The notes under the pieces were generated by a model. That model had not been told where the DNA came from. It was given only the letters and a program-made list of their open reading frames with translations, and made no database searches. Source: an uncultured Gammaproteobacteria bacterium (GTDB taxonomy: Bacteria; Patescibacteriota; Microgenomatia; UBA8517). From it: a stretch of 64,000 nt of DNA. Positions 1-64,000 of the stretch are shown one piece after another. The position numbers and the translations under genes were made by a program. The number at the start of each line of letters is the position of its first letter. Within the stretch, counting starts at the first letter, position 1. The stretch is from assembly GCA_964627195.1 (NCBI GenBank), contig CAZVJU010000001.1, positions 9,066 to 73,065 on the forward strand, in the 5' to 3' direction.

Positions 1-1508
1 TCTTCTGGCTGAGCCGATAATCGAGTACTATTTACCACTAGGTATGTTTTGTTTCCAGATCTTCTTGATTCAATAAGAGAAATTGGGACCTCTCTTATCG
101 GTAAACCCACACCAATTATAGTTATTGCCGGTAAGTCATGAAGATAGATTTGAAGCCCGTCCGGTAAGGTACCAAAATAACCTTCTGTTCCGACAATTAC
201 CTGCCTGCCGGCAGGCAGGTTTTTTGCTTGCTCTCTCATATACTCCGATACTTCCTTAATTCCATAACCCGAGGTCCATTCTTCCAAATAACCGGATCTC
301 TCACTTCTTGGTAAATTTGCAGCTTGTGGATTTACAAGAAGCTGAGAGTCGATAAACAAAGCATGAATAAAGAAAAAAATAATCATAATTTTAATTACTA
401 ACCCGAAATGTGAACCTATACCTATAACATCTGGAAAGTGTTTTAACTTCACACTTTGAAGTTCTTGCTTAAAGCAAAAAGTCGAGAGTCCAGCTAGAAT
501 AAAAAGGTAAGGAACTGAAAAATAAACATAACGGGCAGTCATGGTCTTTGAAAATTCTGAGAAAGCAACAATAGGTATAATACTCCAGGCAAGTAGAATT
601 AGAGTTTCTTTTGGCTTCGTTTTCAATCCGAAATAAATTCCAATTATGATTAAGAAAAGTAAAATGCTGGGAGCTAAAATCCAATAATATTCCACTATCC
701 TATCCAAATATGGTAAAAGGGGATCAAGAGGGCTGGTGAAAATATGAGAAAACGGATATACATAATCCTTATTTCTTATAGCAATCATTTGGAAGTTCGG
801 TCCTAAACGAAGGATATTGTACAGTGCAAAACCAATTCCATAAGTAAACGTAAACAAAAATACAAGGACACTTAACTTAAAGAAAATCTTTTTTAAACTT
901 CTACCCCAGTCAGATAAAAGTAAGGTTGACGGCAAAAGAAAGGTAAAAATGCTAGCAGGAGATTTAGTTAAATAAGCTCCTCCGAGCATAAAACCGGCAA
1001 GCATTGCAGAATCAAGACGTATCTTCCGAACAGTAATTACCGCAAAAACCAAAGCCCATACACCAAACATGGATAGCATTGAATCAGATAGCGCAAGTCT
1101 GTCAAAAAATACACTAAAGGGAGAAACCGCATATATGAGACTTGCAAACAATGCAGTTTTTTTATGTCTAAACAATAGATATGCTAAGACAAATATTCCG
1201 ACTGAAGTACCGACTCCCGATATTACCGAAACGGATCTTCCCGCGAAAAGCGGATCAGAAAATATTTTTAAAAAAGGAATTACACTCCACATAAAAAGTG
1301 GTTGTTTACCATCAGAAAGTGGTAAAAATCTCAAAGTTGGTTCTGCCCGCATTACCTGAGCCCAACGGATATAGATTGCTTCATCTCCAAAAACCGGGAG
1401 AATTGTCAGATTATATAATCTTAGAAACAAAGCAATAACAAGAACTCCAAAGCCAATTAAAACTCCCCACTTTTTACTTTTCCATATCTTTTTCATATGA
1501 GCTGTCAT
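1..1508 (-). CDS. GT-C fold membrane glycosyltransferase (ArnT/PMT-like); C-terminal end runs off the window
   Basis: I translated the minus strand by hand from ATG 1508 (MTAHMKKIWKSKKWGVLIGFGVLVIALFLRLYNLTILPVFGDEAIYIRWAQ...). It stays open to position 1, so it is absent from the ORF track (no stop in the window). It is multi-TM with a soluble C-terminal part, like its neighbours. Track ORF 469..684 is an off-frame shadow of it. Confidence 0.7.
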   Translation of the reverse strand, partial: MTAHMKKIWKSKKWGVLIGFGVLVIALFLRLYNLTILPVFGDEAIYIRWAQVMRAEPTLRFLPLSDGKQPLFMWSVIPFLKIFSDPLFAGRSVSVISGVGTSVGIFVLAYLLFRHKKTALFASLIYAVSPFSVFFDRLALSDSMLSMFGVWALVFAVITVRKIRLDSAMLAGFMLGGAYLTKSPASIFTFLLPSTLLLSDWGRSLKKIFFKLSVLVFLFTFTYGIGFALYNILRLGPNFQMIAIRNKDYVYPFSHIFTSPLDPLLPYLDRIVEYYWILAPSILLFLIIIGIYFGLKTKPKETLILLAWSIIPIVAFSEFSKTMTARYVYFSVPYLFILAGLSTFCFKQELQSVKLKHFPDVIGIGSHFGLVIKIMIIFFFIHALFIDSQLLVNPQAANLPRSERSGYLEEWTSGYGIKEVSEYMREQAKNLPAGRQVIVGTEGYFGTLPDGLQIYLHDLPAITIIGVGLPIREVPISLIESRRSGNKTYLVVNSTRLSAQPE

Positions 1509-1527
1509 ACTATCCAAAGTATCCGAA

Positions 1528-2985
1528 TTATAGATTAATTCTCCTGACTAAAATTTTATCCCTATCACTTTTTATTATCTCATATTTATCAGTCGAAATT
1601 CCTGATCCGTCAAGCCTCCACTGGTGGGTAATTAATACAAAAGGTTCATCCGCACCAAACAAATAGTTAAGCTCTTCGTTTCGAATTTGTTGAACATTTT
1701 TTTCCGAATAATAAATTGCAGCCGGACCAAAATCCTCATCGATATAAAACTTTTCTTTAAACTTTCCGGCCTCTTTTGAAAGAATCGCCTCGTCAGAAAT
1801 ATAGGCCGGGATATCAATAAACTCATACCAATCCCGCTTTATTTGAAGGTATGAATAGTAAAACCCAATCACTAAAATACCAAAAAAAATGACCGGAAAC
1901 TTTACTGTACTTAGAAGACCGTTTATGCTTCGGAACCTTTTACCAAGTTTTCCAGAACAATAAAGAAAAAAATCTGCGACTTTATCAAATAAAAGCACGG
2001 TAAAACCAAAAAATGCAATTATCATAAAAGGATGAAGTGGGACAAGCTGCCAGATATGACCTTTTTGCGAAAAAAGAAATGGCGTGAAGAAGGAAAAAAA
2101 GAAGATAGATAGTATCCAATATTTTTTCTGAAAAGTAAAAGGCCCTAAGACTAGAGAAATAATTCCTGGCCAAAACCACTTACCGATTCCATTATGAAGG
2201 TAGTCTTTCATTAACTTCAAATTTTCAGAAAAAGAAGTCTCAACCCCAACCCCGGGAAGTCCAATTTTAAAATAATGCTTCAAAAAACCAGGCTGATGTA
2301 CTCCCTGATACAAAAACCATCCTCCTACCAGAAAGAAAAAAAGTAAAAACGGTCTTTTTAATTCTGATAGCTTTACTTTTTTTGCTGTAATGAAAATAAA
2401 GACTATAGTTGGGAGTAAAGTAAAAGGCACTGCGGTTTTTATCAAAAATAAAAACGCAAGACTCAGTGAAAAGAGGACTAGATACTTTCTGTTCTCTGAT
2501 GCAAGCAGTGCAAGATATACGGTTAAAACAAAAAAGAAAGTGAGTGGAACATCAAGATTGCCGGAACGTGCCCTGAATAAAAACCATGGCGAACCGGCTA
2601 AGGCTATCGCAGAAATAATTCCTACGATGGGTTTGAAAAGATACTTACCTAAAAGATATGTGCATATGAGAGTAAAAAAACCTAAAGTCGCTGAAGAAAA
2701 TCGTGTCGAAAATTCAGTGATTCCAAAAACAAGATAACTTGCTGCCGTCAACAAAAATCCTCCCGGAGGGTGGTCGATAAAGACACGGCCGTTCCAGATT
2801 AAGTTGATCGGGTCTTTGGTCTTCAAAATATTCCGAGCTATATCTGCATACCATGCCTCATCGAAACTAACTAAGGAAGATTGCCCGAGTTTATATAAAA
2901 AAAGCGGTAAAGTTAAAAGAACTAAAAAAAATGCAAAAACATCAATGCCATAAACTTTCAAAGAATCGGTAAACTTTTCTCTCAT
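1528..2985 (-). CDS. GT-C fold membrane glycosyltransferase (ArnT/PMT family, GT39/GT83-like)
   Basis: 485-aa polytopic ORF. The loop after TM1 reads SFDEAWYADIARNIL, the D/E-rich first-loop signature of ArnT/PMT enzymes. It has a soluble C-terminal domain. Confidence 0.75.
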   Translation of the reverse strand: MREKFTDSLKVYGIDVFAFFLVLLTLPLFLYKLGQSSLVSFDEAWYADIARNILKTKDPINLIWNGRVFIDHPPGGFLLTAASYLVFGITEFSTRFSSATLGFFTLICTYLLGKYLFKPIVGIISAIALAGSPWFLFRARSGNLDVPLTFFFVLTVYLALLASENRKYLVLFSLSLAFLFLIKTAVPFTLLPTIVFIFITAKKVKLSELKRPFLLFFFLVGGWFLYQGVHQPGFLKHYFKIGLPGVGVETSFSENLKLMKDYLHNGIGKWFWPGIISLVLGPFTFQKKYWILSIFFFSFFTPFLFSQKGHIWQLVPLHPFMIIAFFGFTVLLFDKVADFFLYCSGKLGKRFRSINGLLSTVKFPVIFFGILVIGFYYSYLQIKRDWYEFIDIPAYISDEAILSKEAGKFKEKFYIDEDFGPAAIYYSEKNVQQIRNEELNYLFGADEPFVLITHQWRLDGSGISTDKYEIIKSDRDKILVRRINL

Positions 2986-3043
2986 TCAACACATCTGCAA
3001 GATAAATACTATATACACCCTGAGGGGTTCAACCTTTAAAGGT

Positions 3044-3808
3044 CTAATAAAGACCTCTCATGTCGTTTAATTTTACTCTCAAAATTTGTGTAAGCATTTC
3101 CTTTGATTCACGGGCATATCTAGTGAAAATCCCGCCTTTATTTTTACTGATATCGATATCCTCCCAAAGAACAGGTACTTCTTCTATTTGAAAACCCATT
3201 TTTTTAACGATGTATAAAAACTCAACATCCCAAGATGTTACTTTCCAACCTTTGACAACTGTTTCTTTTCTAAAAAACTCCAACTTTGGAAAGCCTCTTT
3301 CTACAACTTCCTTTTTAAAAAGCTTGAAACCGCACTGAGTATCATCAATTTCGGGCAAAATAAAAAGTTTCCTCACAGCCATAAAAACAATTGATCCAAG
3401 TCTTCTGTAGACAGGAAAGTTCTTGCGCAACAACCCACGGGATCCTATAACCGCCCCAACCTTATCTCCCAAAAAAGGCAACAACTTATCCAGTTGATTA
3501 ATAGGGGTAGACTGGTCCATATCAGTGAAAAGCACATATTTTCCCTTCGCAGACTTAATACCATATAATAAAGCTGAGGGTTTTCCACCGTGGGGGTTTT
3601 CTAGAAGTCTGAAATTCTTCCATTCTCTTATTTGATCTTTAATGATATTTTTGCTTAAGTCAGTACTTCCGTCGTCTGAAACAATCACTTCCCAAGAGAA
3701 ATTTTTTTCTTTCAGAAAATCACACACATCAGACAGTACATTTCTTGTCAAATTCTCTTCCTCGTTATAACAGGGGATAATTACCGAAATGAAAATATTT
3801 TTAGTCAT
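3044..3808 (-). CDS. GT2 (GT-A) glycosyltransferase, polyprenol-phosphate sugar synthase-like
   Basis: N-terminal IIPCYNEEENL, then SDDGSTD and TDMDQS (DxD) motifs. It is soluble and 254 aa, sitting between two GT-C genes. Confidence 0.8.
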   Translation of the reverse strand: MTKNIFISVIIPCYNEEENLTRNVLSDVCDFLKEKNFSWEVIVSDDGSTDLSKNIIKDQIREWKNFRLLENPHGGKPSALLYGIKSAKGKYVLFTDMDQSTPINQLDKLLPFLGDKVGAVIGSRGLLRKNFPVYRRLGSIVFMAVRKLFILPEIDDTQCGFKLFKKEVVERGFPKLEFFRKETVVKGWKVTSWDVEFLYIVKKMGFQIEEVPVLWEDIDISKNKGGIFTRYARESKEMLTQILRVKLNDMRGLY

Positions 3809-3811
3809 ACA

Positions 3812-5365
3812 TTATTTCATTCTAATTCTTCGCTGAACTATTATTCCACCAAACTTCTGCTCTACTTCGATTCTGGTTGAATTTTCATATTTCGAGAGCC
3901 AAGCTGAAAGCCTCTCGGGGTGAGGCGGATCAACCTCGTATAAAATATACAAAGTCGGAAGCGGCCTATCTGTAACTAAGCCACACTTATCCTTCGGACA
4001 CCTGCTCGTAGTTTGCCACAAAAAAAGATAATCATAAGCATAAGGAATGACAGGCGGGACATAAACATCGACATTAAACTCACTCCCATTAGCATCCAGT
4101 ATTATCCAGTCGACAGCTTGAAGTTGGTTACCCATTGTAATGTGGGTTGGCCCGTCTACTCCTGCCATAATAAGATTTTTATCCAGCGTTAGGCTCAAAC
4201 GTAGAAAGGAAATAAAAAATAGAATGATAATTACCTTACCGATAAGACTTTTCCATATGTATCCAAAGCCTATTGAGAAAAGAAGTATCATAGGAAGGTA
4301 GTAACCTGTGAGATAATAATCGTAAATATTTCCGTAATTTCCTTGAAAGAAAATATAGCCAACCATTGGCACTCCGATAAAAACTACCAAAAGAGAAGCT
4401 GCTTTGGAAATTTTCTTTAAAGCCAACAAAAGGCCGATAATTGAAGCGTAATAGTAAAGGTTCGCATACTTTACCGGACCCGGGAAAATTTTTGAGCTAA
4501 AAACATCCCAGAAAAAATCTCTTTTTTTGATCAAATTATAAGAGCTGAAAGGAGACCGAAAGCTCCTCTCTTCAATTAAGACTTTCGCAAAGTTATTGAA
4601 AAGTAAGTTCTCATGGCGGAAGTTAAAAACTATCTGAGGCAATAAAGTCAGTCCGAAGAATGCTAGTGCCAGAACTAAAGTTTTCCTGTCAAGCAATGAA
4701 CTTTTGTCAGTAAAAAACATGTAAACATAAAAAACTAAAACCATCGGAATATAAAATACCGCGCTCGCTGCTTCAAAATGGAGCGATACTCCGATAAGTG
4801 CTGCAATAACCAACCACCACACCTTGGTATATTTAGTTTTCTCCTCGACTAATTTCCACATCGCAAAGAGAAGCAAAACGCTTGTTAAAAAAATCGGTGT
4901 GGGATTGGCTAACCACCGTCCCGCCAAAACCATGTAGTATGAAAATCCTGCGATTGCCGCTGCAATTAAACCTGTCATACGACTCTGCATTTGCCAGCCT
5001 AAATAATAGGTAACCGCGATTGCACAAGTAACCAAAAAAGCTAAAAATGCTGCCGGATAAATTGGATTTCCTCCTCCAAGCAGATAAAATGGGGCAATTA
5101 AATAATAGTAAAAAGGACCCAAAAAAATTCCGGCAAGGCCCGTAACCGGTCCGATCAGAAAAGGTTTTCCCTCGTGCCAAAGTTTCCAGATTACAAGTGC
5201 ATCCCGACCCTGATCAAAATAAAATCTCAATAAAGCTTCGGTTCTATAAACTCTTACAAAAAATGCTCCGACCAAAATAACAGCAAGCAGTAAGTAGACC
5301 AAAGTATGTGATTTTATTTCTTTAATCCAAAATTTCATTGTAGAAGCCAATAAGTATGTAAACAT
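3812..5365 (-). CDS. GT-C-like polytopic membrane glycosyltransferase
   Basis: 517-aa ORF with many TM helices and a C-terminal soluble domain. Its architecture parallels 7548..9158 (FDQGRDALV / GDEGRDVIV after TM1). Confidence 0.65.
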   Translation of the reverse strand: MFTYLLASTMKFWIKEIKSHTLVYLLLAVILVGAFFVRVYRTEALLRFYFDQGRDALVIWKLWHEGKPFLIGPVTGLAGIFLGPFYYYLIAPFYLLGGGNPIYPAAFLAFLVTCAIAVTYYLGWQMQSRMTGLIAAAIAGFSYYMVLAGRWLANPTPIFLTSVLLLFAMWKLVEEKTKYTKVWWLVIAALIGVSLHFEAASAVFYIPMVLVFYVYMFFTDKSSLLDRKTLVLALAFFGLTLLPQIVFNFRHENLLFNNFAKVLIEERSFRSPFSSYNLIKKRDFFWDVFSSKIFPGPVKYANLYYYASIIGLLLALKKISKAASLLVVFIGVPMVGYIFFQGNYGNIYDYYLTGYYLPMILLFSIGFGYIWKSLIGKVIIILFFISFLRLSLTLDKNLIMAGVDGPTHITMGNQLQAVDWIILDANGSEFNVDVYVPPVIPYAYDYLFLWQTTSRCPKDKCGLVTDRPLPTLYILYEVDPPHPERLSAWLSKYENSTRIEVEQKFGGIIVQRRIRMK

Positions 5366-5400
5366 TATTATTACTAATTCTACCTCAAAATCTGAAGAAG

Positions 5401-5525
5401 TTTATAACAGCATTCAAGAAAGCTCCAGGCTTTCAGCCTGGAGATGAATTGAACGCTGTTCGTCATCCTCTTTAGAAGAAACCCCCGAGTCATACTCGGG
5501 AGAGGATGTTATTAACTCTCGGTTT
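5401..5525 (+). repeat. Two-hairpin repeat element, copy 1 (family also at 37161-37276 and 55536-55651)
   Basis: Shares TTTATAACAGCATTCAAGAAA, ATGAATTGAACGCTG and CATCCTC...GAGGATG blocks with the other copies. Its apical stems are CTCCAGGCT/AGCCTGGAG and CCCGAGT/ACTCGGG. It overlaps the last codons and the stop of the NUDIX gene. Confidence 0.85.
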
Positions 5526-5930
5526 AAAGTAGTCAGGAAGTTCTGAAAAGTTTTTTAATTCCTCTTTGGTAAACCACCTTACCTCCTCCTGATCTTCAAG
5601 TGGTTTAGCTTTTCCGGATTTCCACTTACACAAAAATGTTAAACCAACAACATGATGTCCACTAACTCTGGTAAAACCATCGTTCTCAATTAATATTACT
5701 TCATCTTCTATCTCAATTCCTACCTCTTCCATCACCTCTCTTTTTAAAGTACTTTCCAATATTCCCCTTCCTTCTTCCAAATCTACCTTTCCTCCAGGAA
5801 CCGACCAAACTCCTGGTGCTTGCGGATCGTTTACACTTCTTTTCGCCAACAAAATCTTTCCGTCTTTTTCAACAAAAGCGAATACTGCAACGACATGAGT
5901 AGCAATATCTGTTTCTTTGGGTTTATTCAT
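5490..5930 (-). CDS. NUDIX hydrolase
   Basis: Nudix box GGKVDLEEGRGILESTLKREVMEEVGI (GX5EX7REUXEEXGU). Confidence 0.85.
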   Translation of the reverse strand: MNKPKETDIATHVVAVFAFVEKDGKILLAKRSVNDPQAPGVWSVPGGKVDLEEGRGILESTLKREVMEEVGIEIEDEVILIENDGFTRVSGHHVVGLTFLCKWKSGKAKPLEDQEEVRWFTKEELKNFSELPDYFKPRVNNILSRV

Positions 5931-6540
5931 AAATCTTTACAATATAGGCCAACCACGGACTTCCATTTTCAGGGACAATTCGTCTTTTCCTGTATACACT
6001 AAAACCGGCTTTTGAAAGTTCGCTTTCAAATTCCTCTTGACCCCATAGGCTATAATACCGTCCTGGCCTACTCTCCTCCATATTCAAATTTCCTTCCATA
6101 ATAGAGATAAACCCAAAAGAGCCCTTTTTAACGCAACTCTTAATTTTATTAAATGCCTTTTGCAATTTATTCTTCGGAATGTGTATCAACACTGCACAAG
6201 CCCAAAAAACATCAAATGAATTAGAGGGAAATTCCATGTCAAAAATATTTGTTTTAAGAATTTTGATACCCGGAATTTTTTCCTTGACTATTCTTATAAG
6301 ACCTTCTGCAGGCTCAACTCCAATGTAGTTTTCCAGTCCAAAGTGTCTGATAAGTTCAGGTGCATCCGGCCCGATGCCTACTCCAATTTCTATAATCTTG
6401 CCTGAAGGAGCTAGATCAATAATTTTCTTCCGATCCTCTTTAAATCTTTCATCACTACCATGTTTCTTAACCCTCTCGAAAGCATGGGTATCGTAGTAAT
6501 TTATCGTTTTAAGCTCTTTTGCCGTTAGTTTGATATTCAT
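5923..6540 (-). CDS. Class I SAM-dependent methyltransferase
   Basis: Motif I IIEIGVGIGPDA, with downstream acidic and hydrophobic motifs typical of Methyltransf_11/25 proteins. Confidence 0.75.
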   Translation of the reverse strand: MNIKLTAKELKTINYYDTHAFERVKKHGSDERFKEDRKKIIDLAPSGKIIEIGVGIGPDAPELIRHFGLENYIGVEPAEGLIRIVKEKIPGIKILKTNIFDMEFPSNSFDVFWACAVLIHIPKNKLQKAFNKIKSCVKKGSFGFISIMEGNLNMEESRPGRYYSLWGQEEFESELSKAGFSVYRKRRIVPENGSPWLAYIVKIYE

Positions 6541-6546
6541 ATAAAT

Positions 6547-7551
6547 CTAGTGATACTTTTTTTCATTTTTGACAATTTCTCGGGCAGTAGTCAGTACTTT
6601 TTCTACTGCCTGATCAAACTGCAATCCTTCAATTACTGCAGCAGAACTGTCTCTGTGTCCACCCCCACCGAGTTCTCTTGCAATTTTTTCAGTGTTAAAA
6701 CGCCCGGCAGAACGGAAACTAACCATCAGTTTATTCTTCTCCTCTTCAACCATTAAGATACCAAAATCTCCTTCGCGCGTGCTCCCAAAAAACATATTTG
6801 CGGTTTGATTTTTCGCGGCTTCAGGTCTTCCACAATTGTCAAAAACATCGACTGGTATTGCACTCCAGAGAAAACTAAGGTCTTTTTCAAATTTTAATCT
6901 ATACAAAACCTCGCCGATAAATCTCACTAAACTAATAGGCATTCTTGCGAAAAGCTGATCGGTTATAAATTGCCGATCTGCTCCTGCTTTTATCAAAGTG
7001 GCAGCAGTTTCTAACGTCCGATCAGTAGTAAGAGGAATCTTAAAGCAAAGTGTATCTCCTATTATGCCGGATAAAAGTGCTGTAGCCGTACTCTTATCTA
7101 TCTCAAACTCCCAATCCCGGAAAATCTGATACAAAACCTCGGAGCACGAAGAAACTTGAGGATCAATAAGTGAAATATCGGTAAATTTTTCCCGCGGTTC
7201 ATGGTGATCGATTTGAATCTTATAAATACCTTTAGGTGGAATAGAAGTTTTGTCCCCGGTTACAAAATCCCAGCTTGGGGAATCCAAAATCAAAAAAAGA
7301 TCATAATCCAGAAAGTTAAATTCTTTATAATGTATCACCTTAATTTCTTCACTAAAAGGCAAAAAACCAACTACCTCGGGAATCGGATAGGGACTTATCA
7401 TTTGTACTTCCTTGCCAAGTTTTTTTAATACTGAGTATAAAGCAATTGCACTGGAAACCGAATCCGGATCTGGCCGTCGGTGGCAATTGATAAGAATTTT
7501 TTTAGCCTTTATTATCGTCTCTAAAATATCCTTTGATTCTTTGTAAGTCAT
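6547..7551 (-). CDS. DHH/DHHA1 phosphoesterase (NrnA-like oligoribonuclease / pAp phosphatase)
   Basis: Motifs HRRPDPDS, DHH (QIDHHEP) and a C-terminal GGGGH. Confidence 0.85.
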   Translation of the reverse strand: MTYKESKDILETIIKAKKILINCHRRPDPDSVSSAIALYSVLKKLGKEVQMISPYPIPEVVGFLPFSEEIKVIHYKEFNFLDYDLFLILDSPSWDFVTGDKTSIPPKGIYKIQIDHHEPREKFTDISLIDPQVSSCSEVLYQIFRDWEFEIDKSTATALLSGIIGDTLCFKIPLTTDRTLETAATLIKAGADRQFITDQLFARMPISLVRFIGEVLYRLKFEKDLSFLWSAIPVDVFDNCGRPEAAKNQTANMFFGSTREGDFGILMVEEEKNKLMVSFRSAGRFNTEKIARELGGGGHRDSSAAVIEGLQFDQAVEKVLTTAREIVKNEKKYH

Positions 7552-9158
7552 TGCGAGTGGGTAAGCTTATATAGAGTTACGCCTGCAACCTCCCATTGGT
7601 TTTCAACTTTAGTCCAGCCGAAATTGGCGATTTCTGCTTTTGGATTGTGCGTTGGATCGCATAAAAAATTCGGGAGCTCGCAAATAACAAAAAGTTGATC
7701 GGTAATTGTATCACCTGCACGCTGCGGGTCAATCTTCACCAAGGGTGCACCCCATACTTCCAAAAAATACTGGTATGCCCCTTCGTAATTTCTTTCAGCA
7801 ATAACCGCTAGGTTGAATTCCCTACTTTGTGATTCATCCACTATTTTTTGCGCAACCTCGGTAGTTCTTTGTAACTGCCTATTCGGCGGATATCGGAGAG
7901 GACTGAAACGAATATTGAGAAGGATGAGAAAAATTACTGCTGTAAAAATAATTAAATATGTCAACCAGTGCAATAACACTATTTTTTCTTTGGCACTCCC
8001 TATTAGTGTAGTAACCAGCCCGCCGAAAAGCATAAATGGTGCCGGGAAGAAAAAGCCATAATAATGATCATATATCTCCTGTTTGTAAAGCCCTAATCCC
8101 ACAAGGGCAACCCCCAACCAAACAAAAAGTAACAAGAAAGCATGAATATCTTTGTTATGAAGCAGTTTCACATTTTTCAATAACCTAACGATTAAAAGCG
8201 TAATTCCCAAGGCAAAAAATAAAGACAAAAACTTGCCGACCAAAAAGTACATGCCACTTAATAACCGTGTATTAATTTTTTCAACAATTGGCCACAGTTT
8301 AGGCACTGCCGTCCAAGGCCTTATTGACACCGTAGTTTGACGCTCGAAAAAAAACCGCTTGACTGCCGAAAAATTCCTCCATCCATGCCGAGCATCGAAA
8401 AGTGCTAGGGGGCTCATTAAAAGTAAAAAAATAAGCGTAGAGTATATAGTATTTTGTATAAAGTATTTAGTATTTTTTGTTTTTCTAAGGTGTAAAAATG
8501 CCAGGAACCAAAATACCCCTATTACCGGTGCCAAGAGTAAACCAAGATAATGCGACTGAAGAACAAAAGAGTAAGATACTCCAAGAATTATTAACCACTT
8601 CAATTCATTAAATCGCCATATTCTCCAAACCGAATAAATACAAAGTAATGCAAAAAAAGGCATAATATTCGGATTCCAGGAAGAATGGGAATAGACAATA
8701 ACAATCGGAGCAGTTGCATATAAAAGGCTGGCCAAAAATGCAGCTAATTTACCAAACCATTCTCGGGTAACATACCAAACAAAAAATACTGTCGCCAAGC
8801 CCAAAAGTGCAACCATTACTGCAGGCCCAACAGGAGAAAAGTTTGCCAATAAAAGTGCCGGAGCCATCATGTAGTAATACAAAGGGCCCAGGTACATATC
8901 ACCGATTGAGGTTCCGGGCCCGACTAAAATCGGATCAAAATCTACCAGAAGTTTTCTAACGACTATAACGTCTCTACCTTCATCTCCAAGAAAAGTCATG
9001 TATTCGTTGATGCGATAAAGCCGGAGAAATGCTCCTGCAAAAAGTATCATGGCAATAAGAAGTGCTTCGAACCGATTCGTTTTAACCCACTTCATCACAT
9101 TAGTAGTTAGTAGTCTGTAGCTAGTAAATAGGTTTTTTATCATCGAAGCTGATACCAA
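7548..9158 (-). CDS. GT-C-like polytopic membrane glycosyltransferase
   Basis: 536-aa ORF with about 12 TM helices, GDEGRDVIV after TM1 and a soluble C-terminal domain. It overlaps the upstream GT2 gene by 19 nt, so the two are probably translationally coupled. Confidence 0.7.
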   Translation of the reverse strand: MVSASMIKNLFTSYRLLTTNVMKWVKTNRFEALLIAMILFAGAFLRLYRINEYMTFLGDEGRDVIVVRKLLVDFDPILVGPGTSIGDMYLGPLYYYMMAPALLLANFSPVGPAVMVALLGLATVFFVWYVTREWFGKLAAFLASLLYATAPIVIVYSHSSWNPNIMPFFALLCIYSVWRIWRFNELKWLIILGVSYSFVLQSHYLGLLLAPVIGVFWFLAFLHLRKTKNTKYFIQNTIYSTLIFLLLMSPLALFDARHGWRNFSAVKRFFFERQTTVSIRPWTAVPKLWPIVEKINTRLLSGMYFLVGKFLSLFFALGITLLIVRLLKNVKLLHNKDIHAFLLLFVWLGVALVGLGLYKQEIYDHYYGFFFPAPFMLFGGLVTTLIGSAKEKIVLLHWLTYLIIFTAVIFLILLNIRFSPLRYPPNRQLQRTTEVAQKIVDESQSREFNLAVIAERNYEGAYQYFLEVWGAPLVKIDPQRAGDTITDQLFVICELPNFLCDPTHNPKAEIANFGWTKVENQWEVAGVTLYKLTHSQ

Positions 9159-9850
9159 AGTTTTAAAAGATCTCGCACACTTCTTAAAATTACTTTCAAA
9201 TCAGCTCCGGTTTGGTGACCAAATTTTCGGGGATAGTGGTGAACTCCAACTTCGGCAAATCTAAAACCTAACCTTTGAGCTTTCGTTAACATTTCAATTT
9301 GGGTTACTTTCTCTTCTCCAACAAGAGGTTGAACCTTTTCATAGACTTTCTTTCTGATCATCTTAAAACCGCAGGAATAATCTGTTACCTTTAGTCCAAG
9401 TAAAATCCGAGGAAGTATCTTTGCCCAAACTAAGGTAAAAAGTTTGCGTATAAAGGAGTCAGCACGTTTCATTCGAATTCCCAAGATTAAATCTGCTTTT
9501 GTATCCTTTTGCTTCTCGATAAACTTTACAATTTCTGAAAAATCAAACTGTCGATCAATGTCTGCAAAAGCTATCCACGGATACTTCGCTGCTTCATATC
9601 CGGCCTTGAGTGCACCTCCGTAACCTCTATTTGGTTGATTATGAACAACTCGAATATCTCTATACTTCTTGGACAGATTGTCTGCAATTTTTCCTGTAGC
9701 ATCCTTTGAACCATCATCAACAATAATTATTTCCCATTTATCTGCAATTCTTTGCAAAACTTTTTTTGCCTCGAGAATAGTTTTCTTAACGTTTTTCTCT
9801 TCGTTGTAGGCTGGAAAAAAGACTGAAAGCTCTTTAATCAGTTTTGCCAT
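9140..9850 (-). CDS. GT2 glycosyltransferase, polyprenol-phosphate sugar synthase-like
   Basis: Motifs FFPAYNEEKNV, VDDGSKD and ADIDRQ (DxD-like). It is soluble and 236 aa. Confidence 0.8.
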   Translation of the reverse strand: MAKLIKELSVFFPAYNEEKNVKKTILEAKKVLQRIADKWEIIIVDDGSKDATGKIADNLSKKYRDIRVVHNQPNRGYGGALKAGYEAAKYPWIAFADIDRQFDFSEIVKFIEKQKDTKADLILGIRMKRADSFIRKLFTLVWAKILPRILLGLKVTDYSCGFKMIRKKVYEKVQPLVGEEKVTQIEMLTKAQRLGFRFAEVGVHHYPRKFGHQTGADLKVILRSVRDLLKLWYQLR

Positions 9851-9992
9851 GTTTGCATTTGAAGTCTAACATAAACCAAGCAGCCTATTCCAATATAAAG
9901 TGGACTTGACATTATCCAAATAAAAAACGAAAATCTAGACAATGAAAAAGAAAATTATTAAAGGAAAGGTAATAAGTAGAATTATATTACAG

Positions 9993-10442
9993 CTACTTTT
10001 TAAGCAAACTTTTTAAGAAATTTTTATATATATTATTTGAGGTAACAATTCCGACAAGTTCTCCATCATCTATTACAGGCAAACGGCGGATATCGTGAAT
10101 TAAGAGGAGGGAACATGCTGTCAGAATATTATCATCCGAACGAACCGAGATAATATTTTTAGACATTAGACTTCTTGCTTTCAACTTAACAATTCCGCGA
10201 GTTTCTTTTTCGAAGTTTTTGTGGTTCATATAGTAATCAACATTCTTATAAAAGTCATCTTGGGAAGGAAATAGTTTGTAAAAAAGATCTTTTTCTGAAA
10301 TTACTCCCACAACCTTTCCCCTTTTATTTACAATTGGAAGCCCGGAAATTCTTTTCTTGACAAGTAAACGAACGAGTTTAGAAAACTTTGTAGAGGAAGT
10401 GGCAGTTATAACTTTTTTGGTCATTATTTCTTTGACCAACAT
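9993..10442 (-). CDS. CBS domain pair protein
   Basis: Two CBS-like repeats (IMTKKVITA...GLPIVNKRGKVVGVISEKDL and LMSKNIISV...RLPVIDDGELVGIVTSNNI). Confidence 0.8.
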   Translation of the reverse strand: MLVKEIMTKKVITATSSTKFSKLVRLLVKKRISGLPIVNKRGKVVGVISEKDLFYKLFPSQDDFYKNVDYYMNHKNFEKETRGIVKLKARSLMSKNIISVRSDDNILTACSLLLIHDIRRLPVIDDGELVGIVTSNNIYKNFLKSLLKK

Positions 10443-10479
10443 AGGCTAAGTTTAAATCATGATGTCACAATTTTCAACC

Positions 10480-10893
10480 TCAAAATATTTTCTTTTTTCT
10501 TCGTCGGACAAGTGTTAAGTCAAACAAACTTTTTCTAAGGGAATACATTGCTCTTACCTTTTCTTCACCTTTAATTCCTTTTGCGATCAACTCCTCAGCC
10601 ATCCTTTTGGCAACGAGAACCTTTTCTTCAGAAATTTCGTCAGCAAATGCCACATCTTCGATGAGGAGACGGCCGCGACCGTGAGAGAAGGAAAAGACAC
10701 CTTTGCCAATTGATAAATTTAATATTTTGTCCGGGGTATCAATAACTACTTCGCCAACCGTAAGAGGAGCCACAATCGGCATGTGGCGAGCTAGAACTGT
10801 CATTTCCCCTTCAGTTGAGGGAAGAGTGACACTCGCAACCTCACCGGAGTAAATACTTCCTGTAAGGCTTACTATATCAATATGGTAATTCAT
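10480..10893 (-). CDS. atpC: F1 ATP synthase epsilon subunit
   Basis: Its position directly after atpD and a typical N-terminal beta-sandwich sequence (VSLTGSIYSGEVASVTLPSTEGEMTVLARHMP). It ends in TGA. Confidence 0.85.
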   Translation of the reverse strand: MNYHIDIVSLTGSIYSGEVASVTLPSTEGEMTVLARHMPIVAPLTVGEVVIDTPDKILNLSIGKGVFSFSHGRGRLLIEDVAFADEISEEKVLVAKRMAEELIAKGIKGEEKVRAMYSLRKSLFDLTLVRRRKKKIF

Positions 10894-10902
10894 GGGGGAA
10901 TG

Positions 10903-13190
<2,288 letters not shown>

Positions 13191-13198
<8 letters not shown>

Positions 13199-14678
13199 TT
13201 TCCCTCCCTTCAACCAGATGCGTTTTACTAAAATCTGCTTTAAATTCAGAAATTGCTTGTACTAATTTCTTTTCCAGATTGTCATCAATTTCCTTGTATT
13301 TCTCTATCTCCTCAGGCAGATCCTTATACTTTTTATACAAAAATGCCAGAAAATTTTTTTCAAACTCCCTGATCAATTCGGGAGAGAAGTCATCAAGTGC
13401 GCCGCTTGTGGCAAGATAAATTACCAGAACTTCGTCTTGGACCGGGTAAGGAGAATACTGTTCCTGTTTTAAAATTTCAACAATTCGCTTGCCTCTTTCA
13501 ATCTTGTCGCGCGTTACCGCATCCAAATCGGTTGCAAATTGGGCGAACGTTGCAAGTTCGTTGTATTGAGAAAGATCCAAGCGGAGCCTTCCTGCTGTTT
13601 TTTTCATTGCCTTAATTTGTGCGGCACCACCGATTCTGGAAACAGAAAGGCCGACATTAAGAGCAGGCCTTATGCCTGCAAAAAAAAGATCGCTCTCTAA
13701 ATAAATCTGCCCGTCGGTAATTGAAATAACATTGGTTGGAATATAGGCTGAAACATCTTGTGCCTGGGTTTCAATAATGGGAAGGGCCGTCAAACTTCCA
13801 CCACCGTTTTCATCCGACAATTGGCATGCCCGCTCCAGTAGTCTCGAGTGAAGATAAAAGACATCCCCGGGATAGGCCTCACGGCCAGTTGGTCTTTTGA
13901 GAAGAAGCGACATTTCCCTATATGCCCAAGCATGCTTTGTCAAATCATCAAATATGAGAAGTGCGTGTTTCCCCTTTTCCATAAAGTACTCCCCTATGGC
14001 ACAGCCAGCATAAGGAGCCAAGTATCTCATTGCATAACTGTCTGATGAAGAAGCGGCAACAATTATCACTTTGTCAAATACGCCGTATTCCTTAAGTTTT
14101 TTGATAACCTCCGCGTCTTTTGCCCGTTTTTGGCCAATTGAGACATAGATTGAAATTACATCTGAGTTTTTTTGATTAATAATCGTATCAATTGCAACTG
14201 CAGTTTTACCGGTTTGCCTATCACCGATAATTAACTCCCGCTGCCCACGACCTATCGGAATCATTGAGTCGATTGCTTTAATACCCGTCTGAAGCGGAGT
14301 GTCAACCGGCTTTCTTTCAACGATACCTGGAGCAATTTTCTCAATGGGCATGGGAGTTGTCCTTTTGAATTCTCCCCCTTCATCAATAGACGCACCCAGT
14401 GGATTAATCACCCTCCCCAGCATTTCTTCACTCACACCTATTTCCATTAACCTCCCGGTTGTTTCTACATTATCCCCCAACATTAGTGACTCATAATCTC
14501 CCAAAACTATTGAGGCCACCTTTTCTTCCTCCAGATTAAGAGCAAAACCAAAAATACCCTTGCCAAAATCGATAAGCTCCCCGTACATCACGTCTTTGAT
14601 ACCGGATATCCAAACCACGCCATCAGCAAGCGCTATAATTTTACCGGTTTTACCGGCATCGTTATTGTTATTAGTCAT
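13191..14678 (-). CDS. atpA: F1 ATP synthase alpha subunit
   Basis: P-loop GDRQTGKTA and alpha-type conserved blocks ([25 protein letters not shown]). Confidence 0.97.
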
Positions 14679-14746
14679 TTTTAATTTCCATACACCAAAA
14701 GTGAACTCCTTTCTTCAACCCCGAGGATCATTCCTATTCGAACTTT

Positions 14747-15115
14747 CTATAGATTATCTTTTTTCTGATCCCGTTCGATCTGGCGTCTTGTCCCCTGAAG
14801 GATTTCCTTGCTTTCCCTATTTGCCTTATCAATAATTTTTCTTTTTCCAGCTTCGGCTTCTCTTTTTGCGTTTTTGAGAATTTCTTCTTTTTCCTTAAGT
14901 GTATCGGCCAGTATTTTCTTTTCCTTAAGTACTAATTCCAATTTAGCTTTCTCAATCACACCTTTCTCCTTTTCATTTGCCTCTAACTCTTCTCTCCTTT
15001 TTTTTATAGATTCGAGAACGGGTTTATACAAAACTTTTTTGAGAATAAAAAGCAGAAGCCCAAAATTGACAATCTGGACTAGTATCAACTTTAAGTCGAT
15101 TCCTAATTTTTCCAT
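14747..15115 (-). CDS. atpF: Fo ATP synthase b subunit (short, 122 aa)
   Basis: A single N-terminal TM (ILVQIVNFGLLLFILKKVLYKP) followed by a charged coiled-coil. It lies between atpE and atpA. Confidence 0.8.
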   Translation of the reverse strand: MEKLGIDLKLILVQIVNFGLLLFILKKVLYKPVLESIKKRREELEANEKEKGVIEKAKLELVLKEKKILADTLKEKEEILKNAKREAEAGKRKIIDKANRESKEILQGTRRQIERDQKKDNL

Positions 15116-15121
15116 AAAGAC

Positions 15122-15382
<261 letters not shown>

Positions 15383-15429
15383 TCATGGGGTCCCGTGAGA
15401 TGACAAAGTCTATCTCACTAGGACCTTTC

Positions 15430-16182
15430 TTATTCATGGTGTCCTTCGGTTGCCACCACTATGAAAATTGTCGTTAACATGGTAAATACAAGAGCCTGAA
15501 TAAATCCGACAAAAACTTCCAGAGCCAAAAAAGGAACAGGAACTAAAACCGGAATCAAGAAAACCATTACTGCCAAAAGCACTTCACCTGCAAAGATATT
15601 ACCGAAAAGCCTGAATGAAAATGATAATATTTTTGCAAACTCTGAGATAATCTCCAAAATTCCCACAAAAAACTTTATCGGATTTTTCAGGTTTATAAAT
15701 CTGGCAATATAATTTTTGATCCCGAGAGTTTTAATACTTAAGTATTGTGTAATGCTCACGGAAATTAAGGCCAAAGCTAATGTTGTATTAAGGTCAGCAT
15801 TGGGACCGCGAAAAAATGGCACGAATACTTTACCATGCTCTCCCTGGTCGTAAAATCCAATGGAACCAACGCCTGGTAAAAGTCCTATCCAATTCCCAAC
15901 AATTATGAAAAGAAAAAAGGTAAAAAGAAGAGGAAATAATTCATCCACCCGCTCTCCCGCGATATTTTTAAAAAAGGAGTAAAAGCCTTCGACTATCATC
16001 TCGGTAACTACAAAAAGTGATCCTTTTTTCTTCCCCGGTTTAGCTTTCTGATTCCTGACTTTAAGAGCGAAGATCAGTAAAATCGCCATTACTATGAGGC
16101 TTGTCAATAAAGAATTTGTTACAGCAAACCCGCCGATATGAGCTATTTTTTCAGGGGCAACAGAAATATGTAATTCACCCAT
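15430..16182 (-). CDS. atpB: Fo ATP synthase a subunit
   Basis: The conserved stator Arg region FSFRLFGNIFAGE. I prefer the internal Met (MGELHISV) at 16182, which abuts the upstream stop. Confidence 0.9.
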   Translation of the reverse strand: MGELHISVAPEKIAHIGGFAVTNSLLTSLIVMAILLIFALKVRNQKAKPGKKKGSLFVVTEMIVEGFYSFFKNIAGERVDELFPLLFTFFLFIIVGNWIGLLPGVGSIGFYDQGEHGKVFVPFFRGPNADLNTTLALALISVSITQYLSIKTLGIKNYIARFINLKNPIKFFVGILEIISEFAKILSFSFRLFGNIFAGEVLLAVMVFLIPVLVPVPFLALEVFVGFIQALVFTMLTTIFIVVATEGHHE

Positions 16183-16183
16183 T

Positions 16184-16438
16184 TTATTTGGTCTCCTTTT
16201 TAATTCTTGTAGCTTGATAAATTCCACCTAGAACTCCGGAGATAATACCTGCAATTATAAAAAGAGGGGTCGTTCCAAATTTTTTGTCTGCCCAAACACC
16301 AAGTAACAAAAGGACTATTGGAAAAAATACCAATGAAAAACTAATTCTACTGGCCTCGTAAAATGCTTCAGATAAAGTTCTGAAACCCTTATTGCTTTTG
16401 TTCTTTTGACCAACTTGAACTACTTCCTTTTTAACCAT
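16184..16438 (-). CDS. AtpZ/AtpI-like small membrane protein
   Basis: Two TM helices with the GVWADKKFGTTPLFIIAGIISGVLGG pattern. It is the first gene of the atp operon. The start is uncertain: 16438 is preferred over 16501. Confidence 0.65.
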   Translation of the reverse strand: MVKKEVVQVGQKNKSNKGFRTLSEAFYEASRISFSLVFFPIVLLLLGVWADKKFGTTPLFIIAGIISGVLGGIYQATRIKKETK

Positions 16439-16613
16439 AACAATAAATGTTTGCTTCGGTGAAAAACGAAAAGAAGCACCTATTAAAAATAAAGATCCCA
16501 CTATACCGAAGTGAGAATTCTTAGCTACTTTTCAACTGATTTTAACTTGGAGATTTAAAATAGTCAACAAAACGCTACAGGCTCAGTCTGTCTTGCGCTT
16601 TATCTTGAAGTAA

Positions 16614-18080
16614 TTAACCAGACAAATTTCTCCAACCAAAGGGTGAAATCGGTTTGATATCTTCGTGAGTACTATCGTAACTGTGCACAATTTGCTTGTC
16701 TGGCCCTGCGCTCGGATCTACACACATGACTGTGCTATAAAGAAAGTTATCATTTCTTATTGTTTGTAATGTTTCTTTCCACCCCCCAAGTGCCTCCACT
16801 GCGGACTGTGAAAACATCACAGCAGGTCCTCTCGGAATATTCCTAAACTTCGAATCTTTAATTCTAACTAGGGCCGTATCACGAAGTTTAGTACCACGCC
16901 CAACGGCTACACCTCTTAATGTAGGGTATCTCTGATGATAGAGCGGATTAGCCTCAATATTTACTCCTGATTCCCTTTTCATTCGCGTGCTTTGATGTCC
17001 TGGCCCAACCAATTCGTAAATACCAGATAAGTTGGCAGCTATCTTTCTCAATATGTGTGGTTCCATAAGATAAATAAGCGAAGCTGATGCATTTGCTAAT
17101 TGTTCCTGCCTACCCCAACAAGGTGTCATATTTCGAAGGACTTGGGTACAATTTTGTAAAAAGGCAGCAAATTGTGCATCTTTAGGTGTTCCCACAAATA
17201 GTATTCCTACGTTATGGACATACGAATTTTCCCGAGTACGTTCCGCATCCGCCAATGAATGATTTGTTGTCCTATTTAAACTCCACGCTTTTTCTGCTAA
17301 TCCTTCTTCTAGGGCGCTAGCATAAGGAAAATTATCATCAACACACTGGGTCTCATAACCAATTTCTAATCCTTGTTTTGTTAGACAATCAGTTAATTCT
17401 TCCCTAGTAAAGCTTGTGAGAACTAATTTCTTATGCTCGTCTTTTTCCACACCTATTAATAATCCTCCGCGTAGATCAATAAAATGTTTTAACTTCCCTG
17501 CTTCCGGTCTGTCGTCATACAGCGCTCTGTTTGAATTCAAGATGAGAGTTGTTAAAGCACTTTCAAAATTTAACCCCTCTCCGCCGCATTGGCAATGTCC
17601 CATGGAAAAGTTCATTCGAACCATTTTATCCTGACTAATTGAAACTGCAGAGTCTCTTTCTTCTCGGACAATTCTTTCTGATATCCTCCTAGCTAATACT
17701 TCAGAGGCAACCTCTGGACTCAGACCCCACTCACTTCTAGGAAGTGTAATATTAGGTTCTTTGAGAAGAAATTCAAGAGCAGAATCCCATAAATTGCCGT
17801 GTCCGTGAACTAAAACAACCCCATTGTCGCTAACCTGTCGGGCAAGCGCTATTTGGTCTTCATAGGACGGAACTCCGGATGGTATTTTCAGCAAACGGCC
17901 TTCAGCCATCAAACGAGCTTGATCACCGGTATAAGGCATTTCCCTACTTTCTTGAAAAGACCTAATACACTCATTTGCAACCTGTAAGTGAAAATCCAGA
18001 CGATCGCTAGCATATATAATTCTCCCGAATTGATCACTTGGTTCAGAGTCTTTACTTTCTGTTTCGAATAATCTTTCCAT
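16614..18080 (-). CDS. Hypothetical protein (488 aa), with a possible alpha/beta-hydrolase-like N-terminal half
   Basis: Long ORF with non-membrane, non-repetitive composition. VVLVHGHGNLW (HG oxyanion-like) lies about 65 aa before NFSMGHCQCGG (nucleophile-elbow-like). I recognise no other family signature. Confidence 0.55.
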   Translation of the reverse strand: MERLFETESKDSEPSDQFGRIIYASDRLDFHLQVANECIRSFQESREMPYTGDQARLMAEGRLLKIPSGVPSYEDQIALARQVSDNGVVLVHGHGNLWDSALEFLLKEPNITLPRSEWGLSPEVASEVLARRISERIVREERDSAVSISQDKMVRMNFSMGHCQCGGEGLNFESALTTLILNSNRALYDDRPEAGKLKHFIDLRGGLLIGVEKDEHKKLVLTSFTREELTDCLTKQGLEIGYETQCVDDNFPYASALEEGLAEKAWSLNRTTNHSLADAERTRENSYVHNVGILFVGTPKDAQFAAFLQNCTQVLRNMTPCWGRQEQLANASASLIYLMEPHILRKIAANLSGIYELVGPGHQSTRMKRESGVNIEANPLYHQRYPTLRGVAVGRGTKLRDTALVRIKDSKFRNIPRGPAVMFSQSAVEALGGWKETLQTIRNDNFLYSTVMCVDPSAGPDKQIVHSYDSTHEDIKPISPFGWRNLSG

Positions 18081-18121
18081 ATTTATGATCTATCAAACAA
18101 AAACGATATGATATCACACCT

Positions 18122-18823
18122 TTATTCAGTAGAGCTAGGATCTATTCGTTGGGCAACATCAATATGCCATACATCCCCATTCCACATTCCTGTTGTTCCA
18201 TCTTTAACCAGGCTGAGAGGATACAACTGTGAATTATTTTCATATAACCCGTTCACTCTAAGCAAATATGTTTCTCCGAGAGAAAGGCCTTTCTTCTCTT
18301 GTTCATCACTGCTAAAGCGTAAAGCAAGCGGAGTTAACTCCGATTCTTCACCAATAATAAATGGAGTGACCTGCCCCCACGCAGGTTCTTCGGCAACCCT
18401 TCTAATCAATTCAGTGTAGATTCTATAAAACCCATAGTCAGGATATACTCCGTCCGCGCTTTTAACATTTAACCTTACCTGCAATTCAAAAGCTTGTCCT
18501 ATCGAAGCTAGAATAGCTTCAATTTCGTCGTTAGTTTGTGTTTCTGCAATCAGGTAATTTCCCCATATCTGTCGTCTTTTAGTTTCAGGATAATAACTAC
18601 CTACAGAAAGATGCTCGATAGTAAACTTACTTCCAGTAATTTCGCTTAACTCTTTAGCTGCTAACTTTTGGTTTTCAGTTATTGGTTCGGGACTGGCTTC
18701 AACTTCAGGAATTTTTTCTTTAGGTACACATGCGGCTAAAACTGCACCGGCTGCGGTTAAACCTGCTAATCTTAAAAAGTCCCGCCGTGATAATTTTCTT
18801 TTATCTGAAATTCTTTCGACCAT
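18122..18823 (-). CDS. Hypothetical secreted lipoprotein with a twin-arginine signal
   Basis: N-terminus KLSRRDFLRLAGLTAAGAVLAAC combines the Tat motif SRRxFL with a lipobox LAAC. Confidence 0.7.
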   Translation of the reverse strand: MVERISDKRKLSRRDFLRLAGLTAAGAVLAACVPKEKIPEVEASPEPITENQKLAAKELSEITGSKFTIEHLSVGSYYPETKRRQIWGNYLIAETQTNDEIEAILASIGQAFELQVRLNVKSADGVYPDYGFYRIYTELIRRVAEEPAWGQVTPFIIGEESELTPLALRFSSDEQEKKGLSLGETYLLRVNGLYENNSQLYPLSLVKDGTTGMWNGDVWHIDVAQRIDPSSTE

Positions 18824-18901
18824 AGTAATTCTAAAAGATGAAGTATTATCCTATAGGAGTATCATTTGTGCTTGATAAAATTCTGACAAATTCCTGACAG
18901 A

Positions 18902-19885
18902 CTACTTTTCTTGAAGAATAAATCCTTGTCCCTTTTTGGTAAGGATTTTGTGGGGGGACTTTGCTTTCCTTATTTTTTCTCTGATTCGGTGAATTACCTG
19001 ATCAATTGCCCAATCAGAGTACTTCTCTTCCGTATTGTTTTTCCAAATAATCTCTGCAACAATATCCCGGGTAACAATTTCGCCCTTTCTTGACTGCAAA
19101 AGATTCCAAATCTCCAGTTCCTGCGAAGTAAAAAGAAGAAGAATACCCTTGGACCCCTTCTTATATCTCTCCAGAAGAGAAGACTTCAGAGTAAACAAAC
19201 TAACATCAATATCTTTTGAATCTTTCACTAGTGCATCTAACCTAGCGATTATGGAAGGGTTACTGATAAGAACTGATTCAGTCAAAGAAAGGCGATGATC
19301 TGTGCGTAAAAGTAAATAAAGTGACTTTATCAAGCCAACATGTCCACCGCTTAAGCCATGGATTTTTATAATTTGATTTTTTGAAGGCAGGTACTGAAAC
19401 CTTCTTTCAAAATCGGTCATTAATACGTTCGTATCATTTAAATCAGCGGGAGGCAGAACCTTCAGGGATCTATAAAGGCCTTTCTTTTTAGAATGTAATG
19501 CTTCTGATATCGATTTAAAATAAGAGAAGGTAATAAAGTTAAAAGAAACTCCATATTTCATTCTTAGCTTTTCGAGTTCATCATAAACCCAAGATACGTC
19601 GTTTTCGGTCGAAATATTTAAAACACAAAGTAGTGGTTTTACTTGGGATTTTATTTTTTTAACAAACTTTTTTGCTTCATCTTCCGTTACAACTTGATCG
19701 GCAAGTAATGGCGTATCTGGCAGTAACTTTTTAACTCTTTCAATTAAAGTTTTGTAGATTATATCTTTTCCGTTACCGCTCAAGGTAACAACACTTGCTG
19801 GTTCAGAAATAGATAGTCTATCGAGACAAAATTCTAGTGCCTTTTTATCTCTTGGCATACAAAGAACAGGCTCGTTTTTTTTCAT
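18902..19885 (-). CDS. Transcriptional regulator with a C-terminal OmpR/PhoB-type winged helix and an N-terminal degenerate NTPase-like domain
   Basis: The C-terminus LFTSQELEIWNLLQSRKGEIVTRDIVAEIIW...DQVIHRIREKIRK...ILTKKGQGFIL matches the Trans_reg_C pattern. The N-terminus has no receiver Asp pocket. TLSGNGKD is a degraded P-loop. Confidence 0.7.
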   Translation of the reverse strand: MKKNEPVLCMPRDKKALEFCLDRLSISEPASVVTLSGNGKDIIYKTLIERVKKLLPDTPLLADQVVTEDEAKKFVKKIKSQVKPLLCVLNISTENDVSWVYDELEKLRMKYGVSFNFITFSYFKSISEALHSKKKGLYRSLKVLPPADLNDTNVLMTDFERRFQYLPSKNQIIKIHGLSGGHVGLIKSLYLLLRTDHRLSLTESVLISNPSIIARLDALVKDSKDIDVSLFTLKSSLLERYKKGSKGILLLFTSQELEIWNLLQSRKGEIVTRDIVAEIIWKNNTEEKYSDWAIDQVIHRIREKIRKAKSPHKILTKKGQGFILQEK

Positions 19886-19938
19886 ATTTAAATCCTATAA
19901 TTGTTTATTTCGAACACAATATATTATACACTATAGGT

Positions 19939-21363
19939 ATGAAAGATCGACTATCTCGCGTTCCGTCAAATATACACCAAAGATCGCCTGTAATAGCCAG
20001 AGAACCGGAAGGTGTTGACGTTTTGTACTATCAATCCTTGGAAACTTTTAAGAAAAATTTACATATCCATATTCAGGATTGCGAACTTAGCAGTCAAGTG
20101 ATGCTCACTGAAAATGAAAAAGCGTGGCTGACAAGATTTGCTGAAACAGCATTTTTACTAGAGCATACTATCGGAGATGATAAACATGACAACGAACTTG
20201 CTTCCTGGGCGTGTTTGTATGCAATAAATGAAGCATTCGAAGCGAAAAATCTTAATACATCAATAGAGGTGCCCTCAAGCGAACCATTAAAAGCTGCGAA
20301 CGGCCCATATCCGCATCAAGTGATTAGTAATATTGATTATGCAAGAGAGGTTCTGATGGATTCGGAACGTGATTTCTCTGAAATAACACGATTAGATTCT
20401 TATCTTCCCAACGTTATTCCTTTATATATAGTAGCTCGATATCTTACATACAAACAAAGGTATCCAAAAATTGAAGGTGACTTATCTCATTCTGCCTTTA
20501 TGCAGGAATTTGGCAGGGTTGCAGAAGCGATGATGATTTCAGAAAATCCTGACGTTTTTTTTGATACAGACAGTATTAAGGCGAGAGCCTACTGGAGTAA
20601 AATGTCGGTTCTTACAATGGATTATTGGTTGAGAGAACGGATGTTTCCTGCATTCGTTTTTGGAAACTGGGCGTTAAATGAAGTTACAAATTCCTCAGAT
20701 TATCCTACTCGCTGGCAAAAGTCAGCAAGTTTAAAACTATCCGATTTCTCAACAACAATTTCGGAAGAACGTGTTATCGATTTCACCGTTGTACCCAAAG
20801 GAGTGATGGGAGTTCTGCAAAGAGCGCTAAATGAAGAGGTTGCGTTCAAACAAGTTAAAAAAGTTTCCGGAAGTCCTGAAACAGATAGTAGATATAGAGT
20901 CCAAATGTTGGCAGAAATAGTAGACAGATATCTCGGAAGTAATGAGAATGATACCGATGAAGAAATTTTATTACAGGTACTTCAAAAAATAGCTAATCTT
21001 CATGATCTTTATAGAGCGAGGGTCATTATCCCGAATGAAAGCTTAAAAGAAGTTGTCTCCGGGTTAGTTGGGGAGGGAAAAGAAGTACTAATTTATTTGG
21101 AAAGAAATGTGAAAGGAAACTCAGAAAAAAGGATTGTAAACATAACCAGTCAAAATTGTGAAGTAGTAGACCCTGAGGATATAGTCAGAAAGTGGCAAGA
21201 AGAGTCGCGTACTCGTGGAGCAATAAGCACGTATGCTGTTGCAAAAATAGTCAGTCAGATAGATGGGGTTAATTCTGAACTTCAAATAATGCGGTTGTCA
21301 GACACCTATGATAACTGGGCGTCAAGAAGGGTTTACAAATCTTTACCCAAAAACACAAATTGA
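19939..21363 (+). CDS. Hypothetical protein (about 475 aa)
   Basis: Long soluble ORF. I prefer the Met at 19939 (MKDRLSRV), because the track start at 19837 overlaps the divergent regulator gene. I recognise no family motif. Confidence 0.6.
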   Translation: MKDRLSRVPSNIHQRSPVIAREPEGVDVLYYQSLETFKKNLHIHIQDCELSSQVMLTENEKAWLTRFAETAFLLEHTIGDDKHDNELASWACLYAINEAFEAKNLNTSIEVPSSEPLKAANGPYPHQVISNIDYAREVLMDSERDFSEITRLDSYLPNVIPLYIVARYLTYKQRYPKIEGDLSHSAFMQEFGRVAEAMMISENPDVFFDTDSIKARAYWSKMSVLTMDYWLRERMFPAFVFGNWALNEVTNSSDYPTRWQKSASLKLSDFSTTISEERVIDFTVVPKGVMGVLQRALNEEVAFKQVKKVSGSPETDSRYRVQMLAEIVDRYLGSNENDTDEEILLQVLQKIANLHDLYRARVIIPNESLKEVVSGLVGEGKEVLIYLERNVKGNSEKRIVNITSQNCEVVDPEDIVRKWQEESRTRGAISTYAVAKIVSQIDGVNSELQIMRLSDTYDNWASRRVYKSLPKNTN

Positions 21364-21402
21364 TTAACCATACTTCTGGTTGTATTATAAGTTTTATCTA
21401 AC

Positions 21403-21765
21403 ATGGCACATATATGTGACGCAATTGTTGTAACCTGCATAGATTTCCGATTCCAGAAGTACATCCGTGAATGGACTGACCAAAATTTGAAAGATAAAAC
21501 ATTTGACCTTATGGGATTTGCGGGAAGCACAAAAGATTTGGAAACTGTTTTGAAACAAATTGATATTTCTGTAAGGCTTCACCATATTAAGGAAGTTTAT
21601 TTAATACATCACGAAGAATGCGGGGCATATGGAGAGGAAAGTACTCCTGAAAGACACGAGCAAGATCTCAAAAAAGCAGAAAAAGAAGTTTTATCAAAAT
21701 ATCCTCATTTGAATGTAACCCTCTACTATCTTCATCTTGACGGAAGGTTTGAGTCTATTCAATAA
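21403..21765 (+). CDS. Minimal beta-carbonic-anhydrase-like protein (120 aa)
   Basis: C12-I-D-F-R16 (CxDxR) and H70-E-E-C73-G (HxxCG) are spaced about 58 aa apart. This mirrors the beta-CA zinc-ligand pattern, but the chain is much shorter than canonical beta-CAs. Confidence 0.5.
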   Translation: MAHICDAIVVTCIDFRFQKYIREWTDQNLKDKTFDLMGFAGSTKDLETVLKQIDISVRLHHIKEVYLIHHEECGAYGEESTPERHEQDLKKAEKEVLSKYPHLNVTLYYLHLDGRFESIQ

Positions 21766-21767
21766 CA

Positions 21768-21828
21768 TTCACACCAGGTGTGTGATCCAAATTTATATAT
21801 TTGAAAAAGAATCACACACCCGGTGTGG
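21768..21828 (+). repeat. CACACCSGGTGTG nested-palindrome element, copy A
   Basis: TTCACACCAGGTGTGTGATCCAAATTTATAT...GAATCACACACCCGGTGTGG. It is nearly identical to the reverse complement of 30120-30182. Confidence 0.85.
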
Positions 21829-21870
21829 AAAAGTTGTTTAAAAGCTTCAAACGTTATATCATTTTGACAA

Positions 21871-23031
21871 ATGGTCTCTAAATTTAAAGAGGTTGCAGCA
21901 ATTTTAGTCATTTCCATCCTCCCTACATTATTTCTTTGGATTCCTTTTTTCTTCCGATTGCAAAGCGTCTGGGGTATTCCTATCCCCCAAAACGGCATGG
22001 GGACGATTGTCGCTAATTACGATGGTCCTTTATATTTGGTTGTCGCAAAAACTCTCTATAACCCCGATTTATTAGGAAATTTCGAATTCGGACTACCCTC
22101 CTCTTACTATGCAGCTCATTTCCCTTTGTTTCCTAGTTTAATTAGGGTTTTTTCGAGTATTTTCGGCTTTCCCTACTCTATGCTATTTGTAACAGCCGTC
22201 TCTTCAATACTAGCCGTTTATTTTTTCAGTCAATTTATCAAAGACTTTGTTGATAAAAAGCATGTACTCTGGATAACTTTAGTATTTGCAGTATTTCCCG
22301 CCCGGTGGCTAATCGTCCGGTCAGTCGGATCGGCAGAACCTTTATTTTCGGCAGCTATTATTGCTTCCCTGTACTACTTCAGAAAGGAAAAATATTTTTG
22401 GGCTGGAATTTGGGGGGCAATAGCGCAGCTAACAAAATCGCCTGCAATTCTTCTCTTCTTAGCCTATTTTCTTTCTCTTACACTTCCCAGAATAAAAGCT
22501 GCCGCCACAATAAACTCACCAAGGTTGGCTATTTCGTTCGGATTAATCAAAAAATACTTGTTAATAAGTTTAATTCCTCTGGCCTTGGCTGGAGTCTTTT
22601 TTCTCTATAAAGTACGTATGAGTGATTTCTTTGCATATTTTCACTCCGGAGACAACATTCATCTATTTTTCCCGCCTTTCCAAATATTTAATTACTCACA
22701 ACCCTGGGTCGGAACATTTTGGTTGGAAGAAGTAATTTTTGTTTATCTTTTTGGACTACTTGGTCTGATAAAACTGATACGGATGAAGGAAAATTACCTT
22801 GCATGGTTTGTGGGGCTATTTTTTGTTTCAACACTTTTCGTTTCCCACAGAGACATCATCCGTTACTCCTTGCCGATGGTACCATTTTTATTTGCAGCTT
22901 TTTCAGAAACAATTACGAAGAAAGAGTTTAAACTCGCTATGTGTATTCTTATTATTCCCGTATATCTTTTTTCACTAGCCTATATTTCCCAAAACGTTAT
23001 GCCCATCTCCGATTGGGGACCACTTTTGTAA
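21871..23031 (+). CDS. Polytopic membrane protein, probable GT-C-type glycosyltransferase
   Basis: 386 aa with about 10 TM helices. The first loop, NYDGPLYLVVAKTLYNP, resembles PMT_2-like proteins. This is a weak assignment. Confidence 0.5.
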   Translation: MVSKFKEVAAILVISILPTLFLWIPFFFRLQSVWGIPIPQNGMGTIVANYDGPLYLVVAKTLYNPDLLGNFEFGLPSSYYAAHFPLFPSLIRVFSSIFGFPYSMLFVTAVSSILAVYFFSQFIKDFVDKKHVLWITLVFAVFPARWLIVRSVGSAEPLFSAAIIASLYYFRKEKYFWAGIWGAIAQLTKSPAILLFLAYFLSLTLPRIKAAATINSPRLAISFGLIKKYLLISLIPLALAGVFFLYKVRMSDFFAYFHSGDNIHLFFPPFQIFNYSQPWVGTFWLEEVIFVYLFGLLGLIKLIRMKENYLAWFVGLFFVSTLFVSHRDIIRYSLPMVPFLFAAFSETITKKEFKLAMCILIIPVYLFSLAYISQNVMPISDWGPLL

Positions 23032-23097
23032 AGGCTATTTCTTTTTGAAGAATCTTGCTAAGTTCCAGCTTTTCCAAATAAGCGAAGCTTGTTTGTC

Positions 23098-24240
23098 TCA
23101 CTTGGAAATTTTAGGAAATTTCCAAGCTCGCCAAATAACAACGTTGTACATAAAGTAGTTATAGGGAAGAACAAGAAAAACTATTATAAAAGGTAGTGCG
23201 AGTTGACGGTATTGAGCTCCAAAGAATATATCTGACAATGTTCCAAACACTACTTGAATACCGAGAGCTCCGGCTGAAGTTAAGTTAAACTGTAAGAATT
23301 TTTTGATTAAATTTCCAGATCCGGTAATTTTCTCAGATTTGAATGTCCAGATATTATTGAAGATAAAGTTATTGACAATTGCCAGCTCGGTTGAGGCTCC
23401 CCAGGCCAATGGTCCGGGAAACATCCACTTCGTAAAAAGCCAGAGGGTAGAGGCATTAACAACATACCCTGTAAATCCGACAGTCCCGAATTTTATAAAT
23501 TTGGCTTTATCTTTTATCCCCAAAATAACGGCAACTTTAAACGTTGCAATCATTTCTTTCGTATTAAATTTTGATTTGTCAGTTACTCTCGGTCGAAATT
23601 CCAAAGGCACTTCTTTTACTTTCTTGGCATTTTTTATCGATTGATACAAAAGATCAACTTTGTAGGCGAACCTCTCTTTTTCCATTAAATTGTCTAAGTC
23701 AATCCTATCTAATACTCCCTTTACTTTAGTTAATCTGAAACCGGTTGTTAAATCATGAAGAGAGGGTTTCAGAAGAACCAATCTGATAAACAAGTTTCCT
23801 GCAAAGCTCACAAATTTTCTAAAAAATGCCCATTCTTTGGGTACTGAACCTCCCGGGATATAGCGAGAACCAATAACATATTCAGCACCTTCCAAATATG
23901 CCTCTACCATTGGTTTTACGAATTGAGGCGGGTGCTGACCATCAGCATCCATTTCCATCACAGCATCGGCTCCCAGCTTTTCAATCGCATATTTAAATCC
24001 GACGACATAAGCATTTCCCAGACCTTTTTTGTCTCCCTGCTGAACAATATGAAGATTTTTCCTTTTCTTCATTTCTTCTTCAACTATCTCTGTCATCCCA
24101 TCCGTGGAATAGTTATCGGCAACAAGAAGATGCATATCTGCATTGATTTTGGGAAATACCTCATCAAACAAGGTGTCAATCATTCTTTTGATATTCTCTA
24201 CTTCATTCCAAGCAGCCATAACAATTACAACTTTTTCCAT
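23098..24240 (-). CDS. Polyprenol-monophosphate sugar synthase (DPM1/Ppm1-like GT2) fused to a GtrA-like C-terminal membrane domain
   Basis: Motifs VIVMAAWNEVENI, VADNYSTDG and MEMDADGQHPP in the N-terminal half. The C-terminal half has 4 TM helices starting FIKFGTVGFTGYVVN (GtrA pattern). Confidence 0.85.
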   Translation of the reverse strand: MEKVVIVMAAWNEVENIKRMIDTLFDEVFPKINADMHLLVADNYSTDGMTEIVEEEMKKRKNLHIVQQGDKKGLGNAYVVGFKYAIEKLGADAVMEMDADGQHPPQFVKPMVEAYLEGAEYVIGSRYIPGGSVPKEWAFFRKFVSFAGNLFIRLVLLKPSLHDLTTGFRLTKVKGVLDRIDLDNLMEKERFAYKVDLLYQSIKNAKKVKEVPLEFRPRVTDKSKFNTKEMIATFKVAVILGIKDKAKFIKFGTVGFTGYVVNASTLWLFTKWMFPGPLAWGASTELAIVNNFIFNNIWTFKSEKITGSGNLIKKFLQFNLTSAGALGIQVVFGTLSDIFFGAQYRQLALPFIIVFLVLPYNYFMYNVVIWRAWKFPKISK

Positions 24241-24338
24241 CAGATCAATCGTAACAGAATCTCATTAATTAAAACAAGAGGAAGTACTTTGCACCTTAGA
24301 GGTGAAATAGATTCACACCTTGGAGAAATATTCACTTC

Positions 24339-25550
24339 TTATTCATACCGTATCGCTTCGATTGGCGGGAGTTTGGCGGCACGCCGAGCTGGAAAAACTC
24401 CGAAAAATATTCCAATTGCGGAAGAAACGATGAGTGAAATTAAAACTGCGAATATATTAATTGAAGCAGGAAAGAAAATACGTACAATCATAATTATACC
24501 AATCGCTAAAAGTAGTCCTAATATTCCGCCAAACAAAGAAAGTAGTACAGATTCTGTCAGAAACTGTTTTAAAATATCATTTTGTGTCGCGCCTACTGCA
24601 CGTCTAATTCCTATTTCCTTTGTTCGCTCGGTAACTGTTGCAAACATTATATTCATAATTCCTATTCCGCCAACCACAAGCGATATCGACCCAATTGCAA
24701 TTAGCACCGAGTTTATTATGGAAAAAATCTGATTTATGGTATTTAGTAGTTCCGCTTGTTCTGTTACTGCAAAATCTTCTTCGTCGTAGCGCTTTAAAAG
24801 TGCACCTTCAGCTTTTGTTTTGGCTACAGTTACCATATCGTCAGACTTAACACCCAAATAAATTGCCCAAAAAGTCTTATCCGGATTTAGGCTTCCATAT
24901 GTTGTCTTGTATGGAACAAAAATTCCATTATCTGCCTCGCGATCACCTTTCTTCTTCGCAACGCCAATAATTTTGAATCTAGCATCTTCAAAACGAATGG
25001 TCTTACCAACAGACTTCTCAGCACTTCCGAACAAATCCGTTGCAATAGTATTACCCAAAACCGCAATTTTAACTCCTGATTGGACGTCTGATTTATTGAA
25101 AAGCTCCCCATTTGCGGCCTCAATATTCATTAGCTTAAATCCGTCTTCGTTCATTCCCATAACGCTTGCTACCTTTTTCTCGCCACCAGCTTCAACGGCC
25201 ACACCTTTCATAAAAACCGGTACAACATAATCAATCTCAGAAACTCTTTGTAATAAACTCACATCTCTCTCGTCAAAACTAACTCCTCCCACAGTACCCT
25301 GACCTCCAAAACTTGCACCACCCTCACCGGTAAACCCGCTTCCGGGCAAGATCATAATCAGGTTCGCCCCCATATTTTCAAACTGTCCTTCTATGTAGTT
25401 TTTTAAGCCTAATCCAAGTGCAATCAGAAGCACAACAGATAAAACTCCGATCATTATTCCTAAAGATGTTAAAGCCGTACGAACTTTATTCCGCTTAAAG
25501 TCTTCCAGCGCTACTTTAGCCAAATGTATATAACCGTTTTGGATTTTCAT
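24339..25550 (-). CDS. ABC transporter permease, MacB/FtsX family
   Basis: N-terminal TM, a large extracytoplasmic domain, and a C-terminal 3-TM FtsX module with TERTKEIGIRRAVGAT. Confidence 0.85.
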   Translation of the reverse strand: MKIQNGYIHLAKVALEDFKRNKVRTALTSLGIMIGVLSVVLLIALGLGLKNYIEGQFENMGANLIMILPGSGFTGEGGASFGGQGTVGGVSFDERDVSLLQRVSEIDYVVPVFMKGVAVEAGGEKKVASVMGMNEDGFKLMNIEAANGELFNKSDVQSGVKIAVLGNTIATDLFGSAEKSVGKTIRFEDARFKIIGVAKKKGDREADNGIFVPYKTTYGSLNPDKTFWAIYLGVKSDDMVTVAKTKAEGALLKRYDEEDFAVTEQAELLNTINQIFSIINSVLIAIGSISLVVGGIGIMNIMFATVTERTKEIGIRRAVGATQNDILKQFLTESVLLSLFGGILGLLLAIGIIMIVRIFFPASINIFAVLISLIVSSAIGIFFGVFPARRAAKLPPIEAIRYE

Positions 25551-25557
25551 GGTTTTT

Positions 25558-25595
25558 CACACCGGGTGTGTCAACCCAGCACACACCCGGTGTGG
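25558..25595 (+). repeat. CACACCSGGTGTG nested-palindrome element, copy B (short form)
   Basis: CACACCGGGTGTGTCAACCCAGCACACACCCGGTGTGG, located between the ABC ATPase stop and the permease start. Confidence 0.8.
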
Positions 25596-25599
25596 ATGT

Positions 25600-26277
25600 T
25601 TACAGATATTTCTCAACCACTTCCCCGTCTTTGATATAAATTTGCCTTTTGGTTTTTGCCGCAATGTTATGTTCATGAGTGACTAAAATAACCGTTACAC
25701 CAAAGTCCTTATTTAAATTCTTCAAGATAGCTATGATTTCATCCCCTGTTTTACTGTCCAAATTGCCTGTCGGCTCATCGGCCAGTATTATTTTCGGCTG
25801 CATGATAAGTGCTCTGGCTATTGCTACTCTTTGTTGCTGACCACCTGATATTTTATTCGGGAAAAAATTCTTTCGCTCTAGTATCCCGAATTTCCCAAGA
25901 AGATCTTCTGCCCTCTGCCCTGCATTAAACGAAATTGGATCTTTAGAATATTTTGTCGGCAGAAGCACATTTTCCATTACCGTAAAGCGATTTATTAGGT
26001 TAAAGCTCTGAAAAACAAATCCAACGGTTTTATTTCTTATCTTGGATAATTCGGCATCTGTCAATTTGGCAACATCATACCCTTCCAAAATGACTTTCCC
26101 TGAAGTCGGTTGCTCAAGAAGACCGATGATATGCATGAGCGTCGATTTCCCACTTCCTGAAGAACCTAAAATTCCAATAAATTCCTTTTCCTCGATAGTC
26201 AAACTTATGTCCCGAACTGCTTTTACCTCTTCGTCTCCCAGAAAGTAAGATTTATTGACATGTTCAAGCTTAATCAT
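25600..26277 (-). CDS. ABC transporter ATP-binding protein (MacB/LolD-type)
   Basis: Walker A GSSGSGKST, signature ISGGQQQRVAIARAL and Walker B ILADEPTGNLD. I prefer the start MIKLEHV at 26277. Confidence 0.92.
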   Translation of the reverse strand: MIKLEHVNKSYFLGDEEVKAVRDISLTIEEKEFIGILGSSGSGKSTLMHIIGLLEQPTSGKVILEGYDVAKLTDAELSKIRNKTVGFVFQSFNLINRFTVMENVLLPTKYSKDPISFNAGQRAEDLLGKFGILERKNFFPNKISGGQQQRVAIARALIMQPKIILADEPTGNLDSKTGDEIIAILKNLNKDFGVTVILVTHEHNIAAKTKRQIYIKDGEVVEKYL

Positions 26278-27304
26278 ACACAACGTCGCCTTCTTTAACA
26301 TTACTTTTTATTTCTGTTCTTTCCTCACCCTCCAGCCCTACTTCCACATAGACCTTAGTGTTAACTTTTCCTAAATTCAAGTAATTTCCCTTGGTATCAG
26401 AATTAACGAATGTTGACGGAACAAAAAGCACGTCCTCTTTTTGCGATAAAACAAATTTTGCATCGCCTGTCATCCCAATTCGAAGCTTGTCCAAATCAAG
26501 GTCCGTATCAGAAAACCTAACTTTTACTTCATAGACAGCCCCGGCTTCTCCCACCTTTGGAGTCAAACTAATAAACTCAACACGACCTTCATAGTCATTT
26601 TCAGGAAAGGAATCCAACACAATAATCACCTTTTGCCCCTTTGCAATTTGGTTGACTTCACTCTGATCTGCACTTACTTCAAAAAGTACGGTTTTCGGAT
26701 TAACTATTTCTATCTGACTCTCGGTCAAAGAGGTGTTAATACCGGTATAGGGGTGGGTTACGCTTGAAATTATGCCGTCAAATGGAGCCCGGAGAGTGGC
26801 ATTATTTAAGCTCTGTTGGGCGGAAATGTATGCCCTATAAGCTTTATCCCTATTCGTTTCGGCAATGGTTCTTGCCTCTATCTGCGCGAAAGTTTCATCT
26901 TTGACGTGACCCTGAACATCATCATAAGTCCTGGTCCTGGAAGCATCGTAACGCCGTAAATCGGCTTCAGCTGCAAGATATGTTTGATAAAGGACGGTTG
27001 CGTCAAGTTTCGCCAACACATCATCCTTTTTAACCTCTTGCCCCTCGGTAACTCCCACATAATCCAACTCCCCTGAACTGAGAAAAGATAGCCGCGCATG
27101 CTCATCTGCTTGCACTTCCCCGGAAAGTATCAATTCCTCACGAACCATTCCCTTTTCAATTTTGGCTTCTTCAAAACCATCTTTTGACGGGAAGATGTAT
27201 TTTCTTGCCATAAAAAAACCAATTCCAATAACGAGCACTAACACTAGAATTAATTTCTTCCGCTTTAAAACTCTTTGGAAAAATGATGTTAATCTTGTTC
27301 CCAT
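26270..27304 (-). CDS. HlyD/MacA-type periplasmic adaptor (membrane fusion protein)
   Basis: N-terminal TM, a coiled-coil middle (LYQTYLAAEADLRRY...) and a beta-barrel C-terminus. It lies upstream of the ABC pair. I prefer the start MGTRLTS at 27304. Confidence 0.7.
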   Translation of the reverse strand: MGTRLTSFFQRVLKRKKLILVLVLVIGIGFFMARKYIFPSKDGFEEAKIEKGMVREELILSGEVQADEHARLSFLSSGELDYVGVTEGQEVKKDDVLAKLDATVLYQTYLAAEADLRRYDASRTRTYDDVQGHVKDETFAQIEARTIAETNRDKAYRAYISAQQSLNNATLRAPFDGIISSVTHPYTGINTSLTESQIEIVNPKTVLFEVSADQSEVNQIAKGQKVIIVLDSFPENDYEGRVEFISLTPKVGEAGAVYEVKVRFSDTDLDLDKLRIGMTGDAKFVLSQKEDVLFVPSTFVNSDTKGNYLNLGKVNTKVYVEVGLEGEERTEIKSNVKEGDVVYD

Positions 27305-27336
27305 ATTTCTTATGGTACGATATACGTGCAAGACAC

Positions 27337-27359
27337 AAAAAAACACCCTACGTGGGGTA
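27337..27359 (-). terminator. Possible intrinsic terminator after the major pilin gene
   Basis: The minus strand reads a short GC hairpin (ACCC..GGGT) followed by T7. The stem is weak. Confidence 0.3.
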
Positions 27360-27469
27360 AACGAATTTTATCACAGAAAGAACACCTGATAGAAGAACTA
27401 TTTTCCCAGCATAACTACACCAAAATTTTCTTCCGACATCGCTAAGTTTGAAAAACAAAGGGTCAAACT

Positions 27470-27994
27470 TTACCTCGACACTTGAATAACTTCACTAAGT
27501 TCGTCTGAACACGCGGCTATAGTTACTATTCCATTATTAACGTGAACAGTATATTCCGTATGATCGGTTGTAACTCCGCCTGGATCGGTAGGCAAACTTC
27601 CCAAATATGGGGAATCTGGCGAGGTTGCATTAACAAGTCTTGTTTCTAAATCAGCGCAGTCACCGGTTGCAGCGACTCCACAACCCGCAACAGCATTGCA
27701 TCCTGTAGTGATTCCTGTATTTACTATTTCTTTTACAGTATCATCGTCTACTAGGTCGCAAGATGCCAAAAGGCCATCCTCGTCAACAAGACATTCATGA
27801 ACTGCGGTTAATATTTGATTAACATCATTCCACCGCCTTGCGTTTCTGGTCTCAGCCAATCTTTGTGCAGGATTTAGCGCAGCAAAAACTACAACCAGAA
27901 GTACAGATAAAATTGCAACAACAAGTAAGATTTCAATTAGGGTAAATCCTCGCTTTAGGGTAAGTGTGGATTTATTTAATTTGAGCAGGTTCAA
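27470..27994 (-). CDS. Type IV pilin (candidate major pilin)
   Basis: Prepilin motif KRG|FTLIEILLVVAILSVLLVV. It uses a TTG start with GGAGGTGA 8 nt upstream. The C-terminal region is rich in paired Cys. Confidence 0.85.
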   Translation of the reverse strand: MNLLKLNKSTLTLKRGFTLIEILLVVAILSVLLVVVFAALNPAQRLAETRNARRWNDVNQILTAVHECLVDEDGLLASCDLVDDDTVKEIVNTGITTGCNAVAGCGVAATGDCADLETRLVNATSPDSPYLGSLPTDPGGVTTDHTEYTVHVNNGIVTIAACSDELSEVIQVSR

Positions 27995-28089
27995 AATTTC
28001 TCACCTCCGATCACTATAACAGTATTTAAGTATAGGCACACTTCACCTCCTCTTGTCAATTATGTTTACAAAAAGGAAGGATCTCTACT

Positions 28090-29196
28090 CTAAAGCCTTC
28101 CCAAAATTATGATTACCTCGTAGTCATCATTCTCTAGAAGTTTTCCGCTTTCTGTAGCTACTTTATACTCCTCTCCAAGTATGTCAACTAAACTTTGGTA
28201 ATTCACTTCCGGAAATGCATCTTTTTTTAGTATCTGAGTTTCACCAAGGTTAGATGCGGAAGCATTGCCTATATCAACATTAACGTAGCCTTCCTCTTTC
28301 AGTTTTTCTGCAAGATTAGTAGCTGCGCCGGCCACACCTGAGCCGTTTTGTACCTGAATTTTAAAAGCTGCTAAATCTGCTTCGGAAGCTGCAATCCCAA
28401 CTTCTTCAGAGATAGTTGGTGTTGGCATACTTGTCGGAGTTAAAGTGAGAGACACTTGATCCTCAACTTTGTTGCTAGAAACACTTCGTAAATAGAAAAA
28501 TACACCGGCTCCTACAACAGAAAGGAGTGTAACTATCATTAAAAAGTAGGTGGTAAAGGTTAATTTAGATTTTTCCTGCGATTCAACTTTAGCATCATCC
28601 CTCAAATCCATCTTTTCATCTTTACCCGTTTCTGGGGATTGACTCAAAGGTCTTAAATTCAAAACTTCCTCATCTTTGCCCGAGATATCTTCTTTCAAAG
28701 TTATACCGATAATCGGATTTAAATTCCTTGTTTTGGCAACAACTTCTGCTTCGACTGCTTCAACTTCAATCTCAATCCGGTTAAGAGCTTCGCTTAATTT
28801 TGAAAATACATCCTTTACTGGAGAAAAAACTATAACTTGCCTCTCACTTCCCTTCTGGTCTTCGCCTCCAGCTTTAAAATCCAGCTCTTTAAAATCCCAG
28901 TCGCCTTCTTCGAGAGCCTCGGGAATTTTGTCTTGAATTTGGTTTTTTATATACTCGCGAGCACCTTCTTTATCAATTTCATCAGGTAGAGTAAGTCGTA
29001 CAACATAGCTAAGATCATCGCCTAAAAGAATTCTTACTTTTGTAAACTTAAAATGGTCTTTTAATTTGGATAAGACAATATCCAGTGTAGTCTTATCCCA
29101 ACCATACTCCACTGCATCCGCTATCTTTGATTTATCTTTTACTTTTGCGCCGACGATTCTTTCTTTTGTCAGAGCTATAACAAATGTGTCGCTCAT
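28090..29196 (-). CDS. Pilus-operon membrane protein with a C-terminal LytR_C-like domain
   Basis: About 210 aa of cytoplasmic N-terminus, one TM (FTTYFLMIVTLLSVVGAGVFFYL) and the C-terminus FKIQVQNGSGVAGAATNLAEKLKEEGY (LytR_C pattern). Confidence 0.5.
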   Translation of the reverse strand: MSDTFVIALTKERIVGAKVKDKSKIADAVEYGWDKTTLDIVLSKLKDHFKFTKVRILLGDDLSYVVRLTLPDEIDKEGAREYIKNQIQDKIPEALEEGDWDFKELDFKAGGEDQKGSERQVIVFSPVKDVFSKLSEALNRIEIEVEAVEAEVVAKTRNLNPIIGITLKEDISGKDEEVLNLRPLSQSPETGKDEKMDLRDDAKVESQEKSKLTFTTYFLMIVTLLSVVGAGVFFYLRSVSSNKVEDQVSLTLTPTSMPTPTISEEVGIAASEADLAAFKIQVQNGSGVAGAATNLAEKLKEEGYVNVDIGNASASNLGETQILKKDAFPEVNYQSLVDILGEEYKVATESGKLLENDDYEVIIILGRL

Positions 29197-29197
29197 C

Positions 29198-29605
29198 TTA
29201 ATTTACCTCCTCCCAACTTGTAATCGAGACACTTGTATCCCGAACCGCTTGAATCTGGACTTTTTTGGCATAATTATCTACGGCTCCCGATACTGTAAAA
29301 TCCCAGTTGTTGCCTACGTGTGAATTCATAATAACCGAACATACTACTTGTGGTAAAATTCCGCTCGGAGGTATTGTTACGCTAGAAGGCAGAGTATTAG
29401 TCTCATTGAGAGTCAAGAGTACATCTTCAACACATGCTTCGAGTATATTTACTATCTCCTCGCTTCTCTTGCCGGCAAACGCGGATTGCAAATCATTAAT
29501 AGAAAGAAGTGAGGTAGAAACACCAATCAGTATTACTAAAGCGACAATTACCAAAAGCGTTATTAAAGCTACGAATCCATTTTGGCTTACATTTTTTTTA
29601 TCCAT
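29198..29605 (-). CDS. PilX-like minor pilin / pseudopilin
   Basis: N-terminus QNGFVALITLLVIVALVILIGV is a hydrophobic pilin-like helix without Glu5. The gene lies inside the pilin cluster. Confidence 0.5.
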   Translation of the reverse strand: MDKKNVSQNGFVALITLLVIVALVILIGVSTSLLSINDLQSAFAGKRSEEIVNILEACVEDVLLTLNETNTLPSSVTIPPSGILPQVVCSVIMNSHVGNNWDFTVSGAVDNYAKKVQIQAVRDTSVSITSWEEVN

Positions 29606-29614
29606 ATAGTGATT

Positions 29615-30124
29615 TCAATTTGACCTTAACTCCGCAGTAGCTTGAAACGTCTCGTTTTTTTGGAATTCTTTTCTTTGGGCAACACTCTCTATTGTTATAG
29701 CAAAACCGATGTTTAAAGACGCAGTTCCGCTTGATAGATTAGTAAAGTTTAAACTAGTAACAGACACTTGATTGCTGGTTATCGGACAGGGAGAAGTTGA
29801 CGGACAAGATCCTCCAGAACCGTAGCCAATTCTTAATCTGCCACCAGATAGATCAATTACAGTCGGATTCCTACTTGAATCAGTCATTTGAAGTGAAATC
29901 GAAGTCGGATTGACCGGTAGATTCAAGTCCTGTGCATTTCTTATCTCATACATAATTCTTTTACCAGCTAAACGGACATTCTGATTCACTTCCTGATGAG
30001 TGTAGGATTTTACCCGGCCGTAAGTAACATCCCACATAAAAAGAATTGCACCGGTCAAAAAGATTGCCAAAATAGCAACATAAAGTATCATTTCAACCAA
30101 AGTAAAGCCTGAACATACAGACAC
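29615..30124 (-). CDS. Type IV pseudopilin
   Basis: SG|FTLVEMILYVAILAIF. I prefer the GTG at 30124, which gives the leader MSVCSG. The track ATG at 30226 would translate through repeat copy C. Confidence 0.7.
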   Translation of the reverse strand: MSVCSGFTLVEMILYVAILAIFLTGAILFMWDVTYGRVKSYTHQEVNQNVRLAGKRIMYEIRNAQDLNLPVNPTSISLQMTDSSRNPTVIDLSGGRLRIGYGSGGSCPSTSPCPITSNQVSVTSLNFTNLSSGTASLNIGFAITIESVAQRKEFQKNETFQATAELRSN

Positions 30125-30182
30125 ACCGGGTGTGTGATTCCTCTTTGTACCATATAAATTTGGATCACACACCCGGTGTGAA
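30120..30182 (-). repeat. CACACCSGGTGTG nested-palindrome element, copy C
   Basis: The reverse complement, TTCACACCGGGTGTGTGATCCAAATTTATAT..GAATCACACACCCGGTGTG, matches copy A arm for arm. Confidence 0.85.
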
Positions 30183-30295
30183 GTACTTTTCCGCGCTTTA
30201 CTTTTTTCTTTCATGGATTTCTCCATTGGCCAAGTCCCAGTTTCTCCATGTTAGCATATGTGTTTAACTCCTGAGTAGATGTATCGAAGCTGAGA

Positions 30296-31948
30296 TTAAG
30301 GCAAAGCTATATTAGTGGACGTACCCGTAAAACCTTCGTATTGCTCAAATCCGACTTTGAATTCGCAATTTACATTTTTCTTATCACACTTTGGATAAGG
30401 AAGAGTAACGGTTTCTCCATTCGGATCTGGTGGAAATAATAATCCATCAAGATTATATTTTCCATCAAATGGAACTGGCAGATAACACTTCTCTTGTCCT
30501 GGACAAAGATTTCCGGTTGTATGCCTATTATCCAAACTAAGGTGTACATGAGAGGTGCTTCTTGTACCCAATATCTTACCTCGCAACACTCTGTCTCCTA
30601 CTTCAACATTCCAAGTGGCAAAATGGCAAACATTCAAGTTTAATCCGTTATCCAAAGTAATACGCAGTCCTACACATCCCCCTTCTAGTTTTCCTCTAAA
30701 GCTTACATTTCCATCACCAGGCGCCAAAATCTGCGTGTCACTCTGCAGGTTCGGCACCATATCCAAACCAAACAGCTGATTCCTGCAATGATCAGGTCCT
30801 ATACCAACATGGCAACCTGTACTAGTTTGATCTCGATTATTAAAATAGCCACTTGTAACAGTCCATGCAACTCCGTTATTAAATGGCGACAATAAAGAAA
30901 AATCGCTCTCAGGCGGACCATGCTGGTTAGAAAGATTGACCTGGCCAATTTTATGTACATTGTTCTCTGTGAACCAAAGATTGCCATCTGATCCCAATAC
31001 TATGAAAGTAGGATTACTCTCAGCTGTAGGGACTGCAAATTCGGTAACTTTTCCTTTAGTATCAATTTTACTGACTTTATTCGCATTAGGATCTTGCTCG
31101 GTAAACCAAAGGTTTCCATCAGCGTCTTTGGTAATGCCATATGGGTAACTGTTGCTAGTTGGTATTGGAAACTCTGTAATATCACCATTCAAAGTAATCT
31201 GTCCTATTTTATTAACACCTGGATCTGTAAACCAAAGACTGCTACCGTATCCTGTTGTAATAATAAGAGGTGTACTATTTTCTATAGTGACTGGAAATTC
31301 TGTAATATCCCCACTAATTGTGATCCGACCGATCTTATTATTATTCAATTCCGTGAACCACAAATTAGTATCCGAACCTAACGTTATGCTGAACGGATAA
31401 CTAATGCTACTTGGGAGTGAAAACTCAGTGATGCTACCGCTTGGGGTAATACGTCCTATCTTGCCTGAACCGGATTCTGTAAACCAAAGATTACTGTCTG
31501 AACCAGCCGTAATTGTCATCGGTTCACTATTAGGAGTAGGGATTGAGAACTCAGAAATCACACCATTTGGAGTGATTTTTCCTATCTTATTTGCATACGT
31601 CTCTGTAAACCAAAGATTATCGTCTGGTCCTAATGTAATACCAAAAGGGCCACTATCATTAGTAGGTATTGGAAACTCTGTAACATCACCATTTGGAGTT
31701 ATACGTCCTATCTTATTTGAATTATGACCCTGCTCTGTAAACCATAAATTACCATCTGGTCCTGATGTAATACCCACCGGACTAGCCTCAAAAGTAGGAA
31801 TAGAAAACTCTATAACTGTTATTTTTTCTTTTGCACTTATACGAACAAAGAAGATTGCCAATGATGCAATGATCGTCGCAGCAATACCAAATACAACCGA
31901 TATAAGTATATATTTTGATTTAAAAACATCTTTCTTAATTTTTTTCAT
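30296..31948 (-). CDS. Membrane-anchored 7-blade Vgb (streptogramin lyase)-like beta-propeller fused to an M23/LytM-like peptidase domain
   Basis: N-terminal TM, then seven ~42-aa repeats (GITxGxDGNLWFTExxxNKIGRITxxGxITEFPIP). The C-terminus reads ILAPGDGNVSF...VCHFATWNVEVGDRVLRGKILGTRSTSHVHLSLD (M23 HxH half). The first M23 motif (HxxxD) is divergent. Confidence 0.65.
   Translation of the reverse strand: MKKIKKDVFKSKYILISVVFGIAATIIASLAIFFVRISAKEKITVIEFSIPTFEASPVGITSGPDGNLWFTEQGHNSNKIGRITPNGDVTEFPIPTNDSGPFGITLGPDDNLWFTETYANKIGKITPNGVISEFSIPTPNSEPMTITAGSDSNLWFTESGSGKIGRITPSGSITEFSLPSSISYPFSITLGSDTNLWFTELNNNKIGRITISGDITEFPVTIENSTPLIITTGYGSSLWFTDPGVNKIGQITLNGDITEFPIPTSNSYPYGITKDADGNLWFTEQDPNANKVSKIDTKGKVTEFAVPTAESNPTFIVLGSDGNLWFTENNVHKIGQVNLSNQHGPPESDFSLLSPFNNGVAWTVTSGYFNNRDQTSTGCHVGIGPDHCRNQLFGLDMVPNLQSDTQILAPGDGNVSFRGKLEGGCVGLRITLDNGLNLNVCHFATWNVEVGDRVLRGKILGTRSTSHVHLSLDNRHTTGNLCPGQEKCYLPVPFDGKYNLDGLLFPPDPNGETVTLPYPKCDKKNVNCEFKVGFEQYEGFTGTSTNIALP
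30913..31783 (-). repeat. Coding tandem repeats (7 x ~126 nt) encoding the propeller blades
   Basis: The periodicity is visible in both the protein and the DNA. It also generates the antisense shadow ORFs in the track. Confidence 0.8.
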
Positions 31949-32029
31949 CTAAACAAAATTGTACTCTTTATTTATTTTTATTAGATTATATTAATTTTTA
32001 GATTACAAAACAGTTTGTGTCAGGAAAGC

Positions 32030-33829
32030 TTAAAACCTATCCCACTCAAAGTCATACCACAGATCCGCGGTATTTGATCCATTGAGACCATGAGCACTAA
32101 AGGCTTTGCCAGAGGGTAAAGAGTATACCGAATTATTGGTCCCGTCCCATACTATAGAATAAAAATCAAGATTAGCATCTCCCATCAACACCATAATATC
32201 ATCATCATCTCCTTGCGGAGTCATTCTTACTGTTTTAAGAGCACCGCCTAACGTATTCAAACTCACTTGACTTGAATCAGGATCCCAAGTGTTTGTCGAA
32301 GGGTTATACTGCTTTAGTTTTGGGACGGCTGTTCTGTCGGAATAAACAACGATAGCTCGTTCACCTGACGTTGCTTCATAGGATACCTGGAAACTCCGCT
32401 GATTGCCGGTATCTGTTGTCGTTTCAATAATATAATTTGTTGGTGTTGTCCAGGCTGGCGTAAAGTTGCTTTCATAGCAACGGATATCTTCTCCCGTATC
32501 TGTTGCACAAGCAATAAATTCATCTCCTCCTATTCGCCCTTCCACAGATACTGCAACCAATCTTGATTGAGCTGGTGCATCTACTGTCCCTGTCCATGAA
32601 CCTCCACCGGTACCATTGGCTGTCCATATTTTGATATTCATCCGTGTATCAGTTCCGGCATTGGAGTACACAAGTGCACCCTTTGTAGACGCATTAGGAC
32701 TCCAAGCAAAATCAACGAGTTCTCTATTATTTGCCGGTGCCGCTCCTGAATGTTGAGCGTGCAATATCCAATCGGCTAATTCATAGGTATTATTCGTTCC
32801 TAAATTAAAATATTCCGTATTAGTATCACTTGTTTGGTCAAATACAGCTACCATAGCCTCAGTAGTACCGGGTCTTCTTCGAGCAACAATATATGTCGGA
32901 ATTCCTCCTACTACTCTTGTGTCGAGCTGTCCTGACCAAGAAGTACCGTTCCATACTCTATACCGAGGTGTCGTAGAATTATTCGAATAAACAGCCATAA
33001 AATCACCATTCGCAAGGTAAGTACCATCAAAATTGCGTACATCAAGAAAACTGGTAGAGTTCCAAAATGCTAATAAATTGACATTACCCCAACCTGTTCC
33101 ATTATGTACTTGAGCATAAATATATTGCGTAGCCCCATTATAGTGTCTTGAAATCATGATTTTTTCATTTCTCGTAGGAGAAGCATACAATCTGACTGCG
33201 CGTAGGACTCTGTTAGTAGTACCGTCGATGTCAGCAGCTAACTGTACAGCTCCCCAGGTACCCGATGCGTCGAGTATTTTGTAACTAATAGTATCCAGAG
33301 TAGTTCCTCCATCCCCATAGACCAACACGCCACCCTTTTCGGTTGCAATTGCTTTCCGAAAATTTGTCACATAGTTGGAAAGTGTAATACTCCTTGCCCT
33401 GACATCTGAAAAATTCCAATTTACTTCTGCTGTCACTTTTTTGGTGTCAGGATCAGTCGTCCCACCAGAGCTAACTATATTTCCGTTTACATCCCGATTA
33501 ACTGTCGAAACTAGCATACTTCTCGTAAAGCGGCCAGAGGGATCGGTATCGCTTCCCGGGCCGTTAAATTCCCAAAACCCATTGCTTCTTCGTAATTTAA
33601 GCGTTCCGGCCGACAAGTTCGACCATCCCTGATTCTTTATAGATCGAACAGCTTCCATCCCTTCCCCCGCATAAAGAGTCGCAAAAGTTTCCTCCTCGCC
33701 TAATCTATTAACTGAATAACTATGCAGGATTGTAGTTATGCCTGTTACCGCAATTATCGCAAACATAAAAACAGCCAGCATAACTTCTACAATCGAAAAC
33801 CCTTGATTTGTAGTTTCTTTTTTCCCCAT
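32030..33829 (-). CDS. Giant pseudopilin (599 aa), candidate tip/adhesin pilin
   Basis: Prepilin motif NQG|FSIVEVMLAVFMFAIIAV, followed by a ~560-aa beta-rich, W/Y/N/T-rich domain. Confidence 0.75.
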   Translation of the reverse strand: MGKKETTNQGFSIVEVMLAVFMFAIIAVTGITTILHSYSVNRLGEEETFATLYAGEGMEAVRSIKNQGWSNLSAGTLKLRRSNGFWEFNGPGSDTDPSGRFTRSMLVSTVNRDVNGNIVSSGGTTDPDTKKVTAEVNWNFSDVRARSITLSNYVTNFRKAIATEKGGVLVYGDGGTTLDTISYKILDASGTWGAVQLAADIDGTTNRVLRAVRLYASPTRNEKIMISRHYNGATQYIYAQVHNGTGWGNVNLLAFWNSTSFLDVRNFDGTYLANGDFMAVYSNNSTTPRYRVWNGTSWSGQLDTRVVGGIPTYIVARRRPGTTEAMVAVFDQTSDTNTEYFNLGTNNTYELADWILHAQHSGAAPANNRELVDFAWSPNASTKGALVYSNAGTDTRMNIKIWTANGTGGGSWTGTVDAPAQSRLVAVSVEGRIGGDEFIACATDTGEDIRCYESNFTPAWTTPTNYIIETTTDTGNQRSFQVSYEATSGERAIVVYSDRTAVPKLKQYNPSTNTWDPDSSQVSLNTLGGALKTVRMTPQGDDDDIMVLMGDANLDFYSIVWDGTNNSVYSLPSGKAFSAHGLNGSNTADLWYDFEWDRF

Positions 33830-33831
33830 CT

Positions 33832-34299
33832 TTAATTAATCTCGATTCCACCTACTTCATTTAATCGAACTAATGTTGTTCCCGAATCGTTAGTTAGTGT
33901 GACAGTTAACGGAAGCGCGCCTGACGGCTCTCCTCTTTTCCCTGTAATTCCGGAAAATGTTACTTCAGAAAGTCCTGATACATTTACTCCCGGCAAATTA
34001 TAAATTTCGCTAAAAGTCGGAGAAGAACAGCTTCCGCTAAATAACAAAAGGTTATTCCCACTCATGCAAACTCCCCAGGTAGTATTATTTTTCCCGTCCA
34101 TCGCATAACTTTGGGCTTTGCGAATTGCCCCAACTATTTTGTCGCCTGCAACTTCTAAATTATTACTTGCAAGAAAAGAAACCAGCGAAGTCCCCGAAAG
34201 AAGCGCCAAGATGGAGATAATGGCAACAACTAGTATCAGCTCAATGAGGGTAAATCCCGAGCTCTGAAATATGGAATTTGTTTTTTTCTCATTGGTCAT
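33832..34299 (-). CDS. Type IV pseudopilin (GspH/FimT-like size)
   Basis: SSG|FTLIELILVVAIISILALL. Confidence 0.8.
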   Translation of the reverse strand: MTNEKKTNSIFQSSGFTLIELILVVAIISILALLSGTSLVSFLASNNLEVAGDKIVGAIRKAQSYAMDGKNNTTWGVCMSGNNLLLFSGSCSSPTFSEIYNLPGVNVSGLSEVTFSGITGKRGEPSGALPLTVTLTNDSGTTLVRLNEVGGIEIN

Positions 34300-34300
34300 A

Positions 34301-35380
34301 TCACCTGCGAATTGATCCTGTCAGTTCATAAATTGGCGAGATAATTGACAGAGCTAAAAAGCCTACAAATAACCCAATAGCAATAAGGAGAACTGGTTCG
34401 ATGACACTGCCCAGATTTTTGCTTATGTCATCCACTTCGTCTTCATAAAAGACGGCCAAGTAAAGCAAAGTCTCATCCAATTTACCGGTTTTTTCTCCAA
34501 CCGCAACCATTCTTGATACAAGCGGAGGGTATTTACTAAACTTAATATTCTCCATAGTACGCCCCACATCTTTCCCTTTAGCCAAAGACGATGAGATGCT
34601 CAAAAGCTGTCTTCTAAATTGGATATTTGATAAAGTGTCAGCAGTAACTTCCAAGGCTTTTATAATTGGCGTACCGCTTTGCAAAAGTGTTCCCAAATTT
34701 CTCGAAAACTGGGCCAGTTGGGAATAACTGACCAGCTCTCCGATAACAGGTATTTTTAATATGACTGCGTGCCAATAAGGTTTTACTCTTGGGAGCTGAA
34801 TAGCAAATCGGGTAAGGATGAGAACTCCGGCAAGTCCCAAAAAAATAACTATGCCGTAATCTCTCATTGTCGTGCCCATAAATAAGAGCACTTTTGTACT
34901 AAAGGGAAGATCAATCTCAAAAGATTCAAAAAAATCAACTAACCTGGGAAGAATAAAAAATGAAATGAAGCTACCGACTACCAGTGCCAAAGATAAAACT
35001 AGGCCGGGATAAATGAGAGCACTTCTTACCTTTTTCTTGAGAGAGTGACTTTTGACAAGTTGGTCAACCAAAAATTCCAAATTGTCTACCAAAGTACCGG
35101 AGGTTTCACCTATTTCAATGAGGCTGATATAAAAATCGTCAAACCAGCGCGGATGCTTTCTGAAAGAATCGGCCAAAGACTTCCCGTTTTTAACATCAGA
35201 AAGAACTGCAGTAAGAACTTCTTTGAAGTAACTTGATCGGGTTTGCGAAGCCAACGTCTCTAACACTTCTGTTACAGGCAAACCAGCCTTCAACATCACA
35301 GAAATATGTTTAGTGAAAACAAGTTTTTCCTGCTGATTAACTTTTTTGAATATAGTAAATGACTGGGCAGAATTAGACAT
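34301..35380 (-). CDS. pilC: Type IV pilus platform protein PilC (T2SS F family)
   Basis: Two T2SSF-type repeats (LKAGLPVTEVLETLA... and LLQSGTPIIKALEVTA...) and 3 TM helices. Confidence 0.9.
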   Translation of the reverse strand: MSNSAQSFTIFKKVNQQEKLVFTKHISVMLKAGLPVTEVLETLASQTRSSYFKEVLTAVLSDVKNGKSLADSFRKHPRWFDDFYISLIEIGETSGTLVDNLEFLVDQLVKSHSLKKKVRSALIYPGLVLSLALVVGSFISFFILPRLVDFFESFEIDLPFSTKVLLFMGTTMRDYGIVIFLGLAGVLILTRFAIQLPRVKPYWHAVILKIPVIGELVSYSQLAQFSRNLGTLLQSGTPIIKALEVTADTLSNIQFRRQLLSISSSLAKGKDVGRTMENIKFSKYPPLVSRMVAVGEKTGKLDETLLYLAVFYEDEVDDISKNLGSVIEPVLLIAIGLFVGFLALSIISPIYELTGSIRR

Positions 35381-35430
35381 ATTACAGATGTCACCTTTAA
35401 TTCAGAACTATAAATGGCGTGACATATGCC

Positions 35431-35473
35431 AAAGAAATCACATTTTTAAACTTAAATAAAATGTGATTTCTTT
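35431..35473 (-). promoter_or_regulatory. Perfect 16-bp hairpin between pilB and pilC
   Basis: AAAGAAATCACATTTT (35431-35446) pairs with AAAATGTGATTTCTTT (35458-35473). The right arm overlaps the pilB stop codon. Confidence 0.45.
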
Positions 35474-37283
35474 ATTCTTTGGTAACTCGAATTATTTCCT
35501 CTATTGTGGTTACTCCACTTTTCACCTTATCAACTCCGTCATCAAGCATTGTTTTCATACCTGCCTTTTTAGCAATTTCCAAAAGGATTCCAGCATCCTT
35601 TTTGTCTACTATTGCTTCACGTATCTTACGATCAACACTCAGAACTTCGAAAATACCGACCCGCCCCAAATAGCCAGTATAGTGGCAGGGATCACATCCC
35701 TTACCTTTATATATATGACCTTTTAGCGTATCTTTAAATTTATCAAGAATAGAGTCATTTATTCCTGAAATTAGCCCATTTTCACCTAACTCCCCACCTT
35801 GGATAATTTCTTCAACACCCACCGAAATCCTGCACTTCTGACAAATTTTCCTGACCAATCTTTGGCCTATCACTATATTTACGCAAGATGAGATCAAAAA
35901 CGGCTCAACCCCAAGATCAAGCAACCTAGGAAAGGCGGTTACCGCATCATTTGTGTGAAGAGTTGACAAAAGCAGATGGCCCGTCATGGCAGCATTGACT
36001 GAAATATCAGCAGTTTCCTGGTCCCGAATTTCCCCTACCAATATAATATCAGGATCCTGTCTGACTATTGCCCTTAAACCTTTAGCAAAAGTAAGATCGG
36101 TTTTAGGATTAGCCTGAATTTGATTGACGCCTTCGATTCCATATTCAACCGGATCTTCAATAGTCATTATATTAACCTTTCTTTCATTCAGGATTTTTAA
36201 AATTGCGTAAAGCGTCGTTGTCTTCCCACTTCCGGTCGGACCAGTTACCAGGATCATTCCGTGCGGTTTTTTATAGGCATCTTCCAACACTCTGAGATTG
36301 TCCTCAACCAAACCCAAGTCTTGAAGTGAAAATTGGCGGGATTTTTCCGACAGAAGACGCATGACTACTTTTTCTCCATTTGTAATTGGGACAATTGAAA
36401 CTCGAATATCCAAGTCTTCATCTTGGGTAGAGTAGCTTATTTTTCCATCTTGGGAAGACTGATGTTCATCCGTTCTTAGTTTAGCTAGCACCTTCACTCT
36501 AGTAATTATTTGAGAATGAAGTGTCTCAGGAAGTTTAACAATATCGTGCAAAATTCCATCAATACGGAAACGCACAAGCGACATCTGTTTTAAAGGTTCT
36601 ATATGGACATCTGAAGCTGAATTTTGATATGCATATTGGATGATCAAATCAACAATTTTAACTATCGATGGCTCCGGAATCACGGATCCCTTTACTCTCC
36701 GAAGGCTTTCCTTAATTATCGTGTCAAAAACCTCTTCTACATCTTTAGCATACAAACTCAATCCATTTGTGATATCTCTTTTTGATGAATAATAAGGGAT
36801 AACCTTTACCCCAACCTTTTTCTCTACAAACTGAATAGTCTCTTTGTCTAAAGGATGCTCCATTGCTACATGCAATCCCGCTTTGTCCATTTTGAAGGCA
36901 ATCAGTCTTTGTTTTTTGGCATAGATTTCAGGTAACATTTTGGCAACTTTTTCGTCTATGCCGACTGTCGATAAATTTATGTAAGGGACGGATATAATGT
37001 CAGAAATTACTTTACCTACATTCTCATCGGAAATTAATTCTCTATCAACTAAAATTTGTCCCAGAGGAATTTTTTGGTCTTCTGAGTCCTCGGAAGCCTG
37101 GTCTAATTGTGAAGACGGAATTACTCCAAGCTCCTTAAGTTCGTTATATAGATCTTCATTTTTATAACAGCATTCAAGAAAACCACGGGCTTCAGCCCGT
37201 GGATGAATTGAACGCTGTTCGTCATCCTCTTTTTTAGAGGAAACCCCGCCTTTCAAGGTGGGGAGGATGTCATAAAGGCTCAT
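35472..37283 (-). CDS. pilB: Type IV pilus assembly ATPase PilB (GspE family)
   Basis: Walker A GPTGSGKTT, Asp/His boxes, Walker B ILVGEIRD, a C-terminal CxxC...CxxC cluster and a T2SSE_N domain (LGQILVDRELISDENV). The first 41 codons are encoded by repeat copy 2. Confidence 0.93.
   Translation of the reverse strand: MSLYDILPTLKGGVSSKKEDDEQRSIHPRAEARGFLECCYKNEDLYNELKELGVIPSSQLDQASEDSEDQKIPLGQILVDRELISDENVGKVISDIISVPYINLSTVGIDEKVAKMLPEIYAKKQRLIAFKMDKAGLHVAMEHPLDKETIQFVEKKVGVKVIPYYSSKRDITNGLSLYAKDVEEVFDTIIKESLRRVKGSVIPEPSIVKIVDLIIQYAYQNSASDVHIEPLKQMSLVRFRIDGILHDIVKLPETLHSQIITRVKVLAKLRTDEHQSSQDGKISYSTQDEDLDIRVSIVPITNGEKVVMRLLSEKSRQFSLQDLGLVEDNLRVLEDAYKKPHGMILVTGPTGSGKTTTLYAILKILNERKVNIMTIEDPVEYGIEGVNQIQANPKTDLTFAKGLRAIVRQDPDIILVGEIRDQETADISVNAAMTGHLLLSTLHTNDAVTAFPRLLDLGVEPFLISSCVNIVIGQRLVRKICQKCRISVGVEEIIQGGELGENGLISGINDSILDKFKDTLKGHIYKGKGCDPCHYTGYLGRVGIFEVLSVDRKIREAIVDKKDAGILLEIAKKAGMKTMLDDGVDKVKSGVTTIEEIIRVTKE
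37161..37276 (+). repeat. Two-hairpin repeat element, copy 2 (inside the pilB 5' end)
   Basis: The same conserved blocks as copy 1. Its apical stems are CCACGGGC/GCCCGTGG and CCCCGCCTT/AAGGTGGGG. Confidence 0.85.
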
Positions 37284-37318
37284 TGTTCTTACTATCTTCT
37301 TGGCATTTAGGCTGGTTT

Positions 37319-37693
37319 TTAAACCCCATCTTCGAGAATTTTTTTTATCTTTGCCAAAACCTCCTTCATCGTAAGATCGGTTTTAACTATATAATCATTA
37401 GCACCCATTTGTACTGCTTTAACGACATCATCAGGCTGACTTAAGTTTGAAGCCACAATAATCGGAGTATTTTTCCATTTAGCATTTTTTTTTATTTCTT
37501 CCAAAAATGAAAATCCATCCCTCACAGGCATCATTAAATCGAGGATTATTAAGTCTGGCAAGAAAGAATCCAGAGCTTGGAGGGCCTCATCACCATTACT
37601 TACCGTTTTTACTTCATATTGAGCCTTAGATAATTTTACACGGTAAGCACTTGCCAAAAATTTATCATCCTCGGCAATTAGTATTTTCTTCAT
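37319..37693 (-). CDS. Single-domain response regulator (receiver only)
   Basis: Motifs ILIAEDD, IILDLMMPVRDG and a conserved Lys region (IVASNL...). I prefer the start MKKILIAEDD. Confidence 0.9.
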   Translation of the reverse strand: MKKILIAEDDKFLASAYRVKLSKAQYEVKTVSNGDEALQALDSFLPDLIILDLMMPVRDGFSFLEEIKKNAKWKNTPIIVASNLSQPDDVVKAVQMGANDYIVKTDLTMKEVLAKIKKILEDGV

Positions 37694-37801
37694 AAAACCT
37701 CTTTCAAAACTCACCTTTCAGGTTCGTTTTGAGAGCTCACGCTAGCTTACACTGAGTAGCAGTGCCAAGCTTTGCTTATATGAACTAGTTTTAAAACCAG
37801 T

Positions 37802-38185
37802 TCATAATATTCCAAGTTCATATTTAACTTTTGCAATCACTTCATCTAACTTCCAATCAGTTTTCACTAAATAAGTGTTTACGCCTCTTTCCCGGCTTTC
37901 TCTGATACTGTCTGCTTTGGAAAGATTACTAAGAATAATAACGGGGACCTTCTTACCCCAATCATCTTCACGTAACTTATCAAGCATCGTAATTCCATCC
38001 ATCTCAGGCAAAATTAAATCCAATAAAATAAGATCAGGATGTTCCTGGAGTGCAACTTCTAAACCACTCACGCCGTTAAATGCTACGAGAACCTGAAAGT
38101 CTGAATCTTCCAGCTTCTTTTTTAAGGCTTTAACCGAAAACATCTCGTCTTCAACGATCAAAATTTTATATTTTTTGTCTGACAT
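37802..38185 (-). CDS. Single-domain response regulator (receiver only)
   Basis: Motifs ILIVEDE and ILLDLILPEMDG. It is 127 aa with no output domain. Confidence 0.9.
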   Translation of the reverse strand: MSDKKYKILIVEDEMFSVKALKKKLEDSDFQVLVAFNGVSGLEVALQEHPDLILLDLILPEMDGITMLDKLREDDWGKKVPVIILSNLSKADSIRESRERGVNTYLVKTDWKLDEVIAKVKYELGIL

Positions 38186-38208
38186 ACCAAATTGTATTAT
38201 CTTACTTC

Positions 38209-38610
38209 TCAGACAGATTTTTGATTCTCTGTTATGACCTCGTCAATAATTTTTACAATGTCATCCAGACGATACTGAGCTTTTAGGAGATATTTTTTAG
38301 CTCCAAGTGCAAACATTGCTTTTTTCTTTTCTTCGCCTGCAGAATTACTTACGACAATAACTGGGATACTGCGCCATTTGGCATTATTACTAATCTCGAC
38401 CATAAAATCCATTCCACTCATCTCAGGTAGATAGTAATCTAGCCAAATAGCAGTTGGGTTCTCATCCAAATTTTTCAAATAGTCTATTGCCTGCTTTGCC
38501 GATATACAAGTAATGGTGGAGTAGCCGCTTACTTTTAACTTTTTCGCAATAACCTGAAGTAAGGTTACTTCATCCTCCACAACCATTATTGTTTTTGCCT
38601 CTGATACCAT
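38209..38610 (-). CDS. Single-domain response regulator (receiver only)
   Basis: Motifs MVVEDE and IWLDYYLPEMSG. It is 133 aa with no output domain. Confidence 0.88.
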   Translation of the reverse strand: MVSEAKTIMVVEDEVTLLQVIAKKLKVSGYSTITCISAKQAIDYLKNLDENPTAIWLDYYLPEMSGMDFMVEISNNAKWRSIPVIVVSNSAGEEKKKAMFALGAKKYLLKAQYRLDDIVKIIDEVITENQKSV

Positions 38611-38639
38611 ATCTATACTTTACCACAAAATCCGCATTT

Positions 38640-40310
38640 TTAAGAGTCTAGACTCACCTCACCATCTTTAGAAGAAATTCCGAGCGAAGGTAGTATAAAC
38701 CAAAAAGTCGTTCCTTTCCCTTCCTCGCTTTCAAACCATATCTTGCCACCCGAGGAATCAACAATTGCTTTGGTCAAGTATAGCCCTAAACCAGTTCCGT
38801 CTGTCTCTATCCCAATAATATTTTTGGAGCGGAAAAACTTAGTAAATACTTTTTCCTGATCACGCTTAGGAATTCCGAAACCGTTATCTGAAATTTGAGA
38901 AATTATTTCATTTCCTGATTTCGAAATAAGCACAACTATCTCACCACCCTCAGGAGTGTATTTAATTGCATTCGTCAATAAATTCATATAAACGTGTCTG
39001 GTTAACTTAGGATCAATTTTGATTTTTGGAAGTTCCCCATGGACACTAACAATAAGTTTGTGATTTTTTTTCTGTATTTTGGGTTGAAGTTCCAAAACAA
39101 CTTGATCCACTAAAGTTTTTATGTCGGTAGGCTCGGGATCAATAATTATTCTCCCGGATTCAATTCTTGAGATATTAAGAAGAGTGTTAACAAGCCCTAT
39201 CATCCGCTCGTTTGACTGATAAATGTTCTCTACTAACTCTTTCTGCTCGGCATTTAGAGATCCCATCTCTCCGTCAACTAGCATTTCAGTAAACCATTTT
39301 ATTGCAGATAGTGGAGTTCTCAGCTGGTGGGATGCTAGAGAAATAAACTCCGTTTTCATCCTGTCAACCTCTCTTTCTTTAGTCACATCTCTGAAAACAT
39401 CGATTCCCCCGATTACCAATCCGTAAACTACCACCGGAGTTGCGGTTATCGAAACTGCAAATTGCGAACCATCCTTTCTTTGATAATAATAACTGTTACT
39501 TATGACTTTTTTATTTGAATAAAGAGCATTCCTTATAGGTCTTTCCGAAACAGGAACTTCATTTCCTTGCCCATCGATTAGTTTTATTGAATGAATCAGG
39601 GATTTACCCATAAGTTCTTCCTCTCTCCAACCAGTCAAAATTTCTACCTGTTTATTTATAAAAATTATTTCCCCTTTGTTATTTATACCAATCACACCGT
39701 CACCGATATTTTCCAACATCACTTCGATCTTCGCCTTAGACGCTTCAACCTCACGATTTTTTACAATCAAATCCTGCCGTATCTTATCTATATCTTCCCC
39801 TCTAGTATAAAAAAGGTTAGAACACCCTATCTCGAGCTGAACCCATTCCGCCAAATCTCTTAAAGTCTCTCTTTCAATTTCAGAGAGACGTCTTGATATT
39901 CTGTCAGCAATAAATAAAACACCAATAATATTTCTATCCTCTATTTTTATGGGCGCTCCGGCATAGAACTTAAGATTTGGTCCCGAAGTGACTAATGGAT
40001 TTTTAGTATACAACCCGTCAACCCCAGTATCTTCTACCAAATAAAGATCTTGGGAGCGTAAAACTTCATTCTCAAACGAATTCTCACGAGGAAGCTCTAT
40101 GTTTAAGAGGCCTTGAACAGATTTATACCAAATCCTATTCCTGTCAACTAAAGATATTCCAGAAACCGGGACGCTGAATAAGCGGGTGAGTAGCCTTGTA
40201 ATTCTGTCAAACCTTTCTTCCTTCGGGGTATCAAGAATCCGCATGGATGAAAGTGTCTGCAAGCGTCTCTTCTCCAAAACCTGAGGATCAATCTGGGCAG
40301 TTTGAATCAT
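38640..40310 (-). CDS. Soluble sensor histidine kinase (GAF-PAS-HisKA-HATPase_c)
   Basis: H-box SHQLRTPLSAI, N-box NLLTNAIKYTP, G-boxes DNGFGIP and GTGLGLYL. The N-terminus has a GAF-like region and then a PAS-like region. I see no TM helix. Confidence 0.9.
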   Translation of the reverse strand: MIQTAQIDPQVLEKRRLQTLSSMRILDTPKEERFDRITRLLTRLFSVPVSGISLVDRNRIWYKSVQGLLNIELPRENSFENEVLRSQDLYLVEDTGVDGLYTKNPLVTSGPNLKFYAGAPIKIEDRNIIGVLFIADRISRRLSEIERETLRDLAEWVQLEIGCSNLFYTRGEDIDKIRQDLIVKNREVEASKAKIEVMLENIGDGVIGINNKGEIIFINKQVEILTGWREEELMGKSLIHSIKLIDGQGNEVPVSERPIRNALYSNKKVISNSYYYQRKDGSQFAVSITATPVVVYGLVIGGIDVFRDVTKEREVDRMKTEFISLASHQLRTPLSAIKWFTEMLVDGEMGSLNAEQKELVENIYQSNERMIGLVNTLLNISRIESGRIIIDPEPTDIKTLVDQVVLELQPKIQKKNHKLIVSVHGELPKIKIDPKLTRHVYMNLLTNAIKYTPEGGEIVVLISKSGNEIISQISDNGFGIPKRDQEKVFTKFFRSKNIIGIETDGTGLGLYLTKAIVDSSGGKIWFESEEGKGTTFWFILPSLGISSKDGEVSLDS

Positions 40311-40370
40311 ATCGGTAACCTATTTTATTCTTAAGTATATATCCGCCAAAGAAAGAATTAAACACTCCGG

Positions 40371-41153
40371 TTAATCTTGATTGCGTATCCCTACAACACA
40401 GGCAAATCTGCCTTGGTGATTTAGAGGCAACTCCCTTTCACGAACATGCGAGAAAAATCTGTTATCGTGAACTGTATCAATATAACAATCGATAATATTT
40501 TTCTCTAAAACTCCGGAGTCAATTATTTGTTTTTTGCATAGTCCTACAAAGTCTACCTTATAGTGATTAGCATCAAGCTGATCAATAAATGGCTGCCATT
40601 CAGAGTCATCAACTTGTGAAGGGTTTTCCTTGATAAAAGAATCCTTGCGAGCAGCAGGACCAAGACCAACAATTACATCCTTGGGATTTGTGTTATAGTC
40701 ATTCTCCAACCTTCTAGTGGCTTTGGCGGCTATTTCCAAGTCCACACCCTTCCATCCCACATGAACCAGTCCCACAACTTCTTTTACTGGATCAAAAAAA
40801 ATAACCGGTAAACAATCTGCGATAAGAAGAAATAAATAGAGATTTTTCTTATCTGTAAGTATTGCATCAACTTTAATTGCATAATTGGAATCCAAAATGC
40901 TTCTTCCGGACCATTTCTTATCGGCAATTACAACCTCATCCTTATGAACAACCCACATACAAACAGTTTCGTCAACCGAAACATCAAGTTTTGTTAAAAA
41001 CCTCTTACGATTAGGAACTACCACTGAAAAATCCTGTACTTTTCCAAGAATCGAGTTAGCCATATTTCCATCTGCCTTTGTTGAAAAAGCATGGAAAAGT
41101 TTCGGAAATTTCAGGAGTTCGGGAATTTGATACATTGAATCAAAAAAATACAC
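40371..41153 (-). CDS. pgeF: YfiH/PgeF (DUF152, laccase-domain) protein
   Basis: Conserved blocks LLIADCLPV, LVHVGWKG and a C-terminal FFSH.R. Confidence 0.8.
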   Translation of the reverse strand: MYFFDSMYQIPELLKFPKLFHAFSTKADGNMANSILGKVQDFSVVVPNRKRFLTKLDVSVDETVCMWVVHKDEVVIADKKWSGRSILDSNYAIKVDAILTDKKNLYLFLLIADCLPVIFFDPVKEVVGLVHVGWKGVDLEIAAKATRRLENDYNTNPKDVIVGLGPAARKDSFIKENPSQVDDSEWQPFIDQLDANHYKVDFVGLCKKQIIDSGVLEKNIIDCYIDTVHDNRFFSHVRERELPLNHQGRFACVVGIRNQD

Positions 41154-41556
41154 CTATTAAAAACCCTGCGGGAAGTAGCCAGATAAAAATATTCAAAATG
41201 AAAAGTAAAGTATTAAAACTGTAAAGAGTTGAGTCCAAAAGGAAAAATGTTATCAAAATCCCGTCTGCTAACAATCCTTGTGCAATTGATCTATCATTCT
41301 TTATAGGTGAAAATTTGTATTTATAGTATAGAGTCGGATTTACTATAAAACTTTTACCTCGCAATTGAAGTGGTTCCTGGTTAAACCTGGCATAAGGAAC
41401 CGGGAAACCCGCATAGTATCCACATTCTAAAAGTTTTATATTCCCACAACCAACATTCATAACAATAAATGAAGAAAGAAGAGAAAGAGCTATTCCTATA
41501 AAAAAGAAAGCGGACAAGGTTAAAGTTTTCTTATTAAAACCGAACTTTTTGTTCAT
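41140..41556 (-). CDS. Hypothetical membrane protein
   Basis: 138 aa with an N-terminal TM, a Cys-containing loop and C-terminal TM helices. I recognise no family. Confidence 0.5.
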   Translation of the reverse strand: MNKKFGFNKKTLTLSAFFFIGIALSLLSSFIVMNVGCGNIKLLECGYYAGFPVPYARFNQEPLQLRGKSFIVNPTLYYKYKFSPIKNDRSIAQGLLADGILITFFLLDSTLYSFNTLLFILNIFIWLLPAGFLIGVFF

Positions 41557-41617
41557 ACGTTAATATTGCTTTATTATACATTCATAATGATAAGTCAGGA
41601 AACGGAATGTGCGATTT

Positions 41618-41716
41618 TGCCTAATGTGCGGCGATATATCCGAAGTACCGCCACGGTATGCGTCTGGTTTGGATTATATCAAAAACTTGAGACATTTAGG
41701 ATATACCGCAGTTAGG
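41618..41716 (-). other. attC-like site with canonical core / inverse-core heptamers
   Basis: The minus strand reads GCCTAAC-T-GCGGTATATCC ... GGATATATCGCCGC-AC-ATTAGGC, with an inner hairpin TACCG/CGGTA. A further GTTAGGC lies at 41744-41750. Confidence 0.6.
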
Positions 41717-41798
41717 CGATGTCGCGAACGTAAGTGAGTGACGAGCCTAACAAGGCTTTGGCACCGTGCTGTGCGATGTAAATTTTTTATGTTGTCAG

Positions 41799-42323
41799 TT
41801 AATATAATAAATATTTTCTCGCGAATGAAAGTGCGGCAATCGTCTGACAATCTGCAATTTTACCATCGTCAAACATCTGGTATGCTTTAAAAATTGGAAT
41901 TCCTTTTATTTTTAAACCATGCTCGGTATCTTCCAATTTTTGTTTAGTTTTCTCCAAATTATCTGCCAAAAATACTGTGCATTGTTCTGCGCATAGTCCG
42001 CTCCATGGAGTGTATACTCCAAGTTTTTTCCATGACTTTGCAGTGTAACCAAGCTCTTCCTCAAATACTCTTTTTGCTGCTGCTAATGCGGTATAACCTT
42101 TTTCCTGTCCTCCGCCAGGCAGTTCTAGCGTCCATTGTTTTAATGTATAGCGATACTGGTATGTAAAAATTATTTTAGCCTTTTTGATCGGCACAATAAA
42201 TACTGATCGATCGGTCTCTTTGATATGAATAATGAAGTAATTACCTTCTACATGAGTAGGAGTAATGAATTTTTCATGAGACACATGGAACCATTGATTT
42301 TTATATACAACATTTTCAGACAA
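41799..42323 (-). CDS. NUDIX hydrolase (ADP-ribose pyrophosphatase-like), cassette ORF
   Basis: Nudix box GGGQEKGYTALAAAKRVFEEELGY. It uses a TTG start, and an in-frame TGA lies 3 codons upstream. Confidence 0.8.
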   Translation of the reverse strand: MSENVVYKNQWFHVSHEKFITPTHVEGNYFIIHIKETDRSVFIVPIKKAKIIFTYQYRYTLKQWTLELPGGGQEKGYTALAAAKRVFEEELGYTAKSWKKLGVYTPWSGLCAEQCTVFLADNLEKTKQKLEDTEHGLKIKGIPIFKAYQMFDDGKIADCQTIAALSFARKYLLY

Positions 42324-42523
42324 TTTAGTTCATGGTTTCATTTTAATATTATTCTTTTCCATAAAATAAATTAGAGTTATTCCTTATTACCCCTCCTTAA
42401 TAATTAAAATCAAATTTTCATCTCTAATCAATGCGCAAAAGCTTGAAATCTCCAACAAGATAAAAATTTATTTCGTATAATGTTTCGGTGTATGGGAAGT
42501 TTGCCTTATTTTTCCCATTAGGA

Positions 42524-42856
42524 TTAGTAAATTTGCAAACAGCCCAAGGTTTTGTCTTTTTCAAACGAATGAATGTCTTGACTATTTTTTGTCAAAAGTC
42601 GTTTGATGTTTTGAGTGGAAGTGTTACCTGTTCTGAGCCAAATTACCTTGGGAGGATAACCATAAATAAGGCTTCTTTCGTTGAAATCCGAGTCTTGAGT
42701 TACGAGAGTAAAACCATTGTCGCGAGCGTAGTTCCATACTTTCTCATCAGTGGCTGTTTGTAAATCCAGCAGGTAAACGTGGCTTGAACCTGAAAATAAA
42801 ACCTTAAGCTGCTTAACCAGCTTGCGGGAGATGTTTTGATCTAAGAGTAATTTCAT
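42524..42856 (-). CDS. PIN-like putative toxin (DUF5615 / Mut7-C-like)
   Basis: MKLLLDQNISRKLVKQL...VTQDSDF pattern, paired with an upstream DUF433-like gene. Confidence 0.6.
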   Translation of the reverse strand: MKLLLDQNISRKLVKQLKVLFSGSSHVYLLDLQTATDEKVWNYARDNGFTLVTQDSDFNERSLIYGYPPKVIWLRTGNTSTQNIKRLLTKNSQDIHSFEKDKTLGCLQIY

Positions 42857-43076
42857 GACCAGCCGTAGTTAGGGAATGCTCTCTTTCTGACGCATAGGTT
42901 AAAACTGCCTTAATATCCTCTTTGGTTAATTCGGGAAAGTCGCTTAATATTTTCTTTTTACTCATACCTGAAGAGAGCATTTTCAAAACATCATATACGG
43001 TGATGCGCATATCCCGAATAGTGGGTTGACCACCACGTTTACCTGGTTCGATACTGATAATTCCTTTATAATTCAT
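42813..43076 (-). CDS. DUF433-like putative antitoxin
   Basis: The GKRGGQPTIRDMRITVYDVLKML pattern typical of DUF433. It overlaps the toxin gene by 44 nt. Confidence 0.6.
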   Translation of the reverse strand: MNYKGIISIEPGKRGGQPTIRDMRITVYDVLKMLSSGMSKKKILSDFPELTKEDIKAVLTYASEREHSLTTAGHEITLRSKHLPQAG

Positions 43077-43264
43077 AGTTCTTATAATACTATAAACAAA
43101 AAATTAAGGCAAATTTGGACGGAAGAAAATAGCACAAGCTTAGTTTTATTCGAACCGTGCCATTTTTCTGTAACCCCATGTACCGTGTTATACGCCCCGA
43201 GCGAAACGAAGTGTAGCGAGAGCGCAGCGTGGTCGAGCGATAACGAGAAGAAATGGAGGCAAAA

Positions 43265-43516
43265 TTACAAATCTAGATCACCAATCCAAGTATCCACAAC
43301 CAGCTTTTTTGTTTGTTCCAGATAATCGTGAATACCCGTGAATATTTTCTCTCTACCATCTGGCAGAACAACCCTGATACTATCTTCATGTTTAGTATCG
43401 AATACAGACAGAACAAGCTTGTCACCACTCAATACTAATCTCCTAGTGCCGTCATCTCCTTCGACCACTTCAAGTCCATCAACATGAAATGGTATCTCTT
43501 TTGGTTGTTCTGCCAT
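43265..43516 (-). CDS. Hypothetical protein (83 aa), cassette ORF
   Basis: An ORF with GGAGG 7 nt upstream of its ATG. It is flanked by the 14-nt inverted repeat AATGGAGGCAAAAT / ATTTTGCCTCCATT. Confidence 0.5.
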   Translation of the reverse strand: MAEQPKEIPFHVDGLEVVEGDDGTRRLVLSGDKLVLSVFDTKHEDSIRVVLPDGREKIFTGIHDYLEQTKKLVVDTWIGDLDL

Positions 43517-43535
43517 ATTTTGCCTCCATTATTGT

Positions 43536-43698
43536 ATCTAACGTTTCCGAATATGAGAAGTTTTTGGCCGCTTCCTTACTATATTTTAAGAAAAGAAAAG
43601 GGCAAAAATTTGGGTTGAGAAAAATTTGCATACTTATTAATTTAATTGCGCAAATTTTTTGAACCTCATATTCGGTGTTGTGCGAAATAAGGCTCGGC
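43536..43698 (-). other. attC-like site 2
   Basis: The minus strand reads GCCGAGCCTTATTTCGCACAAC-A-CCGAATATGAG ... CTCATATTCGG-AAAC-G|TTAGAT, with an inner 10-bp hairpin AAAAATTTGC/GCAAATTTTT. Confidence 0.65.
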
Positions 43699-43728
43699 GT
43701 TTTTTCAAATATAGATGGAAAGAATTTT

Positions 43729-44013
43729 TTATTTTTTAATAATATAAGATACTAAGGAATAAACGAGATAAACAACCAAGAATGGAATTACTAATAAAGA
43801 AAAAAATTGAAGAATATAATCACTAAAGTAAAAACAACATTTTGGCAAACCTACGTGCTGTGGCCAATGTTCACATTCTATCTTGGGGCAGACTGCCAGT
43901 TTATACCTAATTTGGGAATATTCCCAGACTCTTAAATAATAGTAAATAACAGTTATTACTGTAGATGCAATAATTTTTTTCTTTGTGGGCTTAAAAAATT
44001 CTTTCCAGTCCAT
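43729..44013 (-). CDS. Hypothetical Cys-rich two-TM protein (94 aa), cassette ORF
   Basis: N-terminal and C-terminal TM helices flank CPKIECEHWPQHVGLPKCC. The gene is flanked by a perfect 22-bp inverted repeat. Confidence 0.5.
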   Translation of the reverse strand: MDWKEFFKPTKKKIIASTVITVIYYYLRVWEYSQIRYKLAVCPKIECEHWPQHVGLPKCCFYFSDYILQFFSLLVIPFLVVYLVYSLVSYIIKK

Positions 44014-44076
44014 ATTATTATCTTGGTTAATTGATTAATATAAAGTTTTCTATTTACTCTAGCCGAGCCTTATTTC

Positions 44077-44195
44077 GCACAACGTTCCAGTATATGCGAT
44101 GTTCCGCTACATCCATATTTTATCAAATTAAAAGTTGTAGTGGAATATGGGAGAGCGAAGTGCAACGAGCGAACCGCATACACTGTGTTAAGAGA
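44077..44195 (-). other. attC-like site 1
   Basis: The minus strand reads TCTCTTAAC-A-CAGTGTATGCGGTTCGC ... GCGGAACATCGCATATACTG-GAAC-G|TTGTGC, an imperfect palindrome with bulges. Confidence 0.65.
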
Positions 44196-44275
44196 CCTGA
44201 AGCAAATCAGTTACATTTTTTAAAACTGATTTGCTGAAAGTGCAACGAGGCAAGCAACTGAAAGGAGCGCAGAGT

Positions 44276-44644
44276 TTATTTTTTGTCAGAAGGTTTAATT
44301 TTTGAAAACAAGTGCTGGATAACTAACAACACTAAATAAATTATTGGTATGTAATAAAGAGCCAAAATAATTTTCGAGTAAGGATATTTTCCATAAATAC
44401 TGCAGCAACAAATCTCTGAAGCTTTGAAAACCTCTCCAGTTTTACCTTTGCTGTCATCTATCTTTGTATCAACTCCATCCTCGCAATATTTTTTACATTC
44501 AGGGTTAGCATCCGTCATGCACTGTATAACTCCCACTTGATCTACTCGAAAATTATGAATTGCAATAATTGAGCTATTCACCCCAACAAAAATTACAAGG
44601 GTTGCTAAAACAATTTTTAAATTAAATAAACTTTTCCAATTCAT
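44276..44644 (-). CDS. Hypothetical Cys-rich two-TM protein (122 aa), first cassette ORF
   Basis: N-terminal TM, a Cys-rich middle (CMTDANPECKKYCEDG...CCCS) and a C-terminal TM. Confidence 0.5.
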   Translation of the reverse strand: MNWKSLFNLKIVLATLVIFVGVNSSIIAIHNFRVDQVGVIQCMTDANPECKKYCEDGVDTKIDDSKGKTGEVFKASEICCCSIYGKYPYSKIILALYYIPIIYLVLLVIQHLFSKIKPSDKK

Positions 44645-44674
44645 TTTGAAACTTTTTCTGACAAAAAATAAATT

Positions 44675-44715
44675 TCTCTTAACTACTGTTTGTACGAATT
44701 GTTGTTCGTATAAAC
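44675..44715. other. attI-like region: an 11-6-11 recombinase-type palindrome plus the first cassette junction
   Basis: GTTTGTACGAA-TTGTTG-TTCGTATAAAC (44688-44715), and on the minus strand G|TTAAGAGA at 44683-44675. Confidence 0.5.
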
Positions 44716-44740
44716 GGTATTATTATGATAAAATAATACC

Positions 44741-45549
44741 ATGTTAATCGAAAAATTATAAGAATACTTGCGAATTGCTGGATACAGTGCAGAAACAATT
44801 AAAACATATACTTTGTGTACCCAAAAAATCTATTCCCGCTTCAAAAAACCGCTTAACCTCATCGCTTCTTCCGAATTCGCTGACTTTTTAGACGAGTTGG
44901 TAAAAAGAGGCAATTCCCCTTATACAATAAACCTATACCATGCTTCTCTCAAACTGGTCATAGAAAAAATTTATGATAAGCCTTTTTATTACAAATTTCC
45001 TTACGCAAAAAGACATAAAAAACTTCCCATTGTACTTTCCAGAAGTGAAATCAACTTGATTTTAAATAAAATTATCAATTCCAAACATAAACTTCTTATA
45101 GCGCTGGCTTATGGAGCCGGATTACGGGTAAGTGAAGCGATAGATCTAAAAGTAAAAGATATCGATCTTCAAGAATTAACCATTCATCTTAAAGATGCAA
45201 AGGGGAAAAAAGACAGGATAACGATCATTCCGGAAAAAATTAGATCTGATCTTCAAAATCTGATTGCGGGAAAGACGGCAAACGGTTACTTTTTGAGAGC
45301 GAACGAGGCGGAAGGCTAACAACAAGAACAGCTCAAAAAGTGTTTACATCTTCGATAAAAAAAGTCGGAATTAAAAAGGATGCAACTTTTCACTCCCTCC
45401 GTCATAGTTTCGCGACACACCTTTTCGAAAATGGAGTCGATATCCGCTATGTGCAAGAACTACTTGGGCATGCTAACATCAGAACAACACAGCTTTATAC
45501 CAAAGTTACAAATCCGAAGCTAAAAAATATAAGAAGTCCACTGCGATGA
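44741..45549 (+). pseudogene. Tyrosine recombinase (Xer/IntI-like) with an in-frame stop and a frameshift
   Basis: - Track ORFs 44768..45319 and 45340..45549 are two halves of one gene.
- After NGYFL the +1 frame continues [17 protein letters not shown]...[11 protein letters not shown]...[16 protein letters not shown], and the shift sits at the T5 run 45290-45294.
- Catalytic residues are present: R (GLRVSE), HxxR, H and Y.
- Upstream in frame, ATG 44741 gives MLIEKL, then TAA at 44759-44761, then EYLRIAGYS. Confidence 0.8.
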
Positions 45550-45668
45550 ACAACTCTGTGCCAGGAGCACAGGGTATCTGAAGGAATTCTGCCTTTAGCA
45601 GAAATGTTCTTTTTAGCTATTCTATTAGAGAACCCTGCTGCAAAACAGCAGGGTATTTAAGGATAAAA

Positions 45669-46370
45669 ATGAAAATCGATATCTTAACTCTTTTCCCGAA
45701 CATGTTTCACGGGCCGTTTGATGAAAGTATTGTTAAGCGGGCTCGAGATAAAGGTCTGGTGGATATTACTGTCCATAATTTACGGGATTGGGCAGGGGAC
45801 AAACATAAAACTGTGGATGACAGACCATATGGAGGTGGAGTTGGGATGATTTTAAAAGTTGAAGTATTAGATAAGGCCGTAAGTCAATTAGAAATGAAAG
45901 ATTCGGACACAAAAGTTATACTCTTGGACGCAGGCGGTAAAAAATTTACTCAGAAAGATGCAAAAAGATTATCAAAAAGCGAACACCTGATTCTGATTGC
46001 AGGCCATTATGAAGGAGTAGATTATCGAGTCCATAAAAAAATTGCTGATGAAGTAATGTCAATCGGAGATTACGTTCTAACGGGTGGTGAACTTCCTGCA
46101 ATGGTTATCACTGATTCAATCGTTCGCCTTATTCCCAAAGTCCTAGAAAAATCCGAAGCAACAGTATTTGAAAGCTTTTCTCCAACATCCAACATCCAAC
46201 ATCCAACATCTATCCTTGAATATCCTCAATATACCCGACCTGAAGTTTATAAAGGCTGGAAAGTTCCTAAAATTCTCCTCTCCGGAAATCACAAAGAAAT
46301 TGAAAAATGGAGAAAGGAGCAATCTATTGAGAGGACGAAGAAAGCGCGCCCAGATCTTCCTGGTAGATAG
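45669..46370 (+). CDS. trmD: tRNA (guanine37-N1)-methyltransferase
   Basis: Motifs MKIDILTLFPNMF, DDRPYGGGVGM, IAGHYEGVD, GDYVLTGGELPA, EYPQYTRP and LLSGNH. Confidence 0.95.
   Translation: MKIDILTLFPNMFHGPFDESIVKRARDKGLVDITVHNLRDWAGDKHKTVDDRPYGGGVGMILKVEVLDKAVSQLEMKDSDTKVILLDAGGKKFTQKDAKRLSKSEHLILIAGHYEGVDYRVHKKIADEVMSIGDYVLTGGELPAMVITDSIVRLIPKVLEKSEATVFESFSPTSNIQHPTSILEYPQYTRPEVYKGWKVPKILLSGNHKEIEKWRKEQSIERTKKARPDLPGR
46182..46209 (+). repeat. Heptanucleotide microsatellite (CCAACAT)x4 inside trmD
   Basis: Read directly from the sequence. It encodes PTSNIQHPT, inserted just before the conserved LEYPQYTRP block. Confidence 0.9.
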
Positions 46371-47502
46371 CAGTAACGACAAGTCTTTTGCTGTCCAGAA
46401 ATCCGGTGCAGGTATATAAGGTCAATCTCGAATCCTTGGTCTGATCTAATATTCCCGTCTGATTGGCATTAACGATCTGAACATACTCGATTCTGAATTT
46501 TTTCCGAATTCCGTCTGAAGATTTTATTTGAATGATCTGACCCGGTTTTGCTTTTTTCAAATTCCCCAAGATATTTTTATAGTTGTGGCCGTAAAAAATA
46601 GTGTTTCCGGTTTCTCCCGAAATAGCCGAAGGGGTTAAATAAGAAACACCTTTTGTGGTTGTCTCCCACTTCCCGTTATTTATTGCTGCGGGGTAGATAT
46701 CAAGCGTTATCCCCAGTTCACCGAGGGTTAATAAAACCGGTTTATCAGCAGCTTTATCATACTGATCCGACGGTAAAACCTCTGCTTTATTAAATTGAAG
46801 TCTTTGCGGAATAATTCTTCTCCAATATAAAAATCCGGCTAAACAAAAACAAAACAACCCGAGTAAAATAAAAAACTTGGAGATACTTCGCATGTTTACT
46901 CTCTGAGTTTTTTTTTTATAAAGATGAATCCCGAGAAGAATCGATGTTAACCCCAAAAGAACTAACCCATACGGTGTCAGCGCGTCTCCAGTCGCAGCCA
47001 AACCCAGGATAGATCCTTGAGTGCTTGCAGCTGCAGCCAGCACCGTACCAGAAGAACCGCTTGAACCCAATGAAGAGGTAGAAGTACTCGTCCCGCCGCA
47101 ACCGTAAGCACTGTTAAATGCCATGTAGGGTTCAGGGTTAAGCCCCCAAGTTGAACCGTCGGGTATAAAATGCCAACCAAGGTTTTTTAACGTATCGATT
47201 TCTTCCTGTGTTAAAGACCCAATTCTCCACCAATTGGTCTGTATTCCATTCCCTACATCTGAACAAAAACACTGTTGAATTCTATCAACGTCCACGATGT
47301 AAACTGCGTCAGACCCGGAATATGCATTGGGGTCGCCGGGAATCCCGTGAACGCCACTGTCATATTTAACTTTTAACGTCCCTTGAGGATTTGAACAGGC
47401 CGGAAAGTCAGGAGGAGTTTGCTGCGCGTTTACTGAACCCACAAAGACGAAGGTTATCAAAAGAAACACGAAACTCACTAACAGTCTTTTAAGTATTTTC
47501 AT
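46324..47502 (-). CDS. Secreted LAATG-motif protein fused in frame to a sortase (fusion or homopolymer artefact)
   Basis: - Signal peptide MKILKRLLVSFVFLLITFVFVGSVNA.
- A ~115-aa Cys-containing domain and a Ser/Thr-rich linker.
- Sorting signal LAATG, then a TM helix, then KKKTQR.
- Then MRSISKFF, a second TM helix and a sortase domain (FYGHN His, TLYTC Cys).
- The junction is an A10 run on the coding strand (46908-46917). Confidence 0.7.
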   Translation of the reverse strand: MKILKRLLVSFVFLLITFVFVGSVNAQQTPPDFPACSNPQGTLKVKYDSGVHGIPGDPNAYSGSDAVYIVDVDRIQQCFCSDVGNGIQTNWWRIGSLTQEEIDTLKNLGWHFIPDGSTWGLNPEPYMAFNSAYGCGGTSTSTSSLGSSGSSGTVLAAAASTQGSILGLAATGDALTPYGLVLLGLTSILLGIHLYKKKTQRVNMRSISKFFILLGLFCFCLAGFLYWRRIIPQRLQFNKAEVLPSDQYDKAADKPVLLTLGELGITLDIYPAAINNGKWETTTKGVSYLTPSAISGETGNTIFYGHNYKNILGNLKKAKPGQIIQIKSSDGIRKKFRIEYVQIVNANQTGILDQTKDSRLTLYTCTGFLDSKRLVVTAIYQEDLGALSSSSQ

Positions 47503-47570
47503 TGCAATGAAGGCAGGTTTGGGCAGAAGATAACTATGATAGTTTAACATTATAGGACAACTCATGCAAG

Positions 47571-48824
47571 TTATTTCTGCATTAGTTTGTACAGAAACTT
47601 TTGAACCATAAAAAGTAAACTTTCGTGACCTTTTATAAGGATTGTTTCCAATTTATCACCGGAAATCTTTGTTTGCTGGGTAATATATCCTTCGGCCTCG
47701 ACGGTTATTACTATCCCTGAAGATAGGTAAGAAAGGCTAAATTCTCCATCGCGGGTGGTAACTACCCGTTTATGAGAGCTTGAAACAAAAGCTTCTTTAA
47801 TAGGTTTCCCTCTTTCATCTTTGATATAACCTGTCAATACTTTTGGCTTGAAAAATTGATCCAGTACTTGGCTTGCTTTCCTGGGGCTGTAATTATCTTC
47901 CCAAAGCCTAGTACTTCCCCCAAAAGACACCCAATAATTAACTCCAATAAGATCAGAAATGTCGGATATTTCCTTCAGCGCATCCTCAATCCATATAGCT
48001 TGCTCTCCCATGCTCAGATTTCCGTGAATATCTGGAATTGGGGCGCCAAATTCGCCTAAAACTACCTTTCCGCCGGACTTCTCGGCAATTTTTTTGATAT
48101 CGGCTGCCAATTCTTCGGGAGTACCTACATAGTGATCAATCACCACCACACCCCCAAGGGCTTGAGTGGTTTTCTTATCCATAACCAGATTGGCCACATC
48201 CCCGTTCATCGGGACGAAATTAGAACGGACATTTTTGCCTATTTTCCTAAAAGCCTCGTTTGTTACCCTGTATTCCTCAATTAAAAATGCCCTGTGTCCG
48301 GCAACATCTCCGGTCCTTCTTGGATCCCCAGGCCCTCCGTTTTCGCACTCAGGACAGGATGAAAAAATATCTCCCTCCTCAAAAAGCGCGCCATTTGCCA
48401 ATATAAATTCCTTAACAAATTCTGTATGCTCCACTCTTCCTATTTTTGGGTATCCAAACCATCTCTCCCAGCCGGGGACATTTCCCCGAAACCAGATTTT
48501 TAGCCCATACTTTCTTGCAGCAAAAACCCACCGTGTCAAAAACGGCACAAACTCCTCAGCATACGGAGTTCCGATTGCAACGTGAGTAGCCCCTGTTTTT
48601 GCTATAAGGCGTATTTGGGTATCGATCACCTCATTGAATTTTGAATCCTTTGCTTTTTCCCTGGCAACGTCGCGTGAGTATTTCACCGTATCAATTGATT
48701 GGACTTCCCACCAAGTAGTTTCAGCGGCCCCAGTTAGCACACTTCCGTTCCACTTTGACGCAAAACTTGGTCCCAAAGTTACAATTATTACGAAAACAAA
48801 AATAATGATTAATGTCTTTTTCAT
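47571..48824 (-). CDS. Secreted TIM-barrel glycoside-hydrolase-like protein with a C-terminal CarboxypepD_reg-like domain
   Basis: Signal peptide, the GLKIWFRGNVPGWERWFG and VVLGEFGAP blocks (clan GH-A style acid/nucleophile strands), and the C-terminus LTGYIKDERGKPIKEAFV. This is a weak assignment. Confidence 0.45.
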   Translation of the reverse strand: MKKTLIIIFVFVIIVTLGPSFASKWNGSVLTGAAETTWWEVQSIDTVKYSRDVAREKAKDSKFNEVIDTQIRLIAKTGATHVAIGTPYAEEFVPFLTRWVFAARKYGLKIWFRGNVPGWERWFGYPKIGRVEHTEFVKEFILANGALFEEGDIFSSCPECENGGPGDPRRTGDVAGHRAFLIEEYRVTNEAFRKIGKNVRSNFVPMNGDVANLVMDKKTTQALGGVVVIDHYVGTPEELAADIKKIAEKSGGKVVLGEFGAPIPDIHGNLSMGEQAIWIEDALKEISDISDLIGVNYWVSFGGSTRLWEDNYSPRKASQVLDQFFKPKVLTGYIKDERGKPIKEAFVSSSHKRVVTTRDGEFSLSYLSSGIVITVEAEGYITQQTKISGDKLETILIKGHESLLFMVQKFLYKLMQK

Positions 48825-48870
48825 ACTTATACCAAAGGTGTAAATACAGTTTCACCTCTAAGGTGTAGTA

Positions 48871-50526
48871 CTATTTCTGTTTACCAAATACAGGTTCCGT
48901 ATTAAGCTCACCCAAATATTCCTCTTCGAGTTCGTAAATATCCGCGAAAGGATAACTTTCAACTAATAAATATTTTTCAAACCCAACGGATCTGCTTACG
49001 TCCTTCCAGACAAGGTCGTTATCATCGTGTGTCCTTGCTACAATCCAACGTGCCCAGCGGTCCGGCGAAGTCGTCGCCGATTCCCAATACGCTCCAGTTC
49101 CTTCGTGGATAAACTTCTTCATGGGTAATCCCGAGGAGAAGATTATAGCATCGTGGGAGGCAACAGAAATAAGAATAAACCCTTCGCGGTTGGAAGCATT
49201 TTCTTTCAACCAACCGGAAACCTCGCTAACATTTTTTTGGCTTGAACCAACCCGAGCATCATCAATTGTCACTGCATCAGCACTCGTAAACGCGAAGAAT
49301 GTGGTAAAGAAAAACAAGCCTATTAGGGTCCAACGTAAATCTCTTAACCTATCAACTAAAAATCCTGAAAACACCGCAATTGCGGGAAGGAGCATTATAC
49401 CGTATCGAACATTAAACCATGTGTTACCCGATATTCCTTGAATAAAAAGTACGGAGTGTCCCAAGAAAAGCGCAAGAATATTAAAGAAAAGCGAGGCGAG
49501 AAGAGCGAGTGTTGCAATTTTAATCTCACCTTTAATCTTTGAAAACCACAAGGCCATAACCCCAAGAAGTCCCAAAAAAACTGTGTAAGCATAAGAGTTA
49601 TAGACAAGCGCATAAAGATAAAGGACTGTGGACAAACCAATATTGAATTTCGTAGGTAACTCTCCCGCAGCCTCAAGTCGGACTTGCTGGGCGCGTGCCG
49701 AAAAAGGACCAAACGCGAAATACAGCGGGTCTTTAAAAATAACTAAGTTCCACAAGAACCACAAAGCTATGCCAAAACCGGCCAGTGTGGCAAAAAGAAT
49801 AATTTTTCCTTCGGTTTCCTGATATACATCCTTTAACTGAGCAATACTATCCCTTAATCCGTGTTTAACGAAGATGTTTATGGAAACTAATAAACCTGCG
49901 AATACAAATAAAAACCAACCATCGTAACGAGTAAGAGTGGATAGCATTATAAAAAAGGCGCTCTTTATGAGATTTAAAACTTCGTCGGTTTTTGCCCAAA
50001 GCATAAAATAATAAGCCCCGGCTGTCATGGTTGAAAGGAGCAGTAGCTCAGTCATTGCGGTTGACTGCAGATACAAAATATTAAGGTTTGCGGCAAAAAC
50101 CACAACTCCGAAAAATCGACCCAAAAGCCCCACACCAAGCTTTTTCAAAAACATATACACGATAACCCCTGTTGCCACAAAAGCAATCATCGAGATGAGC
50201 GCACCGGAGAGTCCCGAGTGCCAGAAAAAATCAATCCAAATCGTCGGGATCATCAGGACATGGGGCAGCGGAAGCCACACAGATCCAAGCTGTGCGAGTC
50301 CCGGTTTTAGCCCTTCGACAACGCGGCGACCTATGTCAAGGTGACTTCGCGCGTCGTTATAGGCAAGACCTAATCCGTTAAGATAGTAATGAGTAAAGGC
50401 GTAAACTGAAATAGTCGTAAGGACAGAGATAACTACAGATAGACCATTCTTTTCAAACCACTTTTGAATCCTGTCTAGCGTCTCGTTTTTTATTGCAAGA
50501 TTTAAAGTTAAATTAGGAATTTTCAC
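48871..50526 (-). CDS. GT-C fold membrane glycosyltransferase (PMT_2/ArnT-like)
   Basis: 551 aa and polytopic. The first loop reads AYNDARSHLDIGRRVVEG, and there is a soluble C-terminal domain. Confidence 0.65.
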   Translation of the reverse strand: MKIPNLTLNLAIKNETLDRIQKWFEKNGLSVVISVLTTISVYAFTHYYLNGLGLAYNDARSHLDIGRRVVEGLKPGLAQLGSVWLPLPHVLMIPTIWIDFFWHSGLSGALISMIAFVATGVIVYMFLKKLGVGLLGRFFGVVVFAANLNILYLQSTAMTELLLLSTMTAGAYYFMLWAKTDEVLNLIKSAFFIMLSTLTRYDGWFLFVFAGLLVSINIFVKHGLRDSIAQLKDVYQETEGKIILFATLAGFGIALWFLWNLVIFKDPLYFAFGPFSARAQQVRLEAAGELPTKFNIGLSTVLYLYALVYNSYAYTVFLGLLGVMALWFSKIKGEIKIATLALLASLFFNILALFLGHSVLFIQGISGNTWFNVRYGIMLLPAIAVFSGFLVDRLRDLRWTLIGLFFFTTFFAFTSADAVTIDDARVGSSQKNVSEVSGWLKENASNREGFILISVASHDAIIFSSGLPMKKFIHEGTGAYWESATTSPDRWARWIVARTHDDNDLVWKDVSRSVGFEKYLLVESYPFADIYELEEEYLGELNTEPVFGKQK

Positions 50527-52061
50527 TGTTTAACATCCTTCCTTTCAAAAATCAAAGCGGTATAAAGAATTAAAATTATTCCAAAAACAAAGCCTGCGTA
50601 TAGTAAAGAATAGTCGCAAGATGTAAGTCTGTCCGATAAATACAAGTTATAGACAAGAGAGCTATTTAGGTTTCTCTCTGTCATTAATTGCCAGTTGTAT
50701 ACATATGTATAAGGGATAGGGTTGGGTAAGTTTAGTGCCTCTACCTTTGGTGGAATCTGAGTAGTCGTCATTACTCCAAGAACATTTACCCCAATACTGT
50801 AGGCAGCTAAAACCACAAAAATAGGTATAAACCACAACTTTTCTTTATATCTGTCGATGGCAATTCCCATACAAACAGACAAAATAGCAATTGTCGGTAT
50901 CATATATCTTGCTCCGAACGCCCAACCTCCCGTCACATCTCCAAACATCGAATATAAGAATGCATTGGTTAAAATAACTGCAAAAAATACGGCAGAGACT
51001 GACCTTGAACTAAACTGTTTAAAAAGGAGATACAAACCGACCAGACCAATTAATATTACCGGACTGAAGTAAAAAATTCCGCGCTCATTACTGGTAACAA
51101 GTATATAAAGCCCGTGAAGTTGGTATCGGGTTTTAAAAGGTAGATTCAGCCCTTTATTATCATCCTTGACTTGTCCTCCAACCTTGTATGTTTCTTCTAC
51201 GGCTGTTTCAAATGACGGCGCTCTACCGATAAATTGCGGAAGAGAGAGATAAGAACCTGTAAGTCCGTGGTTATAGTAACCAAAAGGAATAAAAGTTAAT
51301 ACTACACCTATTAGAAAACTTATAAACTTTAAGCTTAATTTTAAATTTAAATTACTATTTATCGCCTCCCGATTGACGTGTTTTGCCAATACAAAAACGA
51401 TTATCGGAAACATCAAGATTAGATTTGGAACATCGGCAAATAATCCAATACCGCAGAGTATTCCAATAAAAATATCATTTATAATACCTACTGGTTTAAG
51501 AGCAAGAATTAAAGACAGTAAAATAACAAACGTGCTTATATGATGTTGAGTAAGGGTTAATGAATATGAAAGTGCATTTGTTGCAAATAAAAACAAAAAG
51601 CCTGCTAACAAGGAAGCGGCTATTCCAGCACCTAGTTTTCGTGTAAGTTTATATATTAGAAAAACATTCAGGATGGCAAAAAGGGAGGTTGATAGATAGG
51701 CAAAAATTTGCGGTATGCCCCAAACTTTTCCCAACATGTAAAAGGGTACTGCAACAAAAGATACTCCGGGAGTAAAAATACTGAAATACCTCCCATTAGC
51801 TTCAACCACATCCGGCATAGAAAATTTTGCTCTCTTTTCGTTCAAAAAGAATGTGTTATCCTCTACAATTGCCTCTGTAAGAGCAAATCGAGACGTACTT
51901 CCCGAGGACTCAAACGGCCCACCAACCTCGGTACTTTTGCTATTAAGACTCTGATACAAAAGAGGATTCCCCCCTTGTCCTTTAACAACTAAGGCAACCA
52001 GAAAGATCACTATTAAGAAAAACAAAATATATAGAAACGATTTAATTATTTTTTTAAACAT
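50523..52061 (-). CDS. GT-C-like polytopic membrane glycosyltransferase
   Basis: 512 aa with about 12 TM helices and a long first extracytoplasmic loop. It overlaps the downstream GT-C gene by 4 nt. Confidence 0.6.
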   Translation of the reverse strand: MFKKIIKSFLYILFFLIVIFLVALVVKGQGGNPLLYQSLNSKSTEVGGPFESSGSTSRFALTEAIVEDNTFFLNEKRAKFSMPDVVEANGRYFSIFTPGVSFVAVPFYMLGKVWGIPQIFAYLSTSLFAILNVFLIYKLTRKLGAGIAASLLAGFLFLFATNALSYSLTLTQHHISTFVILLSLILALKPVGIINDIFIGILCGIGLFADVPNLILMFPIIVFVLAKHVNREAINSNLNLKLSLKFISFLIGVVLTFIPFGYYNHGLTGSYLSLPQFIGRAPSFETAVEETYKVGGQVKDDNKGLNLPFKTRYQLHGLYILVTSNERGIFYFSPVILIGLVGLYLLFKQFSSRSVSAVFFAVILTNAFLYSMFGDVTGGWAFGARYMIPTIAILSVCMGIAIDRYKEKLWFIPIFVVLAAYSIGVNVLGVMTTTQIPPKVEALNLPNPIPYTYVYNWQLMTERNLNSSLVYNLYLSDRLTSCDYSLLYAGFVFGIILILYTALIFERKDVKQ

Positions 52062-52067
52062 ATTTCT

Positions 52068-52976
52068 CTAATTTTTAGTCGTTCTTATAGATTCCCACAA
52101 AGGATTAAAATTTCTTGCATACCTCCGACTACTAAAAAGAGTATAAATACTAATAAATAAGAGGTAAACACCCGCAAAGGGATTTTTGATAAATTCAATG
52201 AACTTAAACAACCATATTTTAGAAACTGGTTTATATTCTTCAGTAACAATGTCTCCGAATATATTCTTTAAAATAAAACGGTTGGAGTTGTTTCTCGTCA
52301 TCCACTTTAAGTATTCCTTAGTATTTGAAGGATTTCTATAGTAGACTTTAGCTTTTCTTACATGTTTGTAATTGTACTCGGAAGTGATAGCCGAAAAATA
52401 AAGGTAAGAATCCACATTACCCATCTGCTTGTCCTGAGGCAATTGTAAACTTTTAATAAAATTTCTTGTGAATGCCATTACCTTGCCATCGCAGGTAAAT
52501 TTTTTATTTTTATTTTTAAGCGAGTTACTCATTTTATAAAAAGCGTTAAAACTGGAATTAGCTGCTGATTGCACAAAATTGACTGGGGGTAACGGATTCG
52601 GATTACCCGTCACAAACCCTACTTTAGAGTTATTAAAGGGTTCTACTAACTTACTTAGCAACTCATCGTCGTTAATAAAGATATCATCGTTTAAAATTAC
52701 TAGTACGTCTGAATCATTATTCTGGAAAAAAAATCTAACCACGCCGGCGAAACCTTTTCTATTCTTACCCTTAACAACATGGATGGTTGAGTAAACCTTA
52801 GCGTAAGTGTCTGCGATATAATTCGTTCTATCGGAAGAACAATCAGAATAAATTTTTATCTCCTTTAATACATAATTACTCTCTTTCTGAATCACAAGAG
52901 ATTCTAAAAGTAAAGATAGGTTTTTCTCGGCGTTGTAAACCGCTATTGCTACTGTTGTATTTATTTTCTTTTTCAT
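52068..52976 (-). CDS. GT2 glycosyltransferase
   Basis: VAIAVYNAEKNL, with acidic motifs (SDCSSD, LNDDIF). Confidence 0.75.
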   Translation of the reverse strand: MKKKINTTVAIAVYNAEKNLSLLLESLVIQKESNYVLKEIKIYSDCSSDRTNYIADTYAKVYSTIHVVKGKNRKGFAGVVRFFFQNNDSDVLVILNDDIFINDDELLSKLVEPFNNSKVGFVTGNPNPLPPVNFVQSAANSSFNAFYKMSNSLKNKNKKFTCDGKVMAFTRNFIKSLQLPQDKQMGNVDSYLYFSAITSEYNYKHVRKAKVYYRNPSNTKEYLKWMTRNNSNRFILKNIFGDIVTEEYKPVSKIWLFKFIEFIKNPFAGVYLLFISIYTLFSSRRYARNFNPLWESIRTTKN

Positions 52977-52977
52977 T

Positions 52978-53892
52978 CTATTGGGTTGCTGCTAATTTTT
53001 TTGAACTGAGAGACATTTCCCATTTGGCAGTACTCTTGTCTACAAAAAGGTTCATCAAATTAGCATAGAAATATATAAACAAGTAAAGTATAGACTGTAA
53101 AGGGTTTTTCACTACAAGAGGAAATGCTTTCGTGACAAGTAATCTGAATGGGATAGAAAAACTCTTGTCTACAAGATTTTCGTTAAAAATCTCTTTTAGT
53201 CGCCTTCTTGAACCTAAGAATCTGACACTTTGACTAAAATGTCCGCGCAGCCTATGGGGGAATTTAAAATAAACAGCAGCTTTTGGCTCATATTGAAATA
53301 AGTATCCATCAGAAAGGCACCTAAGATAAGAGTATGCATCTTCACCGCTGATTGCCGGCCATTTAATTTTTTTTGCGAAATCTTTTGAGAAAACACGGAA
53401 TGCACCATGACACAAATAAATATTATTCCCGTCGTTCATGTTTTCAAAAAGACTTAATTTCACCTCTCTACTGAAAAATAGTGTCTTCTCGAGAAGATTT
53501 CTGGGTCTTAAAGGAATAATTTTCCCACCAACCAAACCGATTTTAGTATTTCTGCTAAAAGGTTCGATAATTCTTTCAATTACCAAGCTATTTTTCGGAA
53601 GCACATCAGCATCGAGAAGAACAAGATAATCCGAACTAAAGTTTTTTAAAATTATATTCTGAGTCAAAGCCTTTCCTAATCTTTTATTATTTACTAATAG
53701 TATTATTGTTCCGTTTTTTAGTGATTTAACTTCTTCCTCAGTTTTATCCGAGCTACAATCTGAAATTACAATTATTTTTTGAATTTTTAAATTTAATTGT
53801 TTCTGTGCTAACAAAGACTTAAGCAAATTTTTAATATTTGCCTCCTCGTTGTAAGCTGGAATTCCGATTGTCACAGTTGGTTTTTTTCTCAT
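52978..53892 (-). CDS. GT2 glycosyltransferase
   Basis: Motifs IGIPAYNEEANI, SDCSSDKT and LLDADV. Confidence 0.8.
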   Translation of the reverse strand: MRKKPTVTIGIPAYNEEANIKNLLKSLLAQKQLNLKIQKIIVISDCSSDKTEEEVKSLKNGTIILLVNNKRLGKALTQNIILKNFSSDYLVLLDADVLPKNSLVIERIIEPFSRNTKIGLVGGKIIPLRPRNLLEKTLFFSREVKLSLFENMNDGNNIYLCHGAFRVFSKDFAKKIKWPAISGEDAYSYLRCLSDGYLFQYEPKAAVYFKFPHRLRGHFSQSVRFLGSRRRLKEIFNENLVDKSFSIPFRLLVTKAFPLVVKNPLQSILYLFIYFYANLMNLFVDKSTAKWEMSLSSKKLAATQ

Positions 53893-54848
53893 GTTTTTTC
53901 CGTTCCTTTTATTGCTAATAACTCTTTATGAAAACCCTTTGGCAAAAGTTTTATATCTCTATCCGGATTAAGATTAAGAAGCTCCAGGTCCCGAATGCGC
54001 TTCGCATTTTTCCTGCCAACACGTTGGTTAAGTAACGTTAGTGTTTTATAAACCAAAAGAGGGACTATTAACTTTTTTAACCCTTTACCATAAAGCCTTT
54101 GAAGAAGACGGTTTCGAACTATTGAGTCTTGCCAATGAACACACAGAGGAGCAGTGGCACTATAAGCGGTAATTCCCCAACCAGCTTCCTCCCAATCGGT
54201 AAGATAAATTATATTTCTTTGTAACAAAATATTACTTGCGTTGATGTCTGCGTGAATAAGTCCTTTGTCGTATGTCCCGATACGGAAAAGCGGTAAAACT
54301 TTCGGAGTAGTCATGAGAATTTTAAATGACGAAAAGGGTGAAAGAAAAACCGATTTCAAAAGCCTCAACGGCAAGTACAAAAGTAAAGCTTTGACTGAGT
54401 AGTCTTTGAGATAAAGATTTATTGAAAAGCGCTGGGTTTTTCCGCTTAATTTCTCGATAAGCTCAAGCACTACCGTAAGAATTTCTGCTTTTTTATTAGA
54501 TTCCTCATCCAAAAGTTTCTTGCCTTTTATGTAGCGGGAAATTAGACAAATAACTTCTCCCTGATTGATGATTTTATCCACTTCCGGGACTAGTAAACGG
54601 TATCCTTTATATTCAAAAAGCGTTTTTTTGGTCAGTTGGGATAGATATTGACTAACTCTGGATTCGGCAAAAAGAGATTTATATGTATAGCTTTTTTTAC
54701 CAACAACTGCTTTCACAAAAAACTTATTTCCTTTTGTATTTGAAACAATTCCATGAAAGCGCCCAAATTCATCCTTCTCAATCGGAGTAATCTCCCGGTA
54801 ACCGTTTTGTCTTACTATATTAGTAATGTTTAAGCCTTTTTTTGTCAT
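53889..54848 (-). CDS. APH/choline-kinase-like small-molecule kinase
   Basis: Catalytic loop IHADINASNIL (HxDxxxxN) and the metal-binding LTDWE. Confidence 0.6.
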   Translation of the reverse strand: MTKKGLNITNIVRQNGYREITPIEKDEFGRFHGIVSNTKGNKFFVKAVVGKKSYTYKSLFAESRVSQYLSQLTKKTLFEYKGYRLLVPEVDKIINQGEVICLISRYIKGKKLLDEESNKKAEILTVVLELIEKLSGKTQRFSINLYLKDYSVKALLLYLPLRLLKSVFLSPFSSFKILMTTPKVLPLFRIGTYDKGLIHADINASNILLQRNIIYLTDWEEAGWGITAYSATAPLCVHWQDSIVRNRLLQRLYGKGLKKLIVPLLVYKTLTLLNQRVGRKNAKRIRDLELLNLNPDRDIKLLPKGFHKELLAIKGTEKT

Positions 54849-55831
54849 AGCTGTGATACTAATTTTTCAAGTCTTTTTAGATAAAATTTTTCTTGCTCGG
54901 CTTTGGTATATTTTTGACTTAGTCTTTGTAAAAGATTAAAGACAACAAAAGATCTCAATAAATCTTGTTCACGCTTATCAAGACGAAACGTACTAACCGT
55001 TTTTTTCCAAAAAAGATTATGGAATCCTTTCTGAGACCAAGCAGAATTTAATGTTTGCGAAAGATCATAATAACAATGACTTACACAGGTGTGGGCAAAG
55101 TCAATTACAAGAGTTTTTTCGCCTGCAACAAGAACATTCCCAACGTTAATATCTCCATGACAAAGGGAGTTAGTTCGAAGCTTCAGCCATTTGGAAAAGT
55201 AACGCATTAGTGCAAAAAACGTACGAGTGAATAAAGGTGCATGGGCAGGATAAAAAAATACATTTTTCAAAAGGAAATATGGCAATGATACAATCTGATA
55301 AGTAGAAGTTCTTGTTATTACTTGAGCGCTTCTCCCAAAGTCAAAATTTTTATTCATAGTTTCCAGCAATTTCAGTACCTTCAAATAAGATTTAATACGG
55401 ACTAGATTTTTTTTCAAGGTAATTATTTGGGCACCGGAAATGTATTCCATAACCAAAGCCTTGCCGTTTGCGCTATCTATAATTTTTAAAGGTTTTGGTA
55501 TAATTACATCTGTATTCCCAATCTTTTTATACTCTTTATGACGTCCTCCCCCGTTCAATGGACGGGGGTTCCCCCTTAAAGAGGACGACAAATCAGCGTT
55601 CAATTCATCCCCGCCATAAATGGCGGGGTTTTCTTGAATGCTGTTATAAAAAAGTGTATGACCAATGTATTCTTTTTCCAATGAAGACTGCTCATTGCCA
55701 ATTTTTATAAATACTTTCTTTCCGCTTTTTTTATCTTTATACACACCTTTATCTGTGGAACTTAACCCGCTGAAAATCTTTTCTAGTAATATGTAGCGAT
55801 TTTGTAATATAGTCATAAGTGTCTTAGGCAA
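54845..55831 (-). CDS. APH/choline-kinase-like kinase carrying a repeat-element insertion
   Basis: Catalytic loop [12 protein letters not shown] and VIDFAH. The residues [33 protein letters not shown] are encoded by repeat copy 3. Confidence 0.6.
55536..55651 (-). repeat. Two-hairpin repeat element, copy 3 (inside a kinase-like ORF)
   Basis: The reverse complement aligns end to end with copies 1 and 2. Its apical stems are CCCCGCCA/TGGCGGGG and CCCCCGT/ACGGGGG, and its basal stem is CGTCCTC/GAGGACG. Confidence 0.85.
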
Positions 55832-56438
55832 CTTTTTTGCCTACTCCCCATACACGCCAATCAAGTTTTTTCTCTCTAAATTTACTGAAATCAACTTTGA
55901 GAGCTTTTTTGATAAGTCGGGCAGAGATTCTGTTTTTTAGTCTCTTTGCAGGTACTCCGCCCACAATGGAGTAGGCTGGAACATCTTTTGTAACTACGGC
56001 TCCTGCCGCAACAACCGCACCGCGGTAAATAGTAACTCCGGCTAGAATAGTTACATTTGCACCAATCCACACATCATCCTGAACAATTATGTTTCTCTTT
56101 CTGTATTCCTCTCCAAATATCATTGGTTCTTCCCAATTAGAAACCTCGTGATCCTGAGCGACAAATGTTGTATTTGGACCAATCATCACATAATTTCCTA
56201 TGCTAACTTTACTGCCGGTTGTGATAATGTCGCAGTTTTTGTTTATGTAAACGTGGTGTCCGATTGACACGTTGTAGGGTTCAATTATGTGAGCAAAATA
56301 AATCCTTGAGCACTCGCCCAAATGCTTAAGTTTCAATTTCAACTCCCACATATAAAGATTTATCCTTGCGGAAGAAATCAAGTGATAGCAAAATTGATAC
56401 GCCGGAAAAAATATATAAGTAAGTTTTTTCATAAACAC
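55824..56438 (-). CDS. Hexapeptide-repeat (LbH) O-acetyltransferase
   Basis: [42 protein letters not shown]. Confidence 0.85.
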
Positions 56439-56440
56439 GG

Positions 56441-57613
56441 TTACAATAGACTTGAATAAAATTTTTCCATTTTCTCAGCAGTTTTTTCCCAAGTTTTACT
56501 TTGGGTAAATCGAATACTTGCCCGAGAAATTTTTTTAACTTCTCGTGAGTTTTTCTTGTCTAAAATGTAATATGTTTTTTCAGCAACTTTTTTGTAATCT
56601 TTTGTTTCTACCAAATATCCGCTAACGCCGTCTTTAATTAAAAGGGGTAATGCAGTATTGTCCGCCGCAATTACCGGAACACCCTGACTCATGGCTTCGT
56701 GGACAACATTGCAAAAACTCTCCCAAAGCGCCATATGAACCATCATTTTGGCGTGTCTTATAAGGTAATATTTATCAATACCCCGAACTACCCCCCAAAA
56801 AATAACCCTGTCTTTTAAATGCAACTCCGAAATTAGTTTTTCTAATTCCTGCTTATACTTCTCATCCCCAACAGGTCCTACTATTACATATTTAAGATCA
56901 TCAGGCGTAAGGGCTAAAGCCATCAAGGATGTTTCGTAATTTTTAATCGAGTAGATTCTGCCAATTTGAATTATGTAGCGCCCTAATTTTTTAACCTTTG
57001 TCTTTATATCCTTACTTGCCAGTTTGTCCACGTTTTCGAAAGCTTCGTTTTCCAAACCGTTTGAAATAACATTCACTTTATTCGGTAAAAGTCCTTTTTT
57101 AATCATTTCTTTTTTCTCCCAAACTGAAACAGCGCGTACGCCGTCTACTGTAAGGTTTATAAGTAGGGACCCCAAAGTAAAGTGATAAAGAGCTTTTGCA
57201 AGTGCGGTAAGTTTTGTAAATATTGACCAATCGGGATTAAATCCTCCGTGCGGTGTTAAAACTAATTTAGGGTTTTTGTTTCTTAACACTTTTCTAGCTA
57301 GCAAGAAAAGGAAAAACCGGATAAAAAATATATTAAAGTTATGTAAACAGATAAGATCCGTTTTGTCCCAATGAATCGCCGGCCAAAATCCGAAATATTC
57401 GGAGGCAAAAGGATATCTTTTAATCTTTAGTCCTTTAATTTCCTCCCTGTTAGGAAGTATGCTTTTTCCGATTAAAGTATCTTTAGAGGTATGAATAGTT
57501 ATATCCCAGCCATTTTTGGCCAAAATAGAATACGTCTCCAAAATATTTGTTTCTATTCCGGCGGCAACAGGATAAAAGTATTTAACGATGACGTCTATTT
57601 TTCTTTTCATCAT
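56441..57613 (-). CDS. GT4 (GT-B) glycosyltransferase
   Basis: C-terminal block [19 protein letters not shown]...GYLV (EX7E region). Confidence 0.8.
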
Positions 57614-58428
57614 AAGTATCTCCCTAAAAATGTTGATTTAACTAATTTTCTGAAAGCCAAAACCGAAGGCAACGCTAAATATTTAAATTCGGCAAAGGTG
57701 TGAGTACCGTCGACTCCCACCCGGGGAACGGCATATTTATTTGCTTTACTTCCAAACGGAATGTCATCGGTCGAAAATGCAATTTTGTAGCCGGCACTTT
57801 TTACAGCGTCAATAATCACATCTGAATATTTTCCGTGAGGGTAAGAAAAACCGACAACATTTTTTCCCGAGATTCTTTCCAAATCCATTTTAGATTCTTT
57901 TATTTCTTCTGCTAAACAGTCTTTAGTCAATTCCGTCAGTCTTCGGTGAGTTTTTCCATGGCTTTCAATATTCCACCCCAGACTCATTAATTTCTTTAGG
58001 TCGTCGTCAGACAACAAAGGCCTTTTTGTGCCGATACTTTTCCTTACAAGTTTTTCTCTATCGGAAATGACAAACAGAGTTGGTTTAACACCCAACTTCA
58101 TAAGATATGGAGCAACTTCCAAAAGGTTTTTATACCCGTCGTCAAAAGTAACTAAAAAACTAGATTTGGAATTGTGATTGTTTTTAGTAAGATACGTCAC
58201 TACCTCTTCTAAGTCGACATTTGAATAATGTTTCAGCATATATCTCATTTGTTTTTTAAACTCTTTTGGCTTGACACTAAATCGCCAACCATCGTTATTT
58301 ATACTGTGGTAGTAAAGAACTACAAAATCGTTCTTTCTATTTATAAGTTCATCAAACGTTCCGAGAATTATGTATATTGCTCTTCGTAATTCTATGAATT
58401 TATTGAATAAAACTTTTCTTTTTTGCAT
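57610..58428 (-). CDS. Polysaccharide deacetylase (CE4)
   Basis: TFDDGYKN (the DD metal/catalytic motif) and ESHGKTH. I prefer the start MQKRKV at 58428. Confidence 0.8.
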   Translation of the reverse strand: MQKRKVLFNKFIELRRAIYIILGTFDELINRKNDFVVLYYHSINNDGWRFSVKPKEFKKQMRYMLKHYSNVDLEEVVTYLTKNNHNSKSSFLVTFDDGYKNLLEVAPYLMKLGVKPTLFVISDREKLVRKSIGTKRPLLSDDDLKKLMSLGWNIESHGKTHRRLTELTKDCLAEEIKESKMDLERISGKNVVGFSYPHGKYSDVIIDAVKSAGYKIAFSTDDIPFGSKANKYAVPRVGVDGTHTFAEFKYLALPSVLAFRKLVKSTFLGRYL

Positions 58429-58432
58429 AGTC

Positions 58433-59341
58433 TTAAAGTGATTTAGTCGAGGCAATCTGCCAGGTGTCATTATCATTATAATTGTGTCTAACACTTGCTA
58501 ACTTTGTATAAATGAAAACCAATAAATAAATGCTAACATATAGAAAATTCTTCAAAATAGTAGGAAGCGCTTTTAAAATTGCTTCTAAATAAACATTAAA
58601 CGGAATAGTAAATTCCCTCTTGCCAAAGCCACTATTAAAATATTCTTCGTATATTCTTCCTGATGCAAAAAAACGAGTACTCTGCTTTAAATGATCGGCA
58701 ATATTTGAAGGGAGACGATATTTAATTACTGCTTCATCTACATACAAAAATTTCATTCCCGCTCTTACACAGGCCAAATATGAATACATGTCTTCTCCGT
58801 CGCTCTCGATAAAATTCAGTAATTGGTAAGCATACTTACTAAAAGCTCTTGCTGGGCCATGACAGTTATAAATATTATTTCCGTTCTTATATGTCGCAAA
58901 TAAAATTTTTTTGAGCTGCATACTTACTTCGAGTACTTTTTCAAAAAAACCCCTTACCGGGAGCTCAATTAATGCCGAAGAAGTAAAATCAGCCTGTTTG
59001 GTTAATATCGGGTCTATAAGTTTTTCGATAAATAAAACATCTTCAACGGAAGTATCGGCGTCCAGTAGAACTAAAATATCAGAAGTCGTTCTTCGTATAA
59101 TCTGATTTTGCCTATAAGCCTTCCCATGTCTTTTTTTACCTTCAATAAGAGTTATTCTTTTTTCTTTCAAATCTTTTACTAACTCTATGGTTTTGTCGTT
59201 GCTTCCATCAGACGCTACAATAACAGAATTAACATTAACCCCATGAACCTTTTGCCTAAGTACTTGCTTAAGCAGCTTTCTTATATTTTCTTGCTCGTTG
59301 AACGCCGGAATGCCTAGGGTGATTGAATAATTCTTATTCAT
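58433..59341 (-). CDS. GT2 glycosyltransferase
   Basis: Motifs LGIPAFNEQENI, SDGSNDKT and LLDADT. Confidence 0.8.
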   Translation of the reverse strand: MNKNYSITLGIPAFNEQENIRKLLKQVLRQKVHGVNVNSVIVASDGSNDKTIELVKDLKEKRITLIEGKKRHGKAYRQNQIIRRTTSDILVLLDADTSVEDVLFIEKLIDPILTKQADFTSSALIELPVRGFFEKVLEVSMQLKKILFATYKNGNNIYNCHGPARAFSKYAYQLLNFIESDGEDMYSYLACVRAGMKFLYVDEAVIKYRLPSNIADHLKQSTRFFASGRIYEEYFNSGFGKREFTIPFNVYLEAILKALPTILKNFLYVSIYLLVFIYTKLASVRHNYNDNDTWQIASTKSL

Positions 59342-60107
59342 AGTTAATATTTTTTATTGCACGAACGGAAACGATGCAGGGAAAACGCGGGTCATTGTAG
59401 TTAAGCTGACCCCGAGTTAATTCTTCTTGAGACATACCGACCCAAAAACACTGTCCAGCCAGCACGTTGCCATACGAAGAAACCGAAACGTTACCCTTCC
59501 CGAAATACTTACCGAAAAGATATGTCGCTCCTTCGGGAAGAATTCTCCAATAATTCTTTGCATCCCCATACGTCGGACTTATACAAGCTGATGTTACTAA
59601 TACCACACCACTTTCTTTTGTAATTCTTTTCAGTTCAGATACCGCCGAGTCCACGTCATCAATAAGTCCCAAAACATGCGTCAGGATTACACAGTCGTAC
59701 GTTTCATCTTTAATTTCCGATTTTAAATTTTTCAGATCGCCGTAAATATTTGCATGAGAATTTTCTTCATTGATGTCCAAAACATCAATCTTATTTACTT
59801 TTTTCGAGCCAAAATTTTTTGTATAACTATCACTTCCTATTTCAAGACATCTTCCTCTAATAAGTTTTTTATTTTTATTAAGGAATTTTTCTATCCAAAA
59901 GCGATCAATAGGCAATCCTCTATCGATCCCGTACTTTACGCTTAAAGGTTTGGTATTGTTTTTGACAGGTGTCCAATATGCACTCGCAGGTTTTAAAAAC
60001 CTATTAATCCTCCCCCTTACTTTAAGAGCAAGCTGATAAATAGCAGTATTTTTTTCTACAGACTTTATAACAGTTCTAACGAGTTTTTTCATTTTTTCAA
60101 TTTTCAC
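59334..60107 (-). CDS. SAM-dependent methyltransferase
   Basis: CLEIGSDSY (motif I-like), DVLD and YDCVILTHVL. Confidence 0.65.
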   Translation of the reverse strand: MKIEKMKKLVRTVIKSVEKNTAIYQLALKVRGRINRFLKPASAYWTPVKNNTKPLSVKYGIDRGLPIDRFWIEKFLNKNKKLIRGRCLEIGSDSYTKNFGSKKVNKIDVLDINEENSHANIYGDLKNLKSEIKDETYDCVILTHVLGLIDDVDSAVSELKRITKESGVVLVTSACISPTYGDAKNYWRILPEGATYLFGKYFGKGNVSVSSYGNVLAGQCFWVGMSQEELTRGQLNYNDPRFPCIVSVRAIKNINYE

Positions 60108-62067
60108 TTAATGCAGGTTTCCTGGCAAAAACTATTTCCTTTTCCCGATCTTCTCTAACAATTTTGAAAATTATTTTCAAAAATACTTTTGCGCTTTTAT
60201 CCCAGCTGAAATTTTTAGACCATTCATATGCATTCTCAGACAACTCCATCCTGAAGTCTTTATCGTTGATTATTGACTCCAGCGCTTTTATCATTACTTT
60301 TTCGTCTTTTACAGGTACCAGAAGCCCTGTTTTACCGTCGACAACTGAGTCTGTGAGCCCTTTTATCTTTGAGGCAACAACTGGTGTAGCTGCTGCATTT
60401 GCCTCAATTACCGTAATTCCCCATCCTTCAAAAGATGAGGGTTGGATAGCAGCCCAAGCTTGGGCAAAAAGAGTCGCCTTCTCTTCGTTGCTTATAAAAC
60501 CGCGGAATTCAACGTGATCCCTGACTCCCAGCTTTTGGGCGAATGTTCGAAGATACTTTTCAGATTCACCCTTGCCCGCAATAATTAGTTTAATTTGGCT
60601 GTATTTATCCTTAAGGAGTGCTATTGCTTTAATCGCAACGTCAACATTTTTGTACGGTTTCAGCCTTCCGACGTATATAAAGGTAGGACTTTGAGTTTTG
60701 GCTAGCTTTTTATAATCGCCGATATTAATCCCCGGATTTATTACTTCAATATGTTTTTTATTAAATCCAAGGCTAACAATATCATCTTTCGAGGACTCGG
60801 AAATTGTTGCTATTTCACTATCCCTGTAGACATGCGGCATAAGACGAGATTCCAGGAATTTTGCAATATGAGAAATTGGAAACGGGGCTTGCTCCCTCAA
60901 ATAATCCTGATGAACATGGTGGATAAGTAACACCACGGGGACAGAAACATAAAGCGGAGTAAAAAATGGAATTCCATTTTCTGAATCGACAACTACGTCG
61001 AATTTACCTTTAAATTTCAAGAGGTAATAGAAAACTGCCCACATATAAATAGTATAAAAACCTCCGCGTCGTACTATCTGAATTCTCGAGTTTTTTTCAT
61101 TCATTTTATTTTTTCCGTCATTTCCACAAAAAAGTGTTACATTATGGCCTTCTTTCACCCATCTTTTTGCAATTTCTTCAACGTAAACTTCTGCCCCCCC
61201 ACCCCAGGTGTGTTTTAAATCCCTCCAATTAAAAACCAAAATATTAAGCTTTCCTTCGGAAGCTTTAGCTACCGGCAGTGGGGCAAACAAATATACAAAA
61301 TCCTTAAAATTAACAGAGAGAGTATGTAGATGCCTATAGAAAATGTGAGCAAATCCAACCAAAAAGAATTGAATCAGCGAAGAAGTCGCAACGGCTAATG
61401 TAATATCTGAAACACTCTCATGATTCAGAGAAATAAGATATATCTGATAAAACGCAATTAATACTCCTATTACTGGAAAAAGATAATGTCTTTTGATCTG
61501 GTGGTAAGTTATTACACTTGATGCAACAGAAAAACTAAAAATTGCATAGGAGTAAAGAAGAAGATATTCGGTAATACCTAATGATTTTTCTCCAAAAAGA
61601 TACGGAATTGTAAATTTCCCAAATACGCCAATTGCTACAAATCCCACTAGACTTGCCAGGGTTGATATTTCTAAAAGTTTGTAAAAGACGTTTTTCGAAT
61701 CCTTCTCCTCGCCTTCGTTTTTGCTTACAACCGGAACTATGAATTGTGAAAACAATGCTCCTAAAAAGAAAATAATTTTTCCAGATAGAGATAAAAGCGC
61801 ATATTCTCCGGCTGCTTTGGGCTCTAAATAAAGCTTTGCCAGAACAACATCGAATGATAAAAATGCAACACTGGATAAGCGCGTAAGGACAGATGTTAAA
61901 TAAAATCCCTTAGGAAAGGCAAAATTCAAGGAAAGCTTGGCGGGTAACCTAACTTTTTTAATCCGCCCGACTGCAAACCAAGTAACAAAAAATGACAAAA
62001 ACAATGATAACGGTATGGAAGCGTAGACTAATTCAGGAAGGCCTGCCTTTACAAAAACATACGCCAC
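60097..62067 (-). CDS. C-terminal part of a Wzx/MOP-type flippase domain fused to a GT4 glycosyltransferase
   Basis: About 260 aa of TM helices, then a GT-B domain (ILVFNWRDLKHTWGGGAEVY...SSFEGWGITVIEANAAATPVVA). It uses a GTG start. The frame is open upstream to a TAG, and it overlaps the previous ORF by 19 nt. Confidence 0.65.
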   Translation of the reverse strand: MAYVFVKAGLPELVYASIPLSLFLSFFVTWFAVGRIKKVRLPAKLSLNFAFPKGFYLTSVLTRLSSVAFLSFDVVLAKLYLEPKAAGEYALLSLSGKIIFFLGALFSQFIVPVVSKNEGEEKDSKNVFYKLLEISTLASLVGFVAIGVFGKFTIPYLFGEKSLGITEYLLLYSYAIFSFSVASSVITYHQIKRHYLFPVIGVLIAFYQIYLISLNHESVSDITLAVATSSLIQFFLVGFAHIFYRHLHTLSVNFKDFVYLFAPLPVAKASEGKLNILVFNWRDLKHTWGGGAEVYVEEIAKRWVKEGHNVTLFCGNDGKNKMNEKNSRIQIVRRGGFYTIYMWAVFYYLLKFKGKFDVVVDSENGIPFFTPLYVSVPVVLLIHHVHQDYLREQAPFPISHIAKFLESRLMPHVYRDSEIATISESSKDDIVSLGFNKKHIEVINPGINIGDYKKLAKTQSPTFIYVGRLKPYKNVDVAIKAIALLKDKYSQIKLIIAGKGESEKYLRTFAQKLGVRDHVEFRGFISNEEKATLFAQAWAAIQPSSFEGWGITVIEANAAATPVVASKIKGLTDSVVDGKTGLLVPVKDEKVMIKALESIINDKDFRMELSENAYEWSKNFSWDKSAKVFLKIIFKIVREDREKEIVFARKPALSEN

Positions 62068-64000
62068 AAATAGCTTAACCAGAGATTCAAAAACGGTGAC
62101 AAGTGCAATTGTTGTAAAGAAGAGATAAAACTGATAATGAAAGCTGGGGCAAATAACACAAATGGTAAGATGCTACTCTTGAAATAAAAACTCATAAGAG
62201 GTGTTAATGCAAACCATATTAAAGTAAGCAAAATCGAAGCAAAGAATGACTTTTTCTCAATATTCTCCAAAAAGTTTGATGTAGGAACCTTAAACTTGCC
62301 AAGTAAATATGCAGTTTTGTAGGTAACGGTTTTACCAAAAGCACCGGTTAAAACTCCAAGCAGCGTAAATATATTGCTGATTAGAGCAACGGTTCCGAAT
62401 TCCTCAATGGCAATCTCCCGTCCTAAATAAGCGCTGTAGACAAAATTGGAAAAGTTGGCCAAAACATTAGCGGCAATCAAGATACCGCCACCTAAGAAGT
62501 CGGAGCTGAAACTGATCCTTGGCAAAATTTTTGCCGATTCTTCTTGAATCTTTTTACTTTTATCAAGATGGAACCCGTGCTGGGTCTTTTCCCAATAATG
62601 GGGTTTTACAAAAAGCTGATAGACAGCGATAAGCGCGGCATAGCTTGTTGCCAGCCAATAAAACGGAACCAAAAAAACAAATTTAATAAGATTCCACTGG
62701 CCACGTTTGACGCACCCGATCATATAGTTATAAAAGTAAATGAAGTTTCCAAAAACTAAGCTCGTAACGGCTATATAAAAGATCGGGGCCGGGTATAGCG
62801 CTTCAATTGCGGGACCGACAAATTTATAAAGTAAAAAGTAGGAAAGCGTGGCCAGCCAAAGAATTGGATTTACTAAAATAAACACCATTCTGGCTCCGAT
62901 AACGAGCTGAAAAACCAAAGCTCTTAAGCCGAATTCCTTATGGAAAGAAATCGGATTTCTCATATGGACTAAATAGGTTTGAATGTAGCCTTTAATCCAC
63001 CGAGACCTTTGTCTAATCCAGCTTCTCACGCGGCTATTTGCTTCTTCATAAGTCGTTGAATCGATAAGCGCGGTTTTATAGCCTTTTTTAAATAGCCTTG
63101 CTCCAAGATCACAATCCTCGGTGACGTTAAAAGGATCCCAGCCGTGAAGTTCACGCAATTTTTCGGTTCTGAAATGATTACTGGTACCCCCCAAGGGAAT
63201 GACCGATTCTATTGACTGAAGCCCGGGTAGAACAAGATCAAACCAAAGGGAGTATTCCGCTGTAAAAAGACGGGTCAGAAGATTGTGGTTCGGATTATAG
63301 TAGTTGAGTTTGCATTGAAGGCATATTACTTTCTCGCTAAGTGCCTGAAACGCCAAGTAAGACTTTTTAAGCTGATGCGGGTCGGGTCTATCTTCAGCAT
63401 CGTAGATTACCAGGTATTCTCCCTTTGCATAAGCCAAACCGAAGTTGCAAGCCTTAGGTTTAGTTTTAGGTTGGGAATTCGGAACAATAAGAGTCCTTAT
63501 GTGTGAGTAATACCCGAGCCATCCAGCAGCCTTAATTGTGGCCTCGTCACCCTCCTCAAGAAGAAAAATGACGTCAAACTTGTCCTTAGGCCAATCAATT
63601 GCATTTATCGCATCGATAAAATGGGGTAGAATTTCTGCTTCTTTATATAGCGGGCACAAAATACTATAAATGGGCAAATTGTTGTCTTTCAACGCTTCTA
63701 TTTCCTTTTCGCTAATTTTAATTTCCGGCGGAAAGTGAAGAGACTTCAGTAAAACCCTGAGGCTAAAAATTAAGTCGAGAAAGTAGATTAGTGAAAGTAA
63801 GGCTACTAGCGTAATCGCAGTCATCTTTAGGTTCAAAAAAAGGCCTAGTGAAACTAAGGTTAAAATGGACACGATGCCGACTTTTTGCCAACCGGTTAGC
63901 GTATATAAAGCCGAAAGATCGTGAGGAAGATGAGTGTGAGTTATAAACCTTCTACTTTTGTAAGCAACACCTGCTCCAAGAGGCTTATCACTTTCAGCTC
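62049..64000 (-). CDS. Processive-type GT2 synthase (DxD, QxxRW) fused to the N-terminal part of a flippase-like TM domain; the ORF is open to the window edge
   Basis: Motifs VIYDAEDRPD and RQRSRWIKG (QxxRW), with TM helices on both sides. My translation upstream of the track GTG start (63872) stays open to 64000 (AESDKPLGAGVAYKSRRFITHTHLPHDLSALYTLTGWQKVGIV...). Confidence 0.7.
   Translation of the reverse strand, partial: AESDKPLGAGVAYKSRRFITHTHLPHDLSALYTLTGWQKVGIVSILTLVSLGLFLNLKMTAITLVALLSLIYFLDLIFSLRVLLKSLHFPPEIKISEKEIEALKDNNLPIYSILCPLYKEAEILPHFIDAINAIDWPKDKFDVIFLLEEGDEATIKAAGWLGYYSHIRTLIVPNSQPKTKPKACNFGLAYAKGEYLVIYDAEDRPDPHQLKKSYLAFQALSEKVICLQCKLNYYNPNHNLLTRLFTAEYSLWFDLVLPGLQSIESVIPLGGTSNHFRTEKLRELHGWDPFNVTEDCDLGARLFKKGYKTALIDSTTYEEANSRVRSWIRQRSRWIKGYIQTYLVHMRNPISFHKEFGLRALVFQLVIGARMVFILVNPILWLATLSYFLLYKFVGPAIEALYPAPIFYIAVTSLVFGNFIYFYNYMIGCVKRGQWNLIKFVFLVPFYWLATSYAALIAVYQLFVKPHYWEKTQHGFHLDKSKKIQEESAKILPRISFSSDFLGGGILIAANVLANFSNFVYSAYLGREIAIEEFGTVALISNIFTLLGVLTGAFGKTVTYKTAYLLGKFKVPTSNFLENIEKKSFFASILLTLIWFALTPLMSFYFKSSILPFVLFAPAFIISFISSLQQLHLSPFLNLWLSYLWRMFL

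Follow-up and report, generated by a model that had tools for sequence, protein, structure and literature searches.

The gene for the T2SSE ATPase PilB, which lies on the minus strand at 35472..37283, carries a palindromic repeat within its first codons, and the same repeat is found twice more in the 64,000-nt stretch of DNA that was analysed (the window). This raises the questions what kind of element the repeat is, where exactly it ends and whether pilB owes its start codon to it.

Copies of the repeat and their boundaries

The initial annotation had reported three copies of a repeat of about 116 nt, and all three were found at the claimed places, each with the invariant blocks and two hairpins. 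The first block, TTTATAACAGCATTCAAGAAA, has 3 exact occurrences in the window (0.02 expected) and the second, ATGAATTGAACGCTG, also occurs three times, every time exactly. A covariance model of the repeat scored the copies at 5406-5512 (+), 37166-37273 (+, the focal copy) and 55538-55645 (-) with 97, 115 and 115 bits, respectively, and a run of the model over the whole window with its filters off gave no copy beyond these three. A search of the entire window against Rfam at gathering thresholds gave zero matches, and a tRNA scan of it detected nothing.

The loci reported initially (5401-5525, 37161-37276 and 55536-55651) thus stand, but their ends had to be revised. Among 102 unique copies, a TTAT tetranucleotide on the left and a GTCAT terminus on the right were each kept in 98-101, and the positions upstream of the TTAT have background base composition. 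Because the conserved unit of the family is TTAT | AACAGC...GTCAT, the element proper measures 108, 107 and 108 nt in the three copies. The focal copy, AACAGC...GGATGTCAT, runs antisense to pilB, which it lengthens by 36 codons; the TTAT at 37162..37165 (+) flanks the element without being part of it and is predicted to serve as its target and as the left cleavage site (C_L). Copy 1 is preceded by TTAT at 5402-5405, has TTAT instead of TCAT as its right tip and stops at 5512. Copy 3 has its TTAT at 55646-55649 on the minus strand, and is sense and in frame in a kinase-like gene. The two flanks are asymmetric, the left TTAT being nearly invariant and the right flank merely A-rich: the AAA 3' of GTCAT is a preference only (A in 54-56% of copies). 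An imperfect 8-bp terminal inverted repeat that had been described is consequently largely illusory, as it was composed of the flanking target on one side and this preference on the other. The true termini, AACAGC and GACATC, match at 4/6 positions, and at 6/12 when extended.

These termini bear on the possibility that a DDE transposase moves the repeat as a conventional MITE, with AACAGC / GACATC as short inverted repeats, a 2-bp AT duplication and a TTATAA-like target. AT is indeed present on both sides of the core in nearly all copies, an AT duplication reconstructs the same empty sites as insertion without duplication, and the A-rich right flank makes the target resemble the palindrome TTATAA. 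Against this, the inverted repeat is a poor one, the two ends are unlike each other and differ in their subterminal hairpins, conservation is ~100% for the left TT and ~55% for the right AA, and the right end is common to elements with a Y1 transposase (see below). We consider such a MITE extremely improbable. A TA duplication, as in Tc1/IS630-like elements, was rejected, since it would leave a stop codon in pilB.

The repeat is not confined to the window. A pattern search with the two exact blocks across related MAGs, one of the checks proposed at the outset, yielded 55 loci in ~25 Woesebacteria/Microgenomates MAGs, the window itself not counted, and the covariance model found ~60 copies in those MAGs. 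At least 69 further copies were detected by the model in groundwater metagenomes (100 of 120 metagenome loci). The usual length of a copy is 105-111 nt, too short for a transposase ORF. Copies are modular, with (A)TGTCAT after every hairpin unit; some consist of a single unit and others have additional ones, and the solo-hairpin and other short forms are bounded by an ATGTCAT direct repeat. Solo copies of hairpin 1 were considered as left ends of full-length elements, but this was rejected as ordinary genes, e.g. an FtsA-like gene, lie downstream of them. Nothing relevant was found in the literature on palindromic repeats or MITEs in Woesebacteria or the candidate phyla radiation (CPR).

The three copies in the window occur in both orientations. 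GC skew is uniformly negative across the window, so the three belong to one replichore, where only one orientation would be expected under a strict lagging-strand bias.

Hairpins, and predicted cleavage sites and guides

Each of the copies in the window folds into two hairpins on either strand, with z-scores of -5 to -8. In an alignment of 42 full-length copies 95.9% of the cells were paired, versus 35-44% when the partners were slid; changes on both sides were present in 21 of the 36 pairs (169 double-change cells), and 0 of 500 shuffles reached the observed covariation values. The compensatory stem changes claimed initially are therefore real, and the covariance model and covariation test proposed for them gave a strong signal.

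Hairpin 1 (37166..37219, +) is defined by both fold and covariation and consists of a basal stem, AACAGC-A-TTCAA / TTGAA-C-GCTGTT, a conserved internal loop, GAAAA / ATGAA (37178-37182 and 37203-37207, +), and an apex. The basal stem covaries in diverged copies, with CAAA/TTTG in locus L029 and CTCGA/TCGAG in L049. The apical stem-loop, CCACGGGC-TTCA-GCCCGTGG (37183..37202, +), shows double compensatory changes in 7/8 pairs and is the predicted left subterminal palindrome, IP_L; read on the minus strand it is a terminator-like hairpin followed by TTTTCTT. In hairpin 2 the apical stem-loop CCCCGCCTT-TC-AAGGTGGGG (37244..37263, +), of which 6/8 pairs are doubly changed, is the predicted right subterminal palindrome, IP_R. 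The structure of hairpin 2 held up, but a small three-way junction describes it better than a simple hairpin, formed by an outer stem (CATCC/GGATG), a mini-hairpin (TCC-TTTAGA-GGA) and the apical stem. G·T wobbles favour the strand of the model by about 2:1 (39 vs 19), and one fixed A·C mismatch on this strand is a G·T pair on the opposite one. The two hairpins have the same (direct) orientation, and each stem is preceded by GAAA(C).

This layout was compared with that of IS608 of Helicobacter pylori, the mechanistic model for the 'peel and paste' transposition of the IS200/IS605 family (PMC3201880, PMC5934647). As in IS608, the tetranucleotide for left cleavage and targeting is external to the element and the right one internal, with a right spacing of 10 nt (PMC3201880). 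In the focal copy the predicted left guide, G_L (AAAA, 37179..37182, +), is directly 5' of the foot of IP_L, and the predicted right guide, G_R (GAAA, 37240..37243, +), is 5' of the apical stem of hairpin 2. The 10-nt right tail AGGATGTCAT (37264..37273, +) ends in TCAT (37270-37273), the predicted right cleavage site C_R, so that exactly 10 nt lead from the foot of IP_R to the end of TCAT; the distance from the left TTAT to the foot of IP_L is 17 nt, compared to 19 nt in IS608.

In the pairing rule that was applied to these tetranucleotides, c1 pairs with g2, c2 with g1 and c4 with g4, and g3 stays unpaired. Pairing of c4 with g4 and the place of the flipped base were reportedly described by Barabas et al. 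in 2008; a c4:g4 pair and a flipped g3 agree with the four published IS608 tetranucleotides, TTAC/AAAG and TCAA/GAAT. The IS608 pairs c1:g2 and c2:g1 have been reported as A+17:T-4 and A+16:T-3 (PMC5934647). Both TTAT/AAAA on the left and TCAT/GAAA on the right satisfy the rule. The guides thus stand 5' of the hairpin feet under the same rule as in IS608 and the first three positions are alike at both ends, whereas here the fourth position forms a T:A pair at either end.

In two sets of copies, TTAT/AAAA was present in 38/42 and 36/61, and TCAT/GAAA in 20/42 (plus variants of alignment register) and 57/61. Natural variation at the left end includes covarying combinations, TCAT/GAAA in L029:7011 and CTAT/AGTA in one metagenome copy. 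The left guides AACA, AAGA and AATA co-occur with an unaltered TTAT, and therefore vary only at the unpaired position g3. Outside these rule-type variants there are six scattered left-end combinations, in one or two copies apiece. An exception is the diverged subfamily of L046:3367, which has TTAC at both ends and breaks c4:g4 at the left end.

By analogy with IS608, it is proposed that a Y1 (HUH) transposase, TnpA, produced elsewhere, acts on the single-stranded top strand of the element and binds the apices of hairpin 1 (IP_L) and hairpin 2 (IP_R). The AAAA and GAAA 5' of the hairpin feet would pair with the TTAT outside the left end and the TCAT at the right tip, respectively. The element would then be excised as a single-stranded circle and re-enter 3' of another TTAT, without target duplication, and the family may be active at present. 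The hairpins and the conserved unpaired blocks would both be needed by TnpA, which would explain why the stems stay paired by compensatory changes and the blocks stay invariant.

Relatives with a transposase, and related RNAs

The right end of the repeat was also found on elements that encode a transposase. The module GAAA-CCCCGC..GCGGGG-AGGATGTCAT sits 40-55 nt past the stop codon of an IS200-type tnpA gene in L058, L073, L129 and L174 (Pfam Y1_Tnp, E-values 8e-26 to 6e-39), and an identical right-end module sits 56 nt past the stop of a tnpB gene (OrfB_IS605 + Cas12f1-like_TNB) in L149. All of these are metagenome contigs; those with tnpA carry no taxonomic label and are not tied to Woesebacteria. 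A homologue search with TnpA gave 1168 matches; close relatives of the L073 protein in L176 (90% identity) and L180 (68%) have the same type of ends, the right end being identical in L176 and diverged in L180. The left ends of the tnpA/tnpB elements share the layout of hairpin 1 (GAAA, a stem, then ATGAATGG), and one of them was aligned by the covariance model. An autonomous element with an exactly matching left end was not found. The tnpA element in L180 has a NUDIX gene beside it, as does copy 1 in the window, but the two are not orthologues (24% identity) and a common insertion hot spot was rejected.

No tnpA or tnpB was seen in the window or, in loci of 8 kb, within ~4 kb of the 55 genome copies by a crude HUH/Y motif scan and neighbour clustering. 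All-against-all BLAST of 882 ORFs from the loci gave just glycosyltransferases and housekeeping genes as recurrent neighbours, and a scan of the same ORFs for the HUH...Y transposase motif gave none.

The lack of a neighbouring transposase would also suit a REP/BIME-like repeat that is served by a domesticated, single-copy RAYT (TnpA_REP) and not by a mobile IS200, as would the low to moderate copy number per genome and the hairpin modules that each precede (A)TGTCAT in solo and extra-module forms. However, the two hairpins are direct and not inverted as in BIMEs, the ends carry TTAT/TCAT with IS608-like spacing and not a 5' GTAG, and ordinary tnpA/tnpB elements have an identical right end. 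In addition, no RAYT gene with flanking copies was seen, nor any HUH/Y ORF near a genome copy. Such an origin is regarded as highly unlikely.

Rfam families below threshold point in the same direction as the transposase genes. In permissive mode, HgcC (RF00062) matched 5 copies with 28.2-34.3 bits (E-values down to 3e-5), and sot0042 was also among the sub-threshold matches. Both RNAs have been linked to RNAs derived from palindrome-associated transposable elements (PATEs) and to IS1341-type tnpB genes, at their 3' or right end (PMC4615843), and HgcC transcripts arise within transposase genes (PMC4247193). The order of motifs in the repeat is that of HgcC and the archaeal sotRNAs (RF02656): a GC-rich hairpin, GAUGA..UGAAC, a mini-hairpin, a CCCCGC..GCGGGG hairpin and AGGAGGUCA. 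The middle of the HgcC model, 37-38 nt, is reduced to 11-16 nt here, and the hosts here are bacteria. The element is related to HgcC, yet is not a member by the Rfam criterion, since its 28-34 bits compare with a gathering score of 50.

This relationship raises the question whether the copies owe their retention chiefly to a role as RNA genes or cis-acting RNAs, such as HgcC- or omega-RNA-like guides for TnpB in trans, terminators or mRNA stabilisers, in which case the covariation would reflect RNA structure. Besides the repeated HgcC and sot0042 matches, this is suggested by the expression of PATE-derived RNAs in archaea and by the omega RNAs that PATEs often encode (PMC4615843, PMC10055086). 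The reverse strand of hairpin 1 also has a textbook terminator shape, and copy 1 stands at a gene 3' end in terminator orientation. But copies occur in either orientation relative to genes and also inside coding sequence, no tnpB was seen near any of the genome copies, and the 108-nt element leaves a gap of 22-27 nt mid-element relative to the 130-nt HgcC model; moreover, the flanking TTAT and the pairing of cleavage sites with guides are features of DNA transposition. We therefore regard maintenance mainly as RNA as improbable, although an RNA role could be true in addition to mobility as DNA.

Based on the IS608-type anatomy of the ends, the guide pairing, the right end linked to tnpA/tnpB and the Rfam neighbours, the repeat is very probably a PATE, i.e. 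a non-autonomous, transposase-less element of the IS200/IS605 family, in genomes of Woesebacteria (CPR). This had been named initially as the alternative to a repeat of the type of the Rickettsia palindromic elements (RPEs), and the same four lines of evidence favour it. PATEs were first defined in Haloquadratum walsbyi (PMC3119063) and are also present in Geobacillus stearothermophilus (PMC10055086). Like these, the repeat is too small for a transposase gene, lacks a true terminal inverted repeat and has palindromes near both ends; apparently it needs no target duplication, a 4-nt targeting sequence is on the 5' side, and the palindrome lies farther from the end on the 5' side, 17 nt as against 10 nt on the 3' side. 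Deletions of the PATE core are mediated by repeats (PMC3119063), and the shorter, terminal-only forms which result from direct-repeat deletion are paralleled here by the short forms bounded by ATGTCAT. It differs in its CPR hosts (Woesebacteria/Microgenomates), in the long basal stem of hairpin 1 that reaches the first base of the element, in the notable share of copies that lie in frame in conserved genes, in the bias of net lengths to multiples of three, and in a cognate transposase not yet tied to the same genomes. It is also set apart from IS608 by having no tnpA or tnpB inside the element.

Insertion into coding sequence

The start of pilB had been attributed to the repeat, which was thought to supply its first 41 codons. 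The start codon is however native: the ATG at 37283-37281 belongs to the gene, as do the next 7 bases, which are codons 2-3 plus the initial base of codon 4, and the focal copy follows codon 4, so that 36 extra codons now separate Y4 from K5 of the ancestral protein. A comparison with PilB homologues, along the lines proposed initially, bears this out. Excision of the 108 nt at 37166-37273 yields ATG AGC CTT TAT AAA AAT GAA, i.e. MSLYKNEDLY, and N-termini of homologues read e.g. MSAYKNEDLY. PF05157 and PF00437 were found in the homologues, whose alignments all begin beyond the first ~12% of the query. As they are at most 58% identical, the boundaries rest on conservation in the family and on reconstruction at the protein level.

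The other two copies in the window also touch genes. The right end of copy 1 forms the last 7 codons and the stop of a NUDIX gene (5490-5930, -), of which the domain ends at residue 128 of 146. Copy 3 is in frame in the kinase-like gene (54845-55831, -; Pfam APH match); without it the protein reads ...TLFYKEYKK..., and a tandem paralogue has ...TLFEYKGYR.... Elsewhere, the Pfam match of a D-Tyr-tRNA deacylase is split at profile position 123, and removal of the element restores canonical spacing. The reconstructions of PilB, the D-Tyr-tRNA deacylase and the kinase-like protein all fit insertion without duplication, and a 2-bp AT duplication would leave the same sequence.

Overall, the hosts of in-frame copies by Pfam are a P-type ATPase, the D-Tyr-tRNA deacylase, PMT-like glycosyltransferases, the APH-like kinase and PilB. 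Long open frames hold ~10 of the 60 genome copies; the majority is intergenic or at gene ends. The net length was divisible by three in 61 of 85 unique copies and a stop-free frame was present in 75 of 85, compared to 56±4 in shuffles. A peptide search for in-frame copies among 5.8 billion proteins returned only 13 tiny ORFs.

RPEs, reportedly described by Ogata et al. in 2000, are said to be short palindromic repeats that lie in frame in conserved genes and add a peptide while the frame is kept. The copies in long ORFs of conserved proteins, together with the bias in length and stop-free frame, would fit a separate selfish palindromic family of this kind, with its own mobilisation mechanism, no kinship to IS elements and a specialisation for in-frame insertion into genes. 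Yet most copies are outside genes or at their ends, and the ends of the element carry IS200/IS605 signatures, with a right end identical to that of tnpA/tnpB elements. A separate family is thus very unlikely. What stands of the RPE-like label is the behaviour, residence in frame in conserved genes, and the initial view of a DNA-level mobile repeat that is able to sit in frame holds; as a headline the label does not. Residence inside ordinary ORFs is also known for Thermococcus HgcC transcripts (PMC4247193).

For the repeat as a PATE, copies in coding sequence would persist if their net length is divisible by three and one frame is free of stops, so that ~36 residues are added to the protein, as in PilB and the kinase-like protein of the window. 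A stronger proposal, for which we have some sympathy but which is more doubtful than not, is that this lineage was shaped by selection to live in the coding sequence of the gene-dense CPR genomes, as a counterpart of RPEs derived from IS200/IS605. Such shaping would show in a net length divisible by three and in one stop-free frame per orientation. If the proposal is true, ~36 residues would have been added in this way to proteins such as PilB, the P-type ATPase and the D-Tyr-tRNA deacylase. Beyond this, an HgcC-like transcript of the lineage may serve in trans as a guide-RNA scaffold for a TnpB nuclease, so that every copy would guard the site into which it had inserted.

For the annotation of Woesebacteria/Microgenomates genomes, the repeat now has a testable description that comprises its boundaries, the TTAT target, a covariance model and the bases predicted to act in cleavage and as guides. 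The 36-residue inserts that gene callers meet in conserved proteins are explained by it; in PilB the extra N-terminal peptide, if produced, is transposon-derived. The known picture of how such elements work is unchanged, but IS200/IS605 PATEs are extended to the candidate phyla radiation, and the obedience of natural variation to the IS608 rule for cleavage sites and guides gives it comparative support outside model systems. Finally, the excess of lengths divisible by three and of stop-free frames hints that mobile DNA is selected for being tolerated inside the genes of small, gene-dense genomes.

Copies in the window and in related genomes

The initial annotation had placed three copies of a two-hairpin repeat in the window, and all three were found where it had put them: copy 1 at the 3' end of a NUDIX gene (5406-5512, plus strand), the focal copy in pilB (37166-37273, plus strand) and copy 3 in an APH/kinase-like gene (55538-55645, minus strand). 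The 21-mer TTTATAACAGCATTCAAGAAA occurs exactly 3 times in the window, compared to 0.02 expected, and the 15-mer ATGAATTGAACGCTG has 3 occurrences there, every one exact. Folding of the three window copies gave two hairpins per copy (z-scores -5 to -8, both strands). No fourth copy was detected in the window by a covariance model with filters off, and the whole window contained no Rfam match at curated thresholds and no tRNA genes.

An exact two-block pattern (GCATTCAAGAAA-N14-30-ATGAATTGAACGC) was run on a species-representative genome collection. It matched 55 loci from about 25 metagenome-assembled genomes (MAGs), all Woesebacteria, Microgenomates or Patescibacteria. Some of these MAGs have a 'Gammaproteobacteria' title; the element was seen in many 'uncultured Gammaproteobacteria bacterium' MAGs (binchicken co-assemblies) at genome loci L002, L008, L010, L015, L016, L020 and others. 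Since it lies there amid genes like those of the candidate phyla radiation (CPR), the titles look like mislabels.

A consensus was drawn from 40 full copies. It consists of TTAT, then the element start AACAGCATTCAAGAAAAC, hairpin 1 (a variable stem of 8 bp plus loop) followed by GATGAATTGAACGCTGATATGTCATCC, the mini-hairpin TCC-TTTAGA-GGA-AAC, a hairpin 2 apex of the form CCCCGC..variable..GCGGGG and the right tail AGGATGTCAT. The covariance model R1, built on this alignment, detected about 60 copies in the genome loci, including diverged copies that the pattern missed; with the metagenome copies, about 130 were collected. Across 42 full-length copies, 95.9% of the cells were paired, versus 35-44% with partners slid by 1-3 columns. 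Both sides had changed in 21 of the 36 pairs, and 169 cells were compensatory, compared to 39±5 in shuffles; none of 500 shuffles reached the observed values. The basal stem of hairpin 1 covaries in diverged copies (CAAA/TTTG in locus L029, CTCGA/TCGAG in L049). The covariation and these stems thus confirm, and much strengthen, the earlier observation of two hairpins with compensatory stem changes. A better description of hairpin 2 is a three-way junction that includes a small hairpin, TCC-TTTAGA-GGA.

Element ends and comparison with IS608

TTAT stands directly 5' of AACAGC in 98-101 of 102 unique copies, and GTCAT is found at the right end equally often (98-101 of 102). In the same copies the positions 5' of TTAT are at background composition, and the four positions past the right end (+1 to +4) show no more than a preference for A (43-56%). 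A TA duplication was ruled out, as pilB would then contain a stop codon. Judged from the sequences, a 2-bp AT duplication and no duplication would be equally compatible with these data and cannot be distinguished.

IS608 has its left cleavage and target site, TTAC, beyond the edge of the element at 19 nt before the left hairpin, and its right site, TCAA, within the element at 10 nt past the right hairpin; the guides AAAG and GAAT, 5' of the hairpin feet, recognise these sites (PMC3201880, PMC5934647). A single A per guide inserts into the protein (PMC3201880). With c1-c4 and g1-g4 as the positions of the cleavage and guide tetranucleotides, the pairs c1:g2 and c2:g1 are A+17:T-4 and A+16:T-3 (PMC5934647). 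At the left end of our element, 17 nt separate the external TTAT from the foot of the apical stem of hairpin 1, and AAAA is directly 5' of that foot. At the right end, TCAT closes the element at exactly 10 nt past the foot of the apical stem of hairpin 2, and GAAA is directly 5' of that foot. We applied the pairing rule c1:g2, c2:g1 and c4:g4, with one guide base unpaired. The c4:g4 pair, and g3 as the unpaired base, were reportedly described by Barabas et al. in 2008; both agree with all four published IS608 tetranucleotides. The rule holds at both ends of our element, and its cleavage/guide pairs differ from those of IS608 in the fourth pair only.

TTAT/AAAA was present at the left end in 38 of the 42 copies of the first set, and the sole left-end TCAT copy of this set has GAAA as its left guide. 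Among 61 further unique metagenome copies, the left ends were TTAT/AAAA (36 copies), TTAT/AACA (12), TTAT/AAGA (2) and TTAT/AATA (2), of which the AACA, AAGA and AATA guides alter the unpaired position alone; CTAT/AGTA, in one metagenome copy, is a compensatory C:G at c1:g2. TCAT/GAAA was found at the right end in 57 of the 61. In a diverged subfamily with TTAC at both ends the rule holds at the right and fails at the left. Natural variation in the tetranucleotides otherwise behaves as the IS608 rule predicts.

Transposase-bearing relatives, variants and class of the element

The right-end module GAAACCCCGC-N4-14-GCGGGGAGGATGTCAT was sought in metagenome contigs and matched at least 120 loci, with 122 matches listed. 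About three quarters of the 122 matches listed carry at least one of two left-arm blocks (text search), and the covariance model identified at least 69 two-hairpin copies in 100 of 120 listed loci. In four metagenome loci (L058, L073, L129 and L174) an ORF assigned by Pfam to Y1_Tnp (IS200-like transposase, E-values 8e-26 to 6e-39) is followed, 40-55 nt past its stop, by the identical right-end module. In L149 the module is found 56 nt past the stop of a tnpB gene, whose ORF matches OrfB_IS605 and Cas12f1-like_TNB. Close relatives of the L073 transposase occur in L176 (90% identical, 18-kb groundwater contig, right end identical) and L180 (68% identical, 84-kb groundwater contig, right end diverged), and both genes are bordered by the same kind of ends as in L073. 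The left ends of tnpA elements read ...CAG-GAAA-( CCCCGCAC...GTGCGGGG )-ATGAATGG, with the stem in parentheses; hairpin 1, G-AAAA-C(stem)G-ATGAATTG, has the same layout, and one of these left ends could be aligned with R1. No tnpA or tnpB was found in the window or, by a HUH/Y motif scan and neighbour clustering, in the 8-kb loci around genome copies, nor was an autonomous element with the exact left end of the family; both negatives count against a PATE.

On GC-rich, haloarchaeon-like contigs (L149, about 1200-2578; also L094, L116, L150 and L145) tnpB (OrfB_IS605) is followed by the same right-end module. These elements and the AT-rich CPR elements share the module exactly, so the right end is conserved across very distant hosts. 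In L176 (760-790) the terminal GTCAT is followed by TTTTAAT and TTTTTAAT precedes the left end of the tnpA element, so that the true right boundary in this subgroup may be situated further out than GTCAT, or else the element may be flanked by a 7-nt repeat.

Structural variants included solo hairpin-1 forms ending ...GCTGATATGTCAT, forms with a shortened hairpin 2 and forms with additional hairpin modules. Because the direct repeat ATGTCAT flanks hairpin 2 on both sides, the short forms look like repeat-mediated deletions. Several genomes contain an extra hairpin module between the standard hairpins (L049:3892-4049, L049:2159-2349, L035:4707-4862, L060/L125/L128). It reads ATGTCAT-GCTTCGAT..ACTCAGCATGATACTGAG..GTCGAAG-TATCAT, and its edges, which are (A)T(G/A)TCAT-like repeats, suggest modular growth by hairpin-plus-GTCAT units. 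A tandem unit of ~26 nt, gcttttgataaaatcttaagctttgc, is present in at least 3 copies between hairpins 1 and 2 in L132 (minus strand, ~11160-11324) and L158 (minus strand, ~460-621), which shows expansion of an inserted module. Single-hairpin relatives of ~45 nt (L077:128-162, L086:8265-8299, L097 on the minus strand, L078, L090, L084/L106) read TTTTTAAT-(A/C)xCCAG-GAAA-( CCCCGCAC TTTA GTGCGGGG )-AGGATGTCAT, with the hairpin in parentheses. Each lies directly 3' of a different GC-rich hairpin with a T-run, resembling an intrinsic terminator, and the hairpin-TTTTTAAT context recurs at the left side of the tnpA-bearing elements L073, L174, L176 and L180. Either this single-hairpin/tnpA subgroup targets terminators, or the preceding hairpin is part of the left end.

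Palindrome-associated transposable elements (PATEs) have been defined as lacking terminal inverted repeats and target duplication, being too short for a transposase, and having near-terminal palindromes, a 4-5-nt targeting sequence 5', a longer start-to-palindrome distance at the 5' side and terminal-only forms made by repeat-mediated deletion (PMC3119063). Our element agrees with this definition, a duplication-free insertion giving the same sequence as a 2-bp AT duplication. In permissive mode, Rfam gave repeated sub-threshold matches to HgcC (28-34 bits versus a gathering score of 50, best E-value 3e-5) and also, sub-threshold, to sot0042. One study links both RNA families with PATE-derived RNAs and with the 3'/right end of IS1341-type tnpB genes (PMC4615843). 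Of the HgcC transcripts described in Thermococcus, three have their starts within transposase genes and two others are located in ordinary ORFs (PMC4247193).

G·T wobbles favour the model strand by 39 to 19, and a fixed A·C mismatch on the model strand is a G·T pair on the opposite strand; this modest bias and the mismatch argue against a PATE. GC skew is uniformly negative over the window, which thus represents one replichore, and copies are nonetheless present in both orientations, which also argues against it. The IS608-like ends and the right end shared with tnpA/tnpB elements support an IS200/IS605-derived PATE, which the initial annotation had named as its alternative, and the element is very probably a new family-level member of this kind in CPR bacteria.

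Excision and insertion would most likely proceed as in IS608, with TnpA supplied in trans. A TnpA dimer would bind both hairpins on the single-stranded top strand, and pairing of the guides with TTAT and TCAT would place the cleavage sites. The element would be excised as a single-stranded circle, with ...GGATGTCAT joined to AACAGC..., and the circle would insert 3' of another TTAT. The model accounts for the invariance of the unpaired blocks between species and for the compensatory drift of the stems, since new copies would come only from lineages keeping the recognition features.

Residence in host genes

None of the PilB homologues (best 58% identity) covers the first ~12% of the window protein, and several start MSAYKNEDLY, MPLYEDSALY or MPAYDNLNLY. 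Once the 108 nt at 37166-37273 are removed, the gene begins ATG AGC CTT TAT AAA AAT GAA GAT and encodes the homologue-like N-terminus MSLYKNEDLY, so that the start and first codons of pilB are native. This refutes the claim that the copy supplies the first 41 codons; by this comparison it is a predicted addition of 36 residues after Y4 of PilB. On the minus strand (37202-37183), the reverse complement of hairpin 1 plus UUUUCUU is terminator-like in the transcript, ~80 nt into the pilB gene. The pilB region (34301-40310, minus strand) is a same-strand run of a histidine kinase (556 aa), three single-domain CheY-like response regulators, pilB and a pilC-like gene, and the focal copy is located at the junction of pilB with the last regulator.

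The same deletion in the kinase-like gene gives ...TLFYKEYKK..., versus ...TLFEYKGYR... in its tandem paralogue. The two paralogous APH/kinase-like genes (53889-55831, minus strand; 319 and 328 aa), with the element solely in the upstream one, provide an internal comparison with and without it. In genome locus L010, deletion restores a D-Tyr-tRNA deacylase, the Pfam match of which is split in two at profile position 123/144. In the NUDIX gene, copy 1 takes the place of the final seven codons and the stop codon, a part that lies beyond the Pfam domain.

The majority of copies are found between genes or at gene ends, and about 10 of 60 genome copies fall in long open frames. In-frame hosts by Pfam were a P-type ATPase (347 + 38 + 454 residues), the D-Tyr-tRNA deacylase, several PMT/ALG-like membrane glycosyltransferases and a DUF192 protein, besides the APH-like kinase and PilB in the window. 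Two sense-frame peptides (29 and 28 residues) and one antisense peptide, YDILP.LK.GVS...QRSIHPR...RGFLECCYK, recur among in-frame copies; predicted insert peptides include DILPTLKGGVSSK and DELNADMSSSFR. Of 85 unique full copies, 61 have a net length divisible by three. At least one frame is stop-free in 75 of the 85, versus 56±4 in shuffles; both counts are suggestive only, because related copies were treated as independent. The element apparently tolerates, or is adapted to, residence in coding sequence. This in-frame residence is the part of the proposed likeness to Rickettsia palindromic elements that stood, as a behaviour; the family relationship gave way to the PATE reading.

GT2-type glycosyltransferase ORFs (18, spread over 9 of the 55 genome loci) and PMT/ALG-like membrane glycosyltransferases are seen repeatedly in the neighbourhood of copies, and several of the in-frame hosts are proteins of this class. 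Variable cell-envelope islands might be the reason, or such proteins may tolerate insertions in their loops.

The class of mechanism is already known. Less expected are the host range in the CPR, the clean natural covariation of cleavage and guide sequences, and the element's seeming tolerance of a place in coding sequence, or adaptation to it.

Follow-up and report, generated by a model that had tools for sequence, protein, structure and literature searches.

A probable integron-like gene-cassette platform with a XerA-like recombinase in Woesebacteria-like CPR bacteria

In integrons a recombinase gene and a one-directional array diverge, the insertion site being adjacent to the gene, and the locus described here shares that plan. 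Its cassettes are short and carry mostly orphan or accessory genes including toxin–antitoxin pairs (cf. sedentary chromosomal integrons), and each is followed by an imperfect palindrome in which only AAC...GTT is invariant, with asymmetric bulges and a variable loop. As in integrons, a cassette begins with bases that are complementary to its own inverse core, implying a G|TT crossover, and the recombinase scores near IntI models, a SAM_4 N-terminal domain and an ..RSPL C-terminus being common to both. Unlike in integrons, the recombinase is without the IntI-specific insertion, the L'-R' arm and not the vicinity of L'' carries the bulges, the internal loop is 1 nt and not 4 nt, the R stems run to 9–25 bp with further leader/trailer pairing beyond, some genes sit inside the loop, the attI is dif-like with an extra symmetric palindrome, the cassettes probably have their own promoters, and the arrays, in a CPR host, are static within species. 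The extrahelical bases of attC are on the arm opposite to the bulges here (PMC5027507).

The plasmid dif modules of Acinetobacter (pdif sites, XerC/XerD, C and D modules) are comparable in using a Xer-type enzyme on dif-like arms, in the alternating orientation of sites with every segment between like arms, in an excisable unit that is an adjacent module pair between direct sites, and in commonly holding toxin–antitoxin and ORF-less modules, with diverse content on a conserved backbone (PMC13141974). However, the locus here is chromosomal with its own recombinase gene, a single enzyme as opposed to XerC plus XerD; its two junction types differ by 5 nt and are not one site inverted, no inverted modules are seen, and its arms covary as hairpin stems. 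Since genes can sit in hairpin loops, the layout is as close to these modules as to integrons. The CTX-phage IMEX at dif (folded single-stranded attP, XerC-only exchange) also has inverted dif-like halves ~90–150 nt apart that fold into a hairpin imitating a dif-like site whose central region is partly unpaired, needs no more than one strand exchange plus replication, and piles up in tandem beside its site; by comparison, the units here are single small genes without phage functions, and the site lies beside the recombinase gene, apparently off the terminus, in an array-specific family. The best sequence match is to single-recombinase systems of the XerA/‘Cand’ type (NF040815; archaeal XerA-dif), which share the 11-6-11 target and a simple two-domain tyrosine recombinase of ~269 aa. 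In XerA-dif, chromosome dimers are resolved at a single site in the terminus, away from the gene (PMC2958812), whereas the site here adjoins the gene and a variable gene array starts from it.

The window (the whole 64-kb stretch of DNA analysed) contains the following features:

44741..45549, plus strand: tyrosine recombinase pseudogene, XerA-like ‘Cand’ type, with a TAA and a −1 frameshift
44672..44715, minus strand: attI-like region beside the recombinase gene, two overlapping 11-6-11 elements
44083..44682, minus strand: cassette 1, orf122 then hairpin 1
44276-44644, minus strand: orf122 (122 aa), Cys-rich, membrane, no Pfam family
R''-L'' 44169-44197 and L'-R' 44072-44107, minus strand: hairpin 1, by DNA fold
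43542..44082, minus strand: cassette 2, orf94 then hairpin 2
43729-44013, minus strand: orf94 (94 aa), no Pfam family
R''-L'' 43662-43688 and L'-R' 43531-43562, minus strand: hairpin 2, DNA fold z = −3.2 and −4.3
42481..43541, minus strand: cassette 3, orf83 and split hairpin
43265-43516, minus strand: orf83 (83 aa), no Pfam family
R''-L'' 43172-43198 and L'-R' 42470-42501, minus strand: split hairpin of cassette 3, by arm pairing
42813-43076, minus strand: DUF433 (Pfam), toxin–antitoxin pair with the next
42524-42856, minus strand: DUF5615/PIN_10 (Pfam)
41751..42480, minus strand: NUDIX unit, degenerate, without cognate R''
41799-42323, minus strand: NUDIX (Pfam)
41614..41750, minus strand: array distal end, mini unit and hairpin 5
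R''-L'' 41699-41722 and L'-R' 41614-41647, minus strand: hairpin 5, ending ATT-AGGC-AAAAT
41140..41556, minus strand: 138-aa membrane protein gene, conserved flank
40371-41153: Cu-oxidase_4, conserved flank, after the 138-aa gene

The earlier note had read this region as a recombinase gene divergent from six unrelated ORFs with long, GC-richer spacers. The row of six small minus-strand ORFs was confirmed, as were the unrelated DUF433, DUF5615/PIN_10 and NUDIX assignments; a search for relatives of orf83 found none, and it is an orphan. Spacers between array ORFs are 188–262 nt (190–260 bp had been estimated), compared with ~36 nt for the median gap between genes of the window, and are GC-richer at spacers 1, 3 and 5 (0.38–0.42) but not at 2 and 4 (0.32 and 0.27). 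The recombinase gene, however, is not intact. In the frame from ATG 44741 a TAA at 44759-44761 stands in place of Gln7, and the T run 45290-45294 carries a −1 frameshift, which puts the catalytic C-terminus (45340-45549) in another frame. Identical lesions are present in L001–L004, L112 and L113; the recombinase of the window is dead, and the pseudogene is fixed in this species.

The pseudogene is otherwise collinear, at 67 % identity, with an intact 269-aa orthologue in the genome L008, and retains Phage_int_SAM_4 and Phage_integrase Pfam domains. It scores 209.5 bits with NF040815 and 191.5 bits with TIGR02249, below IntI cut-offs; of five intact orthologues, three score above the NF040815 cut-off, and in the family as a whole IntI-model scores are similar to XerA scores, both exceeding XerC/D scores. 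Alignment with VchIntIA covers residues 6–176 and 195–268, and IntI residues 183–243 are absent, in agreement with the missing insertion seen earlier. Integron integrases require this insertion for attC recombination, and its absence counts against the platform mechanism proposed below.

Intact orthologues occur in at least ten Woesebacteria-like lineages, nine of which have the conserved dif-like site beside the gene and a one-directional array with both site types, differing in gene content between conserved flanks. Recombinase, attI-like site and hairpin family are thus common to the relatives while the genes differ. Gene orientation relative to the recombinase is uniform in every array. 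Where the window has orf122, orf94, orf83, the toxin–antitoxin pair and NUDIX, L008 has orf182 and a toxin–antitoxin pair, L110 a Gabija-like pair, and L098 13 or more genes including glyoxalase, dCMP deaminase, HicBA and a peptidase. At the array end, ATTAGGCAAAA of the window is the counterpart of ATTAGCCAAAG in L008, adjoining the orthologous 138-aa gene; flank orthologues there are 65 % identical. In L104 the Cu-oxidase_4 orthologue (57 % identity) is preceded by a 135-aa DUF7670 gene, and L101 has Cu-oxidase_4 fragments. The 138-aa gene and Cu-oxidase_4 mark the outer edge of the variable region.

The attI-like region comprises a symmetric 11-6-11 palindrome, GTTTATACGAA-CAACAA-TTCGTACAAAC at 44688-44715, overlapped by a dif-like 11-6-11 site, ATTCGTACAAA-CAGTAG-TTAAGAGAAAT at 44672-44699. 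The site in L088 is TTTCGCATAAA-CACTAG-TTATGTGATAT; dif of E. coli is GGTGCGCATAA-TGTATA-TTATGTTAAAT. Across the nine lineages the site is conserved through ..TAG and variable from TT on, where it is complementary to R'' of the first cassette; the crossover would lie at G|TT, 44683|44682. This dif-like geometry and sequence (dif geometry PMC2958812) could instead reflect a housekeeping Xer with a chromosomal dif, as for xerS-difSL, with units that are small integrative elements exploiting Xer (IMEX) and have collected at dif. In favour of this, the recombinase family is conserved and has many members (>5000 relatives at E < 1e-40), it was previously classed as Xer-related ‘Cand’ (PMC8138268), and two inverted dif-like halves form the folded hairpin through which CTX phage integrates (PMC3442271). 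Even so, this reading appears decidedly improbable: the array coincides with no GC-skew or gene-strand switch (56 of ~63 genes lie on one strand, on both sides), it would be strange for an essential gene to be a fixed pseudogene, the site's right arm changes with the first cassette, the units have no phage or replication genes, and the context of the recombinase varies (trmD in most lineages, recA in L098).

Palindromes had been reported in the spacers, and they were recovered independently with two profile HMMs built from other genomes without window sequence, T1 for L'-R' and T2 for R''-L''. All eight half-sites, four of each type, are on the minus strand within 41614-44197 (T1: E = 1e-9, 2e-7, 1e-5 and 0.017; T2: E = 4e-6, 1e-3, 2e-3 and 0.16), those of hairpin 5 being the weakest (0.017 and 0.16); elsewhere in the 64 kb nothing fell below E = 0.19. 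Three pairs form hairpins of 90–150 nt and the fourth encloses the toxin–antitoxin genes. Sites 1, 2 and 5, folded with DNA parameters as had been suggested, give z = −2.1 to −4.3. Two bulges (AAC and TT/AT) are the same in 19/21 hairpins, the first being shorter in L111 and window site 5. The attC-like character claimed earlier holds for the hairpins and the G|TT crossover signal, but not for the bulge arm, the 1-nt internal loop or the long R stems.

The palindromes might be passive or regulatory elements (REP/REPIN- or MITE-like, terminators, promoters or mRNA 5'–3' panhandles) in a hotspot of gene gain and loss, with the recombinase incidental. Each loop has -10-like TAAAAT boxes (read by eye), leader/trailer complementarity beyond the core could act on RNA, and variation within species is absent. 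However, promoter-like matches (14) do not exceed shuffled expectation (13.5), the palindromes match no Rfam family, and the elements are not dispersed: T1/T2 matches with E < 0.05 in 1.67 Mb are all on the upstream side of these recombinase genes and on the other strand, in fixed orientation, and ~1.3 Mb of other loci gave zero at E < 1. The attI boundary between conserved and variable sequence falls exactly at G|TT, and tetramer complementarity is anchored on the invariant GTT/AAC. L''/L' stems match at 10.3 of 14 positions (7.9 under the null, P < 5e-5), with compensatory changes in 7/14 stem pairs and 90 % of cells paired; the covariation score of 0.26 (0.11 expected) was reached by 0/500 shuffles, and covariation is Watson–Crick only, G-T pairs being almost absent. 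A passive or regulatory role is thus very unlikely.

Cassette ends are matched across the gene and not across the hairpin, which fits crossover at G|TT. In 10/21 cases (1.76 expected, P < 1e-5) the tetramer that follows G|TT perfectly complements the one that precedes AAC in its own gene unit, while across one hairpin the figure is 3/21 (1.42 expected, P = 0.16). L110 and L111 add two more perfect pairs, identified by eye; in 9 of the 21 units the match is imperfect, which counts against the platform reading. Leader/trailer complementarity extends far past the core (score 13.6 against 7.8; 19/21 units above the 95th percentile). In the window, the start of cassette 1, TT-AAGA-GA, pairs with its own end, TC-TCTT-AAC, and orf122 is flanked by a 17-nt perfect inverted repeat (44275-44291 with 44656-44672). 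Cassette 2 has a 22-nt perfect inverted repeat (43677-43698 with 44062-44083) starting exactly at GTTGTGC/GCACAAC, and a nested 16-nt repeat (43716-43731 with 43992-44007). Boundaries left unclear between 42324 and 43264 are now resolved by the split hairpin of cassette 3, which encloses the DUF433 and DUF5615/PIN toxin–antitoxin pair (R''-L'' 43172-43198 with L'-R' 42470-42501); its R'' GTAT-AAC is the partner of ATT-ATAC, with 9/11 positions matched in the L stems. The exception is the NUDIX unit, which has no cognate end: T2 has no match in 42324-42470, only a decayed L'-like stretch lies ahead of GTTAGGC at 41745-41751, and its tetramers, ATAC and GCCT, match at 2/4 positions. Beyond it, a mini unit GTT-AGGC...GCCT-AAC (41711-41751, minus strand) has no ORF inside.

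Such cognate ends are predicted equally by a module model with double-stranded sites, in which both junctions would be ordinary Xer sites in alternating orientation and hairpins would have no role. What moves would be single modules with like arms: R-modules, which carry genes, and L-modules, which carry either genes or a promoter loop. As in the proposal made for Acinetobacter pdif modules, they would be shuffled through inversion, excision in pairs, or cointegrates that form and are then resolved. Inverted sites do alternate, the arms at the two ends of each segment match one another, central regions of L'-R' sites hardly differ inside an array, and dif modules typically include toxin–antitoxin and ORF-less ones (PMC13141974). 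The toxin–antitoxin unit would be an L-module: it stands behind three different upstream genes, its homology with L098 and L008 begins and ends at the two split-hairpin junctions, and it is 81–86 % identical in amino acids between genomes, against ~60 % for TrmD. In L098 a 291-aa gene also lies between two direct R''-L'' sites. The junction types, however, are unequal: in 21/21 hairpins R''-L'' is shorter by 3 nt in the central region and by 2 nt in the L arm, which would leave it a broken L arm and a central region of ~5 nt. No array has inverted modules, one gene orientation prevailing throughout, and this is a chromosomal platform with a dedicated recombinase and attI, not plasmid sites of host XerC/D. 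The module model is therefore considered unlikely.

For the preferred reading, a cassette platform, the proposed sequence of events is that a XerA-like recombinase, its gene transcribed away from the conserved attI-like site of dif-like 11-6-11 geometry, would excise and insert units at G|TT (5'-AA|C-3' on the other strand), the cleavage point expected of a monomer on the right arm. Units, starting TT-NNNN-GA.. and ending ..TC-NNNN-AAC-A-L''-loop-L'-RAAC-G, accumulate beyond attI in single orientation. A single strand-pair exchange followed by replication is the likely route, because the central regions are non-homologous (6–7 nt in attI, 8–9 nt in L'-R'). The imperfect palindrome may act folded or extruded as a single-stranded substrate, like integron attC and CTX-phage attP. 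In favour of the platform stand the array-specific site family, the attI boundary, the cognate ends, the covarying L stems, the variable content between conserved flanks, the toxin–antitoxin unit, which is more similar between genomes than TrmD and has homology only up to its junctions, and the affinity of the recombinase family to IntI models. However, as double-stranded DNA the L'-R' half is a full attI-like site, so the hairpin may be dispensable, and units with genes of 400–700 nt in the loop are less plausible candidates for single-strand folding.

The array is invariant in at least six assemblies of the window species, where the recombinase is dead, and in 24 contigs of the L008 species, where it is intact; no recombination product, whether circular junction, empty site or reordering, was seen. 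Array turnover is therefore slow or absent at the species level. The earlier suggestion of an integron-like platform run by a plain Xer-type enzyme is supported by related genomes, with their different genes between conserved flanks, and by cognate ends, although in the window itself the enzyme is dead and the array frozen. The platform of the window is a fossil, its recombinase inactivated and its array fixed. It probably represents a chromosomal gene-cassette platform that recurs in Woesebacteria-like CPR bacteria, apparently an integron-like gene-capture system undescribed so far.

The array region is bordered by trmD and a 138-aa membrane-protein gene, with one plus-strand tyrosine recombinase gene and six minus-strand ORFs between them.

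Genes and half-sites of the array region (window coordinates)
45669-46370, plus strand: trmD
44741-45549, plus strand: tyrosine recombinase
44672-44715, minus strand: attI-like region
44276-44644, minus strand: 122-aa ORF (orf122)
44169-44197, minus strand: R''-L'' half, pair 1
44072-44107, minus strand: L'-R' half, pair 1
43729-44013, minus strand: 94-aa ORF (orf94)
43662-43688, minus strand: R''-L'' half, pair 2
43531-43562, minus strand: L'-R' half, pair 2
43265-43516, minus strand: 83-aa ORF (orf83)
43172-43198, minus strand: R''-L'' half, pair 3/4
42813-43076, minus strand: DUF433 gene
42524-42856, minus strand: DUF5615/PIN gene
42470-42501, minus strand: L'-R' half, pair 3/4
41799-42323, minus strand: NUDIX gene
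41699-41722, minus strand: R''-L'' half, pair 5
41614-41647, minus strand: L'-R' half, pair 5
41140-41556, minus strand: 138-aa membrane-protein gene

Pfam assigns DUF433, DUF5615/PIN_10 and NUDIX and places the 122-, 94- and 83-aa ORFs in no family; a search of a large protein collection for orf83 homologues returned only the self match. The spacers between the six ORFs measure 188-262 nt against a median intergenic gap of about 36 nt in the window, in line with the 190-260 bp spacers and tighter packing elsewhere described in the earlier note. Their GC-richer appearance is due to a conserved GC-rich motif resembling CTCGTTGCACTTCGCTC, found before R'' and just after L'' (44158-44169, 44238-44249 and 43209-43220) and in related loci (L008 at about 8440, L098-L101 and L110). 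It may be an accessory binding site.

The minus strand carries four R''-L'' halves (consensus ..TC-NNNN-AAC-A-CNGTATATGNG-GTT..) and four L'-R' halves (..AAC-TT-CNCATATACNG-RAAC-RTT-NNNN-GAAAT). Profile HMMs of both, built from other genomes only, recovered all eight and nothing else significant in 64 kb. In pairs 1, 2 and 5 the halves lie 90-150 nt apart, and DNA folding, a check proposed in the earlier note, gave structures better than shuffles (z -2.1 to -4.3). The halves of pair 3/4 are 712 nt apart with the DUF433-PIN pair inside, which is why the boundaries at 42324-43264 had eluded the first reading. Loose regular-expression matches at 52248 and 58227 lie within ORFs, are partnerless and are attributed to chance, and a 'terminator' called at 44684-44719 is the attI palindrome. 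An Rfam scan of 41000-45800 found no matching family (sole match a chance miRNA, E = 0.89), and a promoter scan found no excess (14 promoter-like matches, 13.5 in shuffles); TAAAAT boxes recur in hairpin loops, for which no promoter function is claimed. A palindrome built on CACACCGGGTGTG, with two copies in the window (25558-25594 and 30122-30180), is unrelated to the array sites.

The earlier note had treated 44741-45549 as one recombinase gene, which cannot be maintained. The frame from the ATG at 44741 is interrupted by TAA at 44759-44761; the ORF after the stop runs from 44768 to 45319, and the catalytic C-terminus (HxxR, Tyr) lies in a different frame at 45340-45549. The two pieces are collinear with an intact 269-aa orthologue from a related locus (L008) at 67 % identity, relative to which Gln7 has become a stop and the run at 45290-45294 is one T short. 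Identical lesions occur in six independent assemblies of the same species (L001-L004, L112 and L113), so the damage is not sequencing error; array identity among the window, L112 and L113 is 99.7-99.9 %. The recombinase is a pseudogene, dispensable in this species. Four of these assemblies, of the same strain (L001-L004), end within the array or recombinase or at its margin, at window positions 45017, 44642, 45276 and 43167; low coverage or assembly trouble at palindromes could explain the breaks. Intact orthologues of the recombinase, mutually 62-78 % identical, are present in at least 10 further lineages.

Against NF040815 (XerA), an equivalog model with a whole-protein cut-off of 220 bits, the repaired window copy, scored in place of the raw pseudogene, reached 209.5 bits and five intact orthologues 211.7, 213.8, 223.0, 225.6 and 227.3 bits. 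Against the integron integrase model TIGR02249 (cut-off 265) the repaired copy scored 191.5 bits in two stretches and the orthologues 186-216 bits, and the IntI model NF011946 gave 120-150 bits for the family (cut-off 435), so that the IntI profile is not passed; XerC/XerD models gave about 158 bits for the repaired copy and 165-174 bits for the orthologues. Alignment to the Vibrio IntIA structure (VchIntIA, 2a3v) covers residues 6-176 and 195-268 and skips IntI residues 183-243, which contain the IntI-specific insertion, bearing out the earlier remark that the insertion is lacking. This alignment points to a simple XerA-like enzyme, one that appears to match the 'Cand' subgroup of Xer-related recombinases (PMC8138268). 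By these scores the family is as near to IntI as to XerA, yet it fails the defining IntI feature, the additional domain around patch III (PMC9668308).

Relatives' loci were gathered via TrmD, via the recombinase and via exact protein look-ups. TrmD relatives (best identities 60-69 %) put the organism among Woesebacteria-like CPR bacteria. Several loci labelled 'uncultured Gammaproteobacteria' (L006-L008, L011 and others) carry Woesebacteria-like genes and synteny, and their labels look wrong. In the window and ten other loci the recombinase gene lies beside attI and diverges from a co-oriented gene array; for the window, the earlier note had described this divergence. The arrays, with R''-L'' and L'-R' sites, lie upstream of attI, always on the strand opposite the recombinase.

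Array content in related loci
L008: orf182, then DUF433-PIN
L098: at least 13 genes, including peptidase S51, dCMP deaminase, HicBA, glyoxalase, DUF433-PIN, DUF7668 and PNPOx
L099, L100, L101, L104, L111: other small genes
L110: 4.3-kb first unit with an OLD-TOPRIM/UvrD (Gabija-like) pair

The L110 first unit (3576-7940 of ERZ27251120 k141_42486), next to attI, encodes an OLD-TOPRIM/AAA_15 protein, a UvrD-like helicase and a 414-aa protein; the first two would form a Gabija-like defence pair. In L098 (1871-2807 and 3900-5647) two direct R''-L'' sites flank a 291-aa gene, and HicB-HicA and dCMP deaminase genes lie within L''..L' loops, HicA being read from intergenic sequence as it is absent from the gene calls. 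NUDIX genes recur on either side of these recombinases (window 41799-42323; L099 2743-3201; L104 6482-6940; L107 8823-9754; L110 837-1358), with no mutual homology by tblastn at 1e-4.

Where visible, the outer flanks are kept: trmD-sortase forms one border, and the 138-aa gene, Cu-oxidase_4, YknX and an ABC transporter form the opposite one; since array content differs, this is a variable region between fixed borders. The comparison with sibling genomes suggested in the earlier note gave a divided answer: cassette content differs among genus-level relatives and is identical within two species. No cassette polymorphism was found in L112 and L113 (window species, dead enzyme) or in 24 contigs of the L008 species (intact enzyme), and no recombination product was seen in the arrays examined. 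With variation solely between more distant relatives, activity of the platform is probably rare, conditional or ancient.

Every half-site match with E < 0.05 in the 1.67 Mb searched falls in such an array, and about 1.3 Mb of other loci gave no match with E < 1; a scan of viral contigs with the L'-R' consensus found none. Dispersed repeats (REP/REPIN or MITE-like), for which no copy was seen outside arrays in the 64-kb window or in those other loci, and purely regulatory hairpins would both leave the fixed orientation, the confinement to arrays and the tetramer rule described below unexplained.

Selection appears to act on the hairpins themselves. The two L stems of a hairpin covary, with 10.3 of 14 positions matched against 7.9 with shuffled partners (P < 5e-5). 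In a gap-free alignment of 12 hairpins (the L111 row left out), 7 of 14 L-stem pairs have changed on both sides and 90 % of cells are paired; the covariation score, 0.26 against 0.11 +/- 0.02, was reached by 0 of 500 shuffles, and slid controls all fell to 23-36 % paired. Stem changes are Watson-Crick, with G-T pairs almost absent, which would fit constraint at the DNA level. Conserved extrahelical bases, raised as a question in the earlier note, are present: extra bases occupy the same two places on the L'-R' arm in all 21 hairpins, in 19 of them as three (AAC) and two (TT/AT), the first bulge being shorter in L111 and in window site 5. In every one of the 21, L'-R' exceeds R''-L'' by 5 nt.

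Nine lineages, including the window, share a conserved site directly upstream of the recombinase gene, GTTTATNCGNN-N6-NNCGYAYAAAC-NNTAG|TT. In L110 the layout is kept but the arms vary; in L111 only the attI end is visible, its start apparently overlapping the called gene. The site is a symmetric 11-6-11 palindrome overlapping a dif-like 11-6-11 site, read as ATTCGTACAAA-CAGTAG-TTAAGAGAAAT in the window and TTTCGCATAAA-CACTAG-TTATGTGATAT in the related locus L088. Escherichia coli dif is GGTGCGCATAA-TGTATA-TTATGTTAAAT. The 11-6-11 rule for dif sites comes from PMC2958812. Among array sites this geometry occurs only at attI, whose sequence is constant up to ..TAG and divergent from TT on, the right arm varying with the first cassette.

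The array might belong to a housekeeping Xer whose dif has been loaded with IMEX elements, which target the terminus dimer-resolution site (dif) used by that enzyme. Against this, there is no GC-skew or strand switch across the 64 kb, the recombinase is dispensable in the window species, and it is the right arm of the site that changes with the first cassette.

A cassette start complementary to its own inverse core is a classical integron signature. Here the variable tetramer that follows G|TT where a gene unit begins perfectly complements that before AAC at its end in 10 of 21 cases (1.76 expected, P < 1e-5), against 3 of 21 for tetramers across one hairpin (1.42 expected, P = 0.16). Inspection by eye added two further perfect cognate pairs, linking attI with the first unit of L110 (GTT-AAAC with GTTT-AAC) and of L111. 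The window pairs are AAGA/TCTT and GTGC/GCAC, the latter extending to a 22-nt perfect repeat starting exactly at GTTGTGC/GCACAAC. As in integrons, each cassette ends in an imperfect palindrome, whose AAC and GTT show little or no variation across sites. From these tetramers and the conserved/variable boundary of attI, we infer exchange at G|TT, or 5'-AA|C-3' on the other strand. Cleavage at 5'-AA|C-3' would be by the monomer on the right arm of the dif-like site, a position that follows from established tyrosine recombinase knowledge. Because attI and L'-R' have central regions without homology to each other, one strand pair would be exchanged and then replicated, as in integrons and CTX phage.

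Complementarity between the leader and trailer of each unit extends far past the core (cognate local score 13.6 against 7.8 +/- 1.4 non-cognate), above the 95th percentile in 19 of 21 units from ten arrays, and these repeats make up six of the eight long-range inverted repeats (at least 14 nt) in the 64 kb. Small genes are bracketed by their own inverted repeats at window 43250-44672 and in L098, L099 and L110, joining the 5' leader, which at times takes in the start codon and the ribosome-binding site, to sequence directly past the stop codon. Two readings of the repeats were set aside: an invertible segment or shufflon, as the repeat pair is unique to each ORF and no inverted unit was seen, and a type I toxin fold-back of the small membrane ORFs, as the repeats take no consistent position with respect to the ribosome-binding site and orf83 lacks hydrophobic character.

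Acinetobacter-type dif modules are bounded by 28-bp XerC-6-XerD sites in alternating orientation, both being the same site. On Acinetobacter plasmids the unit that can be excised is a C+D module pair between direct sites, and many modules carry toxin-antitoxin genes or no ORF (PMC13141974). The platform resembles these in that successive sites point in alternating directions and matching arms enclose each segment (C and D modules), and in that a single DUF433-PIN unit occurs in different neighbourhoods with homology stopping at sites. This unit shares 81-86 % protein identity among window 42524-43076, L008 7801-8350 and L098 1187-1736, which suggests horizontal exchange or strong constraint; among the sharers TrmD is only about 60 % identical and the recombinases 62-78 %. 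It stands behind three unrelated genes in the three genomes, and its DNA homology begins at TAAC-A-L'' and ends at L'-AWAC-RTT, which would support exchange at both junction types. A pure dif-module reading is nevertheless disfavoured: dif modules use one site both ways, whereas the two junction types here are unequal by the 5 nt lacking from R''-L'', and no inverted modules were seen. As duplex, L'-R' reproduces the attI arms in full around a central region longer by 2 nt, and R''-L'' would be a poor site.

One likeness to integrons is the recombinase gene beside attI, divergent from co-oriented cassettes. Canonical attC sites have RYYYAAC/GTTRRRY cores, a roughly symmetric unpaired central spacer and extrahelical bases near L'', and span 57-141 bp. 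The platform sites depart from this geometry: the internal loop is 1 versus 4 nt, the R stems are far longer, GCCTAAC fits the core but GCACAAC and GTATAAC do not, two sites start with ATT, some loops are 500-700 nt long, and several loops hold genes (DUF433-PIN in three genomes; in L098, HicBA and dCMP deaminase). The extrahelical bases of attC are found near L'', facing the arm that carries the cleaved AAC (PMC5027507); the bulges of the platform are on the other arm. As currently delimited, the integron family does not include the platform.

The window's array is a decayed example of a cassette platform that recurs in CPR bacteria, is both integron-like and dif-module-like, and is presumably driven by an XerA-type recombinase; the finding is real, and the earlier reading of an integron-like platform with a plain Xer-type enzyme was essentially right. 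More tentatively, and at slightly below an even chance, this may be a widespread, undescribed class of gene capture in CPR bacteria (Woesebacteria/Microgenomates), in which an XerA-like recombinase without the IntI insertion, an adjacent dif-like attI and palindromic sites bulged opposite to attC build arrays of putative-promoter-carrying units, including toxin-antitoxin and defence genes; it would be either a case of the integron principle arising independently or a relic of the passage from Xer to IntI. A literature search for CPR integrons or cassette arrays, of incomplete coverage, turned up no account of arrays like these.

Integrons probably originated from Xer-like recombinases through the gain of an insertion that allows folded single strands to be recombined. 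If the proposal is true, a cassette platform without the insertion, with intermediate features such as sites that are dif-like as duplex yet kept as bulged hairpins, would make that origin testable on real sequences. The platform also links integrons to the dif modules of Acinetobacter; how those modules move is still under debate. Integron-finding software requires an IntI domain and canonical attC sites and would therefore miss such elements, so that a class invisible to it would be flagged. The genomes of CPR bacteria are tiny, and few mobile elements have been recognised in these organisms; the platform would give them a dedicated route for gaining accessory, toxin-antitoxin and defence genes.

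Follow-up and report, generated by a model that had tools for sequence, protein, structure and literature searches.

Gene array between the DUF7670 gene and trmD

The window considered here is the whole 64-kb stretch of DNA that was analyzed. It contains, at 41619-44736, an array of small genes read on the minus strand, with a conserved DUF7670 gene on one side and a divergent gene of a tyrosine recombinase on the other. All six small genes share one orientation, divergent from the recombinase. A hairpin at the outer end of the array had been described in a sequence-only reading as having textbook attC core heptamers that delimit an ORF-less mini-cassette; this terminal hairpin is analyzed below together with its neighborhood, which consists of the following features.

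41140..41556, minus strand: DUF7670-like conserved flank gene, 138 aa, at the outer array end; synteny in L085, L088 and L091
41619..41717, minus strand: terminal hairpin, read as a degenerate terminal site
41718..41751, minus strand: proximal GTTAGGC (41751-41745) and 27-nt spacer, putative start of an ORF-less mini-cassette
41760..41798, minus strand: A-half remnant following the NUDIX gene, TACATC-GCACAGC-AC-GGTGCC, in which AGC has replaced AAC
41799..42323, minus strand: NUDIX hydrolase cassette gene, 174 aa (Pfam PF00293)
42467..43201, minus strand: site with a toxin-antitoxin pair between its two halves, namely A-half 43195-43170, DUF433 gene 42813-43076, DUF5615/PIN gene 42524-42856 and B-half 42506-42468, the latter with ATT (A at 42481) in place of GTT
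43265..43516, minus strand: cassette ORF, 83 aa, with a perfect 14-nt inverted repeat 43252-43265 / 43517-43530
43528..43689, minus strand: intact site W_Sb, GCACAAC-AC-CGAATATGAGG...CTCATATTCGG-AAAC-G|TTAGAT
43729..44013, minus strand: cassette ORF, 94 aa, membrane protein, with a perfect 22-nt inverted repeat 43677-43698 / 44062-44083
44069..44199, minus strand: intact site W_Sa, TCTTAAC-AC-AGTGTATGCGG...CGCATATACT-GGAAC-G|TTGTGC
44276..44644, minus strand: first cassette ORF, 122 aa, membrane protein, with a perfect 17-nt inverted repeat 44275-44291 / 44656-44672
44669..44736, minus strand: attI-like site abutting the recombinase start, with the parts GTTTATACGAA (44715-44705), CAACAA, TTCGTACAAAC (44698-44688), AGTA and G|TTAAGAGAAAT (44683-44672)
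44741..45549, plus strand: tyrosine recombinase pseudogene, XerA/"Cand"-like, without I2
45669..46370, plus strand: trmD (Pfam PF01746), conserved flank on the recombinase side; synteny with relatives

Perfect inverted repeats at the scale of a gene are found at 1.92 per kb in arrays vs 0.20 per kb elsewhere, and the 22-nt repeat of the window connects the start of a cassette, after G|TT, to the BoxA of that same cassette. A reading of the individual cassettes as single, long, degenerate palindromes was rejected because the nested repeats have different centers. Elsewhere in the window, unrelated hairpin repeats are present at 5400-5510 and 37160-37270.

The content of the array varies among genomes. 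In the related Woesebacteria loci L085, L088 and L091, other genes lie between the same flanks (DUF7670 and recombinase-trmD); in L094 and L098 the slot is empty, with trmD directly beside DUF7670; and L004 contains about 18 cassettes in a different genomic context. The toxin-antitoxin module of the window is also present in L004 and L085, behind other upstream genes. The common arrangement is a co-oriented array beside a recombinase and an attI-like site, and the distal ends are degenerate in L085, L089 and L091 as well. Loci L001-L003 are identical to the window, L001 being an independent assembly. No excision circles or within-species empty/filled polymorphisms were seen. NUDIX cassettes occur in both the window and L089 but lack homology to each other (E = 4.2), so that this pair gives no boundary information.

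Recombinase and attI-like site

The recombinase (domains PF13495 and PF00589) has the XerA profile NF040815 as its best family match (209 bits); the integron integrase profile TIGR02249 reaches 188 bits vs a cutoff of 265 bits and is matched in two stretches. In an alignment with the long IntI proteins of L062, L070, L071 and L073, the 31-aa and 11-aa insertions of the latter are missing from the window recombinase and from P0002 and P0023; by profile scores and alignment alike, the window protein lacks the IntI-specific I2 region, which lies around patch III. It fits "Cand", an Xer-related subgroup of candidate phyla (PMC8138268). The protein is highly conserved, with 60-75% identity over thousands of CPR proteins, and could simply be a housekeeping Xer. 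The gene itself is disrupted by a nonsense codon (TAA for CAA at 44759-44761) and the loss of 1 nt near 45283, both of which are shared by the independent assemblies L002 and L003. A metagenome scan with the DUF7670 protein yielded six loci, none from a close relative with an intact recombinase.

The attI-like site combines a dif-like 11-6-11 palindrome, a site of the Xer type, with a B box, and it is the best non-training covariance model match in the window. Its right arm, TTATGTGAAAT, resembles the XerD arms of the E. coli and B. subtilis dif sites. A hairpin of this kind adjoins every recombinase examined and is conserved in L004, L085, L089 and L091.

A family of hairpin sites between the cassettes

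The sites between the genes conform to the consensus ACATCnnnTAAC-AC-L''...L'-CGAAAC-G|TTAnnnGAAAT, with an R box extended to 12 nt (ACATCnnnTAAC / GTTAnnnGAAAT) and a promoter-like loop. The spacer is 2-3 nt in the A-half and 6 nt in the B-half in 19/19 aligned sites. A covariance model built from loop-trimmed sites (R1) was unable to span the real loops, finding half-sites and the attI hairpin only, and was replaced by a model built from full sites (R2). With R2, independent non-training sites score 24-85 bits; W_Sb and W_Sa, both training members, score 81 and 100 bits, respectively, and are matched by half-site hidden Markov models (HMMs) too. In CPR loci, all half-site matches at E < 0.01 are found on the upstream side of the recombinase gene and on the strand opposite to it; outside these loci there are just three matches, all in the Spirochaetia locus L031 and located downstream of the recombinase, on its strand. 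By R2 matches, sites of this type also lie beside I2-less recombinases in loci of Spirochaetia, Flavobacteriia and Paenibacillaceae. An anchored AAC...GTT stem scan missed the real sites and returned unrelated hairpins instead. The remnant A-half at 41760..41798 falls below the HMM thresholds; the BoxA-ext sequences of W_Sb (GCACAAC) and L089 (ACATCGCACAAC) are similar to it.

There is strong evidence that the site structure is maintained by compensatory change in the L stem. In the L''/L' alignment, 81% of the cells are paired vs 25-37% with the partner slid, and 13 L-stem pairs show double changes, the observed values being reached by 0/500 shuffles; the A partners in this set were found partly by complementarity and coincide with the next upstream motif match. 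Since the L boxes have a common consensus, swapping L' boxes among sites in a permutation test yielded no information.

The junctions carry a cassette signature of the integron type: at 15/25 junctions (4/4 in L031 and 2/2 in L026), the triplet that follows GTTA in one site and the triplet that precedes TAAC in the next site are reverse complements of each other; the other 10/25 lack this signature. Complementarity between B-ext and the next A-ext averages 6.2/9, against 4.7 within the same site and 4.4 all-against-all. In 5/19 sites, L'' and L' enclose genes (478-713 nt), an arrangement that a simple hairpin model accommodates poorly and that the G|TT rule by itself leaves unexplained. The loop consensus is similar to TTGcc-N17-TGnTAAAAT and faces the next gene.

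The terminal hairpin

Direct reading of the plus strand bears out the heptamers of the sequence-only reading letter by letter and shifts its coordinates, which were one base too low. On the two strands, the element reads as follows.

41619-41625, plus strand: GCCTAAT, then GT
41628-41641, plus strand: GCGGCGATATATCC
ending at 41717, plus strand: GGATATACCGC-A-GTTAGGC, with GTTAGGC at 41711-41717
41718-41744, plus strand: 27-nt stretch
41745-41751, plus strand: GCCTAAC
41717-41711, minus strand: BoxA GCCTAAC, preceded by ACATC (41722-41718)
41708-41699, minus strand: L'' CGGTATATCC, preceded by TG after BoxA
41698-41642, minus strand: loop
41673..41681, minus strand: TGATATAAT, extended -10-like motif in the loop, of putative promoter function
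41641-41628, minus strand: L' GGATATA(TCG)CCGC, then AC
41625-41619, minus strand: distal core ATTAGGC, then AAAAT

The 99-nt hairpin and its inner TACCG/CGGTA stem fold as had been described: DNA folding gives -20.9 kcal/mol for the plus strand (z = -3.6, 0/200 shuffles as good) and -17.0 kcal/mol for the minus strand (z = -2.4, 4/200 shuffles as good). The region of about 130 bp contains no credible ORF, in agreement with the same reading, and is overlapped only by mechanical ORFs of 42-58 aa. The stem is not followed by a T-run and is not listed by a terminator scan. HMM and covariance model searches find no second copy in the 64-kb window, and an Rfam search at gathering and permissive thresholds yields nothing relevant and no match to an attC family.

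Although R2, trained without the terminal hairpin, aligns to it end to end (41611-41723, minus strand), the score of 10.6 bits (E = 1.4 over the window, 0.07 within the array) is not significant: it lies below the 14.3 bits that random R2 matches reach, at noise level vs the independent non-training sites. The half-site HMMs give 4.2 bits (E = 78) for the A-half and 8.5 bits (E = 2.7) for the B-half, which is the top non-training half-site match in the window. The BoxA-ext ACATCGCCTAAC is identical to that of two bona fide sites, L004_7 and L089_1, and the B-ext TTAGGCAAAAT is similar to GTTAGGCGAAAT. The R box is self-complementary (GCCTAAC/ATTAGGC); inside arrays, hybrid boxes are typical. 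The signs of decay are a G-to-A change at the predicted crossover position, the spacer CAC vs CGAAAC, and a 3-nt bulge in the L stem.

The position at the array end holds as it had been proposed: the element lies at the distal end of the co-oriented minus-strand cassettes, directly next to a conserved flank gene, has the layout of the hairpin sites between cassettes, and has the place, strand and order of parts that a terminal site should have. Among its features, only this local arrangement (hairpin, orientation, array-end position) goes beyond chance, and under the family-specific models even this arrangement is marginal.

The motif TGATATAAT faces the DUF7670 gene, 115 nt downstream, and matches the TTTGATAAAAT loop motif of W_Sa and L004_4 as well as the R2 consensus ...UuuGauAAaAU. 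A generic promoter scan lists 14 sites vs 13.5 expected, equal to the counts in shuffles, and does not include this one.

Weighing the explanations

The terminal hairpin is probably a recombination site that has degenerated, the most distal one in an integron-like chromosomal array of a CPR (Woesebacteria-like) bacterium. The mobile-integron consensus attC of the sequence-only reading is another proposal, in which G|TTAGGC at 41751 and A|TTAGGC at 41625 bound a 126-nt ORF-less cassette that closes a classical integron array, and a mutated crossover base locks the array end. The exact GCCTAAC and GTTAGGC cores and the 99-nt imperfect palindrome between them agree with it, as does the exact reverse complement of BoxA 27 nt upstream of the hairpin, for which we estimate a chance of about 0.4% per given 60-nt stretch; a comparable ORF-less stub exists in L089. 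The heptamers by themselves give no signal, however, since they occur at background frequency (GTTAGGC/GCCTAAC, 4 in the window vs 5.2 expected; GTTRRRY, 111 vs 137), and the element is not a textbook attC, given its 10.6 bits with the site model vs 24-110 for genuine sites, a site family unlike canonical attC, and a neighboring recombinase without the IntI insertion (a gap in the alignment). The spacers of canonical attC sites, such as that of aadA, are 5-6 nt. Here they are 1-2 nt, and ATTAGGC lacks the G of GTT. The 27-nt mini-cassette is unproven because no L'-CGAAAC signature precedes the proximal GTTAGGC, where neither HMM nor covariance model finds a match. The distal core does have A in place of the conserved crossover G, as claimed, and this change recurs at 42481, in the terminal site of L085 and in L011; "freezing" of the array end by it is nevertheless moot, because the recombinase gene already carries a nonsense codon and a frameshift. 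Taken together, a canonical attC is very unlikely.

The hairpin might instead serve now mainly as promoter or 5' leader of DUF7670-pgeF, whatever its origin, with the heptamers incidental. The location of TGATATAAT (41681-41673) on the DUF7670 strand, the loop consensus directed toward the next gene, and the identical sequence in the independent assembly L001 speak for such a role, which is still unlikely as the main explanation: the promoter scan stays at chance level, there is no -35 element, the sequences upstream of DUF7670 in L085, L094 and L098 are unrelated to that of the window, and the flanking boxes are left unexplained. Modules recombined as duplex DNA by Xer at dif, in the manner of IMEX or of Acinetobacter pdif, would make the element a decayed pair of half-sites. 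This would fit the dif-like palindrome that abuts the recombinase gene, its right arm, which resembles XerD arms, the genes between L'' and L', and the toxin-antitoxin module that moves independently of the upstream gene. The Xer-like recombinase, compatible with the "Cand" subgroup (PMC8138268), points the same way. On the other hand, A-half and B-half are not equivalent duplex sites, given their spacers of 2-3 vs 6 nt, and L''/L' covariation is expected from base pairing, not from protein recognition of two duplex sites, so that this explanation is quite unlikely. Finally, the noise-level model scores and the existence of the unrelated hairpin repeats at 5400-5510 and 37160-37270 speak for a chance hairpin, or for an unrelated MITE-like or REP-like element or terminator between NUDIX and DUF7670. 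It is highly improbable that this is the case, as the element is single-copy in the window, lacks a T-run and an Rfam match, and the order of its parts, its strand, the BoxA-ext identity and the array-end position would all have to be coincidental.

Proposed mechanism and implications

Each unit of the array is delimited by two successive G|TTAnnnGAAAT boxes, beginning with the TT of the first and ending with the G of the second. It comprises a small gene followed by a hairpin-forming site with its parts in the order BoxA ACATCnnnTAAC, 2-3 nt spacer, L'', loop with the promoter-like motif, L', CGAAAC spacer and BoxB. The folded single strand would mimic a dif-like duplex with a bulged center, and the short Xer-like tyrosine recombinase would carry out a single-strand exchange at G|TT with the hairpin attI that adjoins its own gene, in parallel to integron integrases acting on attC and to XerC acting on the folded CTX phage site. 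In this genome, the recombinase gene is a pseudogene and the outermost site has probably decayed; the extended -10 motif of this site is directed toward the conserved genes DUF7670-pgeF and may have been kept for that reason.

Acquisition of the I2 helix is thought to have allowed integron integrases to recombine folded single-stranded attC, and a lack of evolutionary intermediates has been noted by the authors of that work (PMC7790495); integron detection tools require the I2 domain (PMC4889954, PMC9668308). Integron-type arrays beside I2-less Xer-like recombinases are present in several CPR lineages and apparently beyond, and a literature search pairing integron or attC with CPR taxa found nothing relevant. 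We tentatively consider it possible that short Xer-like recombinases without I2 run genuine integron-type platforms in CPR bacteria of about 1 Mb and, by the R2 matches, also in Spirochaetia, Flavobacteriia and Paenibacillaceae, with a hairpin attI, attC-like sites with a dif-like R box, site-borne promoters and some genes inside the hairpin. If so, such platforms would represent either the pre-I2 stage that is missing between Xer/IMEX recombination and integrons or a separate invention of single-strand cassette capture, and could account for the many attC clusters (CALIN, archaeal arrays) without a recognizable IntI. Should the arrays be active, the origin of integrons would become directly testable with natural proteins and sites, cassette platforms would be under-counted by current surveys, and CPR bacteria, in which gene exchange is poorly known, would have a dedicated gene-capture system of their own. 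The 130 bp from which the analysis started are themselves most likely no more than a minor decayed relic.

Comparison with known systems

Like integrons, including sedentary chromosomal integrons and CALIN, the array consists of short, co-oriented, functionally unrelated genes, divergent from the adjoining tyrosine recombinase, with an insertion site beside the latter; its sites form imperfect palindromes in which ..TAAC / GTT.. cores are combined with an unpaired spacer, an L stem that covaries and has bulged bases, and a loop that varies; units start with a sequence complementary to their own inner core, one cassette is a toxin-antitoxin module, and the distal end is degenerate. What sets it apart from integrons is a recombinase without the I2 "additional domain", the feature by which IntI is defined and which is regarded as required for recombination at attC (PMC7790495, PMC9668308). 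Its extended R box has 12 conserved nt, the spacers are 2-3 vs 6 nt, the loops have a promoter-like consensus, genes sometimes lie within the hairpin, and long perfect inverted repeats extend to the start and stop codons. The host genomes, moreover, measure about 1 Mb, and integrons are reported to be absent from genomes of this size class (PMC4889954).

With the CTX phage and IMEX at dif, the array would share a folded single-strand hairpin that mimics a dif-like duplex with a bulged center, and it shares an I2-less Xer and tandem accumulation beside a dif-like site. It differs in that its units are single genes, not phages or islands, that sites are repeated between all units, and that the recombinase gene is part of the variable locus, which is missing in L094 and L098. 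The pdif modules of Acinetobacter are likewise small, include toxin-antitoxin genes, have inversely oriented Xer-type half-sites and are shuffled among contexts; however, pdif sites are equivalent 28-bp duplexes, whereas in the 19 aligned sites of the present family the halves differ in spacer and covary as a stem, and the array is chromosomal and located beside a single recombinase gene. The single-recombinase systems XerA, XerH/difH, XerS/difSL and "Cand" are similar in protein size and domains, with XerA the best match, and in the 11-6-11 site beside the gene; the role described for these systems is the resolution of chromosome dimers, and neighboring cassette arrays are not part of their description.

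The flagged element and its surroundings

The flagged element (hairpin 41619-41717) lies in an AT-rich window (GC about 0.38) and, together with its right flank, shows the following parts on the plus strand:

41619-41625: GCCTAAT, read from the sequence, then GT
41628-41641: GCGGCGATATATCC, read from the sequence, after GT
between GCGGCGATATATCC and GGATATACCGC: 57-nt centre carrying a TACCG/CGGTA mini-stem
41711-41717: GTTAGGC, within GGATATACCGC-A-GTTAGGC, then 27 nt
41745-41751: GCCTAAC, beyond the 27-nt spacer

These are the letters reported in the sequence-only reading, with coordinates there one base too low. Folded as single-stranded DNA, a 114-nt stretch yields -20.9 kcal/mol on the plus strand (z = -3.6; 0 of 200 shuffles as good) and -17.0 kcal/mol on the minus strand (z = -2.4; 4 of 200). 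The heptamers, taken in that reading as integron core sites, are not enriched in the window (GTTAGGC 4 versus 5.2 expected; GTTRRRY 111 versus 137), so that one of the two findings it had named as speaking against itself, the other being the lack of an attC-model hit, is present. An Rfam search identifies no family matching the element.

The neighbouring genes are:

left of the element: 138-aa membrane protein and PgeF
41799-42323, minus strand, right of the element: NUDIX hydrolase
42524-43076, minus strand, right of the element: DUF5615/PIN toxin and DUF433 antitoxin (TA pair)
44741-45549, plus strand: tyrosine recombinase, divergent from the array, with trmD next

Three small minus-strand ORFs (83, 94 and 122 aa) have no family matches. 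The frame DUF7670 gene - small genes - recombinase - trmD recurs in three Woesebacteria genomes, with small genes that differ from genome to genome: the TA pair and a 182-aa gene (loci L085-87); 168/180-aa, NUDIX, 108-aa and 127-aa genes (L088-90); or 65-, 174- and 115-aa, AAA_18 and 82-aa genes (L091-93). In two further, related genomes, represented by L094 (5240-6417) and L098 (about 1340-1783), trmD directly abuts the DUF7670 gene, and the recombinase and small genes are absent; thus, the recombinase and array represent an insertion/deletion polymorphism rather than a fixed housekeeping locus. Locus L004, with a recombinase 74% identical to that of the window, has a different genomic neighbourhood; upstream of the recombinase are about 18 small genes, all in one orientation and functionally unrelated, the same TA pair among them. 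Given the recurring flanks and the variable slot, the flagged element occupies the outermost position of a cassette array, immediately before the conserved flank gene, as had been proposed.

Many contigs have an end within a site or a start a short way upstream of the recombinase (L014 1-33; L021 1-100; also L002, L003 and L005-L022), a pattern that suggests that arrays break assemblies and would fit heterogeneous populations or repeats. Near the trmD 3' end, a tandem TCCAACA heptamer (about 5 copies, 46181-46215) overlaps the end of the convergent ORF 46324-47565. The top stem-scan score belongs to a strong isolated hairpin at 21760-21839 (ATTCACACCAGGTGTGTGATCC...ATCACACACCCGGTGTGGAA), unrelated to the site family described below. 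A two-hairpin element of roughly 110 nt is present in two copies, 81% identical (5400-5510 and 37160-37270), with compensatory pairs (GCCTGGAG/CTCCAGGC versus GCCCGTGG/CCACGGGC; CCCCGAGT..ACTCGGG versus CCCCGCC..GGTGGGG). Both copies lie just upstream of a gene on the minus strand, the second crossing the N-terminus annotated for the PilB-like ORF 35472-37283; Rfam gives no match to this element, perhaps a cis-regulatory RNA or else a mobile hairpin of small size.

A family of composite, probable recombination sites

Conserved composite sites separate the genes. In the array-strand orientation, their first half is (GC-rich stretch)-ACATCnnnTAAC-AC-L''(about 9-11 nt)-GTTCG...loop and their second half is loop...CGGAAC-wT-L'-CGAAAC-G|TTAnnnGAAAT. 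Half-site HMMs, trained with the flagged element left out, were searched against about 1.35 Mb of loci and the window. All matches with E < 0.01 in CPR loci are on the strand opposite to the recombinase and upstream of it; apart from these, only three matches reach E < 0.01, all of them in the Spirochaetia locus L031, where they are downstream of the recombinase and share its strand. In the window, matches occur in three places only (44198-44070, 43686-43529 and 43195/42506). In an alignment of 19 sites, 81% of cells are paired, versus 25-37% with the partner slid; 13 pairs show double-sided changes, the L-stem positions display three to five pair types each, and 0 of 500 shuffles reach the observed values. 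The pairing partners correspond in position to the A-motif next upstream.

The site loops share the consensus ACCCAaATTtgcc-N17-TGaTAAAAT, which resembles a promoter aimed at the next gene or cassette (e.g., window 44150-44105; L004 6400-6345; positions 51-90 of the consensus of R2, the covariance model built from full sites). A generic promoter scan gives no significance; by its sequence, the motif would serve as a promoter toward the next gene, whereas cassettes of canonical integrons are generally promoterless. A miniature form of the site, attI, adjoins the start of each recombinase examined: GTTTATACGAA-CAACAA-TTCGTAyAAAC-AsTA-G|TTAnnnGAAAT, the top non-training match in the window for both R2 and R1, the model from loop-trimmed sites. 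Many cassettes carry a recurring GC-rich segment, about 50 nt long (..CTCTGCGCTTCGCTC..CGCTGCGCTTTCGCTC..), after their stop codon and ahead of BoxA (window 44240-44275 and 43200-43255; L004 7600-7655; L085 9265-9320; L091 8770-8825 and 9470-9530); this segment breaks the otherwise complementary cassette ends.

At 15 of 25 consecutive junctions (4/4 in L031, 2/2 in L026), the variable triplet that follows GTTA in one site has its exact reverse complement just ahead of TAAC in the next site. Over nine positions, mean complementarity is 6.2 to the next site, compared with 4.7 within the same site and 4.4 all against all; in the window it reaches 17 and 22 perfect bases, up to the start and stop codons. 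The window as a whole has 12 perfect inverted repeats that are 13 nt or longer with a spacing of 100-1500 nt, and eight of them fall within 42770-44672; across nine loci the density of such repeats is 1.92 per kb in arrays versus 0.20 per kb elsewhere. This signature is the pattern expected of integron arrays with exchange at G|TT. The attI hairpin, fixed beside the recombinase, together with variability right after GTTA likewise points to a probable crossover at G|TT.

The flagged element as a candidate member of the family

On the array strand, the flagged element reads GACATC-GCCTAAC-TG-CGGTATATCC...(TTTTTGATATAAT)... in its 5' part and CGGTAC-TT-CGGATATA-TCGCCGCAC-ATTAGGC-AAAAT in its 3' part. 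In favor of membership, its parts follow the family order on the family strand; its BoxA-ext is identical, letter for letter, to that of sites L004_7 and L089_1; it possesses the B-ext, an L stem with a TATAT core and a loop motif common to the intact window site W_Sa (44069-44199) and to L004_4; and R2 aligns it end to end (41611-41723). Against membership, the R2 score is 10.6 bits (E = 1.4 window-wide, 0.07 inside the array), compared with 81-100 bits for training sites, 24-85 for independent sites and up to 14.3 for random window matches, and its half-site HMM scores are 4.2 and 8.5 bits. Relative to the consensus, the crossover G is replaced by A, CGAAAC by CGCCGCAC or CAC, depending on the alignment chosen, and AC by TG, and the L stem has a 3-nt bulge. 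The G-to-A change recurs at 42481 in the same array, in the L085 terminal site and once in L011, and degenerate distal ends are found in other arrays as well.

The proximal GTTAGGC (41751-41745) comes after a leftover A-half (ACATC-GCACAGC-AC...) that belongs to the NUDIX unit, and neither sequence reading nor the half-site HMMs detect an L'-spacer signature before it. Locus L089 contains a comparable ORF-less stub; a 27-nt "mini-cassette" at the array end is possible but unproven. The observation is real yet statistically weak taken alone. The proposal, a leftover recombination site at the array end whose crossover base is mutated, is right in spirit but wrong as to kind: the site is not a textbook integron attC. 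The object of interest is the system that surrounds it.

Enclosed genes and independent movement

Five of the 19 sites have halves separated by 478-713 nt, with genes in between. In three arrays these genes are the TA pair; elsewhere they are a dCMP deaminase, HicAB and a 108-aa gene. The enclosed genes occupy the would-be hairpin loop between L'' and L', every one with an additional flanking inverted repeat of its own (window 42467-43201; L004 4126-4877, 6886-7594 and 8084-8653; L089 8965-9480). From ATAAC|AC to CGAwAC|rTTA, the TA module (DUF433/DUF5615) of the window shares 86% identity with that of L004. The module is preceded by different genes in three arrays; therefore, it moves independently of the G|TT-defined unit. 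In L004, one gene is flanked by a direct duplication of the A-half. The enclosed genes, the independently moving module and this duplication may all reflect a duplex, pdif-like component also being at work; the unequal half spacers (2-3 nt versus 6 nt) and the covariation argue for pairing.

The recombinase and the spread of the system

Two lesions break the window recombinase: codon 7 is TAA instead of CAA, and 1 nt is deleted near 45283. The window contains no second recombinase gene. Each of three other assemblies contributes a contig (L001-L003) with 100% identity to the window, and L002 and L003 have the same truncated recombinase ORF. The best family match is the archaeal-type XerA model NF040815, with 209 bits against a cutoff of 220; TIGR02249, the model for integron integrases, gives 188 bits (cutoff 265) in two stretches that skip the IntI-specific part. 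In an alignment, the 31-aa and 11-aa insertions of four long IntI-type proteins (L062, L070, L071 and L073) are missing from the window recombinase and its CPR homologues. Judged by its sequence, the recombinase is not an IntI. Homologues of 268 aa with 60-75% identity number in the thousands in Woesebacteria and other CPR bacteria, and the protein fits "Cand", a subgroup that comprises Xer-related recombinases from candidate phyla (PMC8138268).

R2, built from CPR arrays, also finds ORF-site-ORF arrays beside recombinases that lack I2, the IntI-specific additional domain:

L031, 5730-10092: Spirochaetia MAG, five sites, 24-49 bits
L026, 11307-12685: Saccharibacillus kuerlensis, three sites
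L030: Paenibacillus
L040 (11490-19321), L046, L054, L059, L035, L050: Flavobacterium enshiense and other Bacteroidota
L033: Nomurabacteria genome
L084: further locus

Relative to the recombinase, sites are downstream and on the same strand in the Spirochaetia, Saccharibacillus, Paenibacillus and Bacteroidota loci; the strong site of L033 is upstream on the opposite strand, as in other CPR loci. R2 gives no match in 12 loci with long IntI-type genes, whose flanks may hold no arrays.

Comparison with known systems

The system resembles integrons in its working and in its site logic but is missing the defining integrase feature. The I2 helix is considered the innovation that permits single-strand recombination of attC, with a "lack of intermediates" (PMC7790495), and detection of IntI depends on the I2 domain (PMC4889954, PMC9668308). 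Integrons are reported to be absent from very small genomes (PMC4889954); in the library searched, no literature links integrons or attC with CPR bacteria, which is absence of evidence only. The nearest mechanistic precedent is the CTX phage with XerC, where an I2-less enzyme acts on a folded hairpin (discussed in PMC7790495). A survey of archaeal integrons lists 539 attC sites and only six IntIs in 75 genomes (PMC9668308), an imbalance that is compatible with the speculation that undetected I2-less partners account for it.
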